UHGV virus genome: UHGV-1366603
Strand: one strand, 5' to 3'
From: a virus
Length of the DNA: 64,000 nucleotides
Shown here: positions 1 through 64,000 of the stretch, piece after piece
Layout of the letters: every line of letters begins with the position of its first letter
How positions within the stretch are numbered: position 1 is the first letter of the stretch
The notes under the pieces: model-generated
What the model was told of the DNA's origin: nothing
What the model saw: the letters and a program-made list of their open reading frames with translations, nothing else
Database searches by the model: none
Position numbers and translations under genes: made by a program

Positions 1-2151
1 GACGAGATGTTGGCACCTGGCGGTGAGTTATCAACCGAATCACCGCTGTGTAAGATGTGGGTGCGTAATCAGAAAACAGGAGACCGTGAAGAGAAATACA
101 CCACCGTTGATAAACTGTTTAAAACCGTAATCGATAAACAGATTATCTCCGCACCGTCATTAACCTTTTATATCCCAGAACACATCAAACGTTCCAAGCT
201 ATCAGAATTCACTGCCGCTAACGTAGCTAAACGTGCAGCGGTGAAAAAAGAGATGTTTGCTGCCGAAGCAGCAGGTAATAGAGTCTTACAGATTAACAAA
301 AAGAACGAACAGAACGCAGTCAAGACTCTGAACAACGGGATGTCAGGCGCATTCTCTTCTCCGTACACGATTATCTTTAACCAATCGTCTCACTCTGTAT
401 TAACGTCAACCTGCCGTACTGCAACCTCATTCGGTAACGCAGGTAACGAACGTTTATTGGGCGGTAATCGTCATTACGACACGCCGTCATGTATCATCGA
501 TCATTTCTTGTCCATCGGTACGTTAACCGATTGGGATAGCTTCAAGAAATGTATGGATACGTACGAACTCCATTATCCGACCGTAGAAGAAGTGATGGAC
601 GTGATTCATTATTCTGCGGACTTCTACTTTAAGAACGAAGAGGGGATGGAGTTTGTTGAGCACTATGTATCGAATGTTTCTCCGCTCACTCGCGCGGCAT
701 TTGTTTACATGGGTGATTTTTATCATCTTGCGAAGTACAACGATCAGTTCATGCGTGGTTTTATTACCGCGATGATTTCTCGTGAGATGATTGACGAAGT
801 CGAAGACTGGGATGCTGCGGAAAAAACCATTGATGGTGACATGCAGATCATCATCTCCCAGTTCCGTACTGACGTGGTGCCGATGGGTAAAGCATTCAGC
901 CACGTTAAGAAACTCGACGATAAGAAAAAGCCATTGCCGTGGGATCAGCAGGATGACTATAAGGAACTAATTCGTTCCGCTCTGTTCTTACAGAAAACCA
1001 TCGGTAAGTACGCACTTTTGATTCGCAATATCCTGACCACTAAAAACTTGCCGATTAATATCGCAAGAATGCCAGATGTGGTCCGTCGTGTAGGTGTGGT
1101 ATCTGATACTGACTCTACAATGATGACTGCACAGTGGTGGGCGGTTTGGTATACTGGTAAGCATTACGGTGAAGAAGCAACCCGTGTATCCAACGCAATG
1201 ATTTATATTGCAACGCAGCACCTGCGTCATCTGATGGCGAGTATGTCTGCGAATATCGGTGTAGCGAAAGAACGTCTGTTCTTGTACGCGATGAAGAACG
1301 AATTTAAGTTCGATTCGTTTGCATTAACGACCAAAGCAAAACACTACTTCTCACTGATTACCGGTCAGGAAGGTCAGCTGAAAAAAGATCCCGAGCTGGA
1401 AGTAAAAGGGGTGTCTTTACGTACTTCGAATATTCCACCGATTATCATGAAGGAGTTTAAGAATACCATTAAAGGACTGTGTGAGGTCGTAGCGCGTGGT
1501 GACCAGATTGAAATCATTCCGTTACTGGAAAAGGTTGCGCAGATCGAACACACCATTATGGATTCTATTCGTTCAGGTAATCCGGGTTATCTGAAAACAA
1601 CGAACATTAAGGAGCGTAGCGCTTATAACGAGAAGGACGAGAAAAACTATCACTACCATCGAATGTACAACGCTATCTTTGGTCCGAAGTTTGGTCATCT
1701 GGAAGAACCGCCTTACGACGCTGTAAAACTACCGGTGGTTTTAGAAAACAAAACCAAGATTAAAGAGTGGTTGGACAGCATCGAAGATCCGATTATCCGA
1801 AACGGTGCAACCGCGTGGTTTGAGGAGAACAATTTCCGTAAATACAAAACGTTGATTCTGCCAGAGCACTTAGTAGAGAACTACGGTATTCCTAAAGAAT
1901 TGATCGATATTGCGGACATTCGTCGCACGGCGTTCTCAACTGTAGAACCGTACTATCACATCCTTGAATGCTTAGGTGTGTTCATGATGGATAAAAACCG
2001 TATGCGTTTACTGTCGGATTTCTACGATAAAACTGCTGAAGACGATGGGCTGTATAAAGAGCTTGCGGAAGTACAGTATGTCAAGAAATCAGAAAGGGCA
2101 GGTGAGGATGATGAGGACGAAGATGATGAAGAAACATTCGATGAGGAGTAA
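1..2151 (+). CDS. hypothetical protein, 5'-partial (frame open to window start); strongly acidic C-terminal tail
   Basis: Long ORF (track 7..2151) with in-frame codons back to nt 1; ends GEDDEDEDDEETFDEE; hairpin plus T-run follows. Weak DTDS and KAKHY motifs were noted but are not enough for a polymerase call. Confidence 0.8.
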   Translation, partial: DEMLAPGGELSTESPLCKMWVRNQKTGDREEKYTTVDKLFKTVIDKQIISAPSLTFYIPEHIKRSKLSEFTAANVAKRAAVKKEMFAAEAAGNRVLQINKKNEQNAVKTLNNGMSGAFSSPYTIIFNQSSHSVLTSTCRTATSFGNAGNERLLGGNRHYDTPSCIIDHFLSIGTLTDWDSFKKCMDTYELHYPTVEEVMDVIHYSADFYFKNEEGMEFVEHYVSNVSPLTRAAFVYMGDFYHLAKYNDQFMRGFITAMISREMIDEVEDWDAAEKTIDGDMQIIISQFRTDVVPMGKAFSHVKKLDDKKKPLPWDQQDDYKELIRSALFLQKTIGKYALLIRNILTTKNLPINIARMPDVVRRVGVVSDTDSTMMTAQWWAVWYTGKHYGEEATRVSNAMIYIATQHLRHLMASMSANIGVAKERLFLYAMKNEFKFDSFALTTKAKHYFSLITGQEGQLKKDPELEVKGVSLRTSNIPPIIMKEFKNTIKGLCEVVARGDQIEIIPLLEKVAQIEHTIMDSIRSGNPGYLKTTNIKERSAYNEKDEKNYHYHRMYNAIFGPKFGHLEEPPYDAVKLPVVLENKTKIKEWLDSIEDPIIRNGATAWFEENNFRKYKTLILPEHLVENYGIPKELIDIADIRRTAFSTVEPYYHILECLGVFMMDKNRMRLLSDFYDKTAEDDGLYKELAEVQYVKKSERAGEDDEDEDDEETFDEE

Positions 2152-2157
2152 CCGTTC

Positions 2158-2180
2158 AACGTTAGCCCCTAACGTTTTGC
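2158..2180 (+). terminator. putative intrinsic terminator
   Basis: Hairpin aacgttag/ctaacgtt followed by TTTT just after the stop at 2151; T-run is short. Confidence 0.4.
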
Positions 2181-2220
2181 GATAAAATAAAGAGGTAACG
2201 TTGCACACTTGTGCAACGTT
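2181..2220 (-). terminator. putative intrinsic terminator for the minus-strand gene 2274..3335
   Basis: Perfect 10-bp inverted repeat aacgttgcac/gtgcaacgtt (2197..2220) followed on the minus-strand transcript by a U-rich tract (plus-strand gataaaataaa). Confidence 0.5.
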
Positions 2221-2273
2221 ATTACTCTATTATATGAGGATTCGAAAGAGTCCTCAGCGGGGGAGAGTAAGTC

Positions 2274-3335
2274 TTATTTTTCGAGTGCACTGTATAATGG
2301 CAGAATTAACTCGTGTCGGTAGTAGTTTCTTGCCGAACGTGTGAGTTTCTCCAGAATCTTTGCATCCTCGAAACGGGCAATCCTTACCATCAGATTAGAT
2401 TTGTATTTACCCATGCTCGCGTTGTCGTATTGCAGGCAGAACAATGCCCAATACCAGTTGACGATATTTCGATGCCAACTACCTTGAATTGTCGAACCGG
2501 GTTCTTTAAACAGAATTCGATCCAACGCCGTGGACGGTTTATGTGGGTCTTCAAAAATCTGAGGTATGTGAGCCATGACAACCGCAGGTAGAGGTTTACC
2601 AGCACGTAACGATTTTGAAATCGCTTTCGCGTGACGGATTGCTAAATCGCGTAGAGGTGGAGTCGGAATAACTCGTAACGGGTTTTCTTCTTCTATCTCT
2701 TTACCGAAGGCAATCGCACGATGAATATTTAAGAAAGCGATATCCATGTAACTGGGTAACATCCTGTAAATGATGTGTCGCTGCGCGTATACCAAGCGCG
2801 TGATGGGTTCTGGTTGTGTTCGGTAGTATTGTTCAGCAAGAACGTATTGCCACAGTAGTGCAACCAGATTTATCTCGATAATGCTGATCCCTCGGGGTTT
2901 GCCGTTACCGAGCGTCCAGTTAAGATTCGTGTATTCGTGATAAAGGTAAACCACCGGTGTGTAGTCACGGAAAGAAAGATTAGGATCGACAGGTCTCGCA
3001 ACTAACGAGATGATTTCATCCTGACCTTCTATAAAAGCGCCGTTAAAAACTTGACCATACTCCCCCACAGAAGTTAAGCGTAGAGCGTTGCCGATATCTG
3101 ACAGCTTTCGACGACAAGCCCATTCGATTTCTTCGTACGTGGGTTCACCGGCATAGCCGATAGCTGCTAAGATTTTTAGGACGAGATGACCAGAACCAAC
3201 GCTGGTTTGAATCGTTTCTAAATAGTTGCGAATGCGCTGGTTATTATTTTTTACGGCATTGACCAATTGTATAGCAGAAGGGTCTTCGTAGCGCCCCTTT
3301 ATGACTGCTTGGTTTAACTCGGCTTGACTGAACAT
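2274..3335 (-). CDS. hypothetical protein
   Basis: Track ORF 2274..3359; start moved to the second in-frame ATG (3333..3335), which has an AAGGAG Shine-Dalgarno 6 nt upstream. Lone minus-strand gene between + strand neighbours. Confidence 0.75.
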   Translation of the reverse strand: MFSQAELNQAVIKGRYEDPSAIQLVNAVKNNNQRIRNYLETIQTSVGSGHLVLKILAAIGYAGEPTYEEIEWACRRKLSDIGNALRLTSVGEYGQVFNGAFIEGQDEIISLVARPVDPNLSFRDYTPVVYLYHEYTNLNWTLGNGKPRGISIIEINLVALLWQYVLAEQYYRTQPEPITRLVYAQRHIIYRMLPSYMDIAFLNIHRAIAFGKEIEEENPLRVIPTPPLRDLAIRHAKAISKSLRAGKPLPAVVMAHIPQIFEDPHKPSTALDRILFKEPGSTIQGSWHRNIVNWYWALFCLQYDNASMGKYKSNLMVRIARFEDAKILEKLTRSARNYYRHELILPLYSALEK

Positions 3336-3387
3336 GACTGACTCCTTGGGGTTACACATAGGAAACGGTCACATTCTACTCACATTG

Positions 3388-3419
3388 AAAAATATCTGAG
3401 AAAGATATTATCTATGTGA
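3388..3419 (+). promoter_or_regulatory. promoter-like motif, copy 1 of a tandem 31-nt repeat upstream of 3542
   Basis: aaaatatctgagaaagatattatctatgtga; near-duplicate at 3469..3499; contains the recurring AGATATTATC core. Confidence 0.45.
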
Positions 3420-3468
3420 TGGTTCGGTGGTTAACTATTTTGAGTTATGTGTGTTCTAGACGCATTCT

Positions 3469-3499
3469 AAAATATCTCAGGTATATGTTATCTACGTGA
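3469..3499 (+). promoter_or_regulatory. promoter-like motif, copy 2, about 45 nt upstream of the 3542 start
   Basis: aaaatatctcaggtatatgttatctacgtga; same architecture as 3388..3419. Confidence 0.5.
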
Positions 3500-3541
3500 A
3501 CCAACACTACAATTGTATTAAACCTTTAAAGGATAAATAAA

Positions 3542-5380
3542 ATGGCTAAAGAGTTTAACGAAATTCCTAACAACGTAAATGCTGGCGCTGCTGGTGTAGA
3601 CCCGGCTCCGTCTTTTGGTGGTGTAGGTGCTGGTGCAGGCAGTGTGGATAACACCCACGCAGCAAATGCTTTCGGTGGTATGACTAAGAACATCTCCACT
3701 TTCGATAAAGCGTTCGGCTATATGTCCTACGTTTCTGCCGCTTCACATTTCACCGCGCTGATTGCGAAGATGGTTGAACGTAACCCGTACCTGAGCAAAT
3801 TCCGCTGCGGCGTTATCGACGGTGTGAATCCAGAAATGGGTTCTGCGGCATACGTTGCTGCGCCAGCAGATGAAAATGGCAGCCACTGGATGTATGGTAT
3901 CTTGTTCTTCGAACACGGTCAGTCTGTACGCTTCCGTGAAATCAACGGTAAAGAAACTTATTACACCCTGGCTTCTCTGTTTGGTCAGGCTGGTGTAATG
4001 GATTCTATCACCAAACAAATCTGCGAACAGCAGAACCTGCCGTCTGTGCAATTCATGGTAATGAACTGCATTCCAGATCTGGGTAAAACGCTGACTGAAG
4101 AGTGGGCTATCCAGCTGATGGGTCAGCTGACTCTGGGTATCTTTGGCCGTATTCCGGGCTACCTGGGTCAGCTGAAACTGACTCGCGGCGATCGCTTCGT
4201 TGCACAGGTAACTGCGGTAGACGAAGGTTCTCTGACTGACGTTAACGGCTCTGCACAACGTGCTGACCTGATGGTTCAGGTTGAACACACTCAGACCGGT
4301 AGCTTCGATACTAACCCGACGCTGATGTCCTCTGAACGTGTTCAGGGTTATCCGAGCGTTGCGGGTGTGGGTTACATCAACCTGCGTTATACTGGTCGCC
4401 GTGCACCTGAAAACGGTGTACAGGATTACAAACAGCTGCAAGCAGAAGTTGTTGTTTCTCTGATGGACTCTCAGTCTTCCGGGGCTATGGTACCAATCGA
4501 ACGTCAGCTGATTGAACTGGCTGCCTTCGCAGAAATCGCCGCTATCGGTGGCTGGCGTGAACGCTTCATGCACTCTCTCAACAAAACCGATCGTCGTTTC
4601 TCCCGCGTTATGGAATACGTAGAGTGGGGTGACAAACGTCCTGATCTGAGCAAAATCGATGGCAACCGCGAAGCTATCGAAGAGTGCCTGAACATGTTCG
4701 CCTACCCAGAAGCTGCGCTGGTTGTGAACCATCGTGCTGGTAACGGTATCGGTGGTCTCTCCACGATGTTCAGTGAAGTTTCCCAGGGTAACACTGGTAC
4801 ACTGTCTAACATCCTGACCATCCTGGACAACATGGCTCCGAAAGGTGCTACGGTGTTCACGCAGCGTTTCGCTGAAATGCTGAAAGTTAATACCATCACC
4901 TGCAACCACGTTGTTATCGCTGGCGTACCGACAGTTTCCGGTCAGTATTTCAGCAACAGCCAGAAACGTAGCTTCCAGGATCAGGACCTGGTGTCTGTAC
5001 TGAGCAAAGTTGGTGATAACCAACACGATGCCTACACTTACCTGTACGCGCAATCTTACTCACACCGTCAGTTCAACGCGACTGAACAGCGTTTGTACCT
5101 GCTGAAGCTGGCCGCTTCCCTGTTCGGCAGCAAACAGCCGGTCGTAACTGGCGAGTCCACCGATTTGGCAATCAACCCGAAATTCGCCAAAGCGCTGCTG
5201 GACTACGTGCGTGATAACTGCATCTTCCAAGTGAATGGTGTCACCGCAGTCAATAGCCTGGCTAATACGTTGTTCTTCAACAACGGCGGTGAAAACTTCA
5301 CTCTGTCTGGTAACGGCCCGAATTCCTTCGGCAGTGACTACAACATGTCATTCGCTTCCGGTAACTACAGCCCTATCTGA
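3542..5380 (+). CDS. abundant early protein; candidate chimallin (phage-nucleus shell protein) homolog, 612 aa
   Basis: Strong RBS (aaggataaataaaATG); codon usage heavily skewed to CTG/CGT/GGT/ACC; sits immediately upstream of the beta' N-terminal gene, as the shell gene does in phiKZ (gp54 then gp55, from memory); strong terminator downstream. Assignment is by synteny and size only. Confidence 0.55.
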   Translation: MAKEFNEIPNNVNAGAAGVDPAPSFGGVGAGAGSVDNTHAANAFGGMTKNISTFDKAFGYMSYVSAASHFTALIAKMVERNPYLSKFRCGVIDGVNPEMGSAAYVAAPADENGSHWMYGILFFEHGQSVRFREINGKETYYTLASLFGQAGVMDSITKQICEQQNLPSVQFMVMNCIPDLGKTLTEEWAIQLMGQLTLGIFGRIPGYLGQLKLTRGDRFVAQVTAVDEGSLTDVNGSAQRADLMVQVEHTQTGSFDTNPTLMSSERVQGYPSVAGVGYINLRYTGRRAPENGVQDYKQLQAEVVVSLMDSQSSGAMVPIERQLIELAAFAEIAAIGGWRERFMHSLNKTDRRFSRVMEYVEWGDKRPDLSKIDGNREAIEECLNMFAYPEAALVVNHRAGNGIGGLSTMFSEVSQGNTGTLSNILTILDNMAPKGATVFTQRFAEMLKVNTITCNHVVIAGVPTVSGQYFSNSQKRSFQDQDLVSVLSKVGDNQHDAYTYLYAQSYSHRQFNATEQRLYLLKLAASLFGSKQPVVTGESTDLAINPKFAKALLDYVRDNCIFQVNGVTAVNSLANTLFFNNGGENFTLSGNGPNSFGSDYNMSFASGNYSPI

Positions 5381-5412
5381 TAGATGTAGTAGTGCGTAAT
5401 TGGTAGTAATTA

Positions 5413-5454
5413 GGGACAGGGGAAAACCCCCTGTCCCTTCCCTCTCTTTTTTTG
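5413..5454 (+). terminator. intrinsic terminator
   Basis: gggacagggg-aaaa-cccctgtccc stem-loop followed by a T7 run. Confidence 0.85.
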
Positions 5455-5467
5455 TTGAGGATTTGGC

Positions 5468-6835
5468 GTGAAAGACAGATTACAATACTTCGGTGTATCA
5501 GGGCGATTAATCAGTCACGATAAAATGTTACGTGACGCTTTCAAAGAGGCGGAGGAAAAGGGCTATAAACCGCCGATGATTATCAATGATGTTGCGAAAT
5601 ATAAAGACACCATTGAGACGTCAGAGTTGATTAACCGAATCTTACAGAACCGGATAGTCGACGAGACGCTAAATTCGGCACCTATTTGTAGTATTGATTG
5701 TGAAGCACCTATCGTTCATCGATATAATCTCGGAATGCGATGTCCTACCTGCGGCTATGTGGTGACAGAACATCGTATTGTTTCAGAAGTCTGGATTCGT
5801 GCCCCGGAGGAAATAGGCAACTTTATTAACCCACGATTCTGGTCGATGTTTAACGCTTTCTTCGGTTCTAAACTTAAGAAGTTTAACCGAAACAAAGTGA
5901 CCGTAGAACGTGGTTCTGATTTATTGATGTGGATGTTAGATCCGTGTTATAAACCTGATAAAGACGAAGGTACTCGATCCCGAATAATCAAACGCATCTT
6001 TAGCGAGTATCAAGTTCCACGCGGTATTAGGAATTTTATTGACCACCATCGAACAATATTCAATATCTTAACTTCTCCTGAAGTCTGGAAAGAAATTTAT
6101 CCACCAACGAAAAATAACCGATATGAGAGCGAACGTACTCGCTTAGAGTGGAAAAAGTTCTTCGAAGAACAATCGCACACTTTCTTTCCGGTTCATCTTC
6201 CAATCATTTCACCCAAACTGATCGTTACGGAGGAACGACGTCAGGGTATCTTTATCGATCCTGTTTATACCAGTGCAATAGACGCGGTTAAGAACATCGC
6301 GTTACTTTATACCAATGCACGACGCATCCCAACCCATTTCATTATTAGTCGCGCATTAAAAGCAAATCGTCAGTTAGCGTACTTCTATATTGACCATCGT
6401 CAGGAGGTAATGGAAGGTAAACCTGGGTTCTATCGTGCCAAGTTAGGTTCAACACACATCCCGTGGGGTGGTCGTGTAACAATCTCTCCAATTTCAGAAC
6501 CGCACGACGCTATGAAGGTTATTGCACCTTGGCGTTGGTTAGTGACGTTAGAATCTGTAGCTATTGAAAACAAACTCGGTCGACGGAACTTCACACCACG
6601 GCAGTGTGAACGTGTTATTGCATTTGCATCAATGCAGTACGTACCGTTGGTTCATGAAATTATCAACGAACTTATTAAGGAGTCTCGTGGCGGTTACGGC
6701 CTGATGATATCAGCGCTACGAAACCCGACGCTTGTACAGTTGTCTATTCAGACATTATTTATCTCAGCTGTTAACCCTGATGTTACACAGTGCTCGTTAC
6801 GTATCTCCGATCGCGTCATCAAAGCTCCGAATGCT
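5468..6835 (+). CDS. multisubunit RNA polymerase beta' subunit, N-terminal fragment, exon 1
   Basis: GTG start with GAGGA RBS. Zn-finger-like CxxC...CPTC; GFYRAKLG..WGGRVTISP matches beta' [38 protein letters not shown] matches NRAPTLHRLGIQAF; exon ends ...RVIKAPNA (last nt T at 6835). The track ORF runs on to 6967 only because the intron is in frame until a stop. Confidence 0.85.
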
Positions 6836-7185
6836 AAAATTTGGCCCACTAGACGGGAAACCTCTAGTGCGTATCCCCCGAATTGCTGGGAACTCCTAAA
6901 GCTTACGATCCCGACAGGGTGGCGAAAGCCAGAAACAATTCGTAAGATAGCCTATGCTAACCAATAATGCTAAGGGTTGTGATAATGGATAACCAGCAGC
7001 GATGAAAATCGTTCAACGACTATCGAAAGGGTAAAACCGAGTAGAGTAGCTGCTTAGTTTAGCGGCGAAGTGGGGGAGACCTACGGGTAGCAATACCTAC
7101 GGTTATGATATAGTCTGTGCCCATGTGAAAACATGGGAGGGTGTCATTGCACACCTGCTCCAAAAGGAATGGAGTGGACAAACAG
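6836..7185 (+). ncRNA. group I self-splicing intron, 350 nt, no ORF, interrupting the beta' gene inside NADFDGD
   Basis: 5' exon ends in U (6835) and the intron ends in G (7185). P-like aattgctgg (6881..6889), Q-like ccagcagc (6993..7000), R-like gttcaacgactat (7011..7023) and S-like gatatagtctg (7107..7117) with GACUA/UAGUC P7 pairing. Flanking hairpins cactaga/tctagtg (6847..6869) and cccatg/catggg (7120..7137). Splicing restores NA|DFDGDQ. Confidence 0.75.
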
Positions 7186-7425
7186 GATTTCGATGGTGAC
7201 CAATTACAGGTTAGACGTTTAGTCGATACCACGGAGATGGATTTAGCGCTGGCTTATCGTCCAGATAACGGATTTATGTCCAGCACAAACGTAGACGAAG
7301 TGTCTAGCAGCATGGTGTTACACAATGAGCTTATCAGCATGGAAAACCGTTTCTTACGCGATACCGAAGAAGATCTGGAGGCGGGTATCGCCATCGACTC
7401 AGAATTAATCTTAATGGCGGGGTAG
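7186..7425 (+). CDS. multisubunit RNA polymerase beta' subunit, N-terminal fragment, exon 2 (begins DFDGDQLQV...)
   Basis: In frame with track ORF 7141..7425; DFDGDQ...RPDNGFMSS matches E. coli beta' DFDGDQMAVH...SPANGEPII. The GTG at 7141 is taken to be inside the intron, not a real start. Confidence 0.85.
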   Translation, partial: DFDGDQLQVRRLVDTTEMDLALAYRPDNGFMSSTNVDEVSSSMVLHNELISMENRFLRDTEEDLEAGIAIDSELILMAG

Positions 7426-7431
7426 TAAAAC

Positions 7432-8019
7432 ATGGGCATGTGGAATCTAGGCGGGTCTATTTGGCAGCGTCAAGACGAAAATAGCGGTATGTATCGTTAT
7501 TTCAAAGAGAACTTTAACCTGTCTAGTTTCGCACCGGATATGGTTGAGCGCGTGAAGCAGAAGTGTAATGAACTGATCTCATTGCAACGTTTCCGCGAAA
7601 TGTACGCAGCTGCGCGTAAGGTTCAAAATAGCGATGCAACGAATGTAGTAAGACAACTTGAAACTATCGGACAATTCCAGTTTGCGAATGAGGCGCTACA
7701 GCCGTTCTTAATTGCAATGCCGGAATACCGACAACTCTACAACAATAACATGGCGACGGGTTTTGAGAACGGTTACTCTAAGGTAGACCGATTCCGAGGC
7801 TCGGCGTACATGCACACTGACGATAACTATCGTGAAGTTACGTCAGGTATGTCAACGGAGTACGACGAGGATCGTATCTGGAACTGGGTATCCAACGAAG
7901 ATCGTTCCAATCGACTTACTCGCGTTCAGCAAGTTGACATGCAGATTAACTGGGCACGTATGCGAAGTTTTGACTGGGAAGATGAAGATCCTTGTTCAGA
8001 ACTTGGTGCGTCCTGCTAA
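7432..8019 (+). CDS. hypothetical protein
   Basis: ORF directly after beta' exon 2; terminator follows. Confidence 0.75.
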   Translation: MGMWNLGGSIWQRQDENSGMYRYFKENFNLSSFAPDMVERVKQKCNELISLQRFREMYAAARKVQNSDATNVVRQLETIGQFQFANEALQPFLIAMPEYRQLYNNNMATGFENGYSKVDRFRGSAYMHTDDNYREVTSGMSTEYDEDRIWNWVSNEDRSNRLTRVQQVDMQINWARMRSFDWEDEDPCSELGASC

Positions 8020-8022
8020 AGT

Positions 8023-8049
8023 GAGGGGCTTCGGCCCCTTATTTTTTCT
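8023..8049 (+). terminator. intrinsic terminator
   Basis: gaggggc-ttcg-gcccct hairpin followed by TTATTTTTT. Confidence 0.85.
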
Positions 8050-8088
8050 TAATTACAGCTCGAGCTATCAATGTGATAGGAGAGTAAG

Positions 8089-8472
8089 ATGGCTATTGCA
8101 GTAGGAACAGTTTCTACTCGCGGTTGGGCCAGAACTCCCCGCGAACGTATTCGTGAGGCAATGAATCACTATACAGAAGCAGGGTATAGCCAATCGCAGA
8201 TTTATCAAGGGAATGTGCGTTCATTAGCAAAAGCACAGCAAATGTATGCACAAGATCCCGACGGTCTTGCTTCCAAAGTCAAATCTGACCTGACGGCTAT
8301 TTACGGGAATATCTTCCCTGAAGGCGTTGAGGTCGAAACGAAATGGGAGTATCTCCCCGATACTGATGTTCGTTATCGTATCATTATTCAAGCTCGTGCG
8401 AAATCGGGCGGGATTTGGTACGATGTTGAACGGTATGTCGAAACTGAAACTTCAAGTATTGAGGACGAATAA
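8089..8472 (+). CDS. hypothetical protein
   Basis: RBS taggagagtaag before ATG. Confidence 0.8.
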   Translation: MAIAVGTVSTRGWARTPRERIREAMNHYTEAGYSQSQIYQGNVRSLAKAQQMYAQDPDGLASKVKSDLTAIYGNIFPEGVEVETKWEYLPDTDVRYRIIIQARAKSGGIWYDVERYVETETSSIEDE

Positions 8473-8474
8473 AG

Positions 8475-9137
8475 ATGAGTCAAGAACCAGGAAAATTTAA
8501 TGGGGTTCCTATTAATGAACTTTCTGGCCGCGCTAAATTCGAATACGATAAACTTCTGGAAATGGAGAGCGTACTCCAGCAAGGCCAGAATGTGTGCAGT
8601 GTTTTTACAGAATCGATGTTCCGTCGCCAGGGCTTACCTTTGTTGTCGGGGATGTTAGACGGTACGTTTAACGAAGACACCTGGGTGGATTACGTCGGCA
8701 GCGCGTTTGTTCCGTTACAGATTGTTTCGGATGCTGACCATTCTAAACTGTTATTCACTATCCCACCGCTGCTGAATACAGGTCGTTCTCTTCAACATGT
8801 TGAAGGTCAACCCTCTTTAACGGAAGAGACGGAAGCTATTCGCCAGACGGCTGATATCATCTCCGAAGTGGGTGAGCAGCAGTTGCACCAGATGATCGAT
8901 TACACGTTAGACGGTATCGAGAGACTGTCGTACGAAGAAAATGCACTGCGGGCAAAAAGAGTCATCGATCTCTTAAACTGGATTTTCCGTCGTTACCAAG
9001 TTAACGGTCAACTTCCTTATCCAGAAGGGTTGGAAGAACTTTGCAATCAGATTGAAGGTAAAAGTAAACCTGCTCAGGTTGTAGAGAAGAAACCTGAACC
9101 CGTTAAAACAAGACGTTTCGATGATTACGATTACTAA
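8475..9137 (+). CDS. hypothetical protein
   Basis: RBS gagga before ATG; overlaps the next gene. Confidence 0.8.
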   Translation: MSQEPGKFNGVPINELSGRAKFEYDKLLEMESVLQQGQNVCSVFTESMFRRQGLPLLSGMLDGTFNEDTWVDYVGSAFVPLQIVSDADHSKLLFTIPPLLNTGRSLQHVEGQPSLTEETEAIRQTADIISEVGEQQLHQMIDYTLDGIERLSYEENALRAKRVIDLLNWIFRRYQVNGQLPYPEGLEELCNQIEGKSKPAQVVEKKPEPVKTRRFDDYDY

Positions 9138-17123: not shown

Positions 17124-19364
17124 ATGAAAACACCAGTTGAGCTATTGAGCAGCGTCGCTGACCGTGAAGTCAATATCGCACAGGTATCAGGTGCAAGGGC
17201 ATCGATGGTAGGTAACCATATGAAGTCCTCGGTGCCGATTGACCATCCTGAACCGTCACCACACTTTACGGGCGCAGATACCAATTACCACGATTTTCTG
17301 TTTAACGATATTGTGGAAGACAGTGGGAGCATCTGTCATTACACAACTAAGGAAGGTAGACAACGTCGTGCAACGTTTACCCGTTATGGTCGTCGTGGGG
17401 ATTCCCGTGCGCTGGAACATGCGATATTCTTCCGCCGTGCAGAATGCCGTATTCCGGGCAAAACAATGATAGACGTTATCGAGATTAACTTTTATACTAA
17501 TCACGATAACGTGTTCTCTTCCGAGAAATGGGAATCACCAAAACTGCGTAGTTTGTTACGTGGTGAAACCGACCAGTTAGAAAAGGATGAAATCCTGACG
17601 ACGATGCCGTGCATGGTGGATGGTGAATTCGCAGACAGTGTAGTGCTGCCAACAGTTACCATTTCACACCCAGACATTATCGAGGATTCCTACACGATTT
17701 CCGAAGAAGCGGCACAGAAGCTTCACGGGTATGGGTTGAAGGTTATCGAGAAAACATTGCGTGAAGATGAATTCTTACTGGATACCTACGGTTATAACGA
17801 TCCCGAGGGAAATCGTGTACCGCGCTATTTTCCAGACGTGGGTGAAGCAATTCGTGACGACGGCTTAGTTATTGCTTCTCGTCGTTTCGATGACCTGTAC
17901 GCAGCGATTGATGCAACCTTAGGGGAAACCCAACACGTTTCTCCGTTCTTCGATAACTGTGATTACGTGGATGCCGATCCGATACACTATAAAGCGCGTT
18001 TGGAAAACAACCACGAACTGATGGAACGTAGCGGAACTCGCATTGTTGATATTCAGGTTTGGCGTGATGAAACGTCATGCGGTAATGGAACGAATAACAT
18101 TAACTGTACTGAAGAGAACAAACGTGAGCTTGACAAATACGCATTGGCGTTAAAGGACTACTACAATGCGATTGTTCGCTTCTATTTCTCCGTGTCGAGA
18201 GATAAAAACATTATCTGGTCTCCCAAAGCGTGTGTGTTGTTGGAGAAAGCTTTTGCATCCGAAACGTACGAAGTCTACGCAGAGTTTCGTGAAGAAATTC
18301 GCGGAGTGATTGAAGACGCAATTCGTCGCGGCGAATACGGTAAAGAGAACGTAAGTCAACAGATTATCTCTAAACTGACTTCGCCTGTTCAGCGTGGATT
18401 AAGCGATCCCATCAATACGTATACAATTCGTATCGCGGTACGTTATCCGATCCCGGTGACGGTGTCTTCTAAGATTACCGACCGTTCGGGTACGAAAGGG
18501 ATTGTGGGTCGTGTACTGCCAGTTGAACAGATGCCAATTAACGAGTTCGGCGAACGTGTCCACGTACTACGTTCAATGAACGCCGTAATTCGTCGTTCTA
18601 CTTACGCCGCGCTGTTCCACATGTATTGGTCAGCAGCATCTGAACAGCTGAAGATGCGCCTTAAACCAATGCTGGATGAAGGACGTATTGGTGAGTGTTG
18701 GGAAATCCTGATGGACTACCTCTCACGCTATAATCCAGAATGGGCGAACACGTTACAGGCTACGCATCCTACGGAGGATTTGCAGCGAGAACTCTTTAAA
18801 GAGATTTACGATTTCACTATCCGCATTTACTTACCTCACGAACTTGATGACACTCCGGTGGAAATCAGTGAACGTTTAGGTGAGTTTAAACCCCGTAAGT
18901 CTAAACTGCTTATTACCAATTACGACGGTAAACAGGAATGGACAAAAGACGAGTTTTACGTGGGTGGTGTAGAAACATTACGGCTTGATAAAACGGGACG
19001 TGAATTCTCAAGTATTTCGTCGATGTACCTGAACTACCTGGGCACGATTGATGCGTCTAACCAAGGACGTGGTTCGTATCCGGTAAACTATAAAACGCTA
19101 AAATGGGCTGGTCCTTCGGAAGAACGACTATTAGCGGGTTATGGTCCAGGTAACTACGAAGAGGTTCACGATAGGGCAAATAACCCTGCTGTACATCGTG
19201 AGATTTTAGTAGGGCTGTACCGATCTCAAACCCCTTCCAATCCGGGCGTACTGGTAGACCGGAATAAGCTCCCATTAGGAGATTCGCAGATTGACAGAAT
19301 GATGAAAAACATTCATAGCTGCGAAGGGTTTGAATTGGTGAAAATGAAAAGGGGCGAAGAATAA
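17124..19364 (+). CDS. multisubunit RNA polymerase beta subunit, C-terminal portion
   Basis: TDRSGTKGIVGRVLPVEQMPINEFGERVHVLRSMNAVIRRSTY aligns with E. coli beta [49 protein letters not shown]; aaaggag RBS. Confidence 0.7.
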   Translation: MKTPVELLSSVADREVNIAQVSGARASMVGNHMKSSVPIDHPEPSPHFTGADTNYHDFLFNDIVEDSGSICHYTTKEGRQRRATFTRYGRRGDSRALEHAIFFRRAECRIPGKTMIDVIEINFYTNHDNVFSSEKWESPKLRSLLRGETDQLEKDEILTTMPCMVDGEFADSVVLPTVTISHPDIIEDSYTISEEAAQKLHGYGLKVIEKTLREDEFLLDTYGYNDPEGNRVPRYFPDVGEAIRDDGLVIASRRFDDLYAAIDATLGETQHVSPFFDNCDYVDADPIHYKARLENNHELMERSGTRIVDIQVWRDETSCGNGTNNINCTEENKRELDKYALALKDYYNAIVRFYFSVSRDKNIIWSPKACVLLEKAFASETYEVYAEFREEIRGVIEDAIRRGEYGKENVSQQIISKLTSPVQRGLSDPINTYTIRIAVRYPIPVTVSSKITDRSGTKGIVGRVLPVEQMPINEFGERVHVLRSMNAVIRRSTYAALFHMYWSAASEQLKMRLKPMLDEGRIGECWEILMDYLSRYNPEWANTLQATHPTEDLQRELFKEIYDFTIRIYLPHELDDTPVEISERLGEFKPRKSKLLITNYDGKQEWTKDEFYVGGVETLRLDKTGREFSSISSMYLNYLGTIDASNQGRGSYPVNYKTLKWAGPSEERLLAGYGPGNYEEVHDRANNPAVHREILVGLYRSQTPSNPGVLVDRNKLPLGDSQIDRMMKNIHSCEGFELVKMKRGEE

Positions 19365-21463
19365 TGAAGGCGACTCCGGTTCACGTAAGAGACTTGTGCA
19401 AGTTGAATTCGGATCAGGTGTGGCTACTTCGGGGCGTTTACGACGTGTCCTTCGACGATGGGGTCACGTTGAGAATGTCCGGTCGACACATTAAGTTGAG
19501 CTGGCCGTATTGGGGATTAACCCAGTTTTATCCCCAGGTGCCAATCTCGTCGAACATGGCGTATAAGCATGGCGACACGGCAACTGACGATGCGCATCTG
19601 CGCTTTATGTCGTTGGCGGCTGTAGCAGCACGTAAGGCCGGAGTGGATCTGGCCGATACCCGTTACCTGTTATCGCAGCACGTTTATGCAAACGCGTTTA
19701 ACCTGACGGTGAAAAACCTGTTGTCGTATTGTGTTACCATTGACTACGATACGATGATGGAGATTTATCAGCATGAAAACTTCAAGCTAATTATTGAGTG
19801 GTCTAAACACTATCCGACGGGTTACGATGAAGAGGGTAACGATAAGGTAGAAGAAGCCTATCAACTCATTGAGAAAATCTTTAAAGATCCGAGACTCTCA
19901 AACAACCCAGTTGTCATGTCTGTGTTAGACCGCACACTGAAAATGGATCAGATTCTCCAGGCTTACATTCGTGGTAAGACTTCAGAGATTGACTCCCGTG
20001 TGTATTCTAACCAGGTATGGGAAGGTTTCTTCACCGGCCTGCATTCTGTTATCAGTCGACTGAAAGAAGCAGGTGCGACATCGCGTTCTCACCTGTATAA
20101 CACCGACAAGATTGCAGACGCAGAGTACGCATCGCGTAAGTTGCAGTTAGCGGCTAACGTGCTGATGTTCTTCGATTACGAAGACTGTGGTACACATCAC
20201 GTACACAGACACACCTTTACGAATTCGCCGTTGGAAGAAGCGAAATTCAAAGCGATGAAGGGAATGCGTTATCGCTTCGAAGGTACTGGTGGTCCGTGGT
20301 TACGATTCGAAGATGGTGAGTTTGAGAAAGTCTTGAACAAACCTATCGAGTTCCGTACCGCGATGTGTTGCAAAGGGATGTCACGACAGACTATCTGTGC
20401 AACGTGTATGGGTGACTTGATTTATAACCTGTCACCTGGCACGTCACCGGGTCACCTTGCGTCAACCGCAATTTCGGAAAAGGGTACTCAAGGTATTCTG
20501 TCGACGAAACACCTTGACTTCCTGCGTTATCTGCTGAACTTGGTTTTGTCACCAAGAATGCGTGATTATCTCACGGAGTATAAACACAACTCCGTTAAAG
20601 GGATTAGTTTACTGGAGAAGCCGCAATACGGTACTTGGGATGAATACCAACTGGTAATTTCGGATGAAGTCTATTCAGAGATTAGCCAGATTGCGTACCA
20701 TGAAGACCTGGACGATATTGATGAAACGGCACTCCCGGAAATTAATGACCTTACGTTTGTTCGTTTAGATGCAGAAGGGAATATCCTGGCAGAAGATCCG
20801 ATCGACGTTCGAATGGGCGTCTGCGGTAACTTCTCTAAGTCATTCCTTCGCTTCTTCTTGAAGAATCGTGATAAACTCGTATTTCCCAGCAAGAAAACGG
20901 TGCGTGTTCCGCTAAAAGGATGGAAACCGTCCTGGCCGATCCTAATTTATACGAATCGGTCTGAATCTATGGCGGAGTTTGTAGCAGGGTTGGAATTGAT
21001 TTTACGTTCGGTAGCATCGGACAAGTCAGATAACTTCGAACAGTTCTCGGACGAGTCAATGCGTTTGAGCAAGAAGAGTGGTAAGGTTAAACCGATTACC
21101 CTCGTTCAGATGCGTGGTGCCACGGAGAAACAATGTACTCATGCGTTGTTCTACGTGTTCAAATATATCCAACGTAAACTCAAAGGGATTCCGATGACGC
21201 ACATCGCGATTATGTTGGCAATCTCTCGTGTTGAGTCACCTACTAACCCATTCCCGGCAGTAGGGTTTGACAGTGAGGATGCTGATGCCGCAGAAGGAAA
21301 ACGCTTCGAAGATCACAATACGCTGATTGCGATGCGTTCTGCGATTCCGATGTTGCTGTTTGAGGGACAACAGAAGAACTTGGACAACGTGCGTTTCTAT
21401 ACGTCACGTAAACGTCCTGCTTCGTTGTACGACAATTCTGTCGCGGCAACGATTATTGAGTAA
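19364..21463 (+). CDS. probable RNA polymerase beta' subunit, C-terminal portion (bridge-helix-like segment)
   Basis: TAATG overlap with the beta gene; GHLASTAISEKGTQGILSTKHLD resembles the beta' bridge helix [21 protein letters not shown]. Similarity is modest. Confidence 0.5.
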   Translation: MKATPVHVRDLCKLNSDQVWLLRGVYDVSFDDGVTLRMSGRHIKLSWPYWGLTQFYPQVPISSNMAYKHGDTATDDAHLRFMSLAAVAARKAGVDLADTRYLLSQHVYANAFNLTVKNLLSYCVTIDYDTMMEIYQHENFKLIIEWSKHYPTGYDEEGNDKVEEAYQLIEKIFKDPRLSNNPVVMSVLDRTLKMDQILQAYIRGKTSEIDSRVYSNQVWEGFFTGLHSVISRLKEAGATSRSHLYNTDKIADAEYASRKLQLAANVLMFFDYEDCGTHHVHRHTFTNSPLEEAKFKAMKGMRYRFEGTGGPWLRFEDGEFEKVLNKPIEFRTAMCCKGMSRQTICATCMGDLIYNLSPGTSPGHLASTAISEKGTQGILSTKHLDFLRYLLNLVLSPRMRDYLTEYKHNSVKGISLLEKPQYGTWDEYQLVISDEVYSEISQIAYHEDLDDIDETALPEINDLTFVRLDAEGNILAEDPIDVRMGVCGNFSKSFLRFFLKNRDKLVFPSKKTVRVPLKGWKPSWPILIYTNRSESMAEFVAGLELILRSVASDKSDNFEQFSDESMRLSKKSGKVKPITLVQMRGATEKQCTHALFYVFKYIQRKLKGIPMTHIAIMLAISRVESPTNPFPAVGFDSEDADAAEGKRFEDHNTLIAMRSAIPMLLFEGQQKNLDNVRFYTSRKRPASLYDNSVAATIIE

Positions 21464-21466
21464 ACG

Positions 21467-21492
21467 AGAGGGGCCTGCGCCCCTCTTTTTTT
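21467..21492 (+). terminator. intrinsic terminator
   Basis: agaggggc-ctgc-gcccctct hairpin followed by a T7 run. Confidence 0.85.
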
Positions 21493-21505
21493 GTAAGAGG
21501 GGAGC

Positions 21506-23215
21506 ATGTACGAATTCCACATGACCTTTACCAGCATGGGGGTAAGGGTTGAAGTCCCGTGCCGACAGATAGAGTCGGCGATACTTAAGTGGGCAGAAGA
21601 ACATATGCACGCTCCTAAGATGGGCAAGCAATACGGTCGTATATTCACTGAACGTGGCGATCCGTATTACGCGCATATACCTTCTCTCCGCTCGTTTATC
21701 TTCCACAGGAACTTTTCTGAGCGTTTACGCATTATTATTAATCGTACGGCTACCGAATTTGGCATTGAGTATAAGCTTTACGAGCATTACTTAACGCAGG
21801 GAACACCTTATCGGTGTAAGTTTGAAAACTACGGCTTTAAGATGGTGGAGGACGATGAGAAATCACGTTTCTTTTACCAGAATGCTGTGGTTGAAACGGC
21901 TTGCGAACCAAATCGTTTTCAAACCATCTTTGAAATTGGTACAGGGATGGGTAAATCGAAAACGAACATGAAAGTAATGGTACGTAAGGGTGTCAGGACG
22001 CTACTGATTCACCGTCCGACGTACATCTCAAAATGGATGTTTGATTTAACTGAAGACCCAACGGGCTTACGTGAGTCGAAAGATGATGTTTTGGTTATCC
22101 AAGGCGTTCAGGCTATCTACGAAGCGTTAGAGATGGGGGAATCAGGCGAATTAGACAAACGTGGGATTAAGGTTATCATTATCTCAACGGTAACGTTGCA
22201 GCGATTCCTTAAAGAGTACATTAATACTGCCGCAACTAACCCAGTGAACATTGATGATTTCTACAACACCTTAGGCGTTGGGTTTTTGTCAATGGATGAA
22301 GTGCATGAGCATTTCCATCTGGTGTACATGGCAGGGATAATGCTCAACCCACCACCGTCTGTTGAGATGTCTGCGACGTTACAGCCGGGTGAATCAAAAG
22401 CGTTTTTAGCCGAACGGTATCGAGAGCGTTTTCCACAGGAGTCACGTATATGTATTCCGATCATTCCTGCTGTACACGTTAAGGCGTTGTATTACAGCAT
22501 TGAGAATAAACGGTTTGCGTGGTGGGCGAATAAGATGACGCCGTATAACCACAAGCTATTCGAAGGTAAGTTAATAAGTGAGAACATGCACTTATCTTAC
22601 GCGGATATGGTGTGGGACGTCATCGAGCGAACGTATCTGGCGGGTTACCAACCTGGTCAGAAAGTGTTGGTGTTGTTTGCAACCGTTGCGATGTGTGAGT
22701 TCTTTACAGAGTACGTGCGAGAGAAACTGGCACAGTCTGATAAGTTCCACGCGCTGATGGTTGCGAAATACAACGCGGGGGATTCGTATGACGACTTTAT
22801 TCAAGCGGATTTCTCGATTTCAACACCAGGGAAAGCAGGCACTGCGGTCGACAAACCGGGGTTGGTTCACATGTACATTACCACCCCTGTGGAAGACCAG
22901 CAGTTAAACCGTCAGATGGCCGGTCGTCCGCGTAAGATACTTCACAACGATTGGGGTGAACTCGATCCTGTTGTGTGGTTATTCCATTCACTCTCGATAG
23001 GGAAACACTGCAATTACTTGAATGCGCGTCAAAAGTCGCTGAGTGATTCTGTGTTGTCGTTTAAGATAGCCTCTTCACCGTATGTTGTAAGGAAAACCAA
23101 TGTTACTACCGCCGCAGCCGACCGAGCCAACAGCACCGTATGCCGGGCTGAACTTAGCAAGTTTTCTCGAAAAGGTTTTAAAGGCATACCCAGACGTCGA
23201 AAACGTCGTCGATAA
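21506..23215 (+). CDS. SF2 DExH-box helicase
   Basis: Motif I GTGMGKSKT, motif II MDEVHEH, motif III SAT, motif VI QMAGRPRK, in canonical order. The 3' end overlaps the next ORF by about 116 nt, so the true C-terminus is uncertain. Confidence 0.75.
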   Translation: MYEFHMTFTSMGVRVEVPCRQIESAILKWAEEHMHAPKMGKQYGRIFTERGDPYYAHIPSLRSFIFHRNFSERLRIIINRTATEFGIEYKLYEHYLTQGTPYRCKFENYGFKMVEDDEKSRFFYQNAVVETACEPNRFQTIFEIGTGMGKSKTNMKVMVRKGVRTLLIHRPTYISKWMFDLTEDPTGLRESKDDVLVIQGVQAIYEALEMGESGELDKRGIKVIIISTVTLQRFLKEYINTAATNPVNIDDFYNTLGVGFLSMDEVHEHFHLVYMAGIMLNPPPSVEMSATLQPGESKAFLAERYRERFPQESRICIPIIPAVHVKALYYSIENKRFAWWANKMTPYNHKLFEGKLISENMHLSYADMVWDVIERTYLAGYQPGQKVLVLFATVAMCEFFTEYVREKLAQSDKFHALMVAKYNAGDSYDDFIQADFSISTPGKAGTAVDKPGLVHMYITTPVEDQQLNRQMAGRPRKILHNDWGELDPVVWLFHSLSIGKHCNYLNARQKSLSDSVLSFKIASSPYVVRKTNVTTAAADRANSTVCRAELSKFSRKGFKGIPRRRKRRR

Positions 23216-23483
23216 ACTGTGTACCGACCCAACGATGTCCGTGGCGTTCCACTACTATATGGTAACGGAACACTTCGCCGGTATGCAGATTTTCCAACGT
23301 GGTAAATGTTATTACATTACGCGTAACTCCAGTATCCGCAACACCTCGTCTTACGAGCTTTACAGCTGGGTACTGTGGTCTGAAAACCCTGCGGGCAATA
23401 TTGATGAAAACCCGAAGGTGGCTTATCGACTATACTCTGAGAAATGGCACAGTTGGGTAGCCGTTCCTCACGATAGCAATTAA
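23100..23483 (+). CDS. hypothetical protein
   Basis: aagga RBS before ATG; terminator downstream; overlaps the helicase ORF tail. Confidence 0.6.
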   Translation: MLLPPQPTEPTAPYAGLNLASFLEKVLKAYPDVENVVDKLCTDPTMSVAFHYYMVTEHFAGMQIFQRGKCYYITRNSSIRNTSSYELYSWVLWSENPAGNIDENPKVAYRLYSEKWHSWVAVPHDSN

Positions 23484-23495
23484 AAAGTACAGAAC

Positions 23496-23528
23496 GGGTG
23501 TATATTGTGTACACCCTTTCTTTTTTTG
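23496..23528 (+). terminator. intrinsic terminator
   Basis: gggtgta...tacaccc hairpin followed by a T-rich run (tttctttttttt). Confidence 0.85.
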
Positions 23529-23544
23529 TTAAAGGAATATTAAA

Positions 23545-24117
23545 ATGTCACGTCGTAAGAAGAAACCCGCTTATAACCCACGTACTCTGGCGAAAAAAGA
23601 ACTTCGCGAAAGCGTGAAATCAGTGTATAAACTACTGGTTATCTTTGAAGAACAGATGAAGATTCTGGCGGAGCGTATCGACAAAGAACGTGAAGTCTTG
23701 GAAGCTCTGGAGGAGCCAGAATACAAAGCCTTTGCTATTAAAGCGTTGGACGAAGCCAAAGCTGCGTTCGTTGGCCTGATGGCAGAAGGGAAAGAAAAAC
23801 TGGGTGCAAAACTTATTGAGATCGATAAGGTTGCAACCAATGCAAAAACCATGCTGGAAAACAACAGCTGGGCGTCTGTGAAAGACGAGTTTAGCGTGGA
23901 AAGCATGAACGTAACCACGTTAGAGACCGAAGCCGTGTGGCTGGGTAAAGATATCCAGGGCGCTGCCATTGAAATCCTGTCGCTGTATAACGGCCGCGCT
24001 GATTTTGTAAAACGTGCTATGCACCAGGGCCACACCTTCGCAGAAGCCTACGAACTGCTTCAACAAGCTGAAGCCGCAGTAAAACAACCCGACACTGAAG
24101 TCGTTACCGAGGTATAA
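23545..24117 (+). CDS. hypothetical protein (basic N-terminus, predicted coiled coil)
   Basis: aaaggaat RBS; MSRRKKKP...; E/K/A-rich heptad-like sequence. Confidence 0.8.
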   Translation: MSRRKKKPAYNPRTLAKKELRESVKSVYKLLVIFEEQMKILAERIDKEREVLEALEEPEYKAFAIKALDEAKAAFVGLMAEGKEKLGAKLIEIDKVATNAKTMLENNSWASVKDEFSVESMNVTTLETEAVWLGKDIQGAAIEILSLYNGRADFVKRAMHQGHTFAEAYELLQQAEAAVKQPDTEVVTEV

Positions 24118-24119
24118 AA

Positions 24120-26078
24120 ATGTCTGATTCATTAGACCAACGTCCTGGCAATGGACGCCGTCGTCTACAGACGGAACCTGTACAGGTTCACATCCCTGAG
24201 CTCGACTACAGCACTATGTCAGCGGACGATGGGATTATGGCCATTAAACGTGCCAACCCACAACTGTCCTTTGCAGAAGCTGAAGAAGCGTACAAAGGAC
24301 TGAACGTGGTGAAAGAAGAACCTATTCTTCAACCCCCTACGTTTGAAGAAGAACCCCTTCCTGAATCTCTACAGACCGAACTGACAGGGCATCCCGTCAT
24401 TGCTGAAGTTGTAGAGCGTAAAGAAGTGGTCGTTGAAGAACGTAAGCCGGAACCTGTCCTGGTAGCGGAGAAAACGCGGGAAGAATATGTTCCACCGGCT
24501 CCTGAACCTCAGGCACCTGCGGCGGATCATGAACCAGAAGCGACTCCCGCAGTAAAAGAGAAAGCTTCTACCGATCGTATCAACTTCGGCGATCAGCCCG
24601 TTCACGAAGAGTTCTCGGAATTGGAAGAGGATTCAGAAGCGGCGATTATGGCCAGCTTCCGTACGCTTATCGGTCTTTGCCAGGACCCGAACCTGGTTGG
24701 AAACGATCTGAAGAAATTCTTCTCAAGTATTCCAACGAGCAAAGACGGGCGTTTGTTGTTCAAGTCCGAAGAACAGCGTGATTTGTACGAACGTCTGCGT
24801 CGTGCTCTGAACATGACACCACCGCGTTTGCAGAATAACTTACAAGCGTTTGATGTGGCGTTGTCACGTGACGACACAGCGTGGGAACAGCGTGTACAGT
24901 TGCCGGGGATGAATAAACCGGTAGGTCTGATCAGTACCCGTCTCAACCAGCAGACAGGCGCAATTGCAGCCCTGCGCCGTCGTCGTAAATCCGGTATTCC
25001 TAACTGGGTATGGCTACCTGCTACGGGTATCTTCGTCGGCTTCCGTGCACCGTTGGAGCGCGAGATTTGTGACTTCGACATTGAACTGGCGTTAGAAACC
25101 GCGAAGATTGGGATGCAGACTTACGGTCTGATGCTCTCTGCATCTTCTGGTGTGTACTTAAGCCACATGATCGAATTCGCTTTACGGTTTGTTACCGATT
25201 GCAGCTTAGACTGCGAAGGTAACGACATGAAGACCGTACTGATGGATACCATCGACATTGCAGACTACTGGTTACTGTTAATCGGCGTTATGCAGGCGAA
25301 GTTCCCAGGTGGTTTACCGTGGACACTGATTTGCGGTCACGAAGGTTGTGGTCATCAGGAAGACGTTCGTCTGAACTTGGCACGTTGCATCCGTATGGGG
25401 ACTTCTCTGTATACGGACATTCAGCGTAACCTGTGGGCACTTCAACGCGGTAAAGACGACGCGACTATTACCCGTGCTGACCAGCGTAAGTTTGTTGAAG
25501 AACACATCAAAGACCCATCTGCGATTTTCGAACAAGACGGGATCATCGTTAAGTTCGGTCGTTCTACTTTGGGTAAATTCTTCGACAACACCGAACGTTG
25601 GATTGAAGAAACTAACGCGGCCACAACCTCTGCTTTGGCAGAGAAGGGCACAGAACGTGAGCGTGAAGACCACTTACGCTTAACCGCTGAGGCACGTCGT
25701 CTAACCCGTTATGCGCACATGGTTGAATCTATCACCGTTATGGAAGAAATCTACGACGGTGAAGAATCCCACGAAGAACCTATCGTAGAGAAAGATTACG
25801 ATAAGATCGTCCAGATGCTGGAAGAACTGTCGTCCGATCGTAAATACGTGGCTAACTTCGAAGGCGCTATTGCGACGTACAACGACCGTAGCCGCCTGGC
25901 GGTGTTCGGGTATATGGGTCAACGTTGCCCAGCATGTGGTAAAGCCGATGAAGGTGAGAAAGAAGGTGTGTATCGTGGTATCGTAACGATTTCCCCGGAC
26001 CGCGTTTTTTTCGAGCTATCTCGAGTGGTGTTCGAGATTCAGCGGTTTATGAGGGATCAATTCGGCGTTACTGGCTAG
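24120..26078 (+). CDS. hypothetical protein (acidic Pro/Glu-rich N-terminal region, Cys clusters)
   Basis: 652-aa ORF; PE-rich low-complexity N-terminus; GHEGCGH and CPACG motifs. Confidence 0.8.
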   Translation: MSDSLDQRPGNGRRRLQTEPVQVHIPELDYSTMSADDGIMAIKRANPQLSFAEAEEAYKGLNVVKEEPILQPPTFEEEPLPESLQTELTGHPVIAEVVERKEVVVEERKPEPVLVAEKTREEYVPPAPEPQAPAADHEPEATPAVKEKASTDRINFGDQPVHEEFSELEEDSEAAIMASFRTLIGLCQDPNLVGNDLKKFFSSIPTSKDGRLLFKSEEQRDLYERLRRALNMTPPRLQNNLQAFDVALSRDDTAWEQRVQLPGMNKPVGLISTRLNQQTGAIAALRRRRKSGIPNWVWLPATGIFVGFRAPLEREICDFDIELALETAKIGMQTYGLMLSASSGVYLSHMIEFALRFVTDCSLDCEGNDMKTVLMDTIDIADYWLLLIGVMQAKFPGGLPWTLICGHEGCGHQEDVRLNLARCIRMGTSLYTDIQRNLWALQRGKDDATITRADQRKFVEEHIKDPSAIFEQDGIIVKFGRSTLGKFFDNTERWIEETNAATTSALAEKGTEREREDHLRLTAEARRLTRYAHMVESITVMEEIYDGEESHEEPIVEKDYDKIVQMLEELSSDRKYVANFEGAIATYNDRSRLAVFGYMGQRCPACGKADEGEKEGVYRGIVTISPDRVFFELSRVVFEIQRFMRDQFGVTG

Positions 26079-26191
26079 ACCCGAGAGAGATTCCTTCAGA
26101 CCACGTCATTAACACGCTTAAGTTAGACACCACCTCTTTATTCAAGCAACGCAGCACCCGCCCTATCACTTATCAAGAAGCGCATGACGAA

Positions 26192-26500
26192 TTGTTAGGT
26201 GCCTACGATTTGTCGATAGGGTTGGACACCGGTTCAAAGCACGTCGGTTTGTCAGATTTCGAAAACCCGGAATACGGGAGCTTACACGAAATCTGGATGG
26301 AAGTTTATTTGCGTGAGCAGATAAATGAACATTATCGACTCTCGTTTGACGAGTGGCTTAATCGGCCTCGTTGGGAGATTATGATGATGCTCCGTGTGCT
26401 TAATCGTCGTAAAGCGTCGATTAAGAAAATCATGAACGATGTTGCTGGCAGTGACCCAGAACTGCAAAATCTTGAGAAAGAGCTTAAGTTGAAAGGTTGA
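26192..26500 (+). CDS. hypothetical small protein (start uncertain)
   Basis: ORF with a TTG start and no clear RBS, but followed by a strong terminator. Confidence 0.4.
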   Translation: MLGAYDLSIGLDTGSKHVGLSDFENPEYGSLHEIWMEVYLREQINEHYRLSFDEWLNRPRWEIMMMLRVLNRRKASIKKIMNDVAGSDPELQNLEKELKLKG

Positions 26501-26504
26501 ATTT

Positions 26505-26546
26505 AAGGGAGTCTTAATAGACTCCCTTAGCTTTTTCTTTTTTTTT
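26505..26546 (+). terminator. intrinsic terminator
   Basis: Perfect 10-bp stem aagggagtct/agactccctt with taat loop, followed by a long T-rich run. Confidence 0.85.
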
Positions 26547-26580
26547 GCTTTGGTATGAACCCCTTGTATTGGAAAAGGCT

Positions 26581-27432
26581 ATGATTGACATTTATACAGA
26601 TTACGCCGCCGTTCTTACCGTCAATCGTTCGGAGGAACGTGCTGCACCGTTTCTGGATTTAGTCACGCTTTGCATGGACTACGGATACGACGTTGCGTTA
26701 AGTGATGTGTACTGGCAACCGTCTTCTGACCCGGCAGACGAAACGGTTCGATTAGAAGGCATTATCGTTAAGTGTGCGGTAGCGTTAGGTAACCGTCTAG
26801 GGATAGCGTTAAATCCCCAGGAAGTTTACCATAAACCTAAAGAGACCGTACGTATTCTGGACGGTATTACTTCCAAGTTTGAAGAGTTTGAAGACACCGA
26901 TACGCTTTACGGTATCGTGATGTCAGGCGAGACGCCGGAATACATTCTGGAAAGTATCTGTCGTTATGTTTACGGTGACGACAATATTCATTTCGAAAAT
27001 TTGGTTGTTCGGGTGTCTCCTCGTGTAATGACCGTGATGAGAAACTACCTGTCTTCTGTGACCGTAGACGAACAATTAGCGGCAGGTAACGACAAACGTT
27101 TGTCTCGTATCGCCGATTACCTTCGTTTATATCCTCAAAACCCATCAGCATTCGTATTCCTTAACTTACCAGACCTGCCTGATTTGACCGTGGTTCAGCA
27201 GTCGCTGGTCTTCGATATCGAGGACTACACGGAAGCCGAGCTGTTGGAAATGTATGCAGTGGGCTTAACGATTATCGATAACGAGGATTACGAAGATGCG
27301 TATGGTGCGTTATCAGAGAACCTGGAGAAGCTCAATAACGAAGGGTTAAAACCGATCCCTATCTTGCAACCTGCTCTGGAAAGCTTGAAGGAGATTTATA
27401 AGGTAGCGGAGGAAGACAATGACGAGATTTGA
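26581..27432 (+). CDS. hypothetical protein
   Basis: Track ORF starts at TTG 26545 inside the terminator T-tract; the ATG at 26581 with aaagg RBS is preferred. Confidence 0.75.
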   Translation: MIDIYTDYAAVLTVNRSEERAAPFLDLVTLCMDYGYDVALSDVYWQPSSDPADETVRLEGIIVKCAVALGNRLGIALNPQEVYHKPKETVRILDGITSKFEEFEDTDTLYGIVMSGETPEYILESICRYVYGDDNIHFENLVVRVSPRVMTVMRNYLSSVTVDEQLAAGNDKRLSRIADYLRLYPQNPSAFVFLNLPDLPDLTVVQQSLVFDIEDYTEAELLEMYAVGLTIIDNEDYEDAYGALSENLEKLNNEGLKPIPILQPALESLKEIYKVAEEDNDEI

Positions 27433-28720
27433 GTTTCTGGTGGCGGCGTGTAAAGCCGAAGCCTGGCGTCGCTTAGTGTGGCGTATTGCAATATTCAACA
27501 TGTCAGTGTTCCCGTCGAATCGTGAAGAACCTGAAGCGTTCGATATTACGTACATTGACGGAATGCCGCACTACTACGCGGTAGAAGATGGGAAAGGCGA
27601 TTGGCAGCCGATTACCGATGGCGTGAAGGATCAAGAACTGTTTATCCCCGAAGAACAGTTTGAGTTGAAAGTCGATGACTATCCAGGATTGGAAGGACCG
27701 ATTCCTACTACCGTAGGACGTTATATCTTTAACTGGGTTGTTATCTGGTATGCGTTCGGTACTCGCTTGCCGTATATGGGTATTTCACAAAACCCGTTAG
27801 AGTATCGTAAAGAGATGCACCGTCGCTGTTTGGATCACGAAACCGATGAACCCGAGAACGAAGGTGCTATTCGTCCGAGCATGATAGAACGCTTTGTAAG
27901 CGGCTTACACGAGCTTGCACCGTTAACCGCTGGTATTGCACCAACAGGTACACTTAGAAGCCTTACAGTGCATCCTGATGCGTATAAAATACGTGATGCG
28001 TTGCTGTTAAAGCATAAAGACGAGTTAGACGACCCCGCAGTGATTGTTAAGATAGAAAAAGCACTGGACGAACTGGATAAACAGTGGTTGTCGGGTGACC
28101 AATCTATCGAGTTCTATAACTCACCGAAATCACGAATGCGACGTCGTAAGTTGATGCTGATGTACGGGATTGAATCGTCTTTCCAGGAAGGGGGTAACTA
28201 TACGTTAATTCCTAACGCACTGGTGGAAGTCGATAAAGCGGGAATGGATAATCTGGTCGCGAAGTTTAACTCTATTCGTGAAGGTTCGTTCTCGCGTGGT
28301 GCGGAAACCGCGAAAGGCGGGGAACAGGTACGTATCATCCAGATGATTTTCCAGAACCACCGAATCGTTGCAGGTGATTGCGGGACGAAACTCACGCACC
28401 CTGTGGTTATCACAAAAGACAACGTAAAACGTTACGTTGGGATGAATGCGATGGTTAATGGGAAACTAACCTCGTTGACGGAAGAGTTTTTGAATAGCCA
28501 GCTAGGGAAAGTTGTGCGCCTACGCCGACCCATCTTATGTCAATACGGCCACATCGACTGCTGTACTGCGTGCTCCTCCGAAGCGAAAGGTGAAGAACCT
28601 CGCGCTATCGCGGCGGATATTTCGTCAGCGTTCTCTAACGTTATGTCCGTGGCAATGGCCGCAATGCACGGTAAAGAAACCGTCGTTCAAGAATACGATC
28701 CGTTGATCCATATCACCTAA
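27419..28720 (+). CDS. hypothetical protein
   Basis: gagga RBS; overlaps the upstream gene. Confidence 0.8.
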   Translation: MTRFEFLVAACKAEAWRRLVWRIAIFNMSVFPSNREEPEAFDITYIDGMPHYYAVEDGKGDWQPITDGVKDQELFIPEEQFELKVDDYPGLEGPIPTTVGRYIFNWVVIWYAFGTRLPYMGISQNPLEYRKEMHRRCLDHETDEPENEGAIRPSMIERFVSGLHELAPLTAGIAPTGTLRSLTVHPDAYKIRDALLLKHKDELDDPAVIVKIEKALDELDKQWLSGDQSIEFYNSPKSRMRRRKLMLMYGIESSFQEGGNYTLIPNALVEVDKAGMDNLVAKFNSIREGSFSRGAETAKGGEQVRIIQMIFQNHRIVAGDCGTKLTHPVVITKDNVKRYVGMNAMVNGKLTSLTEEFLNSQLGKVVRLRRPILCQYGHIDCCTACSSEAKGEEPRAIAADISSAFSNVMSVAMAAMHGKETVVQEYDPLIHIT

Positions 28721-28732
28721 GGATTATTAGTA

Positions 28733-29242
28733 ATGGCAACCAAAGACATTTCTACCCAAGATGCTCGTCCCGCTGCTGTTAAGCGCTCCGCAGAAGCGGC
28801 GGTAGCTTATAGCCAAGATGACTCTTATCAGGTAAACCTTATTGCTGCGCAGTTAGACGAAGCAGGGAATACCATCGGTACCAACAAACCGAAAAATACG
28901 TCGGAAGCAGACGACGCTTTCCGTAAACTGCATCAGTCTTTCCGTAGCCTGTTTGAACTGCGCGGTCAAGCGTTTATCGACGCTTTTAACGTTTTCGTTG
29001 CTGCTGCGATTAAACACAAGCGTAGCATCTTCTATTACCCGAATGTGAACTACCACCTGGATTGGTTCCACGATTCTGCTGAGCGTGAAACTTACGTGGT
29101 GTTTATCAACATGCTGGTACGTTTTGCTAACTCTCAAGATAAAGCAAACTTCGCACAGCGTGACAACGTTAACCGTCTGCTGCAACGTGTAACTGACCCA
29201 GAGCTGCAACAGCTGCTGGCGTACTGCTTCAACGCGGCTTAA
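28733..29242 (+). CDS. hypothetical protein
   Basis: taagga RBS; terminator downstream. Confidence 0.8.
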   Translation: MATKDISTQDARPAAVKRSAEAAVAYSQDDSYQVNLIAAQLDEAGNTIGTNKPKNTSEADDAFRKLHQSFRSLFELRGQAFIDAFNVFVAAAIKHKRSIFYYPNVNYHLDWFHDSAERETYVVFINMLVRFANSQDKANFAQRDNVNRLLQRVTDPELQQLLAYCFNAA

Positions 29243-29249
29243 TAAGCAT

Positions 29250-29290
29250 TACCCTACTCCCGAGAGGAGTAGGGTAGCTTTTATTTTTTC
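29250..29290. terminator. bidirectional intrinsic terminator between convergent genes (repeat copy 1)
   Basis: taccctactcc-cgaga-ggagtagggta hairpin followed by ttttatttttt; near-identical copy at 34616..34657. Confidence 0.8.
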
Positions 29291-31072
29291 TTAGTGAGTG
29301 GTTTTGATGTATTCAAACGGATCGGTAATAGCCTCACCTTGACGACGTAAGAACGCTTCTAACACAACGTTCTTATCCGGCAATAAGAAGAAGTCCGTTG
29401 CGATTTCCATTGCATTAACACGCCCTGCGGTAAGGTTAATCCCTACACGACGACGTACTTCTTCAGGAACACCATGAATACTTAGCAACTCGATTAACGT
29501 TGTTTCACGAGACTGGTTCATCATGTTCGTTGCAGAAGGATACGCCTGGGTTAAGTCCGCATCTGCGGTTTGCCCACGGAATGCAGTGTAGAAATCATCA
29601 AACTCTTTAATGATTCCTCGCAGACCGTTTTCCGCGTTCATACACGCAGTTAACGTAACAATCCAACCGTCCGTACCGATAACTTCTTCATCGAAATCAT
29701 TACGCATTGCACTACCTACACAACCGATAACCAATCCTTGTTCGTAAAGGTAGTAGGTGTAAGCAATACAAATACGTTTTGGTAACGAAGGGAAGATATC
29801 GTACATCGAATAACCTGCCAGTACGGAAATCGCCGAAGACAAGTCGTTCGTCTTTTTATCCAACAACACAATCATCAGGTTATCGAAGATGTTGTAAACG
29901 CAGTATTCGAGCGGGAACTCTTTCTGTGCTTTTAAGTGCCATTCCAGTTTCTCCTCGTAAGGCAGCTCTGGCAAGTCTAACTTGTTTAAGCCCAGTTCGG
30001 TTTCCAGAATAGCGTTAAGTTTGTAAGAAGGACGTTGACCTTCGTGAACCCTCAGTGAACGAAATAGACACATTGCATCCACACAGTAGAACGATGCGGT
30101 ACAATAAAGTACGTGCCACTGTTGTGAAGGTGCTTTGGTCAGTGATTTCGATTCCGTTTTCTTCGATGCTTCGTCTTTCTTGAAGTAAACACGACGGTAT
30201 TGTTTCGGTACATCGGGATGACAAAAGACGTCTTCCGGTGGAATCCCTGCGGCTTCTAGTGCTTCTAACATGCGTGAAATATCGAACTCGTGGTTCCATG
30301 CAACTAATAAGTCAGGTAGACGAGGGTGAATCTCTTCAAACATGCGTTGAATACAGCAGCCAGAGTTTAAGCATTCGTAAACGAAGATTTTATATCCAGC
30401 GATAACGTCCTTGATTTCGATCTTAGAATTGCCTTCTTTGTCTTTGCCACGAAAAGCAATTTTAGAAAGTAACTCCTGAGCACGTTTAATTAGTCGCGTT
30501 TCGAAGTTCTCACGACCACAACGCGCAACGTAGTCTTTCGTTGCGAAGAAATGAATTTCGTCATCCAAAACAAAACTCATAATCCAAGGGTCTCGAGATT
30601 TGTCTTCTTCTCGAGTTTCCACGTCGTATACACAAATACGGTTAGGTGAAACAGCGTTAGGCCATTTCTTTACATACCTTTCTTTAATCCAGCTGGTGAT
30701 AGGTAAGTCAGCCCAGTAAACGTACGGAGAGGTACAGACTTGACGTAATGAACGTTTTTTGTCAGGAAATCTTGCCCCTAAACCCATCTGGATAGTTTGC
30801 GACATCATCACATCCGTGGTCATGTATTCCTGACACTTGCTACGTTCTTCGTATTCTTTCTTTTCTTGATGGTTACGGTGTTGTGGTAAAGTAATGTAGA
30901 TAGGCCGTTTCAGATTTTCACGCATGACGATACGCGGGATGAATCTGCCATCTTTAGTATGGACGACCTCCTTTATGAGCACGAAGTCGTTTTCTTTCTG
31001 CTGATCGGTTGCGTACGAAACAAATTTGCACTCTTTGGCAATAACGTCTTCCGGTGCGTAATAGTTATTCAT
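29291..31072 (-). CDS. DEDDy-type 3'-5' exonuclease domain protein (possible proofreading or exonuclease subunit)
   Basis: Exo I VYDVETRE, Exo II WNHEFDISRM, Exo III YNIFD, in order. Track ORF 29291..31207; start moved to the in-frame ATG at 31072 (MNNYYAPE...). Confidence 0.6.
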   Translation of the reverse strand: MNNYYAPEDVIAKECKFVSYATDQQKENDFVLIKEVVHTKDGRFIPRIVMRENLKRPIYITLPQHRNHQEKKEYEERSKCQEYMTTDVMMSQTIQMGLGARFPDKKRSLRQVCTSPYVYWADLPITSWIKERYVKKWPNAVSPNRICVYDVETREEDKSRDPWIMSFVLDDEIHFFATKDYVARCGRENFETRLIKRAQELLSKIAFRGKDKEGNSKIEIKDVIAGYKIFVYECLNSGCCIQRMFEEIHPRLPDLLVAWNHEFDISRMLEALEAAGIPPEDVFCHPDVPKQYRRVYFKKDEASKKTESKSLTKAPSQQWHVLYCTASFYCVDAMCLFRSLRVHEGQRPSYKLNAILETELGLNKLDLPELPYEEKLEWHLKAQKEFPLEYCVYNIFDNLMIVLLDKKTNDLSSAISVLAGYSMYDIFPSLPKRICIAYTYYLYEQGLVIGCVGSAMRNDFDEEVIGTDGWIVTLTACMNAENGLRGIIKEFDDFYTAFRGQTADADLTQAYPSATNMMNQSRETTLIELLSIHGVPEEVRRRVGINLTAGRVNAMEIATDFFLLPDKNVVLEAFLRRQGEAITDPFEYIKTTH

Positions 31073-31143
31073 GTTTTCACTCTCAAATCTAGCGGCTGCT
31101 ATACTGATTTGTGGGTAATGTAATTTCTCAAAAGGAAACACAA

Positions 31144-32478
31144 ATGGGATACTGGCAAAATCACATTGCATCAGTTGCGGATGCAAAGGTTGTAGCCGCA
31201 GAATCAATTAAATTCCAAGATAAAAAGAAACTCGCAGAACTGGCAGACATTATTGCTAAATTTCGTGCAGCCGGAGACTTCAGTCCGGCCGGTTACGAGA
31301 GTTCTGGTGTTTCTGATTGGGTATTTAAAACCAACGGCATTAGCATTAACTTTAAGAACGGTAGCGAACTCGGATTATTCGACGTTGCCTTCGCAGGTGT
31401 AGAACCACCTAAGCTGGACGCGAACAGTCCGGTAATTGCGTCAATGGCGCGTGCACTGTACGCAGGTAATAAAGACCTGGACATGTACAGTAAGTTTATT
31501 AAAGAAAACGAACTGAACAGCAGCATTGACGATTCCAGTGCGAAAATCAGCGGCGACTTGAGCAAAGTCAGTTCCCCGCTTTATCTGACCCCGGTGCTGT
31601 TAGAGAAACTGGAGCTCACCGATTTGGAGGTTGCTGCGGTAATCCTTCACGAAGTCGGGCACGTTTATTATTACTTCCGTACGCTGATGCGTACCGTGGT
31701 AACGGATTTATTGGCAGACGCTGCGGCTAACCGCATCATGGAAAGCGAAGACCCAGCTGTTCGTTTACGTGTGGTTAAAGACGTTGAACGAATGCTGAAC
31801 ACGAAAGTGAATCAGCCTGAGACCATCTGCACTGAGTACAAGAAAGAAAACGTCTACATGCACCTGGTAACAGATTTGCTGTTAGACCGTCCGTTCATTA
31901 CCGGTAGTCAAGGCTTTGCAAACCGTACCTGGGAACGTGCTGCTGACGACTTCGCTGCCCGCTTCGGTGCGGCCCCGTACTTAGCTTCCGCGCTGTACAA
32001 AATGGAAACCAGCCCGTTCTATCTGCTGCGTAACTCGTCGTATATGAACATGGGTGTCCACCTGACGATTGAGTTGTTCCGTGTGACTGCGCTGATTGCC
32101 CAAGCTGCCATTCCGATTCTTCCGGTTATCTCTGTTACGTTCGGCATGATTCTGAACGACCCAGATAACACCATCTACGATCCGCCGCAGGAACGTTTTG
32201 AAGCGATGCGCCGTACGCTGGTAGAAGAACTGAATACCATCAAAGACAAAAACACGAAAGCGGCTAACGAGCAACGTAAACGTATTCTGGATGGTATCGC
32301 GGTAATTGACCGTATTCTCCTTACGGTTAAAGACAAAGATAACCTGTATCAGTTTATCTGGAAGACGCTGACACCGAAAGGGCGTCGTGACCGTGCTGCG
32401 GTGGATTATCAGCGCGCTATCGGGAAGTATATGTCGAATGACCTCCGTATCGCTTCTGCCATGTTTAACGTCGATTAA
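31144..32478 (+). CDS. putative zinc metallopeptidase-like protein (HExxH motif)
   Basis: AAVILHEVGHVYYY; track ORF starts at GTG 31111, ATG 31144 with aaaagga RBS preferred; divergent from the exonuclease gene. Confidence 0.55.
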   Translation: MGYWQNHIASVADAKVVAAESIKFQDKKKLAELADIIAKFRAAGDFSPAGYESSGVSDWVFKTNGISINFKNGSELGLFDVAFAGVEPPKLDANSPVIASMARALYAGNKDLDMYSKFIKENELNSSIDDSSAKISGDLSKVSSPLYLTPVLLEKLELTDLEVAAVILHEVGHVYYYFRTLMRTVVTDLLADAAANRIMESEDPAVRLRVVKDVERMLNTKVNQPETICTEYKKENVYMHLVTDLLLDRPFITGSQGFANRTWERAADDFAARFGAAPYLASALYKMETSPFYLLRNSSYMNMGVHLTIELFRVTALIAQAAIPILPVISVTFGMILNDPDNTIYDPPQERFEAMRRTLVEELNTIKDKNTKAANEQRKRILDGIAVIDRILLTVKDKDNLYQFIWKTLTPKGRRDRAAVDYQRAIGKYMSNDLRIASAMFNVD

Positions 32479-32492
32479 GTAAAGGTAAAACC

Positions 32493-32936
32493 ATGACGCA
32501 TAAAGTTTCTCTGAATTCGTTAGTTCTGGATTTTAAACGTGCTAACGAAGGTAAAGGTGTTCAGGCGCAGCGTGCCCTGACTGGCCTGGTTGCATTCTCG
32601 CTGGCGTATAATGCTGATATGCCGGACAACGGACCGTATGGTTCTAACGAAGTTTCACAAATCAAACTTCGACCACTGATGAAAAACGTGGTATCCGACG
32701 TTAACGAGCTTTACTGCGTTGACTTAGGCACTATTGAAGATCTGACCGTTGCGTTGTTCTGTAACCGTTACGACAGCGCCTGGGGTGGACGTCGTGCAAT
32801 TGAAAACTTCTCCGTACGTGAGATTTTCAACGAAGCCTTAGGTGATGACGTTTGGAACACCGTCAACCTGTGGCTGGAACGTTTTGTCGACGCAGTGAAA
32901 TTCTACATGGATGAAACGCGAGGCAAATTATCATGA
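32493..32936 (+). CDS. hypothetical protein
   Basis: taaaggtaaaacc RBS before ATG. Confidence 0.8.
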   Translation: MTHKVSLNSLVLDFKRANEGKGVQAQRALTGLVAFSLAYNADMPDNGPYGSNEVSQIKLRPLMKNVVSDVNELYCVDLGTIEDLTVALFCNRYDSAWGGRRAIENFSVREIFNEALGDDVWNTVNLWLERFVDAVKFYMDETRGKLS

Positions 32937-34606
32937 GCATGGAAATGACAGCAAACATTGCACAGCCGCAATGGAAACTCGACGAACTTCCAACCATTAT
33001 CGAACAGCGAATGGAAGAACGTATCGATTCTGTCAGCCAGCTCAACCTCTACATGCAGCGTAACGAAGCCGATTTGATTTACGGTTCACGTATTATCGCG
33101 CAGATTGAAGCGATTCTTCGTGAAGTTCGTAAAGCGGGTCTAAACCGTGACGTTGCCGTAGCGACGGAATCTTTGCGTCCGGGTACCATTCCGAAAGCGG
33201 TGCAGAGCATCCTGACGTCGAACTACAGCCGTACTCATCAGAAAGAAACCGTCATCGCGCTAGAGTCTTACGCGAACTTCGGTAAGATCAGTCTTATCGT
33301 GATGGTAATGATGGGGATTATGAAAATCCTGAACTGGATTATCAGTAACGCTGTACCGTTTGCAGGGGCTGCTGACGTGGATGGGGACGAGTATCGTGAC
33401 AAACTCTTAGAGAAGATCGATGCGGTTCCTTTCATTGAACGTCTGAAAATCACCGCGCTGAAAGAAGCGTATATGGAGGCGTCAAAAGGACTGAAAGACG
33501 GTGAATTGAATAACCTGGAACTGGCTATTCTGATGGCGGATGAAGTCCTGACGAACATGAACGCAGAAGACCTGTTGAACAAGCTCAGTGCGGCACTGGG
33601 CCGTTCTCCGTTCGTAGGGATGTTTAAAGACTACACGAAACGTCGTCAGAACGAACAGCAGGTTATCCACGATATCCTCGATACGTTGCTGCGTACTAAT
33701 ATCGGTTGTGCGGTATTCAGTCAGCAGGTTTGTGACGAAGTGTACAAAGGTTTACCGGCGGACGTTCGTAAAGCAGGTGTCAACATTCCTAACGAAGCGT
33801 TCTACCGTCAGATGGGAAGAAACCTGGAGAGCTTCTCCGCAGGGTTAAAACGTCTAGAACAGTCGTTAAAAGACCTCAAGATGTATTACTTGTCAGGTGA
33901 CCGCACACTGGGCACAAATCAAGAAAACCGCATTAGTGCAACGGGCATCGTTCAAGCACTGGCGTTGCTTAACGGTGAAATCGAAATGGCGTTAACCGAT
34001 TTTGCATCGTGCCGTGGTGCACCGCTACCAACGATGATGGTGAAATCCGATCGTGGCTTAATCGGCTATTCGTCTCGCGAGTTCGGTAATGGTTTCATCA
34101 TCGCTTCTGCGGGGGTTAACTCGTATTTCGGTTCTGCGGCTAACATGGAAATTATGCGCCAGGAGCTGAGCTTTACCAGCGGTGATTCTCGTGAACTGTT
34201 AGCGTGTCTGATAACGTTAGTCCGTAGCGGGATTACTAAAGGACCAGCCGATACGTCTCTCGACCGCTTCAAAGTGGTGGAGAAACAGATCGAGAAAGTG
34301 GTTAGCCAGTTGAAAGACATGTCTCGCCAATCGCGTTCTGGTATGAACAGCAAAGCTTGGCAGATGATGGAACAAGCGTTCCGTGACGAAGCACAACGTT
34401 CAGAACTGTACGAACTGAACTTTGGTCGTGAACTGACGACGATGACCGTGATGGACCCAGACCGAAACGTGTGGGATTCTGTTGCGTTTACGACGGAACT
34501 GATTAAGTCCTGGACAACTGCCGCCGGTGCGCTGGCGACGATTCTGAAACGGGCTAAGAACAACCCGCTGGTAAAAGGTGGGAAGTTTAATAAACTCGTC
34601 GACTAA
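32933..34606 (+). CDS. hypothetical protein (one predicted transmembrane segment)
   Basis: ATGA overlap with the upstream gene; hydrophobic stretch ISLIVMVMMGIMKILNWII. Confidence 0.8.
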   Translation: MSMEMTANIAQPQWKLDELPTIIEQRMEERIDSVSQLNLYMQRNEADLIYGSRIIAQIEAILREVRKAGLNRDVAVATESLRPGTIPKAVQSILTSNYSRTHQKETVIALESYANFGKISLIVMVMMGIMKILNWIISNAVPFAGAADVDGDEYRDKLLEKIDAVPFIERLKITALKEAYMEASKGLKDGELNNLELAILMADEVLTNMNAEDLLNKLSAALGRSPFVGMFKDYTKRRQNEQQVIHDILDTLLRTNIGCAVFSQQVCDEVYKGLPADVRKAGVNIPNEAFYRQMGRNLESFSAGLKRLEQSLKDLKMYYLSGDRTLGTNQENRISATGIVQALALLNGEIEMALTDFASCRGAPLPTMMVKSDRGLIGYSSREFGNGFIIASAGVNSYFGSAANMEIMRQELSFTSGDSRELLACLITLVRSGITKGPADTSLDRFKVVEKQIEKVVSQLKDMSRQSRSGMNSKAWQMMEQAFRDEAQRSELYELNFGRELTTMTVMDPDRNVWDSVAFTTELIKSWTTAAGALATILKRAKNNPLVKGGKFNKLVD

Positions 34607-34657
34607 AAAAAGAAGTACCCTACTCCTTTTCGGGAGTAGGGTAGCTTTTTATTTTTC
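34604..34657. terminator. bidirectional intrinsic terminator between convergent genes (repeat copy 2)
   Basis: A7 tract, then taccctactcc-ttttcg-ggagtagggta hairpin, then tttttatttttc. Confidence 0.8.
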
Positions 34658-37612
34658 TTAGTCTGCGGTGGTGTCGTGACGGTTGTAAACGATAACAACA
34701 TCGTCTTTCAGACCGATGTCACCGCTGGCTTCAATATCCAGTTTCTTACCAATCGTTGCGCGTGCAGCTTCGGATACCACAGTAAACAGACGCATGTCTT
34801 TGTCTGGCCCCATCGCATCCAACTCAACGCCGATAATCGACGTGTCAAGCGTTTCGCTGAGCTTATTACCAATCTCTGTTGCCGAGATAGTAAGATGTGA
34901 ACCCAAGTAGTCGTTGATAACTTGAGACGTTTTCTTACGAATCTGCGTTAACAGATCGCTGTTGCTACGGTTAGCCGCTGTGAGGTAATAACGAACGGTA
35001 AACTGGTTTTCAGCCGGTATCGGTGTAACCACCCCGTCTTCGGTACGCGCATCGATATAACCCATCGTGGTGATAGGAACGAAATACCCTTCCGTACGCT
35101 CTAACAACATCGGTTTTAACGTCGGTAGAACCACGGTCACGTAGTTAACGATATTCTCAATAACCGCGTTCAGATAGGATTTCGCAGACGCTGTGGTAGC
35201 GAATTTATAACGTGCGTCGAAGACTGCCATTTCACTACGGAACTTAATAGAACGTGATTTCGCAATCTTAGGATTACCGTACTCGTCTTTTACTAAGTCC
35301 CCTTCGCGGTGCAGGATAATCTGCTGGCCGGTTTCGTCAAGCTTAGGATCGCCTTTACGGTGTTCATAAGTGATTTGTAGCGGTGGTGTACGGCCTGCGT
35401 CGTACGTGTAAACCGGAACCCCATTCTCATCACGTTTCACCACGTCAATTTCCCACGTTGCTAATACGTCTTTGTCGTAATACTCGTAGTTGATGCTGTC
35501 AGTAACAGCACGAGCTTTACGCCAATAGTACGTCATCGCTTTACCCAGTTCGATTTTGAATATCTCGTGGGTAATACCGATAGCGTCACGAGAAGGCGCT
35601 GTGATTAACGTATCCATCTCTACACGTTCGTAGTTCCCAGGGTAATAACCTGTGCAACCGTAGAACAGGTTAAAATCTGTCAACAGAGGAACGGGTGTTT
35701 CCGTTGGGTTACTTCCGTTAATGCGCGTGTTGGTGAGTACCAGTTCGTCGTTACGGTCAACGTCCAGGTTAGTTTCCAGCAAGAACTCCCAAACACGTTC
35801 GCTGCCCTGCTTACCGACTAACGTACCGTTAATGTACGCCAAGGTGTTATCGGAATTACGAGGGCGGAAAGACAGCTGTGCAAAGACTTGGTCATCAGTC
35901 AGTGCCTGGTAAGGTGCTTCTGACTTCGTAACCGTACGCAACACATAACCTGCTTCCGTTTTCTCGATAGTGTAGTCAGCGGTAACGACGCTGAGCTCCG
36001 TCGAGACGTTGGTCGCAATAAAGCGTTTGGAGTTTAATAGCGGTTTATCCAACTGGTAAATACGCACGTCAATCGCTTTGTTGTTAATATCAACAACGTA
36101 ATGGAACGGTGTAAACAAATAACGGTTCGTGTTTGCTGCGTTAATCAGGTCTTCCTTACGCATGGTCTTCGCTAACACCGTCATTTCGGCATCTACAGTC
36201 AGACTGGTATCCGTAAAGCGATACAGCGTATCAGGAAGAATGGTCAGGCGATTACCGTTGACTTTCACTGTCGGAAGATTAACCAGCTCGTTCCAGGAGA
36301 AATAGAACGGGGCAGTAATCGTACCAATCGGTGAACTGACGTTAGCAATTGTCGATTCCAACATCGGTGCTGTCATGAAGTACGTACGACTGGTCACGTA
36401 GTCGTTAGGTTTAGACAACGTGAGACCGTAATCGGAAACCGTAGCTTCAAGCTGCTTTTCTGTCACAGGCAGTTTACGAGCACCTACGGCGTTGTTAACA
36501 ACGCGAGTACGTAAATCGCTGAACGAAAGCTGACTACGACCACCCGACAGCATCTTCCCAGCTTTTGCTGCAAGCTGTTTAATAGAGAACGCTTTAATCG
36601 GGTTGATATAGTTCGCGTCGTACTCTTCGTTTAAATCGCGTAGACTGAAACTATACTCATCAGACGGGTATGCAGAGATGTCCAGCTCCAACGGCCCTAA
36701 GGTCGTATAGACGTCCATCCTGATAGTCCCACTGACGAGATTCTTCGCCATGTAAATAGATGGAATCGTACAACGGATGTTACCGTTACCCACCTGAATC
36801 AATGCTGTTGGTGTGTTCGGGTCGTAAACATCGCGACTGTGGGTGTGCTGAATCTCTACCCACTTGTTGCTACCCGTTGCCTTCATCCAAACACGAACGT
36901 AGAAGAATTTGTTAGTGTAAGCACGGGTCATGACGAAAGTATTGTTACCTTCGACGGTGTTACTTTCTTCTTTCACCGCATACTGCATAACCGGGATATG
37001 AATAGCCAGCAGCTGTGACGACGTTGTGTTAGTGGACGTTAGTTCCCATTCCAGTGCGTTCGTGGAAACTGGTGAAATCGGTGATTGTGTTTCAGTAATC
37101 CACAGTACCTGGAAAGCCGGGTTCTCGTTCGTTCCGTATGGAAGTACACGGATTTCAATTGGATATTGAATAGCAAACGTGTAACCAGAAACCGTAAAGA
37201 CCGTGTCACGTGGGATAACGACTTTACGAACCCCCGCGATTTGCAACGGATACGCTTTCGAGATTAAGCTGTCAACGTCAATTAACAGTAACAGTTCTGT
37301 AGTAGCAGGCTGCGCAAAGACGTCAACGTAATCCACGTCTGACATGTGTCGGAACAGGTCATCGTACGTCTGTGCCATTGACGGGAACGTTTTAGGAATA
37401 GATTCCTGGAGCCCCATCAACGTCGCGTGCCCCATCATTGTTCCCATTTCTGCCAAATAAACGACAGGGTCGGTAGGGTCACGGAGATAAATCTGACCAT
37501 CGGCATCTTCAACATCTTGAAGCTGGTTTAGCAGCATTGTCTGCATCGCCGCAGGGTTGTGTGCGAACAGCAGAAGTTTCTTTGCCAAAGTATCGTAAGT
37601 TGTTGAACTCAT
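34658..37612 (-). CDS. hypothetical large protein, 984 aa (possibly virion structural)
   Basis: Long minus-strand ORF; its ATG overlaps the stop of the upstream minus-strand gene. Confidence 0.8.
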   Translation of the reverse strand: MSSTTYDTLAKKLLLFAHNPAAMQTMLLNQLQDVEDADGQIYLRDPTDPVVYLAEMGTMMGHATLMGLQESIPKTFPSMAQTYDDLFRHMSDVDYVDVFAQPATTELLLLIDVDSLISKAYPLQIAGVRKVVIPRDTVFTVSGYTFAIQYPIEIRVLPYGTNENPAFQVLWITETQSPISPVSTNALEWELTSTNTTSSQLLAIHIPVMQYAVKEESNTVEGNNTFVMTRAYTNKFFYVRVWMKATGSNKWVEIQHTHSRDVYDPNTPTALIQVGNGNIRCTIPSIYMAKNLVSGTIRMDVYTTLGPLELDISAYPSDEYSFSLRDLNEEYDANYINPIKAFSIKQLAAKAGKMLSGGRSQLSFSDLRTRVVNNAVGARKLPVTEKQLEATVSDYGLTLSKPNDYVTSRTYFMTAPMLESTIANVSSPIGTITAPFYFSWNELVNLPTVKVNGNRLTILPDTLYRFTDTSLTVDAEMTVLAKTMRKEDLINAANTNRYLFTPFHYVVDINNKAIDVRIYQLDKPLLNSKRFIATNVSTELSVVTADYTIEKTEAGYVLRTVTKSEAPYQALTDDQVFAQLSFRPRNSDNTLAYINGTLVGKQGSERVWEFLLETNLDVDRNDELVLTNTRINGSNPTETPVPLLTDFNLFYGCTGYYPGNYERVEMDTLITAPSRDAIGITHEIFKIELGKAMTYYWRKARAVTDSINYEYYDKDVLATWEIDVVKRDENGVPVYTYDAGRTPPLQITYEHRKGDPKLDETGQQIILHREGDLVKDEYGNPKIAKSRSIKFRSEMAVFDARYKFATTASAKSYLNAVIENIVNYVTVVLPTLKPMLLERTEGYFVPITTMGYIDARTEDGVVTPIPAENQFTVRYYLTAANRSNSDLLTQIRKKTSQVINDYLGSHLTISATEIGNKLSETLDTSIIGVELDAMGPDKDMRLFTVVSEAARATIGKKLDIEASGDIGLKDDVVIVYNRHDTTAD

Positions 37613-38916
37613 CAGTTAGTACCTGCCTCTGTAACAAGACCATTGACGCTGTCAAGTAATCCTGCTTTCTTGAGAATATATTGATAGTCTGCTTGGTAGA
37701 CATACCAGGTAAGCTTGCGCCGTACGGAATCGATATGTGGATAGCCGTAATAGTTAAATAAAGGCAATAACTGTGGCGCGATAGGAACAAGTTGGCTGCT
37801 GGCCATCGGGATAAAATTCCCCGAAGCGACTGAGCCGGGCTGCGGGAGCATATCTGGGTTAAACATCCCAACAGTTTTATTGAACATCTCCATGTAAAGC
37901 GGATCGTTAAACCGTGCCCCGATTGCTTGCCAGTTGATGTTAATCGTCACGTCGTCATTTAACTGCGGCTTTGAGTTATCGACGTTCGCCATTTGACCCG
38001 CGTTATCGTTCATCGGCCAGGCTACACAAATTGTCCAGAAACGGGTAATGTTCCCTAACGCATCGTAACGTAGACCGTAGATACGTGACTGGTAATCAAT
38101 GCGTCGTTGAATGGAGTTGCGCATCTTCGGACGGAACTTACCCATCTTAATACCCGCCATATACTCCAACCACACACCCATCATTCTCATTAACGGGTCA
38201 CCGTAGGGGTTGTTTAGGGACATTGACACAGAGAACGCGTTGTTGATTTCGTGCGTAGAATCAACCATACCCCACTGTTCGCGCATCAAGCCTTCACTGG
38301 CCATCCAGTTATCGACGGACTGATCGGGTGTTCCGCTTAAACTGATCAGCTGCGTACTGAGTATTGGTATGAACGCTTGTAGATTATCGAATCTTACCTG
38401 CGGCATAAACGGAGTACCTAAGCGGTTTCTTCGTATCCCCGTTTTGCTCTCAACAGGTGAGTCCGAAAACCCTAATTCGAAATCAGGGTCGAGAGCAGCA
38501 AGTATCGAATAATCTAAAGAGTCCTTCGGCTGCAATGCCATGTTTGACATTTTACGCGACTTGGCAATGTTGTCGTAGCACAGGTTGAAATCGGGCCGGG
38601 TAATAAATGTTAGACCACCGTATTCTCGGTTGATTGGCGTGGGGTTAGACGCCATCATATGGTTGAACCCCATGTAGGGGTTGGTCAAACGCTGCGCAGC
38701 AAGACCCAAACCTACAGTAAGGCGGATACGATCGTTCCATGCCGTAAGTTCGGTGTTTGCATCGTAAGGTGTTGCCGGATTGTTGTTGCTGAGTCGGTTA
38801 TTAAAATACCCGGCAACAGAAGGCACCGCGTCCGCGTTATTCGGATTGTGGAGAGAATCGTCGTAATCAGTATTCGGGTCATACCCCGGATCGTTCTTAT
38901 CTGTCTCGTCACTCAT
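37612..38916 (-). CDS. hypothetical protein, 434 aa
   Basis: Minus-strand ORF with GGAG RBS; translationally coupled to the 984-aa gene. Confidence 0.8.
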   Translation of the reverse strand: MSDETDKNDPGYDPNTDYDDSLHNPNNADAVPSVAGYFNNRLSNNNPATPYDANTELTAWNDRIRLTVGLGLAAQRLTNPYMGFNHMMASNPTPINREYGGLTFITRPDFNLCYDNIAKSRKMSNMALQPKDSLDYSILAALDPDFELGFSDSPVESKTGIRRNRLGTPFMPQVRFDNLQAFIPILSTQLISLSGTPDQSVDNWMASEGLMREQWGMVDSTHEINNAFSVSMSLNNPYGDPLMRMMGVWLEYMAGIKMGKFRPKMRNSIQRRIDYQSRIYGLRYDALGNITRFWTICVAWPMNDNAGQMANVDNSKPQLNDDVTININWQAIGARFNDPLYMEMFNKTVGMFNPDMLPQPGSVASGNFIPMASSQLVPIAPQLLPLFNYYGYPHIDSVRRKLTWYVYQADYQYILKKAGLLDSVNGLVTEAGTN

Positions 38917-38942
38917 CTTTAACTCCGGAGTTCATTAGGAAA

Positions 38943-40049
38943 ATGTTAGAAAAAACGTTTGAGACAAGCGTTGTCTCTTTCCTCTCCAGACTTCCCATGC
39001 TGTTTCGTTCGCGTGCGGAGTCGATGGAGGAATTTAACTCCGTGCTCTATAATGAGCACATTACCTTAGTCGAACAAAGCCTGCTGGGTTTAGATTACCT
39101 TCCGGGAATTCTGGAGAAAATCCAAGTTTTGCTGGCAGGAAACCAACTTACTGCAATCTCACTGTTAACGGGTGTGCCTGACGTTGATATTATCGGTACG
39201 CTGGATCAAGTAAGCACTCGTCGTAGCGCACTCGATAACGCAGTGCGGAGCGGCTCACGCTTAGCAGCACTGGCAGTCGGCGAATCTTCCCGCCTAGGAT
39301 TACCATCATACGATAAAATCGGCATTGCTGTGGGTGAATGCGCCCGCCGTGTCGCACAGGAATCCAAAGGTTCCGTTACCGGCGGTAAAGCAGACCCGAT
39401 TAAACAACTGTTCGATCAGGAAGGACTGTCTAACGGGAAAATGTTCTCTGTAACGTTTGAACGTGACGGTAATAAAGTCGAACTTCCAATGCGTTTACGT
39501 TTGGACGTTAAGTCCCTTCCGACCGACCAGATTGAAACTCTGATTGCATTCAGCGACCAGACGAAAACGTTCTGGGAACGTTGGCTGCGTGCACGTGTAG
39601 GTGCACTGAGCTACGTTAAAGACATTGCGTTTTGTAACGACCTGGTAGAAGAATACCGTAAGAACCGTTATCGCGATAAGTCAGGCTACTATCGTAAGAT
39701 GATGGAGAAGAAAAACGGTAACTGGCTGTCTGGCTTGCTGACGCTGGCACCGTCTATTAATAACGCTTCTTCTGTCATGGTGGTTTCTCAAGACACTATC
39801 GACGGTCTGACTGCCCAGCTAGGCGGTGAGTTTGACGATTTCAATATTCGTCAGCGTGTCTTTAAAGACACCTTAACCGTCTATTACGTGGTAGTGGATA
39901 CCGCGTGGAACCGCGTTACTATTTATACTCGCGGTCAGAACGGTTCTCAGGAACTTGATAAATCCGATTTCAGCAAAGCGAAGTCCGGTAGCGCCGATGT
40001 GAACAAAATCATTGAAGCGTATCGCTCTGGCGCACAGCCAGTTCTTTAA
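38943..40049 (+). CDS. hypothetical protein
   Basis: agga RBS; divergent from the 37612..38916 gene across a 26-nt spacer. Confidence 0.8.
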   Translation: MLEKTFETSVVSFLSRLPMLFRSRAESMEEFNSVLYNEHITLVEQSLLGLDYLPGILEKIQVLLAGNQLTAISLLTGVPDVDIIGTLDQVSTRRSALDNAVRSGSRLAALAVGESSRLGLPSYDKIGIAVGECARRVAQESKGSVTGGKADPIKQLFDQEGLSNGKMFSVTFERDGNKVELPMRLRLDVKSLPTDQIETLIAFSDQTKTFWERWLRARVGALSYVKDIAFCNDLVEEYRKNRYRDKSGYYRKMMEKKNGNWLSGLLTLAPSINNASSVMVVSQDTIDGLTAQLGGEFDDFNIRQRVFKDTLTVYYVVVDTAWNRVTIYTRGQNGSQELDKSDFSKAKSGSADVNKIIEAYRSGAQPVL

Positions 40050-40059
40050 GGGGTAAGGC

Positions 40060-40995
40060 ATGGCATTCCCGAATATGCTCGCTATGTTGTTGCCGAGCTT
40101 TGAAGCAACAAACTTGAAAAATCAGCTTTCGTCCAACTGCGATGCAATTGGCGAACAACTTTTACCACGTTTCCAGTCTTTACAAGAACTGGTAGCGTCG
40201 AAAGAAGGCAAACCGTTTAAATCGAAAACGGTACAAGAAATATCCGATGAAGTGGTTAACTACCTGCGGACTTCCGGTCTGGAAGCCAAAGGTCTCCGCA
40301 ATCCATCGATGTTAGAGTACATCGTTTCCTCGATGGAAAACGTGTTGCAGTTGCGTTCTTTCTTAGACCAATGTATTGCGCGTGACATTGGTAAATCGTT
40401 AGTCACGTCTTCAATGACGTTTAATAAATTAACGGTGCTCAGACTGCTTGACCTGATTGATTTCTTCACAGGTTACAGTGCTACGTTACTTAACTACGTT
40501 ACCGCAGAAGAGATTGCCGCTGTCGAAGGCTCGAATATTGAAGTGAAGGGCATCGGTCCGAATGACCTTCAATACCTCAATACTCGTTCGGTCTCTTACT
40601 GCATCGCCATCCGTGTTTTGGCAACGCCGGTAAATAAACTGAAAGCGGATTATGCCGAAATCCCAGAAGCGATTTTCAACGACGAAACTTACGGTGAGTT
40701 GGTTCAGCAGTTCGGTTCGGGCTCGACTGACCCGCTGGGAATGAGCAGTGTACCGTTCCCGATCTCATTGGTACTTCGCGTTCGTTTGAATATTGCTGAA
40801 AGGCAGATGGATAAATACGACGAGTGCGTAGAAGCAGCGAAAGCTGCGGAGTTGCGTATCCTGCTTTACAAAAAGCAAGTAGCGGAAGGTAAGGGAGATG
40901 CGCACATCGAAAAACTCATCGAGCTAAGTGAAAAGCATCTGTTGGAACTCAAGCATAAGCGTGAGCGTCTTGAGAAGAAATACGGTTTAGTGTAA
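40060..40995 (+). CDS. hypothetical protein
   Basis: aaggggtaagg RBS before ATG. Confidence 0.8.
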   Translation: MAFPNMLAMLLPSFEATNLKNQLSSNCDAIGEQLLPRFQSLQELVASKEGKPFKSKTVQEISDEVVNYLRTSGLEAKGLRNPSMLEYIVSSMENVLQLRSFLDQCIARDIGKSLVTSSMTFNKLTVLRLLDLIDFFTGYSATLLNYVTAEEIAAVEGSNIEVKGIGPNDLQYLNTRSVSYCIAIRVLATPVNKLKADYAEIPEAIFNDETYGELVQQFGSGSTDPLGMSSVPFPISLVLRVRLNIAERQMDKYDECVEAAKAAELRILLYKKQVAEGKGDAHIEKLIELSEKHLLELKHKRERLEKKYGLV

Positions 40996-41012
40996 ACCGT
41001 TAGGAGAGCCTC

Positions 41013-41573
41013 ATGTTTGAGCACGATAGTCCCGATTTTAATGTGGCTGTAGAGCGCATTAAAACCTATATGTCGATTTTATCAAAAAACCCAATCGACA
41101 CACACGATGACGAGCTTATTCACAAAACGCTGGAAGCGTGTGCGGTTGTATTACCGTACTTTCGTCTGTTAGCTGCTGACTCTGTGCAGCAGGTATTATA
41201 TGACGAATATCCGCAGGTCGGATTTACCTTTAATACGTTTTATAACGAAAGCGTAGCCTTCCTGCTTGATGGTAAACGACGCACTGTGACGTTAGGACAG
41301 TGGTCCGTATTGCTGTCGTCGTACATGAATGATGTTCGCAATACGAAGAACGTTGAACAGACGGGCTCATTGGGTGCACGTCTTCTTGCTGCTGCGTTTG
41401 GTCGCCGGGGTACTGTACGTAATATGGGTTCCGCTCACCAGTCTGTTGAGTGTAGCAAACGTCTTTTATCTTATGCAGACCATGAACTGCTGGCACGCTG
41501 GATGACACGCCCGAACGGGTTGTCCGACATGATCTCGTCGTTAGCAGTGTTTTTGAAAATCGCACGTCCCTAA
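41013..41573 (+). CDS. hypothetical protein
   Basis: taggagag RBS before ATG. Confidence 0.8.
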   Translation: MFEHDSPDFNVAVERIKTYMSILSKNPIDTHDDELIHKTLEACAVVLPYFRLLAADSVQQVLYDEYPQVGFTFNTFYNESVAFLLDGKRRTVTLGQWSVLLSSYMNDVRNTKNVEQTGSLGARLLAAAFGRRGTVRNMGSAHQSVECSKRLLSYADHELLARWMTRPNGLSDMISSLAVFLKIARP

Positions 41574-41632
41574 GGGGGCCCCTCATTCTAGGGGCGTGTA
41601 ATTGGGTTATATAACCAAAGGAAATAAACGAA

Positions 41633-42904
41633 ATGGCAAATTTCGCAAAAACTCGCGCCGCTCGTGAATCAATGGAAGCGGCCGATGAAGTAATCGACGG
41701 TATCAGCAACGTTGAACCGGCAGAAGAGAACCTGGACGTCCAGCTTGCGGACGTTGCATCTATCGACGGTCAGCTCGAACAGCTGGAAACCGACGGTGAA
41801 ACCCTGGCTGCCGATACCGAGCGTACTGAAGACGCTATCGAACAGGCGGAAGAAGCCGTTGCTAACGGTGAAGAAATGCCGGAAGAAGCGGTTGCCCTGC
41901 ATGAAGTGGCACAGGAATCCATCGCACGTCGTTGGAACCTGGAGCGTACTAAACTGGCTCGCGAATCCTATCGCCGTGGCCGTGGCATGACTGCTGCTGC
42001 GCAGGAAGGCTGGAAAGAAACCCTGAAAGGTCTTTACGAGCGTTTCATTCAGTTCTGTAAAGAAGTAATTGCGAAGATCAAAGACCTGAAACTGAAATAT
42101 TTCAACGTCGGTAAGACCGCACAGAAACGTGCGAAGAAATATCAGGAAATGATCCGCAAGCTGGGCAAACAAGATAAAGACAACATTTCTGGCGGCTTTA
42201 TCACCAAACTGTCCATCGAAGGTAAATTCGATGCTGCTGGCTCTATTGCCATTGCTAAAGAAGTGACCGCAGGTAAAGCTAAAGGTGCTATCAGTGCACT
42301 GGAAAAACAAGCTGGTGAAGCTGTGACTGCTGTTACCAAAGGTGACGATGACGCATTCAAAGCGATGCGTGGTGATCAGCCGGTTGAACTGTTTGGTAAA
42401 GCAGCGTCTAAACTGCATTCTCTGCCGAACTTTGAAAACGGCGATGCGTCTAAACTGCTGGCTCTGCCGGGCAACGCTTACGTTCAGGCTGGTACTAAAG
42501 AACTGGCTGGCGGCCACAAGTTCACCGCAATTGCGTTCATGAGCACCGGTGACGCTTCTGACGATAAAGAAGTGGCTACTCCGTCTGTTTCCGAAATGGC
42601 TGGCGCGGCATCTGCTCTGGAAGCGATCGGTAAAGGCTTCGAAGCTGTACTGAAAGATTTCCGTGCTTACGATTCTGAAATCGTGAAACTGCAACAGGCT
42701 GCTGAAAAAGCGTCCAACGCGCTGAACAACGAAAAAGACGAAAGTAAGTGGGAAGGACTGCGTAATGCACGTCAGGCCGCTGATCAGTCTGTGAAGAACT
42801 ACCAGACCCTGAACCGTGCCGTTAGCTATGTTGCTAACACCGTTATTAGCGGTCTGAACGGTTACCTGGGTGCTGGTATCGGCGCGTACAAAAAGTCTAA
42901 ATAA
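41633..42904 (+). CDS. paralog A of a tandem pair; abundant protein with acidic N-terminal region (possible processed head or internal virion protein)
   Basis: Starts MANFAKTRAARESMEA, ends GLNGYLGAGIGAYKKSK; host-optimal codon usage. Confidence 0.8.
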   Translation: MANFAKTRAARESMEAADEVIDGISNVEPAEENLDVQLADVASIDGQLEQLETDGETLAADTERTEDAIEQAEEAVANGEEMPEEAVALHEVAQESIARRWNLERTKLARESYRRGRGMTAAAQEGWKETLKGLYERFIQFCKEVIAKIKDLKLKYFNVGKTAQKRAKKYQEMIRKLGKQDKDNISGGFITKLSIEGKFDAAGSIAIAKEVTAGKAKGAISALEKQAGEAVTAVTKGDDDAFKAMRGDQPVELFGKAASKLHSLPNFENGDASKLLALPGNAYVQAGTKELAGGHKFTAIAFMSTGDASDDKEVATPSVSEMAGAASALEAIGKGFEAVLKDFRAYDSEIVKLQQAAEKASNALNNEKDESKWEGLRNARQAADQSVKNYQTLNRAVSYVANTVISGLNGYLGAGIGAYKKSK

Positions 42905-42980
42905 TTAGACTTACGCTCGTACAGTTCTTGAAATAAATCAATAGGGGAACGACGTGTTCCCCTTAGAGGAAAAGCTTAAA

Positions 42981-44243
42981 ATGGCAAATTTCGCAAAAAC
43001 TCGCGCCGCTCGTGAATCGATGGAAGCTACTGCTACTGTAGTTCCAGACGGCATCGAACTGCCAGCAGAATCTGTTGAAGGTACTCTGGCCGATATCGAA
43101 CATGATACCAAACCGATCGAAGCCCTGGACGCTGACGCTGAACTGCTGGCCGAAGACGGCGACGAAACTGATGCTCAACTGGATGTCCTGGATGAAGCTC
43201 AGGCCGCTGCCGACGGTGAAGGTGCTGGTGAAGACGGCGAAGAGCCGATGGACGCTGAAGAAGATATGCCGGACGACGCAGCGACTGCGCTGGACGTTGC
43301 TCAGGAATCTATCCGTTCTCGTTGGAACTTCGAACACCGTTCTTCCGTTGCACACGAATCCTACGGTTCTCGTAACCGTCGCCAGGTTGCTCGTGAATCC
43401 CTGTGGGAAGACATTAAAGCATTCCTGAAACGTATCTGGGAATGGCTGAAAGAACAAGGCCGTAAGATCAAAGATCGTTGGCTGAAATTCTCCAACCAGG
43501 GTAAATCCATCCAGGCTCGTTCTAAGAAATACGACGATGCTATTCGTAAACTGGGCAAACAGAAGAAAGATGAAATCTCTGGTGGCTTCATCAAGTCTCT
43601 GTCTATCGACGGTAAATTCGTTGGCGACGATCTGTCGCGCCTGAAGAATATCCTGAACCACGTCTCCACCTACTACAGTGGTAACGTTCAGAGCTTCCTG
43701 AACAACGGTACGGATATGGTTGGTAACGTCGTTAAAGGCGATGGTGCTAAAGTTGAGAAACTGAAAGCAGACTTCGCTGCTCTGGCTAAAGAAGACGTTA
43801 GCAAGTTCAAACTTGGTAACATGGCTCTGAAGATGGAGTACGACGAAGAAGGCGGATTTAGCTCCAGCTATGTGGAAGCTGAAAACCGTGCTGAAACCAA
43901 CGTGAAAACTCCGTCTGTTAGCGAACTGGCTAAGACCAATGCCTTCTTCAACGAAGTGGGTAAACAGATCGAGAAGAACGTTCTGGAATATCGTAAGACT
44001 GAACAGGCTCGCGAGAAATTCAGCCAGCAGATTGAGAAGCTGCTGAAAGAAATCGACAGCGTGAAGATCGACGAAAAACCGCAACTGACCGAATCTGTAC
44101 GTACCGCACGTCGTTACATCAACAGCATTAACCAGGCAGTGTCTCTGGGCGAGAAAGTTATTTCCTCTACTCAGAAACATCTGGCTGGCGGTCTGAACGG
44201 CTATATCTCCGCAGGTATCGCTGCTTACGAAAAATCTAAATAA
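42981..44243 (+). CDS. paralog B of the tandem pair
   Basis: Same N-terminus MANFAKTRAARESMEA and same end GLNGYISAGIAAYEKSK; track start GTG 42954, ATG 42981 with GAGGA RBS preferred. Confidence 0.8.
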   Translation: MANFAKTRAARESMEATATVVPDGIELPAESVEGTLADIEHDTKPIEALDADAELLAEDGDETDAQLDVLDEAQAAADGEGAGEDGEEPMDAEEDMPDDAATALDVAQESIRSRWNFEHRSSVAHESYGSRNRRQVARESLWEDIKAFLKRIWEWLKEQGRKIKDRWLKFSNQGKSIQARSKKYDDAIRKLGKQKKDEISGGFIKSLSIDGKFVGDDLSRLKNILNHVSTYYSGNVQSFLNNGTDMVGNVVKGDGAKVEKLKADFAALAKEDVSKFKLGNMALKMEYDEEGGFSSSYVEAENRAETNVKTPSVSELAKTNAFFNEVGKQIEKNVLEYRKTEQAREKFSQQIEKLLKEIDSVKIDEKPQLTESVRTARRYINSINQAVSLGEKVISSTQKHLAGGLNGYISAGIAAYEKSK

Positions 44244-44260
44244 TCTCTGATTGTTTAGTA

Positions 44261-44307
44261 GGAGAACCACCCTGTAATGGGGTGGTTCTCCCTTTTCTTT
44301 TTTTTTT
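44261..44307 (+). terminator. intrinsic terminator
   Basis: ggagaaccaccc-tgtaat-ggggtggttctcc hairpin followed by a T-rich run. Confidence 0.85.
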
Positions 44308-44322
44308 CGCATTAAAAATAAT

Positions 44323-44339
44323 CTCAGATAGATATTACC
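44323..44339 (+). promoter_or_regulatory. promoter-like motif CTCAGATAGATATTACC
   Basis: Recurring motif about 60 nt upstream of the 44399 start. Confidence 0.5.
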
Positions 44340-44398
44340 TTAGTGAGATTACGCTGTAATCATTTAACGACCTGTTTATTACGTTTAGGAGAATTATC

Positions 44399-45040
44399 AT
44401 GACACGTTACAATTTAGCCGACTTCTGCGATTGTGCCTTTTCTGTTGAAGGTGACAAACTTGTAATGGCTGCGCCAAACGCAAGAGTTTTATCGTTGTAT
44501 CAAGCCGAAGTTATTGCAATTTCGATTTGGTTGGCAAGGGCTATAGACGGCGGCTGTAAGGACCTTGATAAAGAAGTGTTGAAAGTCGGTCGTCGTGAAT
44601 TTGTGTATAAAGCAGAAATCCAGAACCGTTTACCAAAGACCTTTTTAAGCAGCTTGCTTAAAGATGTCAACACCCCAGTTGTCAGCCGAACATTTGACGG
44701 GGTGAAATATTACTCTTTTGAAGATTCGCACGTTGCTATCTGTGAAGGTGAGAATAAGTTTTTTACGACCGTTATCTACTTTCGTATTGCTGAACCTACG
44801 AAAGAAGAACTGGTTTGCAATACTGCGAACGATGTGGCCGTGATGCGTATGGACGATATCACCAGTGAACTATCTGGATTAAATGACATACCGCGTATTG
44901 TGGAGCGAGTCTTGGAAGGAGACGATTACTTTAAGTTGCTTCCGCTGGTAGCAAGCGAAGAAACAGAACAGGAAAGCGCTTTCATTCAGGTTAACCTTAC
45001 CGCTGCACAGGCGGTGGATCGTTTCTTCGAAGCTTTATAA
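44399..45040 (+). CDS. hypothetical protein
   Basis: taggagaa RBS; terminator downstream. Confidence 0.8.
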   Translation: MTRYNLADFCDCAFSVEGDKLVMAAPNARVLSLYQAEVIAISIWLARAIDGGCKDLDKEVLKVGRREFVYKAEIQNRLPKTFLSSLLKDVNTPVVSRTFDGVKYYSFEDSHVAICEGENKFFTTVIYFRIAEPTKEELVCNTANDVAVMRMDDITSELSGLNDIPRIVERVLEGDDYFKLLPLVASEETEQESAFIQVNLTAAQAVDRFFEAL

Positions 45041-45044
45041 TCAG

Positions 45045-45074
45045 AATGCCCTCCGTAGAGGGCATTATTTTTTC
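45045..45074 (+). terminator. intrinsic terminator
   Basis: aatgccctc-cgta-gagggcatt hairpin followed by ttattttttc. Confidence 0.85.
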
Positions 45075-45093
45075 GACCTTTAGGAGAATAGAA

Positions 45094-45645
45094 ATGAACA
45101 AATTTAATATCTTAGACGCTAAAATCGTATCCGAGTCTTCTATTCAGCAAGAAATCTTTCGTGTTCAGTTCGGTGAGAAAGTTCTGAATATTCCGCGCCC
45201 AGTTATGATTGGCTTAGCGATATTCGTTAACAACAGCCATTGCAACGGTTCGGCGTTGTCAGTTCTTGAGTACGGTAACTATCAGTTTTATATTCCAGAA
45301 CATCTCGAGTATAACCGTTTTATTGAACTTAAACCGTTCTATAAGTTCATGCTTGATGCAGGGTATTCGATTCTAACCAAAACGTATATTCGAGACTACT
45401 CGAAGTTAGAATCTTTCTATCGTGCTCGTGGTCTCCGTGTCCCACAACCGTTCGACGGATACCAGACCCGTGTTGTGTTAACTGCACCGCTAACGAAAGA
45501 ATTGGCTTCCTACAAACTGGATATCGAACAAAAACTGCTGCGTGACGACTTACTGAAAATCTATAACCAGTTGTCCGTGGTGCCTTCTTCAACTGTTTCG
45601 AACATTGAACCAGAGTACGGAATAAGACAATACATGGAAGGTTAA
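45094..45645 (+). CDS. hypothetical protein
   Basis: Track ORF starts at 45046 inside the terminator; ATG 45094 with TAGGAGA RBS preferred. Confidence 0.75.
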   Translation: MNKFNILDAKIVSESSIQQEIFRVQFGEKVLNIPRPVMIGLAIFVNNSHCNGSALSVLEYGNYQFYIPEHLEYNRFIELKPFYKFMLDAGYSILTKTYIRDYSKLESFYRARGLRVPQPFDGYQTRVVLTAPLTKELASYKLDIEQKLLRDDLLKIYNQLSVVPSSTVSNIEPEYGIRQYMEG

Positions 45646-45646
45646 G

Positions 45647-45952
45647 ATGAATCCGAGAGCCGACCGAATAGACGTGATACGTTTTGAAGAGTGTGAAACC
45701 GAGTACCAGGTTAAACGTATCGAATTACGTTTAGTTATCCCTAAGCTAAACGAACCTGAGTGGAACGGTGAGCTGATGGTGCCGCTCGCCGAACCAATTA
45801 AAACGGGAGCAGGTGAGATTAATTATCTTCATTTAGAAGCGGCTGGACGAAAAGTAACCGTTTGGCATCTTGCTGACGGTTACAAAACCAGTCAGCTTAC
45901 ACGTAAAGCTTTTATTCGGAAATTAAGAGAGTCGATGGGAGTTGTGAAATGA
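45647..45952 (+). CDS. hypothetical protein
   Basis: Short ORF coupled to its upstream and downstream neighbours. Confidence 0.7.
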   Translation: MNPRADRIDVIRFEECETEYQVKRIELRLVIPKLNEPEWNGELMVPLAEPIKTGAGEINYLHLEAAGRKVTVWHLADGYKTSQLTRKAFIRKLRESMGVVK

Positions 45953-46485
45953 CAGTTACTGTATCTTTGATTGCAGCAGCGGGACTTAATAATGAAATAG
46001 GGAAAGACAATAAACTCCCTTGGCATATTCCCGATGACTTGAAGAACTTCAAAGCACTCACGTCAGGTAAGGTCATCGTGATGGGACGTAAGACGTGGGA
46101 GTCGTTGGGGTATAAACCCTTACCAAACCGTCACCACGTTATCTTAACACGAAAACATGGCGGTGTTCCTGACATCGACGGTGTGTTGAACCTTAAAGGT
46201 GATATGGGGTCGGTTATCGAGTTTCTCAAGAAAGAAGTTGTGGAGAAAGATTACCCGAAAGAAATCTTTATTATTGGTGGCGCAGAGATTTACCAACAGG
46301 CGATGCCTTATGCGGATAAGATTTACTTGTCTCGTGTTGAGGTTAAGGTAGAGGGTGCAGATGCGTTCTTCCCTGAAATCGATCATGACGTGTTTAAATT
46401 GACTTATAACTTAACACACTGCTCGAAACCAGAAAGTGAAATTCCGCGTTGGCATTATCAGATTTGGAAAAGAGATGGAAACTGA
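45949..46485 (+). CDS. frd: dihydrofolate reductase
   Basis: SLIAAAGLNNEIGKDNKLPWHIPDDLKNFKALTSGKVIVMGRKTWESLGYKPLPNRHHVILTR...IIGGAEIYQQ...VEGADAFFP aligns along its length with E. coli FolA motifs. Confidence 0.9.
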   Translation: MTVTVSLIAAAGLNNEIGKDNKLPWHIPDDLKNFKALTSGKVIVMGRKTWESLGYKPLPNRHHVILTRKHGGVPDIDGVLNLKGDMGSVIEFLKKEVVEKDYPKEIFIIGGAEIYQQAMPYADKIYLSRVEVKVEGADAFFPEIDHDVFKLTYNLTHCSKPESEIPRWHYQIWKRDGN

Positions 46486-46771
46486 GTTTGTAACCTTAGA
46501 AAAACTCTTTTTAGGCAGCGTCGCGAAAAGGAAGATAGCCAGTTTCACTTGGAGCCGTACTCCCGTAAAATACGCGTTTCTACGTCGTTTACACTACGAG
46601 AAAAGCATCAAGCTGGTCTTGGTCGTGTTGTTCGAAAACAAACGCGGATTGTTGATTAATAATCATCGTTTTGCGGCGGAAATCTGGGCGACCACATCTG
46701 GCGGCGAGGAAGCGTCTGTTGGCTTTGCTAACGATGAGGTTATCTTTGAGGGTATACCTTATCTGTTATAG
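46475..46771 (+). CDS. hypothetical protein
   Basis: ATG (METEF...) overlaps the DHFR stop; track ORF starts upstream at 46436. Confidence 0.6.
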   Translation: METEFVTLEKLFLGSVAKRKIASFTWSRTPVKYAFLRRLHYEKSIKLVLVVLFENKRGLLINNHRFAAEIWATTSGGEEASVGFANDEVIFEGIPYLL

Positions 46772-46784
46772 CACAGATAAACAT

Positions 46785-46820
46785 AAAAGGGGACTTCGGT
46801 TCCCTTTTATTTTTTTTTCA
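46785..46820 (+). terminator. intrinsic terminator
   Basis: 10-bp stem aaaaggggac/gttccctttt with UUCG loop, followed by a T9 run. Confidence 0.85.
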
Positions 46821-46860
46821 TTTCGCGCCTGTGATATGACTATAACGAAGGAACAAGCCA

Positions 46861-48369
46861 ATGCAACAGTATTTTGAAATTCCGTCGTTAGACGCGACCA
46901 TTCGCAAACCAATAATCGATGGCGTTATACAACGTGTACTTAATGAATCAGGTATTGATAAAGCAGCGGTTGTTTTCCTCGATGAATTCAATAGCGCACA
47001 TCAGCCCGATTCCACGTTAGGCGACGGTACAGAAGTTGAGTACAGCTCGCCTGAAAAGGTGTATGTTGAAGTAGAAGAAGAACGCGATGAGTGGGCCAGA
47101 ATCAATCGTCAGGTTGGTCAGCAAGCCGAACCGTACTTCTTTGAAAACTCCGTCGATCAGGTGCGTGCCTGGCCCGTTAGAACGATGTATAACGTAACGG
47201 TAACGTTACGACGTACCAGTGCCTCGCGCGATGAGTTATTGCGCTGGACAAACCGTTTAGACTCGTTAGTGGACATGGGTCGGTATTCGACAATGACCGA
47301 GTCAGAAGCGTTTTATTATATTCCGAAGCCAGCACTGAAACTGTTGAATGCCTGCTATGTTGCCGCAGGAACTCGTGTACCGACGTTTGACGATTTTAAA
47401 GCCTATCTCAAAGCGTACTTTACCCCCGACGTGTTCCGCGCTGCTAACGTTGCCGGTGGTCAGGAATCTATTGCGGTACGCTATGCACCTACTCGCTTAG
47501 AGACTGTATACGACGTTCAGACACCTGCCTGGGATAAAGACGAGAACCACTGGGAAGCCACATTCGTTGTGCGTTTCTCTTATCAGCGTCCTGAAGAGAT
47601 TGTGGTTTCGTATCCGTATATCATCAACCAGACGCCGCTCCCTGATGAATACTGGCCAGAGATAGACCCACCGTGGGTGTCTAACGAAGAATTGGTGTAT
47701 CGTCATCCGCAACAAAAGAATCTCGATTCAACGTGGTGGATTAACGAAACCCGTCAGTATATTCGTTTACCGTATCTACTGTCACCGACAGAACAGTTCC
47801 ACCGTACACATTCCCCGTTAAAAGATAAACTCTTACACGTTTTCGGAACAGACGTTGTATTCGATGAAGACAACATGAGCTCACCGAAAGTGTTATCTGT
47901 GGAGGATTTACCGTACGAGTGGAATCCTGATTTGTTGCCGTATATCGAACACTGTCGTGCAATAGACCCTACCGGACAGACAGGTGTCTTCCGTGTGGAG
48001 TTGTTCGAAGAAGGCCAAATCATCGAACCGCGTTTCTATCATTGGGAAGACAATACCTTCTTTTTGAAAGGTCGTGATTTAAAAGTTAACAAGAGTTACT
48101 ACTTAACTGAATCGGTGATGTTCGACTGGCGAGGGATGAACCTGTGGCCACTCCAGCTTTATCCTAAAGCCGCGAAAGTGTTGATAGAATGGTTATTCCC
48201 GAAATGGGATGTACCGGACTGGTGGTGGGATAAACCCGTATTACCGCCGAGTGTTATCGACGACATTAATAAACTGATTCCTAACGTAGAAGCCCGCGTC
48301 TTGCTGACGGTGCTGAACTCGACCGTGATTACCATGCGAGGGACAGAGAATGCTCAAAGCGAAGCGTGA
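46861..48369 (+). CDS. hypothetical protein, 502 aa
   Basis: aaggaacaagcc RBS before ATG. Confidence 0.8.
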   Translation: MQQYFEIPSLDATIRKPIIDGVIQRVLNESGIDKAAVVFLDEFNSAHQPDSTLGDGTEVEYSSPEKVYVEVEEERDEWARINRQVGQQAEPYFFENSVDQVRAWPVRTMYNVTVTLRRTSASRDELLRWTNRLDSLVDMGRYSTMTESEAFYYIPKPALKLLNACYVAAGTRVPTFDDFKAYLKAYFTPDVFRAANVAGGQESIAVRYAPTRLETVYDVQTPAWDKDENHWEATFVVRFSYQRPEEIVVSYPYIINQTPLPDEYWPEIDPPWVSNEELVYRHPQQKNLDSTWWINETRQYIRLPYLLSPTEQFHRTHSPLKDKLLHVFGTDVVFDEDNMSSPKVLSVEDLPYEWNPDLLPYIEHCRAIDPTGQTGVFRVELFEEGQIIEPRFYHWEDNTFFLKGRDLKVNKSYYLTESVMFDWRGMNLWPLQLYPKAAKVLIEWLFPKWDVPDWWWDKPVLPPSVIDDINKLIPNVEARVLLTVLNSTVITMRGTENAQSEA

Positions 48370-49720
48370 TAAGCCGTCAACATTTGAACCCGTAGACCGG
48401 CCTATCCCCGAGTTAAATAAACCCCAGGACGGCGTAAAAGAAACCACCAATATCGTTACGCAACCCACCCGTACCACCGTTACTGATTTAGACCGTATTC
48501 CAAAGCAATACCTAATGAAGTATCTGGAAGGGTCAGCGTGGACGGTGGACTTCTTTAACTTCCTGAAAGGAAGAAACGACGCCAAGAAGTTTTTCGATTC
48601 GAAAGTGCTTACACCTGACCAACAGGTGGAGAAAATCATCGGGTTGGAACTGCGTGTAACGACACCGCTCGATCGTAGCCAAGACACCACGAACAAAACG
48701 TTCAGCATGTCAGGCGCTGCAACAATTGCAAACTCGATTATCCCTAACGAGGGTTGCTTTTTCATCGCCCCTATTGGTGATGGTCGTTTTGCGTTGTTTA
48801 ACGTTACCAACGTTGTGCGTATGTCGAATAACAAAGTCGCGACGTACAACATCGAATACACGTTACTTTTCGAAGTTGACCCAGAAACCGCAGAAACGAT
48901 TCGTCGTTGCACCGTACGTGAATACTACTACGTTGCAGAGCGTGCCTGGACAGGCGGTGATACACTTCTCACACCGAAAGAGTACCGCGCGTTCCTGGAA
49001 GTCGTTGACGCGATTGAAGATATTGAACAGACGTATGTGAAACGTTTCTACGACGGTGAAACGGCCACGTTGTTGTTCCCACACGATCGGCACAGTGACG
49101 GTTTGCGTAGCCGTGCTTACTACGACGTGTTCTTAGCGCTGTTTGTGCGCGCGCTGGGGTTACGTACCGTAGGTAAGGATATTCAGATTTATCCACATCC
49201 GCCGATGAACGTGGAGGATATTGAAACGGTGTGGACAGCGCTGCTGCAACAGTCGCCAACGTTCTTAGCAGATTACAAACGTGACAGTTCGGTGTGGCAA
49301 ACGAAAACTTTCCGTACGATGCAACATCGTAACTCGGTAACGTGGTCGCTGATTTCCGACACCCGATTCTTTACGGAAGAGTTAAAGCCAGGTTATGGGA
49401 TGGCGCAACGTTTCCCTGGCCAGTGGCCAGAATGGAAACCGTTTGAACCGGTTGAAGTTGAAAACTATCGTGGGAACGAAGGAGAGTCTATACCGGCCTT
49501 CTTACCGTTATCCTTTAAACCGTATCTGTTGAGCGAGACGTTCTACGACGGTTCTTACAGTTCGTTGTTGGAATACGGCTTGTACTTGTACCTGCATAAA
49601 CGTCCGCTACCGTCGGTAATTGCGTTAAAACTGTTTGAGGAAGTTTATAAGCTCCCGAAAGACGCACAGTTCTATTACATTCCGATGGTGTATCTGCTTT
49701 TAAGATATTCGAGGGATTAA
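48350..49720 (+). CDS. hypothetical protein, 456 aa
   Basis: Overlaps the upstream gene; gagggacagag RBS. Confidence 0.8.
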   Translation: MLKAKRDKPSTFEPVDRPIPELNKPQDGVKETTNIVTQPTRTTVTDLDRIPKQYLMKYLEGSAWTVDFFNFLKGRNDAKKFFDSKVLTPDQQVEKIIGLELRVTTPLDRSQDTTNKTFSMSGAATIANSIIPNEGCFFIAPIGDGRFALFNVTNVVRMSNNKVATYNIEYTLLFEVDPETAETIRRCTVREYYYVAERAWTGGDTLLTPKEYRAFLEVVDAIEDIEQTYVKRFYDGETATLLFPHDRHSDGLRSRAYYDVFLALFVRALGLRTVGKDIQIYPHPPMNVEDIETVWTALLQQSPTFLADYKRDSSVWQTKTFRTMQHRNSVTWSLISDTRFFTEELKPGYGMAQRFPGQWPEWKPFEPVEVENYRGNEGESIPAFLPLSFKPYLLSETFYDGSYSSLLEYGLYLYLHKRPLPSVIALKLFEEVYKLPKDAQFYYIPMVYLLLRYSRD

Positions 49721-49721
49721 T

Positions 49722-50261
49722 GTGTCAGTGAAACGTAGTGCAGCGTTTATGCTGTTCCATAAGTGGGTAGCATGGCGTGTCCCTGAATGGACAACCATCA
49801 CCCAGTATATGTCGCAAGAACACGGATTGTTCTTGCCGGATGACGAAAAGAAAGCACGAGCGATTTTGTTGAACAAGAAAACGGTGTATATGCGGCCATT
49901 TGAAGTGGCGGTGTATGCTGAGACCGGTGCTGCGTTAGATGTTCATGATCCGAACGACGGTATTATCGTTTACGGGTATATCATGGAACACCTGGCAGAT
50001 TGGTTACATTACATGCAAGAACCTCACCTGACGACGCGTAAAGTGCCGATAGAAGGACTACGTCAGTTCAACGCCTTAGCATGTAAACTCTTTCCTGTTG
50101 CTAACCGTTACGGTTACTTTAAGAAACCGGAAGTGACGATGGCGACGTCGGTACAAGCGTTATTTGGAGAGGTGCGTTTAGAAACGCAGCAACACCGTTT
50201 TAACGATACGATAATGCGACGTATAGAAGCGATTTATCGTAAAAGGGGAGGTATACTGTAA
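49722..50261 (+). CDS. hypothetical protein
   Basis: GTG start with gaggga RBS. Confidence 0.7.
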   Translation: MSVKRSAAFMLFHKWVAWRVPEWTTITQYMSQEHGLFLPDDEKKARAILLNKKTVYMRPFEVAVYAETGAALDVHDPNDGIIVYGYIMEHLADWLHYMQEPHLTTRKVPIEGLRQFNALACKLFPVANRYGYFKKPEVTMATSVQALFGEVRLETQQHRFNDTIMRRIEAIYRKRGGIL

Positions 50262-51580
50262 TGTCGTTTGGTCGGTTACAGAACATAGCAAACGTGCACA
50301 TTGCACAAGCGGCGGGATTACCGGCCATCGAATACGTACCTATCATTACGGTACGTGGTACAGTTATCAGCGTATTTAAAACGTTGTCGATAATCCATGC
50401 CAGTAACTTCGCACAGGACTTAACGACCATCACCCATCTTACCGTGATGATACCGTTGAGCCAACAGCGTGTGTTAACGTCCTCCGCAGACGGGGATTTG
50501 TCCGTGAAGATCTTAATGCGGACGATGAACAAGAAAACCGTTGCGAAACTCGACTATCGGGGTATCGTCGTGAACAACCACGATCCCGATATGGAATCGC
50601 CCACGATGTTCTTAGGTGAGTCTGACCAGAAAGCGTTAGCGGTCGTCACCCTGGAACTGATGGACGAGTCAATGTGGTTCTTACGTTGCCGTCAGGTCGG
50701 TGGGATTTATCACGAGACAGATGGCCTTAGCGTTGTTCGTGCGCTGCTGGCAGATACGTTACCTACCGGTGATGCGCCAGAAGGTCAGTTGGTGGGCGTG
50801 GAATACGAGGAAGAGGAGCAACAACCGTATCGGGATATTTTGATTCCTGACTCGGAAAGTTTCCTGTCTGTGTTCGATTACCTTCAGAATCGTTACGGGG
50901 TTTATAGCCAAGGATTGGGGGTGTTCCTTTACAAACACCGTTGGTATATTTTCCAACCTTGGGACTCTAAGAAGTTTTCATCAGCGAAGAATAAGCTGGT
51001 GATTATAAACCTACCGAAAGAGAAAGCAGCGTATCTGAATAAGACCTGCCACATTGACGGTGATGTGATTTACCTGATTTGTGGGGGTGATGTCCACACC
51101 TTCGAAGATAAAGACTCCTTAGCGCTAAACCAAGGTACCGGTTATCGTGTGGGGTCTATCCGTGCGTTGGATGGTCGTGCGTCCTCGTTCTCGTCAGGCG
51201 ACGTTTCTGCTACAACGTCTGATTCGTTCGTCTCAGCGGCTGACCCGACGCAATATCCAGGCGGCGTAGTTAACGCACCAATTGACCCGAACCAACACTT
51301 CTCGGACACAGATAAACCGCAACGGTCTAAGTTAGCGGCGGCGAAAGGGACGTTAACCGCAACAACCTGGAACGCTTCAACGTATGGCTTACTCCGTCCG
51401 GGGATGGCAGTAAAATACATTTATGCGAATAACTATGGTGTATACACGCGTTACGGAACATTAGTTGCAGAAGTTTTCCAAGGTGCAATTGATGGCGGTT
51501 CAGCGGCTTCACCACGGTTTAATACCATTAGTCAGTTGACGTTGTGGCTGACTAATGAAAATTTTACATCCACAACGTAA
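50261..51580 (+). CDS. hypothetical protein, 439 aa
   Basis: TAATG overlap with the upstream gene; aaaggggagg RBS. Confidence 0.8.
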   Translation: MSFGRLQNIANVHIAQAAGLPAIEYVPIITVRGTVISVFKTLSIIHASNFAQDLTTITHLTVMIPLSQQRVLTSSADGDLSVKILMRTMNKKTVAKLDYRGIVVNNHDPDMESPTMFLGESDQKALAVVTLELMDESMWFLRCRQVGGIYHETDGLSVVRALLADTLPTGDAPEGQLVGVEYEEEEQQPYRDILIPDSESFLSVFDYLQNRYGVYSQGLGVFLYKHRWYIFQPWDSKKFSSAKNKLVIINLPKEKAAYLNKTCHIDGDVIYLICGGDVHTFEDKDSLALNQGTGYRVGSIRALDGRASSFSSGDVSATTSDSFVSAADPTQYPGGVVNAPIDPNQHFSDTDKPQRSKLAAAKGTLTATTWNASTYGLLRPGMAVKYIYANNYGVYTRYGTLVAEVFQGAIDGGSAASPRFNTISQLTLWLTNENFTSTT

Positions 51581-51612
51581 GTTATGTCGACAGCAACCTA
51601 AAGGATTTGTTA

Positions 51613-52413
51613 ATGAGCAATTTACTTACTTTCCGCATGTCTGGTCAAACGTTAATGCAGATTGACGAGTACGAAAAAGAACATTTCGCTAAACCGTCCA
51701 AACTGTTAGAACGTTGCTTAAAGGTTATTCCAGGCGGCGAGCATTGTCAGCTAGATTTCGTCATGGCGTCTTCTGCTGACAAAACGGTCTCTGTTATCTA
51801 CACGGTTGACGGAGTACAGGGCCATCGCTTATTACCGATTGAAGAAAAAGGTTCTTTGGGTAATTTGTTGTTCTTGCACGCAATCACGACAGCGGTAGTG
51901 ACGGGTGCACTGGAAGCACAGTACGGTTTCGCGTATTGCTATTTCTACGCACAGAAACTGGCGAATGCGGTAGTTCCAGGGGAGCCGGAAACGTATCCGA
52001 AGTATATCGAACGTTTGCTTCCGACACACTTTGCTGAGTCTGACGACTATGAGTTCAATGCTTTCCGTTTCACGATGATTGGCGAAGCACGCGATCCTGA
52101 AAACACCATCGCGTTACGTGCTGTTGTTCGTTACGCGGTAATTTCGTCTGACAGCGGAATGGCAAGCAACTTCAACGAAGTGTTCCCGGTTATGCAACTA
52201 GGTCCGTATATCACGTTTAACGCGTACGTACCGTTTACTTGTCAGTTAATCGGCCCGCAGGATAACGATTCTATCCTCCCGATTACTGAAGAGAAAGGTC
52301 TGCATATTCGTGACGCCGTAGAAGTCATCAACGATAAACGTTTTACGATCTCATCGAAAAGCGGCATTGCTGATGAAGAACTTGCGGTCGTGAACAAAAT
52401 GCAAGTGATGTAA
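51613..52413 (+). CDS. hypothetical protein
   Basis: Track start TTG 51607; ATG 51613 with aaagga RBS preferred. Confidence 0.8.
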   Translation: MSNLLTFRMSGQTLMQIDEYEKEHFAKPSKLLERCLKVIPGGEHCQLDFVMASSADKTVSVIYTVDGVQGHRLLPIEEKGSLGNLLFLHAITTAVVTGALEAQYGFAYCYFYAQKLANAVVPGEPETYPKYIERLLPTHFAESDDYEFNAFRFTMIGEARDPENTIALRAVVRYAVISSDSGMASNFNEVFPVMQLGPYITFNAYVPFTCQLIGPQDNDSILPITEEKGLHIRDAVEVINDKRFTISSKSGIADEELAVVNKMQVM

Positions 52414-52419
52414 AATTAT

Positions 52420-52457
52420 CCCGTTACCTTTGTGGGTAACGGGATGTCCTTTTATTT
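52420..52457 (+). terminator. intrinsic terminator
   Basis: cccgttacc-tttgtg-ggtaacggg hairpin with a T-run (ccttttattt) shortly downstream. Confidence 0.7.
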
Positions 52458-52576
52458 ACTCGTAAACGCGTCTTAGACGTTGTTTTACACCTTAAGACGA
52501 TTAATGGTGTTTAAAAAATAAAAGGTCGTCAGAATGCGATACAGCGCGTTTTAGAGGGTGTTTTAATTAAAATATT

Positions 52577-52592
52577 TTCAGATATATATTAC
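52577..52592 (+). promoter_or_regulatory. promoter-like motif TTCAGATATATATTAC
   Basis: Contains TATATTAC, which I recall as the phiKZ early-promoter core; about 58 nt upstream of the small gene at 52650. Confidence 0.5.
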
Positions 52593-52649
52593 TTAGGTGA
52601 GAGAATTACGTAATACTCATTTATCGAATACCTAATTAGGAGCTATATC

Positions 52650-52793
52650 ATGATTTCTGTAAAACACAAAAAAGCTATCTTCGCTGTTGTTATCGCTGTT
52701 GTTCTGGGTTGCCTGTACCTGGATATCGACAAAGGCTACGACACTTGCATCGACAACGGTAACTCCGTTGCGCAGTGCACTGGTCGTGGTTAA
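52650..52793 (+). CDS. small hydrophobic protein, 47 aa (not in ORF track, below its length cutoff)
   Basis: TAGGAG RBS; MISVKHKKAIFAVVIAVVLGCLYLDIDKGYDTCIDNGNSVAQCTGRG; host-optimal codons; own promoter-like motif and terminator. Confidence 0.6.
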   Translation: MISVKHKKAIFAVVIAVVLGCLYLDIDKGYDTCIDNGNSVAQCTGRG

Positions 52794-52800
52794 TGTATAA

Positions 52801-52828
52801 GGCACCTTCGGGTGCCCTTAATTTTTTA
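52801..52828 (+). terminator. intrinsic terminator
   Basis: ggcacc-ttcg-ggtgcc hairpin followed by a T6 run. Confidence 0.85.
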
Positions 52829-52847
52829 TCTATTGGAGTATTTTTAA

Positions 52848-53663
52848 ATGAAAACTATCAAAGACTATTTTCCGACCGGCATCAGTAGCGACCATTTCGT
52901 ACCAGCGGATTCGATGGAAATCATCAGTAAGTCCAGTAGCGGTGAGTTTGTTATTTACCTAACTAATGTAGGAGGTAGACCGAGTTTCATTCTCCTCGAG
53001 CCTAAAGAAGTAAGTGTCTGTACGGTTGCTGTAAATGTTTCTTGCAGCCTTAGCTGGTTGAAGTCCAGATTGCTACGCTTGCTCGTGGTTAATACTGACC
53101 CAGTAGTACGCTTAGAGCGATTAAAAGCAATGAATGAAGTTATCCTGGGTTTTCTGCTACATCCTATTTACGGTAACCCTAAAGTCGCAGAAGCAATACA
53201 AAACGTACAGTTGGTGGAGTGGAGTGATATTGACTACGAGCGTGCCTCCGAATTTGTATTACAGGCAGACGACAACACCGGTGTGTTCTCACGAACGTTA
53301 GATAATGTAACGGTAACTGCACGTGTGTTGTTTGGTTTACAGCGCGTAGAGTTTGAATTGAAACACGTCTACGTGAGCAATAAACCGGAGATGGTGGAAA
53401 CGTTGATTCGTGCGTTCGCATACCCGTTAGATGGTGAATGGGAACAGCAGATTAATGATGCGTTAGGAGCCATGCATTTCCTGGCTGAAACGTTAAGGAA
53501 GGATGAGAAATTGAAAGGTCGTGTTTATCCAGAACACGATTTTGTTTGTGAAGAATGTGGAGCACAGTATCAAATCCGTGTTCCTTTAACCGGCCTAACA
53601 TTCCCGCAAGCCAACGTGCAATGTAAGGAATGTGGCCATGTTCAATACGTAGCGATTAAATAA
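52848..53663 (+). CDS. hypothetical protein with C-terminal zinc-ribbon-like CxxC...CxxC
   Basis: ttggag RBS; CEECGAQYQ...CKECGHVQY near the C-terminus. Confidence 0.8.
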   Translation: MKTIKDYFPTGISSDHFVPADSMEIISKSSSGEFVIYLTNVGGRPSFILLEPKEVSVCTVAVNVSCSLSWLKSRLLRLLVVNTDPVVRLERLKAMNEVILGFLLHPIYGNPKVAEAIQNVQLVEWSDIDYERASEFVLQADDNTGVFSRTLDNVTVTARVLFGLQRVEFELKHVYVSNKPEMVETLIRAFAYPLDGEWEQQINDALGAMHFLAETLRKDEKLKGRVYPEHDFVCEECGAQYQIRVPLTGLTFPQANVQCKECGHVQYVAIK

Positions 53664-53669
53664 AAGCAA

Positions 53670-53712
53670 CCCCTAATCCCGAAAAGGATTAGGGGTACAC
53701 TTTATTTATTTT
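53670..53712 (+). terminator. intrinsic terminator
   Basis: 10-bp stem cccctaatcc/ggattagggg followed by a T-rich run. Confidence 0.85.
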
Positions 53713-53737
53713 CGCTCTTAAAAAAGGAAATTGTGTC

Positions 53738-53893
53738 ATGAAGAATGTTAATGCAATGCTTAACCAGTCATTTGTTAACCAACAGCGTTTTCAGGAACGC
53801 TTAGCACAACTTAAAACACAACACAGACCGCCACAACAAAGAGTGGTTAAGAGCAAGTTTGGCGAAATGGTTTTCGAAAGAAAATCTTTCTAA
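53738..53893 (+). CDS. hypothetical small protein, 51 aa
   Basis: aaaaaggaaa RBS; ORF MKNVNAMLNQSF...; its own terminator follows. Confidence 0.5.
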   Translation: MKNVNAMLNQSFVNQQRFQERLAQLKTQHRPPQQRVVKSKFGEMVFERKSF

Positions 53894-53902
53894 TAACCGT
53901 TA

Positions 53903-53929
53903 AGGGGGTGTGACAGCACCCCCTTTTTT
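53903..53929 (+). terminator. intrinsic terminator
   Basis: gggggtg-tgacag-caccccc hairpin followed by a T6 run. Confidence 0.8.
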
Positions 53930-54052
53930 ACGCTTTAACTTTTCCAAAGAGAAGTTAAAGCAAGGTACGCTGCCACAACAGCGTACCTTTTACAACACCA
54001 TTACGTTTCCGTAATGGATTTCTTTAATCACCCTACAAAGAGGGCTTATACC

Positions 54053-54226
54053 ATGAACAATGGTTACTACTTTACTGACAAAATGCTTGCAGAACAGTAT
54101 GCAGCAAAAACCAATTTACAGCAACGTATCTACGAGTATAGTCAACTCGGCGTGAATAAACGATTAAAACCATCCACCAACCGTTTCACACAGATAATCA
54201 CTGAAAAAAGGAGCGAACGCTACTAA
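54053..54226 (+). CDS. hypothetical small protein, 57 aa
   Basis: Track ORF 54014..54226; ATG 54053 with gaggg RBS preferred. Confidence 0.5.
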   Translation: MNNGYYFTDKMLAEQYAAKTNLQQRIYEYSQLGVNKRLKPSTNRFTQIITEKRSERY

Positions 54227-54234
54227 CTAATACA

Positions 54235-54254
54235 GGGGGTGCACTACCACCCCC
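54235..54254 (+). terminator. putative terminator hairpin (weak T-tract)
   Basis: gggggtg-cactac-caccccc hairpin; a T10 run lies about 45 nt further downstream. Confidence 0.35.
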
Positions 54255-54361
54255 TACTTGGTTCAGTAGTTGACTTTCGTTCATAATTATTAGATGTCTT
54301 GTTTTTTTTTTGCTTTTCGGGACGCATAAGGGGTCGTAGGGGGAGCCGAAGCTCCCCAGAC

Positions 54362-55924
54362 TCAAAAGAGTTCGTCTCCCATACCGCCTGTAAAGACGTT
54401 AATCGACGATGCAGTTACTGTTTCTTCTTTATCGCAATCCCAAGGCAGAATGCCAACTTCACGGAAAGGTATTACTGTATAATGGTAAGCTTCTTTAGTA
54501 TCGATAATTGTACGGTGTTTACCACGTTGTACTTCTAAGTAACTATGTCCATTGACAACACGTTTGTTAAAATACATCTCACCGTCAGCTTCGTTATCCA
54601 AGCTGGAGCAGTTATCGTAAAGACCGCGACCTGGTAAGTTCTTGCAGAAACTTGCTGGGTCTAACGCTTTTAATTTTTTGCCTTCTGGTGAGATTTGGTG
54701 TGGTGCTAACAAGAAACCACGGTTACGTACTACCTGGATGTTTCGAGCGATACGATAAATTTCTTTAATGTCGCTACCGGCAATCCCGTTACCGTGACCT
54801 GCTTTACTGATAGTCCCGAAATAGTCTCCGCGAATCCCAGCTACATGATAACCTCGACGCTTTAAGTCCAGTATTAAGTCGTTTAAGTAGTGTATTTTAA
54901 AATCTGAGTTTGTGTGTTTCTGAAAGATGTATTCCCAACCGTTAGCCCGCATTTTACTACAGAGGTAGTCCGACATTTTTGTGTTGTGCAAAGCTTTCTC
55001 TTCGTCGGTAGCGTTTTCAGAAGCAACCATAACCGGTGCTTCACCTTCAAAATGACCGTAGAGCGCTTGGTACGCATACGCCAAGTTAACGTCCAGTTCG
55101 TTCTCTAAACTTAAATCGAGAATAACCGGCTGCAAATCCCCTTTAACGTTTTCCATTACTTTTTCAGGTGTATTGAATACCGGAATACTGATAGACAATA
55201 ACAGACTAAAAAGTGATTTACAGTTAAAAGGCAGTGCAGGCATTAGCCAAAGTTCTTCGGTAATCCCTTTGTTACAACCCAGCATCTGGTTAATGGCTTT
55301 CCATCCGGTACGTAAACCGTTACCCGCCGCTTTCTTACTGATGGAGTCGAACACGTGTACGAACGGTGCACGGTTATCCGTAATAAGTTCGCCTACAAGT
55401 GAGGGAATCTTATTATGAGAGCGTTCACTGAACGTAGAGAGACTATCTCTGAGGTCGTTGAGCGCCGTTTGTAAATCAACGCGCGTTTCGGTTCCGTTCA
55501 GTGCGCCTAACGTACGACCTAATTTTTGTTTCAGTTGTACGCCTTGAATAGCTTGACGTAATTGGAAGTAGTATTGTGCTACTTGACGGTTAAGATGCTC
55601 GATGCGTGCTTCTGGTTCTTCTGGAATATCATCTTCCAGGAATTTGGTAATCGTATCGTATAGAGGACGTATTTGCGTAGTGGCCAATTTCAAACGTTTC
55701 ATGACGTTTGTGTGGTCGTAAGGCATACCGCCGTCTATGATGGATGTGATGATATCCTTGATTTCGACGAGGGCGGCACGTTCGTCACCTTCCTCTACGT
55801 AATCAGGAAGCTTAGCCTCTAACAGCACTTTTCTTATGACCTCATGATCCTTCTCAGGGTCGGTCAACAGACTTTCAGTGTATAGTGTGGCTAATGCGGT
55901 TATCAACATCATTTTGTTATTCAT
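54362..55924 (-). CDS. hypothetical protein, 520 aa
   Basis: Minus-strand ORF with AAGGA RBS and a hydrophobic N-terminus (MNNKMMLITALATLY). Confidence 0.8.
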   Translation of the reverse strand: MNNKMMLITALATLYTESLLTDPEKDHEVIRKVLLEAKLPDYVEEGDERAALVEIKDIITSIIDGGMPYDHTNVMKRLKLATTQIRPLYDTITKFLEDDIPEEPEARIEHLNRQVAQYYFQLRQAIQGVQLKQKLGRTLGALNGTETRVDLQTALNDLRDSLSTFSERSHNKIPSLVGELITDNRAPFVHVFDSISKKAAGNGLRTGWKAINQMLGCNKGITEELWLMPALPFNCKSLFSLLLSISIPVFNTPEKVMENVKGDLQPVILDLSLENELDVNLAYAYQALYGHFEGEAPVMVASENATDEEKALHNTKMSDYLCSKMRANGWEYIFQKHTNSDFKIHYLNDLILDLKRRGYHVAGIRGDYFGTISKAGHGNGIAGSDIKEIYRIARNIQVVRNRGFLLAPHQISPEGKKLKALDPASFCKNLPGRGLYDNCSSLDNEADGEMYFNKRVVNGHSYLEVQRGKHRTIIDTKEAYHYTVIPFREVGILPWDCDKEETVTASSINVFTGGMGDELF

Positions 55925-55937
55925 GGAGCATCCTTAA

Positions 55938-56462
55938 ATGCAAATTCGTTTTAGTCCACCGTGGGAAGTTCAGCCTAACATAGATAAAGGCGCTGCCGTT
56001 AAAAGTGTAGAATTGCTCCAGGCAGGGTTCTTTAACTGGTTATATGACTGTCCGAATGGTTTCAGTTCTATCATTATACCTGAAGTAAGTCGTTCTGCTA
56101 TTTATAAAGCGTTGATGGCTCCGCCTGTGCTTCCAGGTAAATATTATGATCAGGTGTTACGTCTGGTCGAATCAGGCGAAAAGGTTTCCCTTGACGATTT
56201 ATATGGGGAAACAATTCCTTGTCGCTTACGCTGGGTCTTTACCCAACGTGGTGATACGATTGTGGCGTCATTTGCAGAAGCGAAGTCCGGTTCGGGTTTT
56301 TCTTCGGGTGAAGACCACGCTGCGAAAAAGATGTTCTGCGCAGAACTTTTTAAATATATGCGTACCAAGACTCGCGTCGTGGATGACTGCTTCAGTACCT
56401 CAACGCAGTTTGCCGCTAACGAAGTGCTGACGCAATTATACGCATGTCATTTATCTCATTAA
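55938..56462 (+). CDS. hypothetical protein
   Basis: GGAG RBS inside the 13-nt divergent spacer. Confidence 0.8.
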   Translation: MQIRFSPPWEVQPNIDKGAAVKSVELLQAGFFNWLYDCPNGFSSIIIPEVSRSAIYKALMAPPVLPGKYYDQVLRLVESGEKVSLDDLYGETIPCRLRWVFTQRGDTIVASFAEAKSGSGFSSGEDHAAKKMFCAELFKYMRTKTRVVDDCFSTSTQFAANEVLTQLYACHLSH

Positions 56463-56474
56463 GGTATTAAACAA

Positions 56475-58760
56475 ATGAAAGATACCCGAATCTCTAATTT
56501 AGAGAAACTCGTAGAAGCCGGTACTAGTCTGGCCCAAAACGTCATCGGCAACAACACCGCCAGCGAAATGTGGAATACGATTGTTGCAGGCGAGTCCGTA
56601 CGCAGCAACGCAAAAGTGTTTGGCGCTCTGCGTGACGAAGCATCACAGCACTATGCCAACGCTTTTGGTGGCAAGAAAATGTCTCATGCTGCGACTGTCG
56701 CCTCCGCAATGATTCTGGGCGCAGCTAACCACGGTAAAGACCTGCAAGAACGTGTTGCCCAGGAATACGCTAAGCCGGAATTCCACACCAAGTATAACCT
56801 GGATATTGGTATCCCTGGTGCGCAAGGTGGTGACTGGGGTCGTGAGCGCATGGTTGTTGCTCAGGAATACTACAGCAACAAAGACTACGACAAAAACCTG
56901 GGCCTGACCTGGACCCTGAACGTACGTGCTCTGGAAACTCAGTCCAAGTTTGCTGAAACACTGTTCCCGACCATTACCGTCGACACCAACGATGTTGGTA
57001 TTACCGTACGTACTAAAGTGACTACCGTTTCTCGCGGTATCATGAACGCGCTGCTGAGCAAAGACGTCGTTGAAGATCATCGTCGTCCGCTGCACAACGC
57101 ACTGACTGACCACACCGTTCTCCAGGACGAAGCGATCAACATCGTTCCTTACGTAATGGAAACCGGTGAAAACCAGGAATACTTCGTAAGCGAAGAACTG
57201 GTTCCGAACGAAACCGTTCGCCTGGGTCGTGTACCTCCGTATCCGACTAACTACCTGAGCTTTGCAAACGACACGCTGAACCTGTTCCAGCTGTCTGCGC
57301 ATCCGGGTATCGTTCAGGAAGGTTACGAAGAAACTGATGAAATCGCACCGGGTTGTGCTCTGGGCAGCCTGCTGATTTCTGTACGTAAACCGGCCGAAGA
57401 AGCGAAAGCGGGTAAATTCATCAAACTGCACGTTCGTGACATGCAGTTCGCAACCTTCCAGCGTCCTGCTGAAGGTGACGGCCGTGAACTGGTTCTGCAA
57501 TTCCGTCGTACCGCGTTCTCTCTGAATGCGAAAACCACTGACTGGAAAGGCGACGCTATTCCGGCTCTGCAAGCACTGGGCCAGAACTCCTACACCCTGC
57601 GCTACGTTATCACCATCACCATGTCCCTGTTCACCAGCGGCCAGTTCGGTGGTAAAGTAGACATTTCCGGCCACAAACTGGAAATCGAAGGTCTGTACGA
57701 TGCAACTGGTAACAAAGTTGATACCAAGTCTGGTACCGGTAAAGTTATCCTGGATGGCCTGAAACTTGAACTGATGGGCTGGCGCTTCGATGGTACTCGT
57801 ACCAACGAAAACCGTCGTACCCAGGGTCTTCTGCTTGACCCAATTTGGGAACAGGAAAACTACAAACTGCAATACGGTTCTCCGATTCTGACCAAGTCTC
57901 CGGTTGGTGTTGAATACGACGACACTGAACGTCTGGACGACCTGATCTCTGCGGTGAACATCCGTAACGAACAGCTGGCTATTACTCAGACGCTGTCTTA
58001 CACCGAAGCAGTACGTAACGCAGCCGCTGCGATGATCACTCCGTGGGACAAACCGGCTATCCGTGGTCTGGGCCGTCACTGGGTTGCTCCGTGGTTCAAA
58101 GAGTCTGACTACAAAGTCGATGAAGTTGTTCAGTCTCTGGATACCAAAGAAGCGCTGATCAACGCTCGTCAGGGTCTGTTGCAGCGTATCGGTAGCCAGG
58201 TAACTCAGGCTATCCAGGATTCTCGTTTCATTCCTGCACTGCGCCTGCTGACCGCTGATCCGGACATTCTGCCGAAAGTTATTATCGCAACTGACGAACC
58301 GACTGCATCTATGCTGCTGCTGGTTCAGGGCGACCAACGTCTGCTGGGCGACCGTTATGAATACGAAGTCGTTACCACCAACGATGACCGCTGGCGCATC
58401 TACAACGCAGCTGACGATTCCTGGACTCGTCGTCTGCAATGGTTCCTGAAAGTTCCGACTGCGGACGATGGTTCCTACTGCGTACTGAACTGGGGTAACC
58501 ACTTCTGGTCTCCGATCATGGTTACCAACATCAACATCCAGCGTAACGGTTCTACTTCTAAAGAACTGGCTGTACAGCCGCGTAACGCGCATATCTGCCA
58601 CTGCCCGATCACTGGTCTGATTTGGGTTAAAGGCATCACCAAACTGGTTGAAGAAAAACTGGCTTACAACGTTTCTGTAGAACAGAACGGCCAGAAACAA
58701 ACCGACGGTGGTGTAGCAGGTAATGTTGCTGGCGACGGTAAAGACAAAGCTGGTAAATAA
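56475..58760 (+). CDS. abundant virion protein; major capsid protein candidate, 761 aa
   Basis: taaggtattaaacaa RBS; very strong host-optimal codon bias; size close to jumbo-phage major capsid proteins; strongest terminator in the window follows. Product call is inference. Confidence 0.5.
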   Translation: MKDTRISNLEKLVEAGTSLAQNVIGNNTASEMWNTIVAGESVRSNAKVFGALRDEASQHYANAFGGKKMSHAATVASAMILGAANHGKDLQERVAQEYAKPEFHTKYNLDIGIPGAQGGDWGRERMVVAQEYYSNKDYDKNLGLTWTLNVRALETQSKFAETLFPTITVDTNDVGITVRTKVTTVSRGIMNALLSKDVVEDHRRPLHNALTDHTVLQDEAINIVPYVMETGENQEYFVSEELVPNETVRLGRVPPYPTNYLSFANDTLNLFQLSAHPGIVQEGYEETDEIAPGCALGSLLISVRKPAEEAKAGKFIKLHVRDMQFATFQRPAEGDGRELVLQFRRTAFSLNAKTTDWKGDAIPALQALGQNSYTLRYVITITMSLFTSGQFGGKVDISGHKLEIEGLYDATGNKVDTKSGTGKVILDGLKLELMGWRFDGTRTNENRRTQGLLLDPIWEQENYKLQYGSPILTKSPVGVEYDDTERLDDLISAVNIRNEQLAITQTLSYTEAVRNAAAAMITPWDKPAIRGLGRHWVAPWFKESDYKVDEVVQSLDTKEALINARQGLLQRIGSQVTQAIQDSRFIPALRLLTADPDILPKVIIATDEPTASMLLLVQGDQRLLGDRYEYEVVTTNDDRWRIYNAADDSWTRRLQWFLKVPTADDGSYCVLNWGNHFWSPIMVTNINIQRNGSTSKELAVQPRNAHICHCPITGLIWVKGITKLVEEKLAYNVSVEQNGQKQTDGGVAGNVAGDGKDKAGK

Positions 58761-58775
58761 TACCGAATAAAAAGT

Positions 58776-58816
58776 GTCTAAGCCCTTCGGGGCTTAGACC
58801 TTTTATTTTTTTTTTC
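58776..58816 (+). terminator. intrinsic terminator
   Basis: 10-bp stem gtctaagccc/gggcttagac with UUCG loop, followed by a T-rich run. Confidence 0.9.
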
Positions 58817-58830
58817 TTTCTATTATTTTT

Positions 58831-58845
58831 TGGATAGATATTATC
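58831..58845 (+). promoter_or_regulatory. promoter-like motif TGGATAGATATTATC
   Basis: Recurring motif about 36 nt upstream of the uORF at 58881. Confidence 0.5.
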
Positions 58846-58880
58846 AAAGGGAGACTGTCAGTTGGTTTAAAGGAGACTTT

Positions 58881-58931
58881 ATGGAAAAATTACAGTTAAA
58901 ACTAAAGATATGTACCATTATTAAAACTTAA
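58881..58931 (+). CDS. possible 16-aa leader peptide (uORF)
   Basis: Strong AAAGGAGA RBS then ATG; MEKLQLKLKICTIIKT; ends 12 nt before the 58944 ATG, which lacks its own RBS. Confidence 0.3.
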   Translation: MEKLQLKLKICTIIKT

Positions 58932-58943
58932 TCTGGCCCCTAC

Positions 58944-59954
58944 ATGAACCGTCTTGATATTGATGTGGTGCCCAGTATTACTGACCGCTCGTTGTATCAA
59001 AAGTCAGGACTGCAAAAACTCATCACTTTTGAGAATAATACTGGTGTGCCAATTTACGTCACTGAAACCAGTGGCGGTAGCTTTATTTTAACTCCGTCCA
59101 AAAGCCCGGCTGATGAGCATGGGGTTGTTGTTTATGTAACGTATCAATCGTTCGGAAATCTGGTTAACCTGAACGGGTTTGCAGAAGTCTTACCAGAAAA
59201 ACAATTCACTAAATTCTGTGCAGATTTAAAGGAGAAAGGAGAGGTCACACTCCGATACGTGGTTGACGATATCGGTGCTTTATTACGTGGGGACTTGGTT
59301 GTATTGAAGCAGCTAGGATTCGCTTTTTCAATTACACCAGTTCGATTAGAAAGTACGCCACCGAGCGTAAGACCAGGAGGCGAGAGAACTGAATTTACAT
59401 TAGGTGTTATTGTTGTGCAGCGTTACGACGATCCCGAACTATATCGTTGGATTAGATTCTACGGAACGCGCATGGAAGTACAGCCGATACTATCGCGGTA
59501 TTACGAACCGGGTGTGTATATGGTAATCGGAGGAGGAGACAAAGTAGAAGGGAGTAGGATGATTCACTTCGAGTTCGATGACTTACTGTCACCGTTCCGT
59601 GTTTTTAAAGATAAAGAAACAGCCACTGCGTTTCGATGGCAAGAAACGTTACCGGATATTCACGAGATAAAGGAAAAGCTGGAAAGTCAATACAGAGAAA
59701 AATTAGAAAGTTTGGATTCGGCAAAAGACAAACTGGAAATAGAACACAAAAAACAACTACAGAATTTGGCTTTGGAAAAGGAGCGTTTGACTCTAGCGTA
59801 TAAACAACAAGAACTAGAAGCAAAGTCTCGGGCAGAGGCACGAAAAGAATTCTACGAGACTCGTTCTTACATTCGTAAAGATGGGTCAGACCTATTTAAA
59901 TCAGTCCCTGCGTATCTGGCGGCGGGTGTCGCATTTATAGGGATGCTAAAGTAA
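58944..59954 (+). CDS. hypothetical protein (C-terminal coiled coil plus hydrophobic anchor)
   Basis: ORF with E/K-rich coiled-coil-like region and C-terminal VPAYLAAGVAFIGML. Confidence 0.7.
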   Translation: MNRLDIDVVPSITDRSLYQKSGLQKLITFENNTGVPIYVTETSGGSFILTPSKSPADEHGVVVYVTYQSFGNLVNLNGFAEVLPEKQFTKFCADLKEKGEVTLRYVVDDIGALLRGDLVVLKQLGFAFSITPVRLESTPPSVRPGGERTEFTLGVIVVQRYDDPELYRWIRFYGTRMEVQPILSRYYEPGVYMVIGGGDKVEGSRMIHFEFDDLLSPFRVFKDKETATAFRWQETLPDIHEIKEKLESQYREKLESLDSAKDKLEIEHKKQLQNLALEKERLTLAYKQQELEAKSRAEARKEFYETRSYIRKDGSDLFKSVPAYLAAGVAFIGMLK

Positions 59955-59964
59955 GGAGCGTGGC

Positions 59965-61740
59965 GTGTTTAAAGATGCAATCAGAAAGCTTAAAGAGGAT
60001 GGCAAAATAGTACCCTTTAACCGAGCGATTGCGGAAGGTGTCGGTTATACACAGGCCAAAGACGGTATACACGAGCGTGTTCAGATTATCTTGAAACGTG
60101 AGCTGGATTATCATCCTGTTGATAATCCGCGTGTTCCTGAAGGGCTGGCTGTATTAGGCGTACGGTTAATGTCACCGTTTGAAACGTTCATCTATAAGCT
60201 GTCTCGTTCTGAGAGCAGCAGAATGGATAGACGTCGTGGCGTGATGTCCATTGCGAATACCGATGCGTATATGGTCATGTCAACATTCCGTATTCCAGGA
60301 GATTCTCGACCGATCTCAAGACCGATTAACTTACCCTTTATCCGTCGTGGCGGTTTAATGAACTATTACGGTACGACGTATCACGTTGCACCGGTTATTC
60401 ACCAGCCAGGTATCTGTCGCGAACACGGTGGGGTATTTGTTAACTTTGACTTTAAACGTAAAGCCTCGTTGAAATTCTGTAAGCAACCTGTCCGTGTGTT
60501 AGTCAACGGTAAAAAAGAGGAGCTATTCTTACCAGGCACCAAAAACCTGTTCAAAGCGAAGAACGCAACACATCCTGATACTGACGAGAAACCGTTAATG
60601 TATTGGTTGTTCGGACGTTACGGATTTAAAGAAGCGATTAAACGCTATACTGGTGTTGATGTAGAAATTTATCCGTCGTTTAAGATCCCAGAACTCGATC
60701 TCAACGAGAAAGTTGTAATCAGTTCCGGTGAATCGAAATATAACCGTTCGATAATGTACGCGGTTGTCGTACCCGCAGAAGCATTGCCGAACGTGGATAA
60801 AGTTGGTTGGGATCAAAACGAGCATTTGTTGCTGGCCGCAATTGCTGCGTTCTTCAAAGCCGCTCACTACTATTGCAGTAAACAATCTATTAAGAACGGT
60901 AACGTCACGCCGCTCCCGCCGCTGTTTACCGCAATTAATGAGTTAGCGATGGAAGACGATATTGCTAACCTGAACTCTGCTCCGATTTGGCGTGAGATTC
61001 TGGGAAGAAGTATCGTAGGACTAAAACCTTCCGATATTGAGTTAGCACACAGTATGGCGAAACACTATACTGAATGCGATCGCTACGTTAACTCAACGTT
61101 CCGTGCAGAACTGAAGATGACCGATCCTGACATTCCAGACGACATGGATATGTTTGATTTCTTCTGGTATGCAACGAAACTGATGGTACGTACCCGGTTG
61201 ACCAAACAGGGTGACATTCCGTCGATGTACGGAAAACGTTTAACCGTGACTGACTACTTACTGTTAGGTGACCGTGGGTTTACACCAACGGTAGCGGCTA
61301 TTCGTTTCCATCTGGGACAAACGGAGAATCGTTCGCCAGAATCCTGCGCGAATATGATTCGTAGCGCACTCAATAAAGAAATTGTCACGAGTCTGGTGTT
61401 GCGTAATATCACCGGTAACGGTGGTGTAAGCTATTTCAACGCATCAACAGAGTCCATGGTACTAGGAGTATCCACACACGCAATCAGTCAAACTGAAACG
61501 GAATCTAAACGTAACAGCAAAGGCGGTAAAACGGTTAACCTTAACGACCGTACGAAACATGCTTCTGCATCGCACCTAGAATGCGGTAACGTTTATTACA
61601 TTCCGAAGTCGTCCCCATTCAAATGGGGTGTCCTTAACCCGTACATGAAAACTAACCGTCAGTTAGTGATGGTCCGTAATCCAAAACTTGACGAGTTAAT
61701 CCAAGCAACCGAAGAAGACATTGCGAAGATTGGCCGTTAA
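59965..61740 (+). CDS. hypothetical protein, 591 aa
   Basis: GTG start preceded by AAGGAG. Confidence 0.8.
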   Translation: MFKDAIRKLKEDGKIVPFNRAIAEGVGYTQAKDGIHERVQIILKRELDYHPVDNPRVPEGLAVLGVRLMSPFETFIYKLSRSESSRMDRRRGVMSIANTDAYMVMSTFRIPGDSRPISRPINLPFIRRGGLMNYYGTTYHVAPVIHQPGICREHGGVFVNFDFKRKASLKFCKQPVRVLVNGKKEELFLPGTKNLFKAKNATHPDTDEKPLMYWLFGRYGFKEAIKRYTGVDVEIYPSFKIPELDLNEKVVISSGESKYNRSIMYAVVVPAEALPNVDKVGWDQNEHLLLAAIAAFFKAAHYYCSKQSIKNGNVTPLPPLFTAINELAMEDDIANLNSAPIWREILGRSIVGLKPSDIELAHSMAKHYTECDRYVNSTFRAELKMTDPDIPDDMDMFDFFWYATKLMVRTRLTKQGDIPSMYGKRLTVTDYLLLGDRGFTPTVAAIRFHLGQTENRSPESCANMIRSALNKEIVTSLVLRNITGNGGVSYFNASTESMVLGVSTHAISQTETESKRNSKGGKTVNLNDRTKHASASHLECGNVYYIPKSSPFKWGVLNPYMKTNRQLVMVRNPKLDELIQATEEDIAKIGR

Positions 61741-61779
61741 CCACGAAAGACGTATTAAGACCTATTAGGAGAATTAAGA

Positions 61780-63390
61780 ATGGCAAGCTACAGTGAAACT
61801 CGTGAATTTATCTTGAAAGTTTTTATGGCTAAACAGGATCAACTGTTGAACTATCTCGTCGACGCGATGAACGCGAAAGGGATAAAAGAAGATCCGTTTG
61901 TTAATGCAGCCTGCATTGTGGGTAACTGGTATCTGCAAAACCGTCGTCCTATTGACCAAACTAACGTTGCGGTTATCGAAACCTTTAAGGCAACGCTCTA
62001 TAGCCGTCTGTTAGGTTTAGGTCTGACCCCGTTGCAGCCGGACATTCATAGCGCGTTAGAGAAAGCGTTTGTGCTGGCGAATCAGCTTGCAGAAGAAGCC
62101 CGTCGTGCAGGGCAGGGTGGATTTGGTGTACGTACTGAACCGGTTAACTTCGGTATTCAGAATTCGCAGAATGCGCAACCAACTGCACCGATTCAGGGTT
62201 CTTCTGTACCGATGGCCAGCTATACTCCGGCCGGTGTAACAGTGCAACCTGTACAACCCGCTCCGGTATTCGGCGGTACTCCGCAACCTCAACCTCAGCC
62301 GCAAACGCAGCCTGCTATTATTCAGCCGACTGTTCCGCAGGAAGTGATGAATAAAAGCAAGCCTGTGGATATGAATAAGGAAACGATGGATGACATCATT
62401 CAACGTGCTAACCGTCCTCACCATGACATTTTGCGGGTAGAAATTGTGGAAGACTATTTAGATCACGAGCTGAAAGAAAAGATTCAGCAAAACGTTGTTT
62501 CGCCGAAAGAAGCTAACACACGCGTCAAGAATTCTGTGTATGCAGAACATCGTGACTGGGGTGATAAGGTTAGTGAACTGGTTGAAGATAACGACAAACA
62601 ATATTGCTCGTATGACGATGCGGGTATCATGGTGAAAGTCGAAAGCGAATATCGTCTGTATCCGATGGCACAGACTGAAACTTCTGCGGTGTATCTCCAG
62701 GAGTTTTATAGCTCGGTTCGCCAGATTATCGACGATCTCGATACCGTACGTGATATTGACGATATTGAAAAGCTGATGGAGCGTGTTTCTAACGACGTCT
62801 TCAGACTGCGTGACCTTGCACAGCGTCTGTTAATGTACTTCCTCACCAAATCTGATGAGAATGAAACGTATCGTAGCGAATGCTCAGCGTTTACTCGTCG
62901 TTTCATTGCAACATTAACCGTGCTGGTTCACAACGCGATCTCCGTGGCATCTGCTTACGGTAAAGACGTTCCGGGTACGAAATTCGTACAGTTGGAATGC
63001 TGCCTGGATGACATGACCTACTTTAAAGAGACAGTGTATGGTCGTACCATCGGTGAAAACGGCGTGAGCAAGTCTGCGGATTACTTCCGTGAAATGTTCC
63101 TGCTGATTGCGCGTTCTCTGCGTAAGCTGCACATTCGTCTGACCTGCGATAATAAAGCCATTGAACTGTCTCAGGTAACGTACACGATTTCTCTGCAAGC
63201 AGATTATCAATCCGCTAACGATCGTCATATCGTGGAAATCTCATCGTTTGGTAATAGCTTCGAACCGATTGTTTCAATCTACGAAGTCATTAACCAGAAA
63301 GCACCAGAAGCGTTCATTAAACTTAAGACCCCGTCTCACGTTTATTCGCTACTGAGCACCGGTGACGTTACTGCACCAGTTCGTTATTAA
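61780..63390 (+). CDS. hypothetical protein, 536 aa (PQ-repeat linker)
   Basis: taggagaa RBS; TPQPQPQPQTQP repeat. Confidence 0.8.
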   Translation: MASYSETREFILKVFMAKQDQLLNYLVDAMNAKGIKEDPFVNAACIVGNWYLQNRRPIDQTNVAVIETFKATLYSRLLGLGLTPLQPDIHSALEKAFVLANQLAEEARRAGQGGFGVRTEPVNFGIQNSQNAQPTAPIQGSSVPMASYTPAGVTVQPVQPAPVFGGTPQPQPQPQTQPAIIQPTVPQEVMNKSKPVDMNKETMDDIIQRANRPHHDILRVEIVEDYLDHELKEKIQQNVVSPKEANTRVKNSVYAEHRDWGDKVSELVEDNDKQYCSYDDAGIMVKVESEYRLYPMAQTETSAVYLQEFYSSVRQIIDDLDTVRDIDDIEKLMERVSNDVFRLRDLAQRLLMYFLTKSDENETYRSECSAFTRRFIATLTVLVHNAISVASAYGKDVPGTKFVQLECCLDDMTYFKETVYGRTIGENGVSKSADYFREMFLLIARSLRKLHIRLTCDNKAIELSQVTYTISLQADYQSANDRHIVEISSFGNSFEPIVSIYEVINQKAPEAFIKLKTPSHVYSLLSTGDVTAPVRY

Positions 63391-63398
63391 GTTTGGAT

Positions 63399-63423
63399 TG
63401 GGGGTGGAAACATCCCCATTTTT
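63399..63423 (+). terminator. intrinsic terminator
   Basis: tgggggtg-gaaa-catcccca hairpin (one G-U pair) followed by TTTTT. Confidence 0.7.
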
Positions 63424-63434
63424 AAGGAGTGTGT

Positions 63435-63683
63435 ATGGCCGCTTATGTTGATTACAGTAAAGCCAAGATAGAGCTAAACGTAATTGATACCGTAGAGCGT
63501 TTAAAGCAACAACTTTCTTTGGAGTTATATCAACTTCGCGTCCGTATTCACGAGCGTGAACAACTTATTGAGAAACGTCCATTATTTATCGACGAGAAGC
63601 AGGTAAAACTTATCACTGCGGAGTTAGAAGTTATGGCCACAGAGAAACTGTTACTCGAAGAACGTATCGCTGCTATTGGTTAA
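63435..63683 (+). CDS. hypothetical small protein (coiled-coil-like)
   Basis: Track start GTG 63429; ATG 63435 with AAGGAG RBS preferred. Confidence 0.7.
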   Translation: MAAYVDYSKAKIELNVIDTVERLKQQLSLELYQLRVRIHEREQLIEKRPLFIDEKQVKLITAELEVMATEKLLLEERIAAIG

Positions 63684-63694
63684 TCACCACACAA

Positions 63695-63727
63695 GGAGAG
63701 CTTCGGCTCTCCTCCTTTATTTTTATT
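63695..63727 (+). terminator. intrinsic terminator
   Basis: ggagagc-ttcg-gctctcc hairpin followed by a T-rich run. Confidence 0.85.
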
Positions 63728-63771
63728 CCCCAATTTATTATAGCCGCCCACTATAGCGAGGGAATGAGGAA

Positions 63772-64000
63772 ATGATTAAATATGTTGTTATTAATGTAAA
63801 CTACGAACGTAGTCCACGTTTTCGCTTCGAATTACCTGAAACCAATGCAACCATGGAGTTTAATCGTTACCTGTTAGAACATTCAAACACCAAAGTCAAT
63901 CACGGTAGATACTGGCTTATCTACTATAATGCCCGTAATGAGTTACTGAAAGCCGTTAAGAAATCAGGTCAGTCAGAACTGTTAGCGAAACTGATGGCGT
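63772..64000 (+). CDS. hypothetical protein, 3'-partial (runs off window end)
   Basis: gagga RBS then ATG; open frame to nt 64000. Confidence 0.55.
   Translation, partial: MIKYVVINVNYERSPRFRFELPETNATMEFNRYLLEHSNTKVNHGRYWLIYYNARNELLKAVKKSGQSELLAKLMA

Follow-up and report, generated by a model that had tools for sequence, protein, structure and literature searches.

The closest described counterparts of the hairpins reported here are the intrinsic terminators of the phiKZ-family jumbo phages. In phiKZ, 61 such terminators have been mapped, with the motif 5'-BCCYCCCCHWWDGGGRRGGBYTTATKYYGT-3' (Putzeys et al., 2024; PMC10914365), and motif A of phage 201phi2-1 is similar to it (PMC11512511). Bidirectional intrinsic terminators between convergent genes have also been reported (Ju et al., 2019, as cited in PMC10204088), and the T50 terminator of phage LUZ7 was validated in both orientations (PMC10204088). 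A literature search returned nothing specific on terminator mapping in SPN3US or on 'loop inversion' in terminators.

The window analysed here, a 64,000-nt stretch of the UHGV virus genome UHGV-1366603, derives from an SPN3US/Asesino-like jumbo phage of the Chimalliviridae, the family in which Seoulvirus is placed, and has ∼73% nucleotide identity to the SPN3US/Asesino group. The window carries genes for RNAP beta-like subunits, and PHROG RNAP and DNA polymerase genes flank two intergenic hairpins, sites A and B, which are the subject of this report.

Architecture of the hairpins at sites A and B

The features of the two sites, together with a diverged relative of the hairpin found elsewhere in the window, are as follows.

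28733..29242, plus strand: gene upstream of site A (ORF list), with an RNAP beta-like subunit gene just upstream of it; PHROG 7825 (phrog_7825, E 2.6e-65), by synteny the homolog of SPN3US gp223 and Asesino gp60
29250..29276, both strands: site A hairpin, TACCCTACTCC / loop CGAGA / GGAGTAGGGTA, with a perfect 11-bp stem (pattern match, fold, terminator scan, CM)
29277..29290, plus strand: site A T-tract tail GCTTTTATTTTTTC, which includes TTAT and reaches the TAA of the minus-strand gene
29291..31207, minus strand: converging gene at site A, DNA polymerase (part), homolog of SPN3US gp222 (phrog_3011, E 4.8e-252; annotation of the Asesino and SPN3US orthologs)
32933..34606, plus strand: gene upstream of site B, PHROG 8131, fast-evolving homolog of SPN3US gp219 (ORF list, PHROG match, divergence)
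34603..34615, minus strand: site B 5' A-tract CTAAAAAAAGAAG, which overlaps the TAA of the plus-strand gene and, read on the minus strand as CUUCUUUUUUUAG, is the U-tract for the converging transcript
34616..34643, both strands: site B hairpin, TACCCTACTCC / loop TTTTCG / GGAGTAGGGTA (pattern match, fold, CM)
34644..34657, plus strand: site B T-tract tail GCTTTTTATTTTTC
34658..37612, minus strand: converging gene at site B, a 984-aa protein, PHROG 3248, homolog of SPN3US gp218 'putative virion structural protein 2' (ORF list, PHROG match)
53669..53696, minus strand: diverged relative of the A/B hairpin, ACCCCTAATCC / TTTTCG / GGATTAGGGGT followed by TGCTTTTATTT (sequence comparison, CM)

The pattern TACCCTACTCC-N3-8-GGAGTAGGGTA has exactly two matches in the window, the two hairpins themselves, and none in 100 dinucleotide-preserving shuffles of it. 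The initial annotation had described two copies with a common 11-bp stem and 3' flank, each between a plus-strand gene and a converging minus-strand gene ending in TAA. Both copies are present as quoted, the strings running to 29295 and 34662, five bases beyond the ends assigned to them, and the ORF list bears out the gene arrangement. At each site the hairpin fills a gap of ∼50 nt, starting 7–9 nt past the stop codon of the plus-strand gene and ending 14 nt ahead of that of the minus-strand gene, which is TAA in both cases. The sequence GCTTTT(T)ATTTTT follows directly 3' of the stem at both sites, and from the stem to the minus-strand stop A and B are identical at 40 of 48 positions.

As in the phiKZ and 201phi2-1 motifs, the 5' arm at A and B is G-free and pyrimidine-rich, the 3' arm is purine-rich, and the stem is followed by a short spacer (GC) and an A-interrupted T-tract (TTAT). 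Unlike the phiKZ motif, the stems are 11 bp long with A/T positions (TACCCTACTCC) rather than 7 bp of C/Y, and loops of this kind span 4–6 nt and are of the CGAA/TTCG type; the class is read here from sequence, whereas the phiKZ 3' ends were mapped. The strict phiKZ motif has no match in the window at three or fewer mismatches, so that the likeness lies in the architecture and not in the sequence. The SPN3US group also resembles phiKZ and 201phi2-1, members of the same family, in having many terminators per genome on one template. G-free 5' arms occur in 17 of the 33 long-stem SPN3US terminators (C 49%, G 10%), and tails containing TTAT in 19 of 33 SPN3US terminators and six of ten in the window. 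Loops of the TTCG/CGAA type predominate in SPN3US, TTCG being the commonest (10/33). Tuerk and co-workers reportedly found, in 1988, CUUCGG (UUCG-tetraloop) hairpins in intergenic regions of phage T4; these resemble the SPN3US group in being phage terminators capped by extra-stable tetraloops. The hairpins at A and B differ from them in their 5–6-nt loops (CGAGA, TTTTCG), phage family and polymerase.

The predicted RNA folds are stable on both strands: −21.9 (plus) and −23.3 (minus) kcal/mol at site A (z −4.1 and −5.3) and −25.1 and −22.6 kcal/mol at site B (z −4.5 and −5.5), with none of 200 shuffles as stable in either case. A and B are the top terminator-like hits of the scan on both strands. 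A U-tract follows the stem directly in A(+) (GCUUUUAUUUUUU), B(+) (GCUUUUUAUUUUU) and B(−) (CUUCUUUUUUU); on the minus strand of site A it is poor, the tail reading AUGCUUAUUA. Across 20 related copies, 98.6% of helix cells are paired, six of the 11 stem pairs have changes in both bases and none has a change in just one, and the covariation score was matched by none of 500 shuffles. In the SPN3US ortholog of site E, one of the further sites described below, pairing is kept through two G.U pairs, which can form only in plus-strand RNA. Covariance-model (CM) scores are 64 bits for site A and 68 (plus) and 54 (minus) bits for site B; the hairpin at 53669–53696 scores 53 bits but is itself a member of the training set. 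It agrees with A/B at eight of nine loop-proximal stem positions, has the same loop and tail, and its changes are matched on both arms. Rfam gave no gathering-level match at A or B (AbsR25, at 25 bits against a gathering threshold of 47, is noise), and membership of a known RNA family was rejected.

Stability, U-tracts, position and covariation thus support, as far as sequence can, the original reading of A and B as terminator modules. Judged by sequence, the term 'bidirectional' fits site B, which has the layout of the described bidirectional terminators: a palindromic hairpin between convergent genes with an A-tract on its 5' side (AAAAAAAGAAG; eight A in the upstream 10 nt) and a T-tract on its 3' side (seven T in the downstream 10 nt), from which activity in both directions is predicted. 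It suits site A poorly; that hairpin has no 5' A-tract, its T-tract serves the plus strand only, and it is therefore at best weakly bidirectional.

We consider it probable that A and B are factor-independent transcription terminators of the stereotyped phiKZ-family kind, with one stem homogenised in this lineage. Direct observation covers the structure of the hairpins, their gene context and synteny, their covariation and copy number, and the inversion of their loops; termination itself, the polymerase and the mechanism of homogenisation we infer. Jumbo phages of the phiKZ family have multisubunit RNA polymerases of their own, by which their genes are transcribed. The nascent RNA would fold into a hairpin of 11–12 bp, its 5' arm made up of C, U and A with no G and its 3' arm rich in purines, and the UUUUAUUUUU tract directly after it would cause the polymerase to pause and release. 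The stem is perfectly palindromic and can therefore form in RNA from either strand; site B, whose A-tract and T-tract lie on opposite sides of it, would stop both converging transcripts; site A would efficiently stop the plus-strand transcript only.

Copies in related phages and loop inversions

Reuse of the module, noted initially for two copies, goes further. In close relatives the exact stem occurs at up to five sites per genome, A and B, a third copy beyond the window (site C), and sites D and E; site C was sought within the window and is absent, with no match to its flanks there. Sites A, B and C have the same loop, CGARA in one orientation or the other, and a GC + T4-5 A T4-6 tail, while D and E share the stem alone with them and differ in loops and flanks. 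Sites A–E map to the SPN3US terminators at 41184, 46630, 177902, 137590 and 195862, whose stems are unlike one another. A and B are syntenic terminator positions in Asesino and at least eight other genomes, phiEaH2 and Caitlin/ChrisDB-like phages among them, and the junctions are occupied in every relative examined except 11741, which has no hairpin in the site-A interval. Among at least 11 genomes, A and B have the same stem only in the lineage of the window. SPN3US has identical stem sets of its own (CCCTCTTACC three times, TACCCACTCCC twice), with four identical 9-mer pairs observed against 0.03 expected. An apparent replacement of the site-A stem between two relatives (L093 and L098) was discarded as uninformative because the genomes are only 75% identical. 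Among 185,579 bacterial and archaeal genomes the exact hairpin has one match, in an unrelated context; mimicry of a host element was rejected, the exact hairpin being absent from representative bacterial genomes bar one unrelated MAG contig.

The loops of A and B do differ, as first noted, and the difference is accounted for by a loop inversion plus a 1-nt change: once the B loop is reverse-complemented, A and B agree at 43 of 47 positions. Orthologous loops occur as exact reverse complements within an unchanged stem at both sites (CGAGA/TCTCG at A, TTTTCG/CGAAAA at B) and at further terminators, among them 26504, 11824 and 45045. In the lineage of the window, inverted loops were found in seven of 27 comparisons with stems of at least 9 bp, at ∼2.5% divergence and with five of the seven in one contig, against none of 92 with stems of 7–8 bp (Fisher p = 1.6e-5). 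Cultured isolates (SPN3US versus SPLA1a) also show a flip, at a much lower rate (1/95), and flips recur in independently assembled data (IMG/VR, ENA ERZ808044, OBXH, CYGL); a metagenome-assembly artefact is therefore unlikely.

Small hairpin-loop inversions occur in chloroplast spacers. Template-switch mutations that invert hairpin loops have been described (Monttinen & Löytynoja, 2022; PMC8794818), and the flips at A and B resemble them in that the loop is an exact reverse complement, the perfect stem is unchanged and only long perfect stems are affected. They differ in their high frequency in this lineage and in their setting, dsDNA phage terminators rather than rRNA, miRNA and plastid spacers. 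A template switch, or else recombination between the two arms, would readily invert the loop of a long perfect hairpin in place, which would explain why the loops of A and B differ.

Origin of the shared stem

The occurrence of five syntenic sites with differing stems in SPN3US points to lineage-specific homogenisation, not to mobility, and suggests that stems can be homogenised within one genome. Pre-existing and already similar terminators at A–E would have been brought to one stem, the likeliest route being short-patch gene conversion, or copying from a template, among terminators that have A-rich and T-rich flanks in common, and the near-identity of A and B would follow from this. The genera are about equally distant (64–78% DNA identity between genera in the polymerase genes), and for that reason homogenisation, ancestral identical copies and convergent selection are not rigorously separable.

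A broader version of this account, which we regard as rather unlikely, would make terminator hairpins hotspots of templated rearrangement. Loops would invert about ten times as often as a single site is substituted, and whole stems would be copied from one terminator to another far away, one stem having spread to five fixed sites; the stem might be read in a sequence-specific manner by the transcription or mRNA-handling machinery of the phage, and a clonal lysate might contain both loop orientations.

It is quite improbable that identity of the stem reflects its sequence-specific reading by a phage factor (a termination or antitermination factor, a 3'-end-protecting or mRNA-export protein, or a nuclease), several genes then sharing one tag, and that termination alone would leave the identity unexplained. 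None of the 22 stem positions differs at A, B or C between genomes whose flanking genes are only ∼72–86% identical (P ∼0.007–0.03 per site if stem positions were neutral), and the asymmetry of pyrimidine and purine arms is conserved from phiKZ to the SPN3US-like phages. Nucleus-forming phages must, moreover, export their mRNA (PMC11077065). However, the unrelated stems at 21467, 23496, 26504, 58776 and 53669 are equally conserved in the same genomes, so that the pairing constraint alone accounts for slow stem evolution; stems at orthologous sites vary freely between genera, and the genes that carry the stem (DNA polymerase, virion proteins and others) have no evident functional link. ChmC, the one characterised RNA-binding protein, was considered as the reader and rejected, published eCLIP placing its binding near start codons, with no motif (PMC11077065).

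Independent convergence, or retention of ancient duplicates, within a restricted terminator 'vocabulary' would dispense with transfer between sites in the lineage. The arm alphabet is reduced, and single compensated indels from TACCCTACTCC give TACCCACTCC, TACCTACTCC and TACCCTCTCC; tails and loop types are class-wide, which makes shared flanks weak evidence of common descent, and D and E have the stem alone in common. Yet, even when the composition of the arms is allowed for, 3e-5 identical 11-mer pairs would be expected in the window and 0.004 in SPN3US, five identical sites occur in a single lineage whereas the stems at A and B are unlike in all other genera, and A, B and C share loop (CGARA or its reverse complement) and tail as well. 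We give this explanation a small probability.

REP/BIME, Correia and other miniature palindromic repeats are short palindromes with copies at intergenic sites, where some of them serve as terminators, and A and B recall them in recurring at such sites; A–E differ in being syntenic across genera, with no mobility signature, presence/absence variation or termini beyond the hairpin. A mobile or recombinogenic repeat of the MITE/REP type, inserting at gene junctions and bounding exchangeable modules, would fit the identical 22-nt palindromic core at three to five places per genome, the intergenic positions and the presence of the same stem variants at non-orthologous sites in different genera, but it is highly improbable and largely refuted: all five sites are syntenic terminators in SPN3US, at junctions occupied in relatives (except site A of 11741), no target-site duplications or element termini were found beyond the hairpin, D and E share only the stem, and the hairpin is nearly absent from prokaryote genomes. 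The proposal that the copies mark module boundaries and recombination points fails on the same syntenic sites and on two further results. Identity profiles to relatives show no step at A or B, and no mosaic boundary was found at either site. CM scores fall gradually from 63 to 20 bits over the SPN3US terminators, including those outside the training set, a continuum in which no discrete repeat family separate from ordinary terminators was found.

The hairpins at A and B are not a new kind of element. They extend to the enterobacterial SPN3US/Erwinia branch what has been observed experimentally in phiKZ and 201phi2-1, with most terminators of these chimalliviruses built on one asymmetric template (pyrimidine-rich arm, purine-rich arm, TTAT tail). 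With five syntenic sites, each compared across more than ten genomes, they provide a comparative set that shows the stems of terminators changing in steps that are each fully compensated. This is relevant to how transcription units are annotated in jumbo phages and to where compact terminators, possibly bidirectional ones, may be sourced, and it carries a caution for comparative genomics: a cluster of four to six 'substitutions' in the loop of a terminator is a single inversion event.

Sequence and layout of sites A and B

The region belongs to the jumbo-phage group of SPN3US, Erwinia phage Asesino and phiEaH2, with only ~73% identity by megablast, and its gene order matches Asesino gp60-gp65 and SPN3US gp223-gp218. 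Seoulvirus (SPN3US) is classified in the Chimalliviridae, the nucleus-forming phiKZ-like family. The close relatives are IMG/VR and metagenome contigs of ~151-228 kb that are 97.3-97.5% identical to the window, and a second group is ~72-86% identical. Two hairpins with the same 11-bp stem lie between convergent genes.

Hairpins at sites A and B and flanking open reading frames (from the ORF list)
28733-29242 (+): ORF flanking site A
29250-29276: site A hairpin, TACCCTACTCC-cgaga-GGAGTAGGGTA, tail GCTTTTATTTTTTC, then TAA of the minus-strand gene
29291-31207 (-): ORF flanking site A
32933-34606 (+): ORF flanking site B
34616-34643: site B hairpin, TACCCTACTCC-ttttcg-GGAGTAGGGTA, tail GCTTTTTATTTTTC, then TAA of the minus-strand gene
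34658-37612 (-): ORF flanking site B

The two sequences quoted in the initial annotation occur in the window exactly as given, which confirms the observation, although each extends five bases beyond the end assigned to it. The stem pattern has two matches in the window versus none in 100 dinucleotide-preserving shuffles. The intergenic gaps, 48 nt at A and 51 nt at B, are wholly occupied by hairpin and tail. A PHROG search identified the neighbours of site A as a protein of unknown function and a DNA polymerase, and those of site B as another unknown protein and a 984-residue protein that is annotated in SPN3US as a virion structural protein; a gene for an RNA polymerase (RNAP) beta-like subunit lies just upstream.

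The PHROG 8131 gene upstream of site B (window 32478-34606, +) evolves much faster than its neighbours, with 72-74% nucleotide identity to the group of related contigs 113438 and 29126 (80-86% for adjacent genes), decreasing to 61-66% in its 3' third. A group I intron (6825-7137, +; Rfam RF00028, 61 bits, E 5e-13) is located inside the RNAP beta-like subunit gene (5468-7401) and splits the homolog of SPN3US gp243 into exon 1 (to ~6835) and exon 2 (from ~7138-7186). The intron is found in the window and in contigs 078609 and 113438 and is missing from contigs 095954 and 29126 and from SPN3US, so that its presence varies among close relatives; no obvious homing-endonuclease ORF was noticed with it.

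Evidence for termination and the terminator class

As RNA of either strand, hairpins A and B have folding energies of -21.9 to -25.1 kcal/mol (z of -4.1 to -5.5), and no shuffled sequence was as stable. The two sites also account for the four best terminator-like matches of a consensus scan between 26 and 38 kb. Site B carries AAAAAAAGAAG upstream as its A-tract side and a T-tract downstream, which is the standard arrangement for a two-way terminator at a convergent gene pair; such a layout has been validated for LUZ7 T50 (PMC10204088). Site A has a T-tract on the + strand only and its minus-strand transcript would end in AUGCUUAUUA, so that the description of both sites as bidirectional holds, by sequence, for B, with its symmetric A/T tracts, and not for the one-sided A.

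The 20 aligned copies comprise sites A, B and C of five genomes in the lineage, A and B of Asesino, six SPN3US sites and the hairpin at window 53669, and 98.6% of their stem cells are paired. Both partners have changed in six of the 11 pairs and a single partner in none; 0 of 500 shuffles reached this covariation. The SPN3US ortholog of site E (195862-195885), TGCCCTCTCC-TTCG-GGGGAGGGTA, is flanked by two + strand genes and represents the hairpin in a one-directional form; its helix is maintained by two G.U pairs that form in + strand RNA only, pointing to selection on the RNA itself. No Rfam family was detected at sites A and B.

Perfect hairpins with T/A runs were surveyed in the window and throughout SPN3US, and the terminators of this phage group proved to be stereotyped. 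Their stems of 10-12 bp are preceded by an A-rich 5' flank (AAAATAAAAG), the 5' arm is built of C, T and A with little or no G, the 3' arm is purine-rich, loops of the TTCG/CGAA type predominate, and the tails read (G)CTTTTATTTT, with TTAT in 19 of 33 in SPN3US. The 5' arms of SPN3US contain 49% C and 10% G, and 17 of 33 are G-free. The same architecture is seen in phiKZ, in which 61 experimentally mapped intrinsic terminators share 5'-BCCYCCCCHWWDGGGRRGGBYTTATKYYGT-3' (PMC10914365), and in motif A of 201phi2-1 (PMC11512511). The strict phiKZ pattern had no match in the window with up to three mismatches allowed, and the claim is therefore limited to shared architecture and family context and does not extend to membership of the motif. 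The asymmetry of the arms is strong, with the pyrimidine arm first, and phiKZ follows the same rule. From these sequence features, A and B are predicted to be intrinsic terminators of the chimallivirus type, one of them bidirectional. The initial annotation described a real feature and is borne out in its reading of a reused terminator module.

Extent and origin of stem reuse

A scan of viral contigs located the stem at a third position in relatives, site C (...gttaactaaaaaagat, hairpin, gcttttattttaaatg), outside the 64-kb window, and a metagenome scan added sites D and E. Only the stem links D and E to the first three sites, as loops and flanks are different there.

Exact copies of the stem in related contigs (~222-228 kb)
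CYGL01000001: five
SKEP01000003, OBXH01000029 and QZLY01000003: four each
JACXXQ010000002 and ERZ808044: three each

A diverged relative within the window (53669-53696, -) retains the loop and tail and has compensated stem changes. Four hairpins (53669, 53902, 53962 and 53998) fall inside 350 nt (53669-54017), in an unusually long and structured intergenic region between a gene at 52848-53663 (+) and a DnaB-like helicase gene at 54362-55924 (-). A covariance model trained on the 20 copies gave 64 bits for A, 68 for B and 53 for 53669, each of them a training member, and no more than 26 bits for the rest of the window. In SPN3US its scores decrease gradually, from 63 to 20 bits, across many terminators, non-training ones among them, so that the 'repeat family' has no sharp boundary against ordinary terminators.

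Identical stems also recur in SPN3US: CCCTCTTACC-TTCG three times (67345, 94154 and 180981), TACCCACTCCC twice (137590 and 186744) with reverse-complementary loops (CTTAC versus GTAAG), and ACCCTACTCC twice (113924 and 160009). Four pairs of identical loop-proximal 9-mers were observed there versus 0.03 expected from arm composition, and 3e-5 identical 11-mer pairs are expected in the window; stem reuse is thus genuine, not due to chance and habitual in these phages. By tblastx of the flanks, the five sites correspond to five terminator positions in SPN3US.

SPN3US counterparts of the five sites (position, junction, stem)
A: 41184, gp223/gp222, CCTCTCTACC
B: 46630, gp219/gp218, CTACCCTCTCC
C: 177902, gp065/gp064, CTACCTACTCC
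D: 137590, gp108/gp107, CTTACCCACTCCC
E: 195862, gp041/gp040, TGCCCTCTCC

All five SPN3US stems differ from one another, and A equals B only in the lineage of the window among at least eleven genomes. The remaining genus-level lineages lie at similar distances from each other (64-78% DNA identity in the polymerase gene between genera), and their variants are single, fully compensated indels away from TACCCTACTCC. The same variant may occupy non-orthologous sites: CTACCTACTCC occupies A in 2706796186, B in an Asesino-like contig and C in SPN3US. A, B and C additionally have in common their loop, CGARA or the reverse complement of it, and a GC plus T-run tail. Convergence or ancestral retention is a possible origin of the identical stems; since stems are replaced on such a time scale, the survival of five unchanged identical copies in one lineage only is less likely than homogenization of the stem at the five syntenic sites on the branch leading to the window's lineage, which the sequence comparison favors. 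Homogenization would most likely have proceeded through gene conversion over short patches, or through templated copying, between terminators with common A/T-rich flanks. Stem conservation at A, B and C is 22/22 (P of ~0.007-0.03 per site if neutral), which is owing to the pairing constraint; all terminator stems, related or unrelated, are kept between the two sub-lineages, so that conversion after their split need not be invoked.

Terminators occupy A and B also in Asesino, phiEaH2, Caitlin/ChrisDB-like, Wellington-like and other genomes. Over both sites the close relatives match the window at a level 97-98%, and in the group with 84% polymerase identity the figure varies by gene with no step at the hairpins. 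This synteny and the absence of a step speak strongly against a mobile element or mosaic boundary at A and B and, together with the graded scores, leave the earlier suggestion of repeat elements marking recombination boundaries unsupported. Among 185,579 representative bacterial and archaeal genomes, the exact hairpin turned up only in one unrelated MAG contig ('Candidatus Fimenecus sp.', JAZSKT010000006.1; L049, 5232-5259). About ten unrelated metagenome contigs have one copy each (L050, L052, L053, L060, L061, L065, L068, L070, L073 and L075). The loops between TACCCTACTCC and GGAGTAGGGTA in unrelated contexts differ (e.g. AAAAAA, ATAT and GCTCGAGC), and these single copies look like independent terminators or palindromes, roughly at chance level for the database size.

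Inversion of the loops

In contig 3300045988_095954, which is 97.5% identical to the window, A has the loop TCTCG in place of CGAGA and B has CGAAAA in place of TTTTCG; both are exact reverse complements in untouched stems. The flipped B loop, CGAAAA, resembles CGAGA of A and makes the two sites 43/47 identical, so that the homology of A and B extends across their loops. Flipping is a general phenomenon and is also present at the unrelated terminators 11824-11845, 26504-26529 and 45045-45066; a change of ACT to AGT at 16709-16735 is ambiguous because the loop has only 3 nt. Stems of at least 9 bp show flips in seven of 27 comparisons versus none of 92 for stems of 7-8 bp (Fisher p = 1.6e-5), with five of the seven in the single contig 3300045988_095954. 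Independently assembled contigs carry the flip at site B (ERZ808044) and at site C (OBXH01000029 and CYGL01000001), and 113438 and 29126 have opposite loop orientations at site B. Loop inversions are also seen in the sequence pairs L019/L020, L021/L022 and L025/L026.

Among cultured Seoulvirus isolates flips are rare (one of 95 comparisons), SPN3US and SPLA1a differing by CTGGAA/TTCCAG at 67871, and the TTCG loops of co-directional terminators show none. An established route to loop inversion is a template switch, or recombination between the arms of a perfect inverted repeat (PMC8794818), and the loop differences described here probably represent template-switch inversion. A literature search found no paper describing loop inversion in phage terminators. 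Homogenization of stems within a genome and frequent inversion of loops would be two modestly interesting evolutionary features of these terminators.

Follow-up and report, generated by a model that had tools for sequence, protein, structure and literature searches.

A predicted two-gene family-B DNA polymerase with motif A on its exonuclease subunit, and a divergent M48-like head protein gene, in a phiKZ-related jumbo phage

The minus-strand gene studied here most probably (roughly 80%) encodes the N-terminal subunit of a family-B DNA polymerase (PolB) made from two genes, with its partner at positions 1-2151 and, as divergent plus-strand neighbour, a gene for an unrelated M48-like head protein. 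The window, i.e. the whole stretch of 64,000 nucleotides analysed, is assigned by sequence to an SPN3US/Asesino-like (Erskinevirus/Seoulvirus-like), phiKZ-related jumbo phage with conserved synteny. Both the split polymerase and the head protein are already known, and the locus is no new kind of system. Its layout is as follows.

29249..29277, no strand: terminator-like hairpin (terminator scan and sequence; predicted function)
29291..31072, minus strand: exonuclease-piece gene, 593 aa (ORF list and sequence)
31073..31143, no strand: divergent spacer, exactly 71 nt
31144..32478, plus strand: M48-like head protein gene, 444 aa (ATG at 31144, AAGGAA just before it)

The divergent pair and 71-nt spacer described in an earlier sequence-only reading are thus confirmed. 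The minus-strand ORF ends at 29291, and its ATG is placed at 31072 (complement 'cat', 31070-31072), since this start fits the length of the homologues (592-596 aa). The GC-rich hairpin (12 bp, with a T-run) is terminator-like on both strands and sits between the convergent 3' ends of a plus-strand gene (28733-29242) and the exonuclease-piece gene.

The exonuclease piece and its motif A

The minus-strand protein is predicted to consist of a PolB N-terminal domain and a DEDDy 3'-5' exonuclease domain, followed by the first segment of the palm, which carries motif A. On sequence comparison it is the N-terminal subunit of a split PolB, orthologous to SPN3US gp44 and Asesino gp61. The profile search matches it to PHROG 3011 'DNA polymerase' (E = 4e-252), and the flanking genes are the same in annotated Asesino and SPN3US. 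Four motifs lie in order along the protein.

30608..30628, minus strand: Exo I YDVETRE, starting at aa 149 (D150, E152), aligned to RB69 D114 and E116
30281..30298, minus strand: Exo II WNHEFD, starting at aa 259 (N260, D264), aligned to RB69 WNVESFD222 (N217...D222)
29882..29896, minus strand: Exo III YNIFD (Y393, D397), aligned to RB69 Y323-NIID327
29498..29563, minus strand: polymerase motif A, DADLTQAYPSATNMMNQSRETT, aa 504-525 (hmmsearch and hhalign)

The three exonuclease motifs had been noticed, in this order, from the sequence alone, and their residues are now seen to be near-invariant: D150, E152, N260, Y393 and D397 are kept in all 46 homologues and D264 in 45 of them, which is far beyond chance. 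The protein is accordingly classed among the DnaQ-like DEDDy exonucleases, in the form found in family-B polymerases, with predicted activity. The AlphaFold2 model (pLDDT 82) is confident over aa 1-450, with values >90 for aa 11-300, mostly 83-98 from there to aa 450 apart from one block at 67, and low values at 456-556. When this model is used as a Foldseek query, RB69 gp43 is the best match (E = 2.7e-13, probability 1.00). Sequence profiles give a similar picture, as hhalign against an alignment of 10 canonical PolB sequences yields 98.8% probability (E = 1e-16) in a single collinear alignment that spans RB69-like residues 82 to 433, motif A included.

The earlier assignment to the exonucleases of family A/B polymerases, RNase D or WRN can be narrowed to the family-B part. 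DEDDy motifs alone are common to RNase D, WRN and RNase T-like families, and the protein might on that ground be a non-replicative DnaQ-superfamily nuclease that processes RNA or DNA or degrades host DNA. This is scarcely credible, however, given that the best 50 Foldseek PDB matches are all family-B DNA polymerases, over ~470 columns that include the PolB N-terminal domain, that PHROGs 3011, 262 and 2062 are all labelled 'DNA polymerase', that Pfam PF03104 (DNA_pol_B_exo1) matches one distant member of the family, and that a polymerase motif A follows the exonuclease domain. An RNase D/WRN-type identity is effectively refuted by the PolB fold matches, the PHROGs and motif A.

Motif A reads D504-A-D506-L-T-Q-A-Y511-P512-S513 ... 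N519-x-S-x-E-T524 (DADLTQAYPS..NQSRET) and is aligned by hmmsearch to RB69 FDLTSLYPSIIRQVNISPETI. D506 corresponds to the catalytic D411 of RB69 (D411-LTSLYPS) and Y511 to its steric-gate residue Y416. The statement in the sequence-only reading that no palm motifs follow the exonuclease domain is thus wrong with respect to motif A. Motifs B (KxxxNSxYG) and C (DTDS) are indeed absent from the 593-aa protein. The AlphaFold2 model is disordered around motif A, which is consistent with a segment that needs its partner to fold.

The partner polymerase piece and other two-gene polymerases

A search for a separately encoded polymerase domain, suggested as a check on the sequence-only reading, finds one within the window.

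1..2151, plus strand: partner gene, C-terminal PolB subunit (fingers, palm, thumb), 5' end cut by the window edge
322-351, plus strand: motif B-like KTLNNGMSGA, aligned to Pol zeta fingers (E = 3e-3)
1102-1116, plus strand: motif C SDTDS, invariant, aligned to RB69-like motif C
1333-1350, plus strand: KxY (KAKHYF), aligned to the RB69-like KKRY region

The partner protein, by its sequence similarity the orthologue of SPN3US gp18, matches PHROG 2927 (E = 2.5e-298, profile positions 52-710) and Pfam PF20286, divDNApol (E = 2e-272). It also matches PF00136 at profile positions 97-190. In hhalign, the polymerase piece gives a weak match (21%, E = 1e-3) to canonical PolB. From the placement of the motifs, the split thus appears to separate motif A from motif B, and two polypeptides would then jointly form the catalytic centre.

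In the proposed arrangement, the exonuclease piece would bring in motif A (D506, Y511) together with the PolB N-terminal domain and an active DEDDy proofreading exonuclease. The fingers with motif B, the DTD hairpin of motif C, KxY and the thumb would come from the second subunit, whose gene lies 27 kb away. The two polypeptides presumably associate as a heterodimer to restore a single PolB. Both would contribute to the polymerase active site, and polymerisation by either piece alone is not expected. A fused form was not seen among 62 clusters of the exonuclease piece and 120 listed clusters of the polymerase piece.

This arrangement differs from the published one. The exonuclease has been reported as separately encoded (PMC3201878, PMC7824862) and described as a stand-alone associate (Iyer et al., 2021; PMC7824862), and both catalytic aspartates (EL D229 and D398) have been modelled within the polymerase piece (Kazlauskas and Venclovas, 2011; PMC3201878). 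The minus-strand protein would then be a stand-alone exonuclease docking on a self-contained polymerase subunit, and its motif-A-like segment a non-catalytic relic. A further invariant Asp of the polymerase piece, D288 in the strand-like FVYxGD288FYHL (43/43), could in principle replace motif A. However, the EL-like D229 column holds Asp in 34 of 43 family members and Asn in nine, SPN3US included, so that D229 cannot be an essential metal ligand. D288 is left unaligned to motif A in the (weak) hhalign comparison, and the PF00136 match in the polymerase piece starts past motif A. A relic, moreover, would not be expected to keep D504, D506, Y511, P512 and T524 in all 41 homologues that cover the region and N519 in 40 of them, nor to stand collinear with RB69 behind Exo I, II and III in one alignment. 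A self-contained polymerase subunit with a docked exonuclease is therefore regarded as unlikely. Of the two possibilities raised by the sequence-only reading, the exonuclease piece of a split replicase is borne out by the partner at 1-2151, and the stand-alone exonuclease is disfavoured by the presence of motif A in the same protein.

The catalytic centre of phiKZ-like jumbo phage polymerases is probably formed by two polypeptides, with the motif A Asp and the sugar-discriminating steric-gate Tyr on the 'exonuclease' subunit and motifs B and C on the 'polymerase' subunit, and the published map would then need correcting.

Split phiKZ-like PolB, the PhiKZ cluster of divergent PolB, was first noted for 201phi2-1, EL and OBP, and a 'split subunit DNA polymerase' consisting of gp18 and gp44 has been described for SPN3US (PMC5694885, PMC5105663). 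The pair in the window is orthologous to SPN3US gp44 and gp18 (~75-80% aa identity to the closest relatives listed; Asesino 80%), with the same gene order, divergent neighbour and PHROGs (3011 and 2927). The two-gene architecture with pieces tens of kilobases apart is also the same, and there is no architectural difference. What is added to the SPN3US-type descriptions is the mapping of the canonical motif A to the exonuclease piece, which contradicts the 2011 assignment of EL D229 (PMC3201878).

The single-chain RB69/T4 gp43 shows the same order of N-terminal domain, Exo I-II-III, motifs A, B and C, and KxY, and shares the DEDDy residues and the DLTxxYPS...NxSxET pattern. Here, in contrast, two genes share what is one chain in gp43, with the break after motif A and before the fingers. 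Motif B has a degenerate form, KxxxNNxxSG, in which Ser stands at the position of RB69 Y567, and a family-specific insert of ~250 residues separates motifs B and C. No primase is known for this polymerase. Likewise, no sliding clamp is known for phiKZ-like phages (PMC3201878, PMC7824862).

Two-polypeptide polymerases also occur in canonical PolB lineages, where they represent independent events with adjacent cistrons. Methanothermobacter PolB1/PolB2 is reportedly one such enzyme (Kelman and colleagues, 1999), and gp43A/gp43B of the Aeromonas T4-like phages 44RR and 25 is reportedly another (Petrov and colleagues, 2010). The break in these enzymes is reported to interrupt the polymerase domain and not to lie at the exonuclease/polymerase boundary. 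By comparison, 27 kb separate the pieces described here, and a whole virus family shares the split as a fixed trait. Gene 43 of phage JSE is annotated as two CDSs, with the break inside motif A.

The M48-like head protein

The plus-strand protein is assigned by sequence as an orthologue of SPN3US gp45 and phiKZ gp84. It matches PHROG 2767 over residues 1-442 of 444 (E = 8e-152), and tblastn retrieves SPN3US gp45 (72% identity) and PHIKZ084. The PHROG 2767-type family comprises at least 2190 clusters at 50% identity. Relative to the gp45/gp84 family, the AxE site lies at the same residue 20 and no differences were detected. The main features of the protein are the following.

31144..31203, plus strand: predicted 20-residue N-terminal propeptide, AAE20 then S (putative prohead-protease cleavage and capsid-targeting signal)
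31648..31662, plus strand: HEVGH zinc-binding/catalytic motif, aa 169-173 (H169, E170, H173), aligned to ZMPSTE24 H335-E-L-G-H339
31933..31947, plus strand: ERAAD (E264, predicted third zinc ligand; D268), aligned to ZMPSTE24 E415-FQAD
32056..32163, plus strand: conserved hydrophobic stretch, aa 305-340 (Kyte-Doolittle 19-residue window up to 1.9)

The HEVGH that the sequence-only reading had pointed out is present at aa 169-173 and, by alignment, belongs to the M48-type metallopeptidase signature HExxH...ExxAD, and the label of a metallopeptidase-like gene holds in this more specific form. Among 121 relatives (21-65% identity), H169, E170, G172, H173, E264, D268 and E20 are invariant; the only invariant residues are the cleavage-site Glu, G137, R351 and the M48 set H-E-x-G-H...E-x-x-x-D. 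A search of the PDB with the family profile gives ZMPSTE24 as best match (E = 5.8e-5), with HExxH and ExxAD collinear. The Pfam model Peptidase_M48 (PF01435) matches the plus-strand protein itself at E = 6e-4, with 20.1 bits, 0.2 below the cut-off of 20.3. Among 60 family members, 25 match it at E <= 0.01, the best of them at 3.4e-6. The M48 enzymes (Ste24/ZMPSTE24, HtpX, BepA, Oma1) share the HExxH and, ~90 residues on, the ExxAD with its Glu ligand. In contrast to these, the plus-strand protein lacks a multi-pass membrane domain and has instead a predicted prohead-protease propeptide, and would, by analogy with gp45, be packaged in the capsid. The stretch at aa 305-340 is also hydrophobic in a 34%-identical homologue, and no signal peptide was noted by eye. 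No relatives were detected for the two flanks of the catalytic core, ~150 residues on its N-terminal and ~150 on its C-terminal side.

In SPN3US, mass spectrometry showed that the prohead protease gp245 removes a propeptide of 20 residues from the head protein gp45 (PMC5694885, PMC10052503). By the same route, the prohead protease would cut the plus-strand protein after AAE20, and the protein would then lie within the capsid as one of the internal head proteins. From there it would probably be delivered to the host with the DNA, and may act as a protease.

The protein could instead be purely structural, its metalloprotease-like motif not being used for catalysis. The SPN3US, Asesino and phiEaH2 homologues are annotated only as 'putative virion structural protein', no report on the biochemical function or activity of the gp45/gp84 family was found in the literature searched, the Pfam score falls just under the cut-off, and two fold searches from a poor model matched nothing meaningful. 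Other homologues in GenBank/RefSeq are labelled 'M48 family lipoprotein protease', 'beta-barrel assembly-enhancing protease' or 'peptidase'. A purely structural role is nevertheless improbable, as the set that is invariant across the 121 relatives, down to 21% identity, includes exactly the M48 catalytic residues, the pattern expected of purifying selection on catalysis.

The divergent spacer and the meaning for phiKZ-like phages

The spacer, of putative function, is much better conserved than the coding DNA around it: together with 15 nt on each side it shows 87% column identity in a three-phage alignment, against ~73% for the surrounding region. It contains TGCTATACT and a sigma-70-like match with an extended -10; the 22-mer is unique within the window.

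This conservation, together with the kept adjacency and spacer length (70-72 nt), might suggest that the two genes work together, the protease for example processing or regulating the polymerase subunit, and both genes being co-regulated from the spacer. Such a functional unit is very unlikely. SPN3US gp45 is found in the head, but gp18 and gp44 were not detected in virions (PMC5694885). In two more distant relatives, L028 and L030, an unrelated gene of 428-432 aa lies between the two genes, and the partner that the minus-strand subunit needs is encoded 27 kb away. The two divergent genes are functionally unrelated neighbours, one for replication and one for a head protein, and any link between them that the sequence-only reading might imply is not supported.

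The locus holds genes for a core replicase subunit and a conserved capsid-internal enzyme of the nucleus-forming and phiKZ-like jumbo phages, which currently attract attention in both phage therapy and cell biology. With motif A assigned to it, the gp44-type protein is better annotated as 'DNA polymerase, N-terminal/exonuclease subunit (carries motif A)' than as 'exonuclease' or 'hypothetical'. Reconstitution of a phiKZ-like polymerase should rely on co-expression of both pieces, and the gp44-type subunit would be the one to mutate where motif A or the steric gate is targeted. The M48-like protein, with >2000 sequence clusters and a strictly invariant catalytic set, is a candidate injected protease that may act on targets in the host as infection begins.

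Gene layout and genomic setting

The exonuclease piece and the gene for the HEVGH protein diverge from start codons at 31072 and 31144, both confirmed in the sequence, and inspection places exactly 71 nt between them, as the sequence-only reading had described. Longer TTG or GTG starts from the mechanical ORF list were rejected, as the genes would then overlap and the lengths of their homologues (592-596 and 448-451 aa) disagree.

Features of the region and long antisense ORFs in the window
29291-31072, minus strand: exonuclease piece, ATG at 31072, stop at 29291, 593 aa (ORF list and sequence)
31144-32478, plus strand: HEVGH gene, ATG at 31144 after AAGGAA, stop at 32478, 444 aa (ORF list and sequence)
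29249-29277, between convergent 3' gene ends: perfect 12-bp GC-rich hairpin TTACCCTACTCC-CGAGA-GGAGTAGGGTAG, then a T-run
3743-5053, minus strand: long antisense ORF
41669-42694, minus strand: long antisense ORF
42963-44312, minus strand: long antisense ORF
56643-58700, minus strand: long antisense ORF

By its sequence, the hairpin resembles a terminator in either direction. The antisense ORFs are very long (341-685 aa) and lie inside or opposite long sense-strand genes.

The region shows ~73% DNA identity to Erwinia phage Asesino (Erskinevirus), phiEaH2 and Salmonella phage SPN3US (Seoulvirus), with which it shares an identical gene order: an RNA polymerase subunit piece, a small hypothetical gene, a 'DNA polymerase' on the opposite strand and a 'putative virion structural protein'. 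These phages and the window phage belong to the phiKZ-related 'group 1' jumbo phages. Both window products have 99-100% identical counterparts that are public as 'hypothetical protein' in E. coli and Salmonella assemblies, so the window phage has already been sequenced. The near-identical proteins sit in assemblies of Escherichia coli and Salmonella Enteritidis isolates and also on 225-kb IMG/VR contigs; the clusters of the two proteins comprise 384-467 sequences, from contigs 108-225 kb long. No record in the phage collection searched is a close match, the best having ~74% nucleotide identity. This jumbo phage seems often to travel with enterobacterial isolates, in a carrier state or as contamination, and to be unrepresented among isolated phages. 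Both proteins are members of described phiKZ-like jumbo phage families.

The HEVGH protein and the divergent spacer

PHROG 2767 (unknown function) matches the HEVGH protein end to end, and an exhaustive profile search recovered 2190 cluster representatives of its family, 1736 of them at E <= 1e-10. Pfam Peptidase_M48 matches aa 147-287 at E 6e-4 and 20.1 bits (cut-off 20.3), and 25 of 60 family members match this profile individually. HEVGH begins at aa 169 of the 444, and among 121 members with 21-65% identity only E20, G137, H169, E170, G172, H173, E264, D268 and R351 are invariant. The sequence carries the M48 signature, H-E-x-x-H followed ~90 residues on by E-x-x-A-D, and the invariance of this signature in the 121 members supports the earlier metallopeptidase call. 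The best PDB match of the family profile is human ZMPSTE24 (E 5.8e-5), in which HELGH335-339 and E415-FQAD are collinear with HEVGH and E264-RAAD of the window protein. Homologues in some GenBank/RefSeq records are labelled 'M48 family lipoprotein protease', 'beta-barrel assembly-enhancing protease' or 'peptidase'.

Orthologues of the protein are SPN3US gp45 (72% identity) and phiKZ gp84; a literature search on gp84 returned nothing relevant. SPN3US gp45 is a head protein from which the prohead protease gp245 removes a 20-residue N-terminal propeptide, similar in length to T4 capsid-targeting sequences (PMC5694885, PMC10052503). The N-terminus of the window protein reads ...VVAAE20/SIKFQ, with E20 invariant across the family, and by analogy it would undergo the same propeptide processing and be located in the capsid. 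A hydrophobic stretch at aa 305-340 is conserved. The HEVGH protein is most likely a putative internal head metalloprotease, and is probably ejected with the DNA.

When the window is aligned with Asesino and SPN3US, the spacer (31073-31143), taken with 15 nt on each side, shows 87% column identity, against ~73% in its surroundings, a degree of conservation that suggests two back-to-back promoters. A conserved block, CTGCTATAYTGATTTGTGGGTA, which is unique in the window, contains the extended -10-like TGCTATACT. Neither the 22-mer nor the 10-mer conserved in the spacer has a further copy within the window, so no promoter family can be defined. Phages of the phiKZ-like group transcribe with their own RNA polymerases, and the sigma-70-like match found in the spacer is thus no evidence.

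The divergent genes are probably not a functional unit, given the contrast between replication and head roles, the intervening gene in relatives and the location of the true partner. The SPN3US counterpart of the exonuclease piece was not found in virions, whereas gp45 belongs to the head (PMC5694885). An unrelated gene of 428-432 aa separates the two in more distant relatives, and the exonuclease piece has its true functional partner 27 kb away in the window; nothing points to a functional link between the divergent neighbours. The HEVGH gene was also considered as a paralogue of the separating 432-aa gene in L028, a locus with a distant metagenomic relative of the exonuclease piece, and this was rejected, as the two have no similarity.

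Two pieces of a family-B DNA polymerase

Single-sequence searches of Pfam and the PDB returned no match for the exonuclease piece, and NCBIfam gave no useful match for it or for the HEVGH protein; it was identified only via family profiles and predicted structure. PHROG 3011 ('DNA polymerase') covers it end to end (E 4e-252). The exonuclease motifs follow in the order previously noted, YDVETRE at aa 149, WNHEFD at aa 259 and YNIFD at aa 393. Across 46 aligned homologues, the most distant at 23% identity, Exo I D150/E152, Exo II N260 and Exo III Y393/D397 are invariant and Exo II D264 is kept in all except one (45/46). The AlphaFold2 model is confident over aa 1-450, and every one of its best 50 Foldseek matches in the PDB is a family-B DNA polymerase; RB69 gp43 heads the list (E 2.7e-13), with ~470 aligned columns that comprise the PolB N-terminal and exonuclease domains. 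By predicted fold and motifs, the exonuclease piece is thus a PolB-type DEDDy exonuclease; an RNase D- or WRN-like enzyme is rejected on the same PolB-only matches. Of the two options noted earlier, a stand-alone exonuclease or the exonuclease piece of a split replicase, the second is borne out.

The separate polymerase piece is encoded by the first ORF, 1-2151 (+), which extends beyond the left end of the window and contains the single 'SDTDS' that a motif scan finds among all window ORFs. Its protein is matched by Pfam PF20286 'Divergent Family B DNA polymerase' (E 2e-272) and by PHROG 2927 'DNA polymerase' (E 2.5e-298, profile positions 52-710); as the latter match starts at position 52, ~50 residues are absent from the window protein. 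The missing 5' end is present on a 99%-identical IMG/VR contig, UViG_3300045988_078609. The full-length SPN3US orthologue, gp18 (YP_009153312.1, 759 aa), is the example group-1 polymerase of Iyer et al. (PMC7824862). Phage records with the polymerase piece number 302, and their hosts include Pseudomonas, Erwinia, Salmonella, Vibrio, Serratia, Klebsiella and Ralstonia. No fused form was found in the 62 clusters of the exonuclease piece or in the 120 listed clusters of the polymerase piece.

The split of the phiKZ-type DNA polymerase into two genes is already known. The exonuclease ORF was noted in 201phi2-1, Kazlauskas and Venclovas found the polymerase piece (PMC3201878), the name 'split subunit DNA polymerase' was given for OBP, and SPN3US gp18 and gp44 are cited as such an enzyme (PMC5105663, PMC5694885).

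Motif A and the polymerase active site

The sequence-only reading saw no palm motifs after the exonuclease domain, a claim that fails at D506. In the family profile, aa 496-521 align to RB69 405-430, and D506-L-T-Q-A-Y-P-S-A-T-N-M-M-N-Q-S-R-E-T of the window pairs with RB69 D411-L-T-S-L-Y-P-S-I-I-R-Q-V-N-I-S-P-E-T. Judged by this alignment, the segment from D506 is polymerase motif A, with the catalytic Asp and the steric-gate Tyr (RB69 Y416). Among the 41 homologues covering the region, D504, D506, Y511, P512 and T524 are present in all and N519 in 40. The canonical PolB alignment used for comparison (T4, one RB69-like phage and eight more distant polymerases, of T4-type, cyanophage, Vibrio, Stenotrophomonas and Ackermannviridae origin) recovers RB69 D114, E116, D222, Y323, D327, D411, Y416, K560, D621 and D623. 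Against it, hhalign aligns the exonuclease-piece family with 98.8% probability (E 1e-16) in a single collinear alignment spanning RB69-like residues 82 to 433, motif A included. The AlphaFold2 model is disordered around motif A (aa 456-556, pLDDT <50), as would be expected of a palm segment without the remaining palm.

The polymerase piece supplies the motifs that follow. Its match to the general PolB profile PF00136 is weak and starts at profile position 97, past motif A, which is absent from the N-terminus of full-length SPN3US gp18. In a 42-sequence profile, ...SPSLTxY..KRS...NEQNxxKTxNNxxSG aligns to the fingers/motif B of yeast Pol zeta (E 3e-3), and in hhalign VVSDTDS, KAKHY and EVKGV pair with RB69-like YGDTDS, KKRY and KIMG. 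A family-specific insert of ~250 residues separates motifs B and C. Read in order, the exonuclease gene thus encodes Exo I, II and III followed by motif A, and the partner encodes motif B, the insert, motif C, KxY and then the thumb, which places the split between motif A and the fingers.

In several metagenomic relatives the exonuclease piece is called as 458-492 aa, stopping just past a conserved 'GWI' (W470 and I471 of the window protein). At the two loci checked, L028 (7443-7864) and L030 (7409-7805), a group I intron (RF00028, 51.4 bits, just over the gathering score) follows the truncated piece, and a 105-114 aa ORF with motif A (DxDI(T/L)QAYPT...ET) lies downstream, so the intron precedes motif A by ~35 codons. 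The window's own gene has no interruption. Another PolB gene interrupted at motif A is gene 43 of the T4-like phage JSE, annotated as two CDSs (locus positions 298-1506 and 2034-3440). The first ends ...SFDLTSLN and a stop, inside motif A, and the 527-nt gap that comes next contains no intron by Rfam at the gathering threshold. The window has a group I intron elsewhere (RF00028; Rfam core 6825-7137, 61 bits, gathering score 50, E 5e-13), in the RNA polymerase subunit gene (PHROG 2987) starting at 5468 (+). Its extent would be about 6836-7185, with approximate splice sites. The last residues of exon 1 are ...VIKAPNA, and past the intron the frame picks up at DFDGDQLQV; splicing would therefore restore the universal RNA polymerase catalytic motif NADFDGD, putting the intron inside an active-site motif.

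The polymerase piece of EL has been said to hold all polymerase domains, with D229 and D398 as catalytic Asp residues (PMC3201878). D398 does correspond to the second Asp of SDTD, as seen in HHBS8_1, an EL-like phage. That the polymerase piece is self-contained, needing no motif A from the exonuclease piece, is unlikely: the Asp of FVYxGD(F/L)(Y/F)HL (window 700-729; SPN3US gp18 D288), invariant in 43/43 and located in the insert between motifs B and C, keeps the idea alive, whereas the published motif A residue, D229, occupies a column with Asp in 34 and Asn in nine of the 43 family members, SPN3US itself having Asn. Such variation would not be expected of an essential metal ligand, and D229 was rejected as a catalytic residue. 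The invariant, canonical motif A of the exonuclease piece appears the better candidate for the catalytic Asp, and its position implies a composite active site, shared between the two subunits. The placement of motif A and the steric-gate Tyr on the exonuclease subunit, the single point worth carrying forward, is at odds with one published domain map; it predicts that either subunit by itself would fail to polymerise.

Follow-up and report, generated by a model that had tools for sequence, protein, structure and literature searches.

A tandem pair of internal head protein genes with a probable short gene-conversion tract at the 5' end in an uncultivated relative of phage SPN3US

The window analyzed here, that is, the whole 64,000-nt stretch of UHGV virus genome UHGV-1366603, contains two adjacent genes, A and B, which are listed below together with the nucleic-acid elements around them.

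41556..41632, + strand: upstream region and 5' UTR of gene A, a candidate expression element
41633..42904, + strand: gene A, 423 aa
42943..42963, + strand: intergenic hairpin (AGGGGAAC-GACGT-GTTCCCCT), ending directly 5' of the gene B Shine-Dalgarno sequence (TAGAGGA)
42981..44243, + strand: gene B, 420 aa
44261..44304, + strand: intrinsic terminator closing the A-B unit, with a 14-bp G+C-rich stem and a T-run (-25.9 kcal/mol, z -4.95)

As the original prediction from the sequence had proposed, these are tandem paralogs: two + strand ORFs whose products share 35% protein identity overall (BLASTP E 2e-55) and the predicted C-terminal ending, GLNGY..AGI.AY.KSK, which is present in both proteins. 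For gene B, the ORF finder placed the start at GTG 42954; we preferred ATG 42981, giving MANFAKTRAARESMEA, which lies directly 3' of an AGAGGA Shine-Dalgarno sequence and is the start used in all orthologues. The two genes also have the host-optimal codons attributed to them. With a set of E. coli-preferred codons, the preferred fraction is 0.84 in A and 0.83 in B versus 0.44–0.61 in seven neighbour genes, and A and B contain one rare codon each versus 14–37 in the same neighbours.

Upstream of gene A, a long hairpin (CACGTCCCT...AGGGGCGTG) extends across the stop codon of the upstream gene and is followed by a GGTTATATAACC palindrome and then by an AAGGAA Shine-Dalgarno sequence. The region 41556..41632 (predicted fold -24.7 kcal/mol, z -1.8) is nearly invariant in all 12–17 relatives; the flanking genes diverge to ~55% protein identity. 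The intergenic hairpin has no T-run 3' of it on the + strand, and 5/6 of its consensus pairs still pair despite changes on both sides among 13 relatives. No sigma-70-like promoter was found at the locus, as expected for a phage using its own RNA polymerases, and the Rfam search returned a chance match only.

Both proteins match PF12699 (phiKZ_IP) over its full length, profile positions 2–387 of 387 (A, 249.9 bits, E 7e-74; B, 201.3 bits, E 4e-59; cutoff 27), as well as phrog_2497, annotated as 'internal head protein' (A, E 2e-146; B, E 1e-119). Gene A is 70–74% identical to Asesino gp70 and SPN3US gp53, gene B has about 55–60% protein identity to SPN3US gp54, and the window lineage shows ~74% DNA identity to its nearest isolates. 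The locus is syntenic with Asesino gp65-78 and with SPN3US gp48-54 and the genes after them; the tandem pair sits downstream of the gp48-52 head-gene block, in the same order in Asesino, SPN3US and ten other phages. Within PF12699, gene A is the orthologue of SPN3US gp53 and gene B that of gp54; the two SPN3US proteins have been termed 'paralog family A' and classed as ejection proteins of high abundance (Ali et al. 2017, PMC5694885; Heymann et al. 2020, PMC7552025; PMC10052503, 2023). When copy number was compared among related phages, a check that the original prediction had suggested, the duplicated locus was present in 64/66 related phage records, covering the annotated genera Seoulvirus, Erskinevirus, Machinavirus, Wellingtonvirus and Derbicusvirus. 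A-type orthologues are 55–74% and B-type orthologues 27–35% identical to gene A, a clean separation, and the two groups have type-specific indels. The tandem pair is ancient and common to all enterobacterial relatives examined. In the distant Vibrio phage pVa-21 no second copy was found: a single homologue lies at the record end, and the gene that opens the record is not related to it (hhalign probability 0.2). A sequence search of solved structures gave no credible match for A or B (best E 0.025).

The architecture of the two precursors, as predicted from the sequence, is as follows.

41633..41668, + strand: gene A codons 1–12 (MANFAKTRAARE), a dodecapeptide at the N-terminus that has the predicted ARE-12 protease site at its end and is a putative signal for targeting or docking
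41633..42007, + strand: gene A acidic propeptide, residues 1–125 (13.7 kDa, pI 4.25), removal predicted
42008-42901, + strand: predicted mature protein A, basic (31.9 kDa, pI 9.3)
42981..43397, + strand: gene B acidic propeptide, residues 1–139 (15.0 kDa, pI 4.07), removal predicted
43398-44240, + strand: predicted mature protein B (31.7 kDa, pI 9.4)

The two proteins had been described as having divergent acidic middles. They are indeed divergent; the acidic stretch, however, is not the middle but the N-terminal third (residues 1–125 in A and 1–139 in B), and the remaining ~280–300 residues of each are basic (pI 9.3–9.4). Sequence conservation points to A-x-E sites at ARE-12, AQE-95 and AQE-125 in A and at ARE-12, AHE-126 and ARE-139 in B. 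In SPN3US, cleavages have been mapped at ARE-12, AQE-95 and AQE-125 of gp53 and at AQE-124 and ARE-137 of gp54 (PMC10052503 Table 2). The gene A sites stand at positions equal to those of the mapped gp53 cleavages, AHE-126 and ARE-139 of B correspond to the mapped AQE-124 and ARE-137 of gp54, and ARE-12 of B corresponds to a predicted ARE-12 of gp54; none of the cleavage sites mapped in SPN3US lacks a counterpart in A or B. The AAQE/GWKETLK site of A matches the SPN3US semi-tryptic peptide (E)GWKETLKDLFER, and the VARE/SLWEDIK site of B matches the SPN3US peptide (E)SLWDDIK (PMC10052503 Fig. 3). The motif M(A)NF-x5-ARE/S was present in both paralogs in 17/17 genomes examined. Regarding the S-x-E sites resembling those of the phiKZ protease, which the original prediction had noted, SME-15 is present, and the SPN3US authors considered SxE-15 a possible phiKZ-type site (PMC5694885); the experimentally mapped motif of the clade, however, is A-x-E and not S-x-E.

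SPN3US gp53 and gp54 are present at >600 copies each per head and are cut by the prohead protease gp245 (PMC5694885; PMC10052503 Table 2), and their virion abundance, processing and inner-shell location have been published (PMC5694885, PMC10052503, PMC7552025). By orthology, proteins A and B would be abundant, protease-trimmed internal head or ejection proteins, with expression, virion location and cleavage transferred from SPN3US at 70% (A) and about 55–60% (B) protein identity. For the window phage, the extreme codon bias and the strong terminator dedicated to the pair serve as a proxy. The earlier suggestion of abundant processed internal head proteins is thereby supported by orthology (PF12699, phrog_2497 and synteny with SPN3US gp53/gp54): the SPN3US orthologues are processed virion proteins, and relatives have the duplicated locus.

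The 5' ends of A and B are nearly identical. Over the first 47 nt, 46/47 positions agree, and the one difference, correctly counted beforehand, is TCA versus TCG in codon 13; a match of this quality over 47 nt was obtained in 0/100 shuffles. Comparison of the locus with itself, also proposed earlier, returned a 49-nt repeat at the 5' ends (98%, 41631-41679 and 42979-43027) and a 57-nt repeat at the 3' ends (77%, 42849-42905 and 44188-44244). No third copy of the 5' segment was found in the window at <=3 mismatches or by six-frame motif search. Exactly two copies of the 5' motif are present in the 151-kb contig of L013 (the counterpart of the locus in an independent, near-identical contig), and one copy in each relative contig. 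The segment of gene B that has probably been converted has the following limits.

42986..43026, + strand: probable gene-conversion tract in gene B, minimal extent, with gene A 41638-41678 as donor
42979-43027, + strand: the same tract, maximal extent (overall range 41–49 nt)

In three close uncultivated relatives (L014, L015 and L016), the gene A 5' end is the same as that of the window; the gene B 5' end reads ATGGCGAATTTCTACAAAAACAAAATTGCTCGTGAGTCTATGGAGTCT. Gene B of L014 and of L016 differs from that of the window at an identical set of 16 positions within nt 6–46, and at 16/16 of these the window B carries an A-copy allele, 15 matching the window's own A and nt 39 (TCG) matching gene A of L013–L015. 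Four of the 16 tract changes are synonymous. The sequence on either side of the tract is identical between the window B and the relatives, and the next 300 nt contain only 14–24 differences (L014/L016 versus the window gene B). L013 has the same tract, with an A-B match of 47/47, and is distinct from the window contig by 34 differences over 2.9 kb. Gene conversion is recognized by a confined segment in which paralogs within a genome are closer than orthologues, by sharp borders, by unconverted outgroups and by synonymous sites that hitch-hike. A conversion from A to B implies the resident A as donor, sharp borders and unconverted close outgroups, and comparison of L014–L016 with the window and L013 reveals the unconverted state, the sharp borders and the identifiable donor. 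On this sequence evidence, we attribute the near-identical 5' ends to a recent intragenomic A-to-B gene conversion with a 41–49-nt tract, which postdates the split from relatives differing by ~12% in DNA. The sequences of the window and its closest relatives are metagenome assemblies; an assembly artefact is nevertheless an unlikely source of the tract, because two distinct contigs contain it with clean flanks.

The second repeat of the locus lies at the other end of the genes.

42849..42905, + strand: gene A 3' homology block (GLNGYLGAGIGAYKKSK plus stop), a second zone of concerted evolution
44188..44244, + strand: gene B 3' homology block (GLNGYISAGIAAYEKSK plus stop), which pairs with 42849-42905

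Across the family, concerted evolution within genomes affects the first ~9–16 codons and, to a lesser degree, the last ~10, and the interiors evolve independently. The ratio of within- to between-genome A-B distance is 0.50 in codons 1–16 and 0.89–1.07 in all other windows of the alignment, and permutation of the A/B pairing gave P<1e-5 for the N-terminus, P=0.48 for the interior and P=0.001 for the last 10 columns (11–17 genomes in these tests). Between SPN3US and SPAsTU, the same parallel substitutions have occurred in both paralogs at nt 14, 16, 19 and 25; between SNUABM9 and L029, parallel changes are found in both paralogs at nt 9 (synonymous) and nt 20; and loss of codon 2 is common to both paralogs in several lineages. 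The ungapped counts for nt 49–348 leave out gene A of Caitlin/L029 and Kwan/L023, which have indels there. At the 3' end, L014 and L015 have an independent A-to-B tract, in which the Ser codon family was changed via the GGT of A. Compared with gene conversion in general, the tracts here are very short (about 25–50 nt), have only ~11–12 nt of conserved anchor on each side and are limited to the two termini of paralogs that are saturated elsewhere.

Where A and B encode the same amino acid, codon identity in the variable block is 0.80 for pairs within a genome and 0.76 for pairs from different clades; in the ARESxE block the corresponding values are 0.42 and 0.46. Across clades, this comparison shows no general excess of synonymous identity within genomes; therefore, except in lineages that have close outgroups, the concerted pattern is seen mainly in the amino acids, and could partly come from selection for matched peptides rather than from conversion. 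In Asesino, phiEaH2 and L014–L016, the variable N-terminal residues clearly differ between A and B, which weakens the notion that the N-terminal signals have to be identical. Two codon analyses were set aside. The excess of variable-block codon identity over that expected from gene-wide codon usage (P=3e-5) was dropped as evidence of conversion, since the between-clade control is nearly equal (0.76 versus 0.80) and position-specific codon preference explains the result. The NF-codon test (23/26 identical) is weak, TTT being nearly fixed and only the Asn codon informative (about 10/13, manual count).

The original prediction had offered recent duplication or gene conversion as the origin of the near-identity, and only the latter has held. 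Under a recent tandem duplication the copies would be young and their identical 5' ends a remnant of original identity, which would suit genes that are tandem, co-oriented, similar in length and alike at both termini. This is refuted by the orthologue structure: overall protein identity is only 35%, both copies occur in 64/66 related records across five annotated genera, the A-type and B-type orthologue groups are distinct in their indels, similarity in the interior is no greater within than between genomes (P=0.48), and close relatives have the same genes without the identical 5' end. We consider the probability of a recent duplication to be practically nil. The similarity might also have arisen with no DNA transfer, through purifying selection on an N-terminal signal, codon constraints of the start-codon region and co-adaptation to one partner. 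NF and ARES are nearly invariant, the variable-block codons are stereotyped everywhere (CAA, AAA and GCA, with the between-clade identity of 0.76 given above), the ARESxE block lacks a within-genome synonymous excess, and in Machina a shared Arg is encoded by AGA in one copy and by CGC in the other, all of which would fit. However, the 16 clustered changes of the window lineage, 4 of them synonymous, all bring B to the A-copy allele with the flanks unchanged, and independent selection would not reproduce synonymous states. The synonymous nt 9 change accompanying nt 20 in both paralogs of SNUABM9 versus L029, the shared codon-2 deletion and the altered Ser codon family in the 3' tract of L014 and L015 argue in the same direction, making selection without transfer an improbable explanation.

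A donor outside the genome deserves the same scrutiny, since the gene B 5' end could derive from a co-infecting phage by recombination, or from a metagenome assembly chimera. Such phages are generally mosaic and recombining (PMC5694885), the window and its closest relatives come from assemblies of uncultivated phages, and the N-terminal types ..RAARES and ..K[IVL]ARES recur in different clades. Against this, the tract matches the resident A at 46/47 positions in the window and 47/47 in L013, so that the simplest donor lies 1348 bp away; it is found in two distinct contigs with 34 differences over 2.9 kb; the motif is present exactly twice in the 151-kb L013 contig and once per relative contig; and an assembler is not expected to insert 41 nt that are bordered on either side by perfect B sequence. 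We therefore regard a foreign donor or a chimera as very improbable. It is even harder to credit that the shared 47 nt is an RNA element, such as a translational regulator or a small RNA site, maintained by selection on the RNA. Its placement where translation begins for two co-expressed proteins of similar stoichiometry would be apt, and codons 2–9 differ by only 0–1 nt within genomes in 7/17 genomes, with 3–6 differences in the adjacent ARESxE codons despite their invariant peptide. The sequence varies freely among phages, however, and in several also between A and B; the UTRs that precede A and B bear no relation to each other; there is no Rfam match; and neither the window nor the L013 contig contains a third copy or an antisense partner.

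We thus consider it very probable that gene conversion acted on an old pair, in an account that combines gp53/gp54 orthology, a recent 5' micro-conversion and functional steps taken over by orthology. As in SPN3US, A and B would be made late and in very large amounts as ~45-kDa precursors, each comprising a short conserved N-terminal peptide, an acidic propeptide of ~125/139 residues and a basic ~32-kDa body. The precursors would be built into the prohead interior and then cut by the prohead protease at the A-x-E sites; the acidic fragments would exit the head, and the basic mature proteins would remain with the DNA and be ejected into the host. In this account a gene A tract of 41–49 nt overwrote the matching part of gene B, and similar micro-conversions may have repeatedly homogenised the first ~9–16 codons, and less strongly the last ~10, in other lineages. 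In the least certain step, the dodecapeptide up to ARE-12 may, by analogy, be a shared targeting or docking signal like the T4 capsid-targeting sequence; if so, conversion there would be tolerated or favoured.

The T4 internal proteins are small and basic, several share a short conserved N-terminal peptide that the prohead protease cuts just after a Glu, and they enter the host with the DNA. The capsid targeting sequence of IPI, IPII and IPIII was reportedly described by Mullaney and Black in 1996 (cited in PMC10052503). The likeness lies in a short N-terminal peptide that is common to several internal proteins and ends at a protease site (ARE-12 cleavage in SPN3US gp53, PMC10052503), and it differs in the further acidic propeptide of ~110–125 residues that is also predicted to be removed from A and B. 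No homology to T4 IP/CTS sequences was found, Pfam and PHROGs giving phiKZ-type internal head families only, and we treat the relation of A and B to the T4 CTS proteins as an analogy only.

For phages of this group the genes themselves are unremarkable, being major internal head or ejection proteins already characterised in SPN3US, whose prohead recruits >1200 copies of gp53/gp54. The SPN3US pair has the same tandem arrangement, syntenic block, Pfam and PHROG families, M(A)NF-x5-ARES-x-E peptide, acidic propeptide, basic body and GLNGY..AGI.AY tail. The identity of the N-terminal 15 residues of the SPN3US paralogs and their likeness to T4 capsid-targeting sequences have been published, as has the dependence of incorporation on gp243 (PMC5694885). 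The window phage differs as a separate uncultivated lineage, in its variable N-terminal residues (AKTRA versus VKSKL in SPN3US) and in an identity that extends to 46/47 nt and is traceable to a dated A-to-B tract. No mention of gene conversion or concerted evolution was found in the SPN3US literature searched, with 'gene conversion' occurring 0 times in PMC5694885 and in the other SPN3US papers covered. What is new here is the dated, base-pair-resolved conversion tract together with concerted evolution restricted to the extreme ends of the paralogs. This ends-only pattern points to a common function of the dodecapeptide and the C-terminal tail in the two proteins, and suggests a candidate tag for packaging cargo into jumbo-phage capsids.

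A bolder reading, which we find doubtful though worth stating, is that both termini act as address labels for one common partner, the label being the peptide that ends with ARE-12 at the N-terminus and the basic tail at the C-terminus. The partner might be an incorporation factor resembling gp243, the protease or scaffold, or the inner surface of the capsid, and micro-conversion of about 25–50 nt, anchored on ~12-nt conserved motifs, would keep the labels matched while the bodies diverge. Should this hold, the dodecapeptide would offer a portable capsid-targeting tag with which to bring foreign proteins into jumbo-phage heads, and the locus a natural system in which to measure minimal-homology recombination in nucleus-forming phages.

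The more distant phiKZ proteins gp93, gp94, gp95, gp162 and gp163 are likewise PF12699 multi-copy paralogs of the head interior (Thomas et al. 2012, cited in PMC5694885), and are cut by an S80-type prohead protease near the N-terminus (gp93 at SLE-13) and further in (PMC5694885). A tblastn search for phiKZ homologues gave no match at E<=1e-3, the distance being too great. No solved structure was found for the phiKZ or SPN3US-type group, and a 2026 structural atlas of phiKZ left the inner body unresolved. The cleavage motif is S/A/G-x-E in phiKZ versus A-x-E in the SPN3US clade, and phiKZ has five copies with lower copy numbers per virion than the SPN3US-type pair. The inner body of phiKZ is spool-like, whereas mutant capsids of SPN3US contain a T=1 inner shell (PMC7552025).

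The products of genes A and B align to the entire profile of Pfam PF12699 ('phiKZ-like phage internal head proteins'), and each also matches phrog_2497. The DNA around the pair is ~74–77% identical to Erwinia phage Asesino, to phiEaH2 and to the Salmonella SPN3US group, which places the window in an uncultivated phage related to these jumbo phages; some IMG/VR contigs are near-identical to it and others ~88% identical. Gene order is kept, with gp70/gp71 of Asesino and gp53/gp54 of SPN3US as counterparts of the pair, which is a further instance of a well-characterised kind. We found no solved structure for the family.

Features of the gene pair and its surroundings
41556–41632: near-invariant region of ~75 nt upstream of gene A
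41633–42904, + strand: gene A, 423 aa (ORF search)
42943–42963: hairpin ending directly before the Shine-Dalgarno sequence of gene B
42981–44243, + strand: gene B from ATG to stop, 420 aa
44261–44304: strong intrinsic terminator directly after gene B, with a 14-bp stem followed by a T-run (−25.9 kcal/mol, z −4.95)

In the output of the ORF finder, gene B begins further upstream, at GTG 42954; we placed the start at ATG 42981 because it is preceded by an AGAGGA Shine-Dalgarno sequence and is the start used in every orthologue. As the original prediction stated, a single base separates the two genes over their first 47 nt (codon 13, TCA in gene A versus TCG in gene B), and shuffled sequence gave nothing comparable. 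A repeat search recovered the same 5' block as 49 nt at 98% and a second block, 57 nt at 77%, at the 3' ends of both genes, while the overall protein identity is only 35%. The proteins are acidic as predicted, but in their N-terminal third rather than in the middle (A residues 1–125, pI 4.25; B residues 1–139, pI 4.07), and the remainder of both is basic (pI 9.3–9.4). The codon bias of both genes, also anticipated, is extreme relative to seven neighbouring genes. Two long antisense ORFs overlap the genes (41669–42694, − strand, 341 aa; 42963–44312, − strand, 449 aa) and are almost certainly by-products of this bias. TTA, CTA and TCA are avoided in the sense frame, which leaves the antisense frame without stops; the antisense ORF ends at the only TCA, in the Ser13 codon of gene A.

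In SPN3US, gp53 and gp54 ('paralog family A') rank alongside the major capsid protein as the most abundant proteins of the head, with >600 copies of each per head; they are internal, are regarded as ejection proteins and require gp243 for incorporation (PMC5694885). They make up a T=1 inner shell in protease-deficient SPN3US capsids (PMC7552025). The prohead protease gp245 cleaves both after A-x-E, at ARE-12, AQE-95 and AQE-125 in gp53 and at AQE-124 and ARE-137 in gp54, giving mature proteins of ~31 kDa (PMC10052503, Table 2). In the window, protein A carries ARE-12, AQE-95 and AQE-125, protein B carries ARE-12, AHE-126 and ARE-139, and the predicted mature masses are 31.9 kDa and 31.7 kDa, respectively. 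Judged by orthology, A and B would thus be abundant, processed internal head proteins. The original prediction made a real observation and interpreted it essentially correctly, with one amendment: the motif mapped in this clade is A-x-E, not S-x-E. By analogy with SPN3US, where these steps have been shown, the precursors would be assembled inside the prohead, the A-x-E sites would then be cut with loss of the acidic propeptide fragments, and the basic ~32-kDa proteins would persist and exit with the DNA. Three genes upstream, a 368-aa protein (38943–40049, + strand) corresponds by position and length to SPN3US gp50, a head protein that the prohead protease cuts at ATE-127 (PMC10052503). It contains RRVAQE|S near residue 140 and, near its N-terminus, a SRAESMEE stretch like the AARESMEA of A and B.

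The very strong terminator after gene B, with none seen between the genes, suggests that A and B form one transcription unit. The 42943–42963 hairpin is kept in structure, not in sequence, at the equivalent position in 13 of 13 non-redundant relatives, with compensatory double changes at five of its six consensus pairs. Because no T-run follows it on the + strand, it is not a classical terminator; possible roles are in mRNA processing or stability, or in translation, where it would set the A:B ratio. The region upstream of gene A is almost invariant clade-wide, including CR5 and Phobos, at a protein identity of only ~55%. It contains a hairpin (CACGTCCCT...AGGGGCGTG) across the stop codon of the upstream gene, followed by a GGTTATATAACC palindrome, and could be a late promoter or a 5'-UTR element that drives very high expression. 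Neither an Rfam family nor a sigma-70-like promoter was matched in the surroundings of the pair.

The near-identical 5' ends had been attributed to recent duplication or gene conversion, and what decides between them is a comparison with three close uncultivated relatives (L014, L015 and L016), which differ from the window phage by ~12% of the DNA over the locus. In all three, the start of gene A is exactly that of the window, and gene B begins with ATGGCGAATTTCTACAAAAACAAAATTGCTCGTGAGTCTATGGAGTCT, encoding MANFYKNKIARESMES. An identical set of 16 positions, from nt 6 to nt 46, distinguishes gene B of L014 and of L016 from the window gene B, and at 16 of 16 the window gene B has the base found in gene A copies. 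Fifteen of these match the window's own gene A, and the sixteenth (nt 39, TCG) matches gene A of L014, L015 and the near-identical contig L013; four of the 16 changes are synonymous. Both flanks are identical, and the next 300 nt contain only 14–24 differences. The stretch of gene B overwritten from gene A therefore spans 42986–43026 at minimum and 42979–43027 at maximum; the donor lies 1348 bp upstream. The 5' identity in the window is therefore a recent A-to-B gene conversion, resolved to the base pair.

Recent duplication could also have left two near-identical starts, but it explains them poorly. The original prediction had proposed comparing copy number in related phages, and tblastn found two copies in 64 of 66 related records, with Seoulvirus, Erskinevirus, Machinavirus, Wellingtonvirus and Derbicusvirus as annotated genera; a distant Vibrio phage has one detectable copy only. 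Orthologues fall into an A-type and a B-type group (identity to gene A 55–74% versus 27–35%), also set apart by type-specific indels. This distribution and grouping indicate that the duplication is old. A third copy as donor of the gene B start is likewise a poor explanation: the window holds no third copy of the 5' segment, and the contig with L013 (151 kb) has exactly two occurrences of the motif, against just one in each relative contig. An assembly chimera is a poor explanation too; the same tract is present in L013, an independent contig, where A/B identity is 47/47.

Signs of conversion are not confined to the window lineage. In a codon alignment of 11 non-redundant genomes, the A-B distance inside a genome, divided by that across genomes, is 0.50 over codons 1–16, compared with 0.89–1.07 in all other windows; over codons 1–16, paralogs of one genome (0.166) are also closer than orthologues (0.313). 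The N-terminal 17 columns showed 94 differences, against 170 ± 14 when the A/B pairing was permuted (P<1e-5); by the same test the gene interior gave P=0.48, the last 10 columns P=0.001 and the GLNGY block P=0.01; concerted evolution is thus limited to the termini of the paralogs. The variable residues 5–9 co-vary within genomes (AKTRA/AKTRA, VKSKL/VKSKL, AQLKI/AQLKI, AQRKV/AQRKV and AQRNL/AQRNL), and codon 2 is absent from A and B alike in several lineages. Within close pairs of phages, both paralogs show the same substitutions in parallel, at nt 14, 16, 19 and 25 between SPN3US and SPAsTU and at nt 9 (a synonymous site) and nt 20 between SNUABM9 and L029. In L014 and L015 the 3' end of B holds an A-to-B tract of its own, independent of the first (at the position of window 44200–44225); B reads TAC CTG AGT GCT GGT ATC GGC, A reads TAC CTG GGT GCT GGT ATC GGT, and other B copies read TAT ATC TCC GCA GGT ATC GCT. 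The switch of serine codon family, TCC to AGT, apparently passed through the GGT of gene A, followed by a G-to-A change restoring serine. Short-tract conversion (~25–50 nt), anchored on ~12-nt conserved motifs, ATG(GCA)AAYTTY and GCNCGNGARTC, repeatedly homogenises the ends of both genes.

High codon identity in the variable block was withdrawn as evidence for conversion, because the between-clade control was almost as high (0.76 versus 0.80 within genomes) and the invariant ARESxE codons had no within-genome excess (0.42 versus 0.46 between clades). In lineages that lack close outgroups, the signal of concerted evolution is seen mostly in amino acids, and selection for matched peptides could add to it there. 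Such matching is not obligatory, since Asesino, phiEaH2 and L014–L016 tolerate clearly different A and B N-terminal peptides.

Ali et al. already reported that SPN3US gp53 shares its first 15 residues with gp54, and compared these N-termini to T4 capsid-targeting sequences (PMC5694885). Gene conversion occurs nowhere in that paper, and we found no mention of it in the other SPN3US papers searched; new here are the base-pair demonstration of recent A-to-B conversion behind the 5' identity and the termini-only concerted evolution. The dodecapeptide up to ARE-12 might act as a shared targeting or docking signal, a role we propose only tentatively and consider somewhat doubtful. Among the related loci, two N-terminal peptide types, ...RAARES and ...K[I/V/L]ARES, recur in different clades and sometimes occupy the two paralogs of one genome, a hint of cassette-like exchange not only within genomes but also between phages.

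Follow-up and report, generated by a model that had tools for sequence, protein, structure and literature searches.

A divergent FolA-type dihydrofolate reductase in an accessory cassette of an SPN3US-like giant phage, with a probable role in dTMP supply alongside a distant phage ThyA

What does a phage-encoded dihydrofolate reductase (DHFR) do when no thymidylate synthase (TS) gene lies next to it? In bacteriophage T4, a phage FolA-type DHFR works with a phage ThyA-type TS for dTMP supply, and the two genes, frd and td, are adjacent. The locus considered here, positions 45094-46771 of a 64,000-nucleotide stretch of viral DNA (hereafter the window), holds a DHFR gene packed among small genes of other kinds. 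The original prediction saw in the missing TS neighbor a noteworthy feature, leaving the phage either dependent on the host enzyme or in possession of a TS encoded elsewhere. The analysis favors, with a probability of about 85%, a FolA-type DHFR of an SPN3US-like phage, situated in an accessory cassette and serving dTMP supply together with a distant phage ThyA.

The DHFR and its phage

The window belongs to a phiKZ-like jumbo phage, as indicated by a divergent family-B DNA polymerase, the phiKZ major capsid protein and phiKZ internal head proteins. Together with collinearity to Salmonella phage SPN3US (~11.5 to 78 kb), this gene set upholds the phage origin of the DNA. Divergent DnaB and RNA polymerase (RNAP) fragments are also encoded, and a 455-aa ORF occupies 31.2-32.5 kb. 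The source is an uncultured SPN3US-like (phiKZ-like, nucleus-forming type) giant phage of enterobacteria. Close DNA-level relatives are missing among cultured phages: when the region was compared by megablast with 50,697 phage records, only short patches aligned, and for a 25-kb query the best coverage was 40%, at 77% identity. Positions 35949..56485 are 100% identical (20,537 bp) to the human-gut contig ERZ918879 k127_150560 (223,427 bp) from ENA, and many Salmonella, Shigella and E. coli assemblies hold near-identical proteins on contigs of ~220-230 kb.

The gene at 45949..46485 (+ strand) was correctly taken for a DHFR. Its 178-aa product matches Pfam PF00186 (DHFR_1) with an E-value of 4e-47 and 160.3 bits against a cut-off of 25, residues 5-159 aligning to profile positions 2-144 of 159. 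It also matches PHROG 316 (E=7e-54), and its top PDB matches are all DHFRs (best E=1e-30). The polypeptide carries a DHFR domain only and is not a bifunctional DHFR-TS. Alignment to E. coli FolA shows that D27, L28, F31, R44, T46, R57, G95, G96 and Y100 are kept, as D30, L31, F34, R47, T49, R61, G110-G111 and Y115 of the phage protein; T113 of the E. coli protein is replaced by Ser (S128), and M20L, W30N, I50L and R52K are further departures. The alignments to the PDB DHFRs show these motifs as well. The product is thus predicted to be catalytically competent and presumably has enzymatic activity. It is described as divergent because its score against the NCBIfam chromosomal-FolA equivalog (101 bits) falls below the cut-off of 168; identity to the DHFRs of the SPN3US and Machinavirus groups is 47-52%.

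Could the gene instead be a 'moron' encoding a trimethoprim-insensitive Dfr, whose main effect is trimethoprim resistance of infected cells or carriers and not phage dTMP synthesis? Ranked by E-value, its NCBIfam matches are led by models of trimethoprim-resistant Dfr enzymes, among them DfrA12/A21 and DfrE. Asn takes the place of W30 of E. coli FolA, a position mutated in trimethoprim-resistant forms of that enzyme, and the human gut and Salmonella/Shigella assemblies as source make exposure to trimethoprim plausible. The Dfr model scores, however, are ~60-108 bits against cut-offs of 250-400 (best, DfrA12/A21, 107.8 versus 330), and no cut-off is reached for any of the named families DfrA/B/D/E/F/G/I/K/L among the NCBIfam AMR models; it was on these cut-offs that the resistance reading was rejected. 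The closest relatives of the protein, moreover, belong to lytic phages of the SPN3US and Machinavirus groups and occupy the same syntenic position, which argues for vertical inheritance, and the gene co-occurs with a phage ThyA, the producer of dihydrofolate (DHF). A primary role in resistance is therefore improbable, though it fares better than the other alternatives weighed below.

A thymidylate synthase outside the window

No TS gene lies beside the DHFR, as originally predicted, and the statement can be extended from the cassette to the entire window. Among 56 ORFs scanned across the 64 kb, none matches Thymidylat_synt or Thy1, and tblastn queries with the ThyA of this phage or with the ThyA, Tmk and MazG of SPN3US produce no match there. 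An adjacent frd-td operon of the T4 kind is hence absent, with no TS in either the cassette or the 64-kb window. The proposed search for thyA or thyX elsewhere in the genome was rewarded on the 223,427-bp contig, which bears the identical DHFR gene at 35322-35858 and a ThyA gene at 162091-163125, on the same strand, ~126 kb away and in a different transcription unit. This ThyA (P0118, 344 aa) was found by a search with SPN3US ThyA, to which it is 64% identical.

The window is linked to this ThyA through the 20.5 kb of identity and through agreeing contig counts, rather than by a single continuous read: DHFR and ThyA each occur on five contigs, with the same size distribution. The start of the window would fall 10.6 kb before the first base of k127_150560, so the window must stem from another assembly or a permutation of the same genome. 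On sequence criteria, the phage carries its own TS and its DHFR has a normal biochemical partner. Of the two options first envisaged, a TS encoded elsewhere is thus the one that held, and dependence on the host enzyme is improbable.

A further alternative retains the reliance on host ThyA by assigning the phage ThyA-like protein to dUMP or dCMP hydroxymethylation for a modified base, with DHFR uncoupled from thymidylate synthesis. Some support comes from two insertions, of ~40 and ~47 aa, that set the protein apart from E. coli ThyA. The protein nevertheless passes three thymidylate-synthase equivalogs of NCBIfam (NF002499, 412.1 bits with a cut-off of 405; NF002497, 397.7 with 327; TIGR03284, 341.5 with 108), aligns to E. 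coli TS with E=2.7e-108, and retains the catalytic Cys (PCH), the dUMP-specifying Asn (PFNIAS) and the HLYSNH motif. Hydroxymethylases do not oxidize folate; since a DHFR is co-inherited all the same, true TS chemistry is favored. A hydroxymethylase role of this ThyA appears unlikely, and the alternative built upon it has a smaller chance of being correct than the resistance reading.

Under the preferred reading, in which DHFR and the phage ThyA act together, DHFR most likely regenerates tetrahydrofolate from the dihydrofolate that ThyA releases, and a phage thymidylate kinase may complete dTTP supply, by analogy with SPN3US. In the SPN3US genome, DHFR is found at 58,162, Tmk at 93,524 and ThyA (PF00303, E=1e-111) at 197,633, placing DHFR and ThyA ~139 kb apart. 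DHFR, TS and Tmk are reported in all SPN3US-like phages (PMC6614189), and DHFR and TS show phyletic co-occurrence in jumbo phages (PMC7824862). In SPN3US-like jumbo phages, separation of the DHFR and ThyA genes is documented as the norm, so that the missing neighbor loses its standing as a peculiarity and the biology is ordinary. What is new is a divergent DHFR (~50% identical to known DHFRs) of an uncultured and apparently widespread lineage of enterobacterial jumbo phages.

The cassette and its putative early expression

The DHFR cassette fills the interval between paired phiKZ_IP internal-head-protein genes (41633..44243) and a 502-aa gene (46861) that is 60-75% identical to its orthologues. 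Eight genomes were compared, namely the window and seven relatives (SPN3US, SPAsTU, ChrisDB, Caitlin, pEa_SNUABM_6, pSal-SNUABM-04 and Logan contig L014), all with DHFR in the same position. Between lineages, the genes at the two ends of the cassette are unrelated, except in the close relative L014. In the window, the first variable slot is occupied by an ORF of 213 aa (44399..45040, + strand), which has no Pfam, PHROG or NCBIfam match, does not resemble what SPN3US or the Erwinia phages encode in this slot, and shows only 49% nucleotide identity to L014. The last slot holds a 98-aa gene (46475..46771, + strand; an ORF also annotated in ENA), likewise with no match in Pfam, PHROG or NCBIfam and no similarity to the 99-aa and 148-aa occupants in SPN3US and ChrisDB, respectively.

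Between these slots lie two conserved genes and the DHFR. gpA (45094..45645, + strand, 183 aa) matches PHROG 12369 with E=3e-48 and is 24-37% identical to the same-position proteins of SPN3US, SPAsTU, Caitlin and ChrisDB; it is present in five of the seven relatives, including L014, and absent from pSal-SNUABM-04 and pEa_SNUABM_6. gpB (45647..45952, + strand, 101 aa), directly upstream of DHFR, belongs, as a divergent and shortened version, to a family of proteins of 116-126 aa (PHROG 9893, E=8e-9) that is found in all seven. Word-indexed homologue searches returned only 2 proteins for gpA and 13 for a concatenated gpA and gpB profile, which left shallow alignments for structure prediction. 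For gpA, AF2 gave an unusable model (pLDDT 41); the model of gpB reaches a pLDDT of 85.5 and a pTM of 0.75 and shows a beta-beta-alpha-beta4-alpha fold, for which no informative structural match was found. A conserved partner of DHFR, coupled to it across the clade, is the role suggested for gpB, making it a reasonable candidate for interaction studies. Neither gpA, gpB nor the 98-aa protein matches a Pfam or NCBIfam family, in keeping with the original remark that the neighbors display no ThyA or ThyX motifs. The sizes first given for the flanking proteins were 101 aa, which is correct, and 99 aa for the downstream product, which is in fact 98 aa long.

All four ORFs of 45094-46771 lie on the + strand and are tightly spaced. 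gpA is preceded by the ribosome-binding site AGGAG, 7 nt upstream of its start, and ends with TAA at 45643-45645; gpB begins 1 nt past this stop. Both overlaps initially described for DHFR are present: its ATG (45949-45951) overlaps the TGA of gpB (45950-45952) as ATGA, and the gene starting at 46475 overlaps its 3′ end by 11 nt, the DHFR stop being at 46483-46485. An in-frame GTG at 46436 offers an alternative start for the 98-aa gene. The gap of 1 nt and the overlaps of 4 nt (ATGA) and 11 nt imply translational coupling of the last four genes. On the identical ENA contig, an independent gene caller picked the same four genes. Relative to L014 (~80% identity), differences at the first, second and third codon positions number 41/24/102 in gpA, 34/27/65 in gpB, 18/12/75 in DHFR and 12/4/33 in the 98-aa gene; because substitutions are biased to the third position in all four, these ORFs are real genes.

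The junction of gpB and DHFR recurs in the relatives. The annotations of ChrisDB, Caitlin, SPAsTU, pSal-SNUABM-04 and L014 show a 4-nt overlap, and a re-reading of SPN3US gives GTGA if DHFR starts at the GTG at L001:6004; the annotated ATG, 24 nt further downstream, thus appears to be placed too far downstream by that distance. In pEa_SNUABM_6, an extra 173-aa gene separates gpB from DHFR.

Three hairpins emerged from a terminator scan and RNA folding, all on the + strand. The first, at 44261..44291, is an intrinsic-terminator hairpin closing the internal-head-protein genes, with a 14-bp stem followed by a T-run (-25.2 kcal/mol, z=-5.8). The last, at 46783..46810, is an intrinsic terminator that closes the cassette, with a 12-bp stem and nine T (-15.2 kcal/mol, z=-5.1). 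An internal hairpin at 45045..45066, between the 213-aa gene and gpA, combines a 9-bp stem with ATTTTTT (-14.6 kcal/mol, z=-5.0); its candidate roles are those of a partial terminator or attenuator, or of a processing or stability element. About 27 nt separate it from the next ATG, a stretch with no promoter motif.

The promoter-like signal of the cassette is the conserved AT-rich motif AGATAGATATTACC at 44326..44339 (+ strand), between the first terminator and the ATG of the 213-aa gene, from which it is 60 nt away. It is a perfect copy, with 0 mismatches, of the intergenic motif AGATAGATATTAYC, which recurs in the window with 18 matches at up to 3 mismatches, versus 7.8±2.8 in shuffles. Of the + strand matches with up to 2 mismatches, six of seven are intergenic and upstream of + genes, in a window that is 5.5% non-coding. 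In each of the seven related loci, exactly one copy (up to 2 mismatches) lies in the gap that immediately precedes the first cassette gene. A sigma-70 promoter scan was uninformative (5 matches versus 5.4 expected).

No copy precedes gpA. Because the sole promoter-like motif stands before the 213-aa gene (44399) and not before 45094, the four-gene block originally described, while indeed coupled, probably forms the distal portion of a unit of five genes. If the internal hairpin terminated most transcripts, the four genes would need a separate, unrecognized promoter.

Two further copies of AGATAGATATTAYC, at 3399 and 17081, precede RNAP-subunit genes, which would be those of the non-virion enzyme by elimination against the published list of SPN3US virion RNAP subunits. 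Early promoters of jumbo phages, which the virion RNAP recognizes, carry an AT-rich, highly conserved motif of ~10 nt that is centered around -10 relative to mapped start sites of early transcription (PMC7598289). The AT-richness, intergenic site, orientation and RNAP-gene position of AGATAGATATTAYC agree with this description (PMC7598289). AGATAGATATTAYC is probably a candidate early promoter of the virion RNAP, and such a clade-wide promoter-like motif could aid the annotation of early operons in SPN3US-like phages.

These elements suggest an early transcription unit at ~44340-46810, set among late structural genes, that would run from the motif at 44326-44339 through the 213-aa gene, the internal hairpin, gpA, gpB, DHFR and the 98-aa gene to the terminator at 46783-46810. 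Early timing and co-transcription of the five genes are the expected behavior, and the hairpin at 45045-45066 may act as a partial terminator. The locus would then be an example of a metabolic, probably early, cassette placed within late structural modules.

A baseplate DHFR of T4 was once proposed to be a structural component of the virion. A similar function here would explain why the gene has internal-head-protein genes on its upstream side and head-tail joining and virion-structural genes on its downstream side. It is nevertheless the least probable of the alternatives: a conserved promoter-like motif and terminators belong to the cassette itself, this motif also precedes RNAP-subunit genes and so does not look like a late one, and gene content around DHFR varies whereas the structural genes are conserved. 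In SPN3US virions, mass spectrometry detected a single protein of known non-virion function, Tmk (PMC10052503), so DHFR was not among the proteins detected. The virion-component reading was rejected on this transcription-unit anatomy and on the SPN3US proteomics text (PMC10052503, PMC5694885).

Comparison with known systems

The closest well-described parallel is SPN3US, whose DHFR (ACQ60_gp208, YP_009153352) lies in a cassette, gp211-gp206, at the same position and with the same gpA-gpB-DHFR order as in the window. The same promoter-like motif is found upstream, ThyA is distant and on the same strand, and Tmk is encoded tens of kb downstream of DHFR. At the sequence level, identity is only ~49% (aa) for DHFR and 37% for gpA, and gpB is barely recognizable. 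SPN3US also has unrelated genes at the two ends of its cassette and one extra gene of 196 aa.

The best DHFR matches (51-52% identity) come from the Erwinia phages ChrisDB (gp71-74) and Caitlin (gp65-68) of the Machinavirus group. Both share with the window the gpA-gpB-DHFR order, the 4-nt overlap and an identical core AGATAGATATTACC upstream. Unlike the window, they have no variable first gene, and the motif stands directly before gpA; the downstream gene and the host genus also differ.

T4 provides the contrasting architecture. Its frd and td genes are adjacent, whereas ~126 kb separates DHFR from ThyA in the window phage, where the two belong to different transcription units. At the protein level, E. 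coli FolA, a chromosomal type 3 DHFR, belongs to the same fold family as the phage enzyme at ~38% identity. The two share the catalytic Asp and the NADPH- and folate-binding residues, and the phage DHFR exceeds FolA by ~19 residues and has an insertion ahead of the GG motif.

Lineage and thymidylate synthase of the phage

The window phage is a member of a ~220-230-kb SPN3US-like lineage that is met repeatedly in metagenomes of the human gut, as well as in genome assemblies from Salmonella, Shigella and E. coli. Sources of this lineage include the window itself, the ENA contig ERZ918879 k127_150560 (loci L008 and L009) and the Logan contig SRR31227937_655 (L014). The cluster of gpA, a small protein of the dihydrofolate reductase (DHFR) cassette, comprises 203 members on 142 contigs. 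A close cultured representative was not found in the phage collection, where coverage reached at most 40%, at 77% identity. The phage's own ThyA, P0118 (L009:10001-11035; 344 aa), bears two insertions (approximately residues 103-142 and 190-236) when compared with E. coli ThyA, which has 264 aa, and lengths of 337-353 aa are found throughout the SPN3US/Erwinia jumbo-phage ThyA clade.

Gene starts and gene turnover in the DHFR cassette

The RefSeq start of SPN3US DHFR (ATG, record position 58162) is probably placed 24 nt too far downstream. An alternative GTG at 58138 is served by an AGGAG ribosome-binding site, forms a GTGA overlap with the stop of the upstream gene, and lengthens the homology as far as the N-terminus of other DHFRs (L001:6004-6030, equivalent to record 58138-58164). 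The cassette also varies in gene content. Erwinia phage pEa_SNUABM_6 carries an additional 173-aa gene between gpB and DHFR (L012:2483-3004) with a 4-nt overlap at either side, and in SPAsTU a 184-aa gene lies 3′ of DHFR; the cassette thus acts as a hotspot at which small genes are gained and lost. Its G+C content (42.5% at window 44001..46000) is lower than the ~46-49% of the flanking structural genes, consistent with an accessory, faster-evolving region.

A candidate early promoter

The window and related loci share a conserved intergenic motif, AGATAGATATTAYC, whose fuller form is roughly AAAAnATyTCAGATAGATATTAYCTnrGTGA. Copies lie on the plus strand of the window at 3399, 3479, 11887, 17081, 44326, 52580 and 58832, and in relatives at L001:4160 (SPN3US), L002:5016, L010:1119, L011:2001, L012:1264, L013:1781 and L014:3232. 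Common to Seoulvirus, Machinavirus and the lineage of the window phage, the motif is a candidate for, and probably represents, the consensus of early promoters (the virion-RNAP class) in the SPN3US-like clade.

A group I intron in an RNA polymerase subunit gene

The RNAP beta′-like subunit gene at window 5468..7425 is interrupted immediately 5′ of its catalytic DFDGD motif by a predicted group I intron (6836..7185), which matches Rfam RF00028 at 6825..7137 (61 bits, E=5e-13). T6835 is the predicted last base of exon 1 and G7185 that of the intron; joining the exons in frame would yield a 535-aa subunit, versus 531 aa in SPN3US, whose gene is continuous at this site. By elimination, the split subunit probably belongs to the non-virion RNAP. 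The intron of PhiPA3 gp210, which resides in an RNAP beta gene, provides a precedent (PMC11620839), but the one described here is ORF-less and lacks a homing endonuclease.

What the first reader, a model, noticed from the sequence alone, without database searches (positions are those of the whole stretch)
52577..52828. Self-contained cassette for a 47-aa hydrophobic protein missed by the ORF track
A promoter-like motif (52577), a strong TAGGAG RBS, an ORF 52650..52793 (MISVKHKKAIFAVVIAVVLGCLYLDIDKGYDTCIDNGNSVAQCTGRG) and a terminator (52801..52828) form a complete unit. The ORF is below the track's length cutoff. Codon usage is host-optimal, suggesting high expression. The protein has one predicted membrane-spanning helix followed by a Cys-containing tail. 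Candidates for such a product include a host-takeover, superinfection-exclusion or membrane-targeting peptide.
Basis: seen in the sequence. Interest (0 to 1): 0.45.

Follow-up and report, generated by a model that had tools for sequence, protein, structure and literature searches.

The report
Early jumbo-phage gene for membrane mini-protein
This is a real, conserved 47-codon gene of an SPN3US-like jumbo phage that probably makes a very abundant small inner-membrane protein early in infection; relatives already annotate it as a hypothetical protein and its function is still unknown.

Summary
At 52576-52829 (+) there is a promoter motif, a TAGGAG ribosome-binding site, a 47-codon ORF and a stable hairpin followed by a T-run.

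The window is a jumbo phage of the SPN3US / phiEaH2 / Machinavirus group. Its closest public record (97.8% nt) is a 222-kb "plasmid" of Enterobacter ludwigii.

- **Promoter:** it is not sigma-70-like. It belongs to the phiKZ-type TATATTAC class attributed to the virion RNA polymerase, and it sits at the same place in all eight relatives examined.
- **Coding status:** the ORF matches PHROG 8574 (unknown function) over its full length and has 33 homolog clusters of 45-51 aa. dN/dS is 0.13 in the C-terminal 20 codons, and only this frame is open in every relative.
- **Expression signal:** its E. coli-type codon adaptation index is 0.90, against a mean of 0.35 and a maximum of 0.71 for the window's genes.
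- **Predicted protein:** basic N-terminus, one membrane helix, then an almost invariant tail (Y..C..NGNS...CTGRG). AlphaFold models the tail as a helix-turn-helix that a disulfide could staple.
- **Function:** untested. My best guess, about 0.3, is an early envelope-acting factor such as superinfection exclusion.

The gene is SPN3US gp66 and is already annotated as a hypothetical protein in relatives. It is a new member of a catalogued but uncharacterised family.

The parts
52417..52446 (.). Bidirectional terminator-like hairpin that ends the upstream 268-aa gene (51607-52413) and so isolates the cassette from upstream transcription
   Evidence: 13-bp stem on the + strand and 11-bp stem on the - strand, each followed by a T-run. 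A hairpin is seen at the equivalent place in the six relatives whose aligned stretch reaches the end of the upstream gene.
52520..52563 (+). Conserved upstream block (…CAGAATGCGATACAGCGCGTTTTAGAGGGTG), role unknown; possibly a regulator-binding site
   Evidence: Conserved in six of the seven aligned relatives just upstream of the promoter; the SPAsTU and pEa_SNUABM_6 rows align poorly there. Forms a direct repeat with 52467-87 and an inverted repeat with 52459-70. It is 93% identical to non-coding DNA of an IncX1 plasmid. It is not found at the other early-promoter sites.
52576..52600 (+). phiKZ-type early promoter attributed to the virion RNA polymerase, TTTCAGATATATATTACTTAGGTGA. The predicted transcription start is G52599, 6 nt after TATATTAC
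   Evidence: 0 chance matches expected. Nearly invariant at the same position in 8 relatives. 10 co-oriented intergenic copies in SPN3US and 4 in the window. Matches published phiKZ and 201phi2-1 predicted early-promoter strings (PMC7058600; PMC7598289; PMC5312081). No sigma-70-like site is found here.
52599..52649 (+). Predicted 51-nt 5' untranslated region, with a weak 5' palindrome (GAGAATTACGTAATACTC) and the RBS TAGGAG at 52637-52642
   Evidence: In this window the 5' hairpin is only -1.5 kcal/mol and is not significant. The leader-plus-RBS module recurs at other early promoters in SPN3US.
52650..52793 (+). Coding sequence for a 47-aa protein: basic N-terminus, one membrane helix (about residues 9-24), and a conserved C-terminal Cys33…Cys43 cap
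   Evidence: PHROG 8574, E = 3e-23, full length. 33 homolog clusters. dN/dS 0.27 overall and 0.13 in the C-terminal 20 codons. Only this frame is open in all 16 distinct DNA versions. CAI 0.90. AlphaFold2 pLDDT 85.7. Hydropathy and charge bias.
52801..52829 (+). Intrinsic-terminator-like hairpin with a UUCG tetraloop, followed by a U-run, 8 nt after the stop codon
   Evidence: -11.6 kcal/mol, z = -3.5. An equivalent hairpin with a different stem sequence (GGTAGCC…GGCTACC) sits at the same place in Huxley and pEa_SNUABM_6. It is absent in SPN3US, ChrisDB and phiEaH2, where the next gene abuts or overlaps.

Best explanation
This is a genuine early gene of an SPN3US-like, RNA-polymerase-carrying jumbo phage.

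Inferred by analogy with phiKZ and AR9: the injected virion RNA polymerase starts transcription at about G52599 from a near-consensus early promoter, and most transcripts stop at the UUCG hairpin and U-run. This would give a short mRNA of about 230 nt.

Shown or strongly inferred: the strong RBS and the almost fully optimal codons mean this mRNA should be translated very efficiently.

Predicted: the 47-aa product inserts in the inner membrane with its basic N-terminus in the cytoplasm. It then displays a tail of about 22 residues in the periplasm, with the pattern (D/G)Y(N/D)xCxxNGNSxxxCTGRG. The tail folds as a helix-turn-short-helix, probably stapled by a Cys33-Cys43 disulfide.

Inferred function: the cap is nearly invariant while the membrane helix drifts, so the cap most likely binds one specific partner at the periplasmic face. 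That partner would have to be conserved across these phages or their enterobacterial hosts.

My committed guess is that the protein works like the T4 early proteins Imm and Spackle. It would quickly alter the envelope of the infected cell to block entry, or the tail-associated cell-wall attack, of later-arriving phages.

Confidence by layer:
- Gene, promoter class and high expression: about 0.85.
- Topology and disulfide cap: about 0.65.
- Exclusion or envelope-protection function: about 0.3.
For: - **Real gene.** Full-length PHROG 8574 match and 33 homolog clusters of 45-51 aa. dN/dS is 0.13 in the C-terminal part and 0.41 in the membrane part, with synonymous sites near saturation. Invariant Gly37, Ser39 and Thr44 are each encoded by 3-4 different codons. 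The antisense ORF is broken in 7 of 16 versions. The gene is syntenic in all fetched relatives, between the gp65 homolog and the DnaB helicase.
- **Promoter class.**, with reviews read. In the window and in SPN3US the ORF is the first gene after this promoter.
- **High expression.** CAI 0.90 exceeds that of every long gene in the window, including the 761-aa gene at 56475-58760 that I take to be the major capsid protein from its position (0.71). Homologs also score well above the window's gene average, at 0.54-0.70.
- **Terminator.**
- **Topology.** All 33 family members have an apolar segment of 13-22 residues. Their N-termini carry a net +2 to +4 charge with no acidic residue.
- **Fold.** AlphaFold2 gives pLDDT 85.7, with a helix at residues 4-35, a turn at NGNS and a helix at 40-44.
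- **Functional analogy.** T4 Spackle is an early periplasmic inhibitor of the tail lysozyme (PMC7677548, abstract). T4 Imm binds the tape-measure protein to block genome entry (bioRxiv 10.64898/2026.03.06.709160).
Against: - There is no experimental evidence of transcription, translation, localisation or phenotype for any family member. No paper mentioning SPN3US gp66 was found.
- There is no sequence or fold similarity to Imm, Spackle or any characterised protein.
- The periplasmic part is only about 22 residues, much smaller than known exclusion proteins.
- Early timing is inferred from promoter similarity alone. No transcriptome was found for this phage group.
- About half of the family carries an extra Cys at position 20/21 in a relaxed lipobox context. 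That could mean a different, lipid-anchored mature form.
- tblastn for the peptide found no match in either Cronobacter phage and matched fewer Erwinia phage records than the search with the neighbouring gene did. The gene is therefore not universal.
Confidence: 0.35

Rival explanations
1. Host-takeover or anti-defence peptide. In this reading the periplasmic cap binds and inhibits a host envelope protein instead of blocking other phages. Candidate targets include a cell-wall or division enzyme, a protease, a transporter, or the membrane effector or sensor of a defence system.
For: The anatomy fits equally well: early promoter, high expression, and an invariant cap on a drifting anchor. The family occurs in phages of Salmonella, Escherichia, Erwinia, Proteus and probably Enterobacter. 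That distribution fits a target conserved across Enterobacterales. The surrounding early operon is a variable accessory region.
Against: No similarity to any known inhibitor or anti-defence protein. No target can be named. Nothing distinguishes this reading from exclusion in silico.
Confidence: 0.22
2. Lipoprotein. In this reading residues 1-20 are a signal peptide cut by signal peptidase II at Cys21. This would release a lipidated mature peptide of about 27 residues that acts at the outer or inner membrane, for example by masking a receptor as T5 Llp or the Cor proteins do.
For: 16 of 33 family members have Cys at position 20/21, nearly always preceded by Ala or Gly, and 14 of 33 fit a relaxed pattern I wrote from memory after PROSITE PS51257. 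UniRef names the Erwinia phage Kwan homolog 'Lipoprotein'. From my own knowledge, T5 Llp is also a small, early, Cys-containing lipoprotein.
Against: 0 of 33 fit the strict lipobox [LVI][ASTVI][GAS]C. The Cys is missing in half of the family, including SPN3US, phiEaH2 and Huxley, while the rest of the protein is conserved. The apolar stretch continues past the Cys, and AlphaFold2 models one unbroken helix through it. Residue +2 is Leu or Ser, which would send the peptide to the outer membrane, whereas Cys-less homologs must stay in the inner membrane.
Confidence: 0.1
3. Lysis-related or membrane-permeabilising peptide: a holin, antiholin, spanin-like component, or a Hok/Gef-like depolarising toxin.
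For: It is a small single-helix membrane peptide with an Ala/Gly-rich helix face. There is a weak match to an Rz-like spanin PHROG (phrog_4297, E = 0.042). From my own knowledge, its size and layout resemble Hok/Gef.
Against: The spanin match covers only the membrane helix and is not significant. 47 aa cannot span the periplasm. There is no Pfam Hok/Gef match. The gene lies behind an early-type promoter and about 70 kb from the endolysin in SPN3US. Massive early expression of a depolarising peptide would harm the infection.
Confidence: 0.1
4. Membrane-side assembly or compartment factor. In this reading an abundant inner-membrane peptide helps to remodel the membrane for the early infection vesicle, or for capsid assembly at the inner membrane.
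For: Related nucleus-forming phages build a lipid vesicle at entry and assemble capsids on the inner membrane (bioRxiv 10.1101/2024.03.24.586471; PMC12908238). The gene lies among head genes, about 3.7 kb upstream of the likely major capsid gene. Its expression signals are those of a stoichiometric, structural-level product.
Against: The conserved part faces the periplasm, not the cytoplasm where vesicles and capsids form. Homologs were found only in the SPN3US-like group, not across nucleus-forming phages. gp66 is not mentioned in the two SPN3US head and essential-gene papers searched.
Confidence: 0.06
5. Secreted signalling or precursor peptide. In this reading the N-terminal helix is a cleaved signal and the invariant C-terminus (…CTGRG) is released as a diffusible peptide, arbitrium-like or RiPP-like.
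For: The layout resembles a signal sequence followed by a short conserved C-terminus. Residues at about positions 18 and 20 are usually small, which could fit a signal-peptidase site. From my own knowledge, arbitrium peptides often end in …RGA.
Against: The C-terminus is invariant across genera, the opposite of a phage-specific code. No receptor or modifying-enzyme genes lie nearby. These are lytic phages of Gram-negative hosts. The apolar segment is of membrane-helix length, 13-22 residues and mostly 18-19.
Confidence: 0.03

Closest known systems
PHROG 8574, which includes SPN3US gp66 (YP_009153360.1), ChrisDB gp82 (YP_009292771.1), phiEaH2 YP_007237903.1, and Enterobacter ludwigii 'plasmid' WP_262880969.1
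   Same: Homologous over the full length: 100% aa to the Enterobacter record and 43-60% to the other homolog clusters. Same size, same layout, same invariant C..G.S...CTGR tail, and the same position in the genome behind the same promoter.
   Different: The window's version has the most extreme codon bias of those measured (0.90 against 0.54-0.70). It also has a Gly instead of the usual Asp before Tyr30, a Cys at position 21, and its own terminator. No member of the family has a known function.
phiKZ-type early promoters attributed to the virion RNA polymerase (phiKZ TATATTAC; 201phi2-1 TTTRARR_BTATATTACDWHDGTG; AR9 AAATATATATTAT-6N-G)
   Same: Same AT-rich core, the same flanking TTTCAR…GTG, a conserved G 6 nt downstream, and many co-oriented intergenic copies per genome.
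   Different: The extended consensus in this phage group is longer, at about 28 nt that are nearly invariant. It has not been mapped experimentally in any SPN3US-like phage that I could find.
T4 Spackle (Sp) and Imm superinfection-exclusion proteins
   Same: Early phage products that act at the inner membrane or periplasm of the infected cell (PMC7677548; bioRxiv 10.64898/2026.03.06.709160). The predicted location and inferred timing are the same here.
   Different: No sequence or fold relationship was found. From my own knowledge, Sp is 97 aa and Imm 83 aa, whereas this protein is 47 aa with only about 22 periplasmic residues. Activity is untested.
T5 Llp and the Cor lipoproteins (receptor-masking lipoproteins made by the phage)
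   Same: Small envelope-targeted phage proteins containing Cys. Half of this family has a relaxed lipobox.
   Different: The strict lipobox is absent in all members and the Cys is absent in half of them. There is no sequence similarity in the Pfam or NCBIfam scans.
Hok/Gef type I toxins (Pfam PF01848)
   Same: About 50 aa, a basic N-terminus, one membrane helix, and a periplasmic tail containing Cys (from my own knowledge).
   Different: No Pfam match at E <= 1. The tail motif is unrelated. The gene is expressed from a phage early promoter, not from an antisense-controlled locus.

Membership tests
PHROG 8574 (phage protein family of unknown function) | Significant full-length match to the family profile | tested here: met
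   E = 3.4e-23, residues 1-47 aligned to profile positions 1-47 of 47.
PHROG 8574 / SPN3US gp66 orthologs | Conserved genome position: the early operon between the gp65 homolog and the DnaB helicase | tested here: met
   The mapping to gp66 was checked against the major capsid protein being gp75.
phiKZ-type early promoter (virion RNA polymerase) | Highly conserved AT-rich core (TATATTAC-like) with conserved flanks | tested here: met
   TTTCAGATATATATTACTTAGGTGA compared with published strings. Nearly invariant in 8 relatives.
phiKZ-type early promoter (virion RNA polymerase) | Repeated in the genome, intergenic, and co-oriented with downstream genes | tested here: met
   10 sites in SPN3US and 4 in the window, all on the + strand. 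Nearly all lie 45-90 nt upstream of an ATG, most with a recognisable RBS.
phiKZ-type early promoter (virion RNA polymerase) | Transcription starts about 6 nt downstream, early in infection, and independently of host RNA polymerase | not testable with these tools
   This needs 5'-end mapping and time-course RNA-seq. No such data set for SPN3US-like phages was found.
Intrinsic (factor-independent) terminator | GC-rich hairpin immediately followed by a U-run | tested here: met
   6-bp stem with 5 GC pairs and a UUCG loop, then CUUAAUUUUUUAU. -11.6 kcal/mol, 0 of 200 shuffles as stable. Whether the phage polymerases stop there is untested.
Bacterial lipoprotein (signal peptidase II substrate) | Lipobox [LVI][ASTVI][GAS]C after a basic n-region and a hydrophobic h-region | tested here: not met
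   0 of 33 family members match the strict pattern; the window has V-L-G-C. 14 of 33 match a relaxed pattern I wrote from memory after PROSITE PS51257.
Bacterial lipoprotein (signal peptidase II substrate) | The lipid-modified Cys is conserved across the family | tested here: not met
   Cys at position 20/21 is present in 16 of 33 members. It is absent in SPN3US, phiEaH2 and Huxley.
T4 Imm / Spackle superinfection-exclusion proteins | Sequence or structural homology | tested here: not met
   No such family in the Pfam scan at E <= 1, no relative among PDB sequences, and BFVD fold hits only to its own family.
T4 Imm / Spackle superinfection-exclusion proteins | Blocks secondary infection when expressed | not testable with these tools
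   This needs plating-efficiency and DNA-entry assays.
Hok/Gef type I toxin (PF01848) | Match to the Pfam model | tested here: not met
   Not listed at E <= 1.
Rz-like spanin (phrog_4297) | Significant profile match that extends beyond the membrane helix | tested here: not met
   E = 0.042, with residues 4-37 aligned to profile positions 9-42 of 130, i.e. essentially the membrane helix and its immediate flanks.

The most novel reading that the evidence does not exclude
The most strongly expressed early product of SPN3US-like jumbo phages could be a new class of entry-blocking factor. It would be a 22-residue, disulfide-stapled periplasmic cap on a membrane anchor that binds a conserved part of the jumbo-phage injection machinery, or of the host envelope. 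It would seal the infected cell against later phages within minutes of infection.
Probability: 0.2. Interest if true: 0.55.

Novelty: new member of a known kind. Interest (0 to 1): 0.33.

Why it matters
Very little is known about what nucleus-forming jumbo phages do to the cell envelope in the first minutes of infection. This gene combines a near-consensus early promoter, its own terminator and the highest codon adaptation in 64 kb. That marks its product as probably one of the most abundant early proteins of a whole phage group that infects Salmonella, E. coli, Erwinia and Enterobacter.

It is tiny and easy to synthesise, and its invariant 15-residue motif is a ready handle for finding its partner. 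If it proves to be an exclusion or envelope-protection factor, it would matter for designing phage cocktails with these therapeutic candidates.

As it stands, it is an uncharacterised member of an already catalogued family.

Tried and rejected
- **Host sigma-70 promoter:** the scan finds none at 52560-52650. The motif belongs to the phage early class instead.
- **Chance ORF or RNA element:** rejected by the dN/dS result, the synonymous variation at invariant residues and the frame-specific openness. Rfam gives only a sub-threshold chance hit on the other strand.
- **Antisense 57-aa ORF (52632-52805):** it is interrupted in 7 of 16 relatives.
- **Known families:** Pfam, NCBIfam, PADLOC and PDB sequence searches gave nothing meaningful. 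The weak CRF-receptor and melan-A hits are noise. The BFVD fold search returned only family members.
- **Wider homologs:** an exhaustive HMMER search of 1.84 billion representatives gave 7 hits. All are family members except P0033, a 381-aa protein with four similar Cys-loop repeats. Pfam gave nothing significant for P0033.
- **5' stabilising hairpin:** it is visible at several SPN3US early transcripts, but in this window it is weak (-1.5 kcal/mol) and not significant.
- **Literature:** nothing was found for SPN3US gp66, the accession, the PHROG number or the CTGRG motif. The SPN3US infection proteomics paper (PMC6384053) is not held.
- **Divergent homolog P0032:** it sits on short contigs whose neighbouring genes show no similarity to the window or to SPN3US, so its context is uninformative.

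Full report
**1. The observation**

- Promoter motif TTTCAGATATATATTACTTAGGTGA at 52576-52600.
- TAGGAG at 52637-52642, 7 nt before an ATG.
- A 47-codon ORF at 52650-52793.
- A GGCACC-UUCG-GGUGCC hairpin at 52801-52816, followed by CUUAAUUUUUUAU.

The hairpin folds at -11.6 kcal/mol and none of 200 shuffles is as stable. The 21-nt promoter core is not expected by chance in 64 kb.

**2. What the window is**

The neighbouring genes are 57-65% identical at protein level to those of Salmonella phage SPN3US, Erwinia phages phiEaH2 and Asesino, and the Machinavirus group. The best DNA identity in the phage collection is about 77% over part of the region.

Near-identical genomes exist as IMG/VR contigs of 150-225 kb. 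Another is a circular 222,441-bp 'plasmid' of Enterobacter ludwigii 51A:C, at 97.8% nt identity. This points to Enterobacter as the host.

The genome belongs to the jumbo-phage group that carries its own multisubunit RNA polymerases; SPN3US annotates several RNA polymerase beta-subunit genes.

**3. The promoter**

The only stretch of 52400-52900 that megablast finds in known phages is the roughly 40-bp promoter motif. It sits at the same position in all eight relatives fetched, just after the terminator of the gp65 homolog, and is nearly invariant.

A mismatch scan finds 10 copies in SPN3US and 4 in the window (3395, 3475, 44322, 52576). All are on the coding strand and intergenic, and nearly all lie 45-90 nt before an ATG, most with a recognisable RBS.

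The core matches the published predicted early promoters of phiKZ (TATATTAC) and 201phi2-1 (TTTRARR_BTATATTACDWHDGTG) (PMC7058600). Reviews state that such AT-rich motifs are the virion-polymerase early promoters, with the start site 6 nt downstream (PMC7598289; PMC5312081). By that rule the start here is G52599, giving a 51-nt leader.

No sigma-70-like site is present. The early timing is an inference from this similarity. I found no transcriptome for this phage group.

**4. The ORF is a gene**

- It matches PHROG 8574 end to end (E = 3e-23).
- Profile searches recover 33 clusters of 45-51 aa.
- Cys33, Gly37, Ser39, Cys43, Thr44, Gly45 and Arg46 are invariant. Tyr30, Asn36 and Gly47 are nearly invariant.
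- Across 16 distinct DNA versions, synonymous sites are close to saturation (pS about 0.55-0.6).
- dN/dS is 0.13 in the last 20 codons and 0.41 in the membrane part. Invariant residues use 3-4 different codons.
- Only this reading frame is open in all versions. The antisense ORF is broken in 7 of 16.
- The four near-identical metagenomic copies differ from the window only by synonymous changes.
- Homologs are annotated as hypothetical proteins in SPN3US (66th CDS, i.e. gp66), ChrisDB gp82, phiEaH2 and the Enterobacter record.

**5. Expression signals**

With E. coli weights (Sharp & Li values typed in from memory) the CAI is 0.90 and 44 of 46 scored codons are optimal. The 47 long ORFs of the window average 0.35 (sd 0.11). 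The highest is 0.71, for the 761-aa gene at 56475-58760 that I take to be the major capsid protein from its position. None of 1741 equally long windows inside those genes reaches 0.90. Homologs score 0.54-0.70.

A near-consensus promoter, a strong RBS and a terminator 8 nt after the stop all point the same way. This layout is typical of a gene whose product is wanted in much larger amounts than those of the genes behind it.

The terminator is shared, with a different stem sequence, by Huxley and pEa_SNUABM_6. In SPN3US, ChrisDB, phiEaH2, Caitlin and SPAsTU the next gene abuts or overlaps instead, and in the Erwinia phages one to three genes lie between the promoter and this gene. The 'self-contained cassette' is thus one variant of a conserved early operon.

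**6. The protein**

Every family member has 2-4 basic and no acidic residues before an apolar stretch of 13-22 residues, mostly 18-19. A tail of about 22 residues follows, with no net positive charge. By the positive-inside rule the N-terminus is cytoplasmic and the tail periplasmic.

AlphaFold2 with the 33-sequence alignment gives pLDDT 85.7. It models one helix from residue 4 to 35, a turn at NGNS, and a short helix at 40-44. This places Cys33 and Cys43 on the two arms of a hairpin, where a periplasmic disulfide could staple them. I could not measure the distance between them.

The anchor drifts while the cap is nearly frozen. That is what one expects if the cap binds a specific partner.

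**7. Lipoprotein question**

The window has V-L-G-C21, and 16 of 33 members have a Cys at this spot, almost always after Ala or Gly. 14 fit a relaxed lipobox pattern that I wrote from memory after PROSITE PS51257, and UniRef calls one homolog 'Lipoprotein'.

However, none fits the strict lipobox. The Cys is absent in half of the family, including close relatives of Cys-bearing members. The apolar stretch and the modelled helix both run straight through it. I therefore treat lipidation as a minority possibility that needs a globomycin test.

**8. Function**

No characterised relative exists. Pfam, NCBIfam, PADLOC, PDB sequences and the BFVD fold search gave nothing beyond the family itself. An exhaustive HMMER search added only a 381-aa protein with four similar Cys-loop repeats. 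The literature searches found nothing on gp66. The operon neighbours are small soluble proteins and a zinc-ribbon protein of unknown function.

From the anatomy I commit to an early envelope-acting role. Within that I favour superinfection exclusion or envelope protection in the manner of T4 Imm and Spackle (PMC7677548; bioRxiv 10.64898/2026.03.06.709160), at about 0.3. Inhibition of a host envelope or defence protein follows at about 0.2. Lysis-related roles, lipoprotein receptor masking, a membrane assembly role and a secreted signal are less likely, for the reasons given under the rival explanations.

**9. Verdict**

It is not new as an object, because it belongs to a catalogued and annotated family of unknown function.

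Its interest lies in the combination of a virion-polymerase early promoter, extreme codon adaptation and a frozen periplasmic motif. Together these make it a cheap and well-defined target for experiment in a phage group of current interest.

Noticed in passing
whole window; checked on window 50000-56000: The closest public sequence is a circular 222,441-bp 'plasmid unnamed1' of Enterobacter ludwigii 51A:C (NZ_CP134650.1), 97.8% identical over the stretch checked. It appears to be a jumbo phage genome deposited as a plasmid, which suggests Enterobacter as host and perhaps a carrier state.
   Followed up: partly
window 52520-52563: A 45-bp non-coding block just upstream of the early promoter is 93% identical to non-coding DNA of E. 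coli IncX1 plasmid pEC213_3 (NZ_CP061104.1 38248-38292), about 300 bp upstream of a stbD / relE-parE pair. The block is conserved in most related phages at this locus and recurs at SPN3US 137566 and 240059. It is not found at the other early promoters. Its role is unknown.
   Followed up: partly
window 52459-52487 and 52545-52565: There is a 21-nt direct repeat (CGCGTCTTAGACGTTGTTTTA / CGCGTTTTAGAGGGTGTTTTA, 78 bp apart) and an inverted repeat (CTCGTAAACGCG / CGCGTTTTAGAG) between the upstream terminator and the promoter. SPN3US has analogous CCCTCTAAA / TAGAGGG repeats. These are possibly operator sites.
   Followed up: no
window 3395, 3475 and 44322 (+): Three further early-promoter-like sites of a variant type (TCTCAGATAGATATTAYCTAYGTGA). 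Two lie in tandem before the highly codon-adapted gene 3542-5380 (CAI 0.64), and one lies before a gene starting near 44410.
   Followed up: no
P0033 (381-aa protein from the representative library): This membrane protein has four tandem repeats, AYNxCIGNG(A/N)SxxQC…YxAxGG(S/T)G, that resemble the family's C-terminal Cys-loop motif (E = 9e-4). This may be an independent use of the same mini-fold.
   Followed up: partly
window 52848-53663, 53738-53893, 54014-54226: The rest of the operon is as follows: a 271-aa protein with a C-terminal zinc ribbon, which I take to be the SPN3US gp70 counterpart from its size, position and shared C-terminal zinc ribbon; a 51-aa basic protein resembling the SPN3US gp71/gp72 pair; and a 70-aa ORF. 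Each is followed by its own hairpin terminator, some of them bidirectional.
   Followed up: partly
L003 (phiEaH2) 3548-3793 and 4520-4765: In phiEaH2 the same early operon carries two paralogous 81-aa proteins with several membrane helices (gp250, gp252) just before the peptide gene. A divergent relative (L026) has a signal-peptide protein there. This variable region therefore tends to collect envelope-targeted products.
   Followed up: no
L024 (SPN3US) about 165683-165760: One consensus early promoter in SPN3US is followed within about 30 nt by a UUCG-loop terminator hairpin (GGCTACCTTCGGGTAGCC plus a T-run), before any ORF. This looks like a promoter-terminator pair with almost nothing between.
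   Followed up: no
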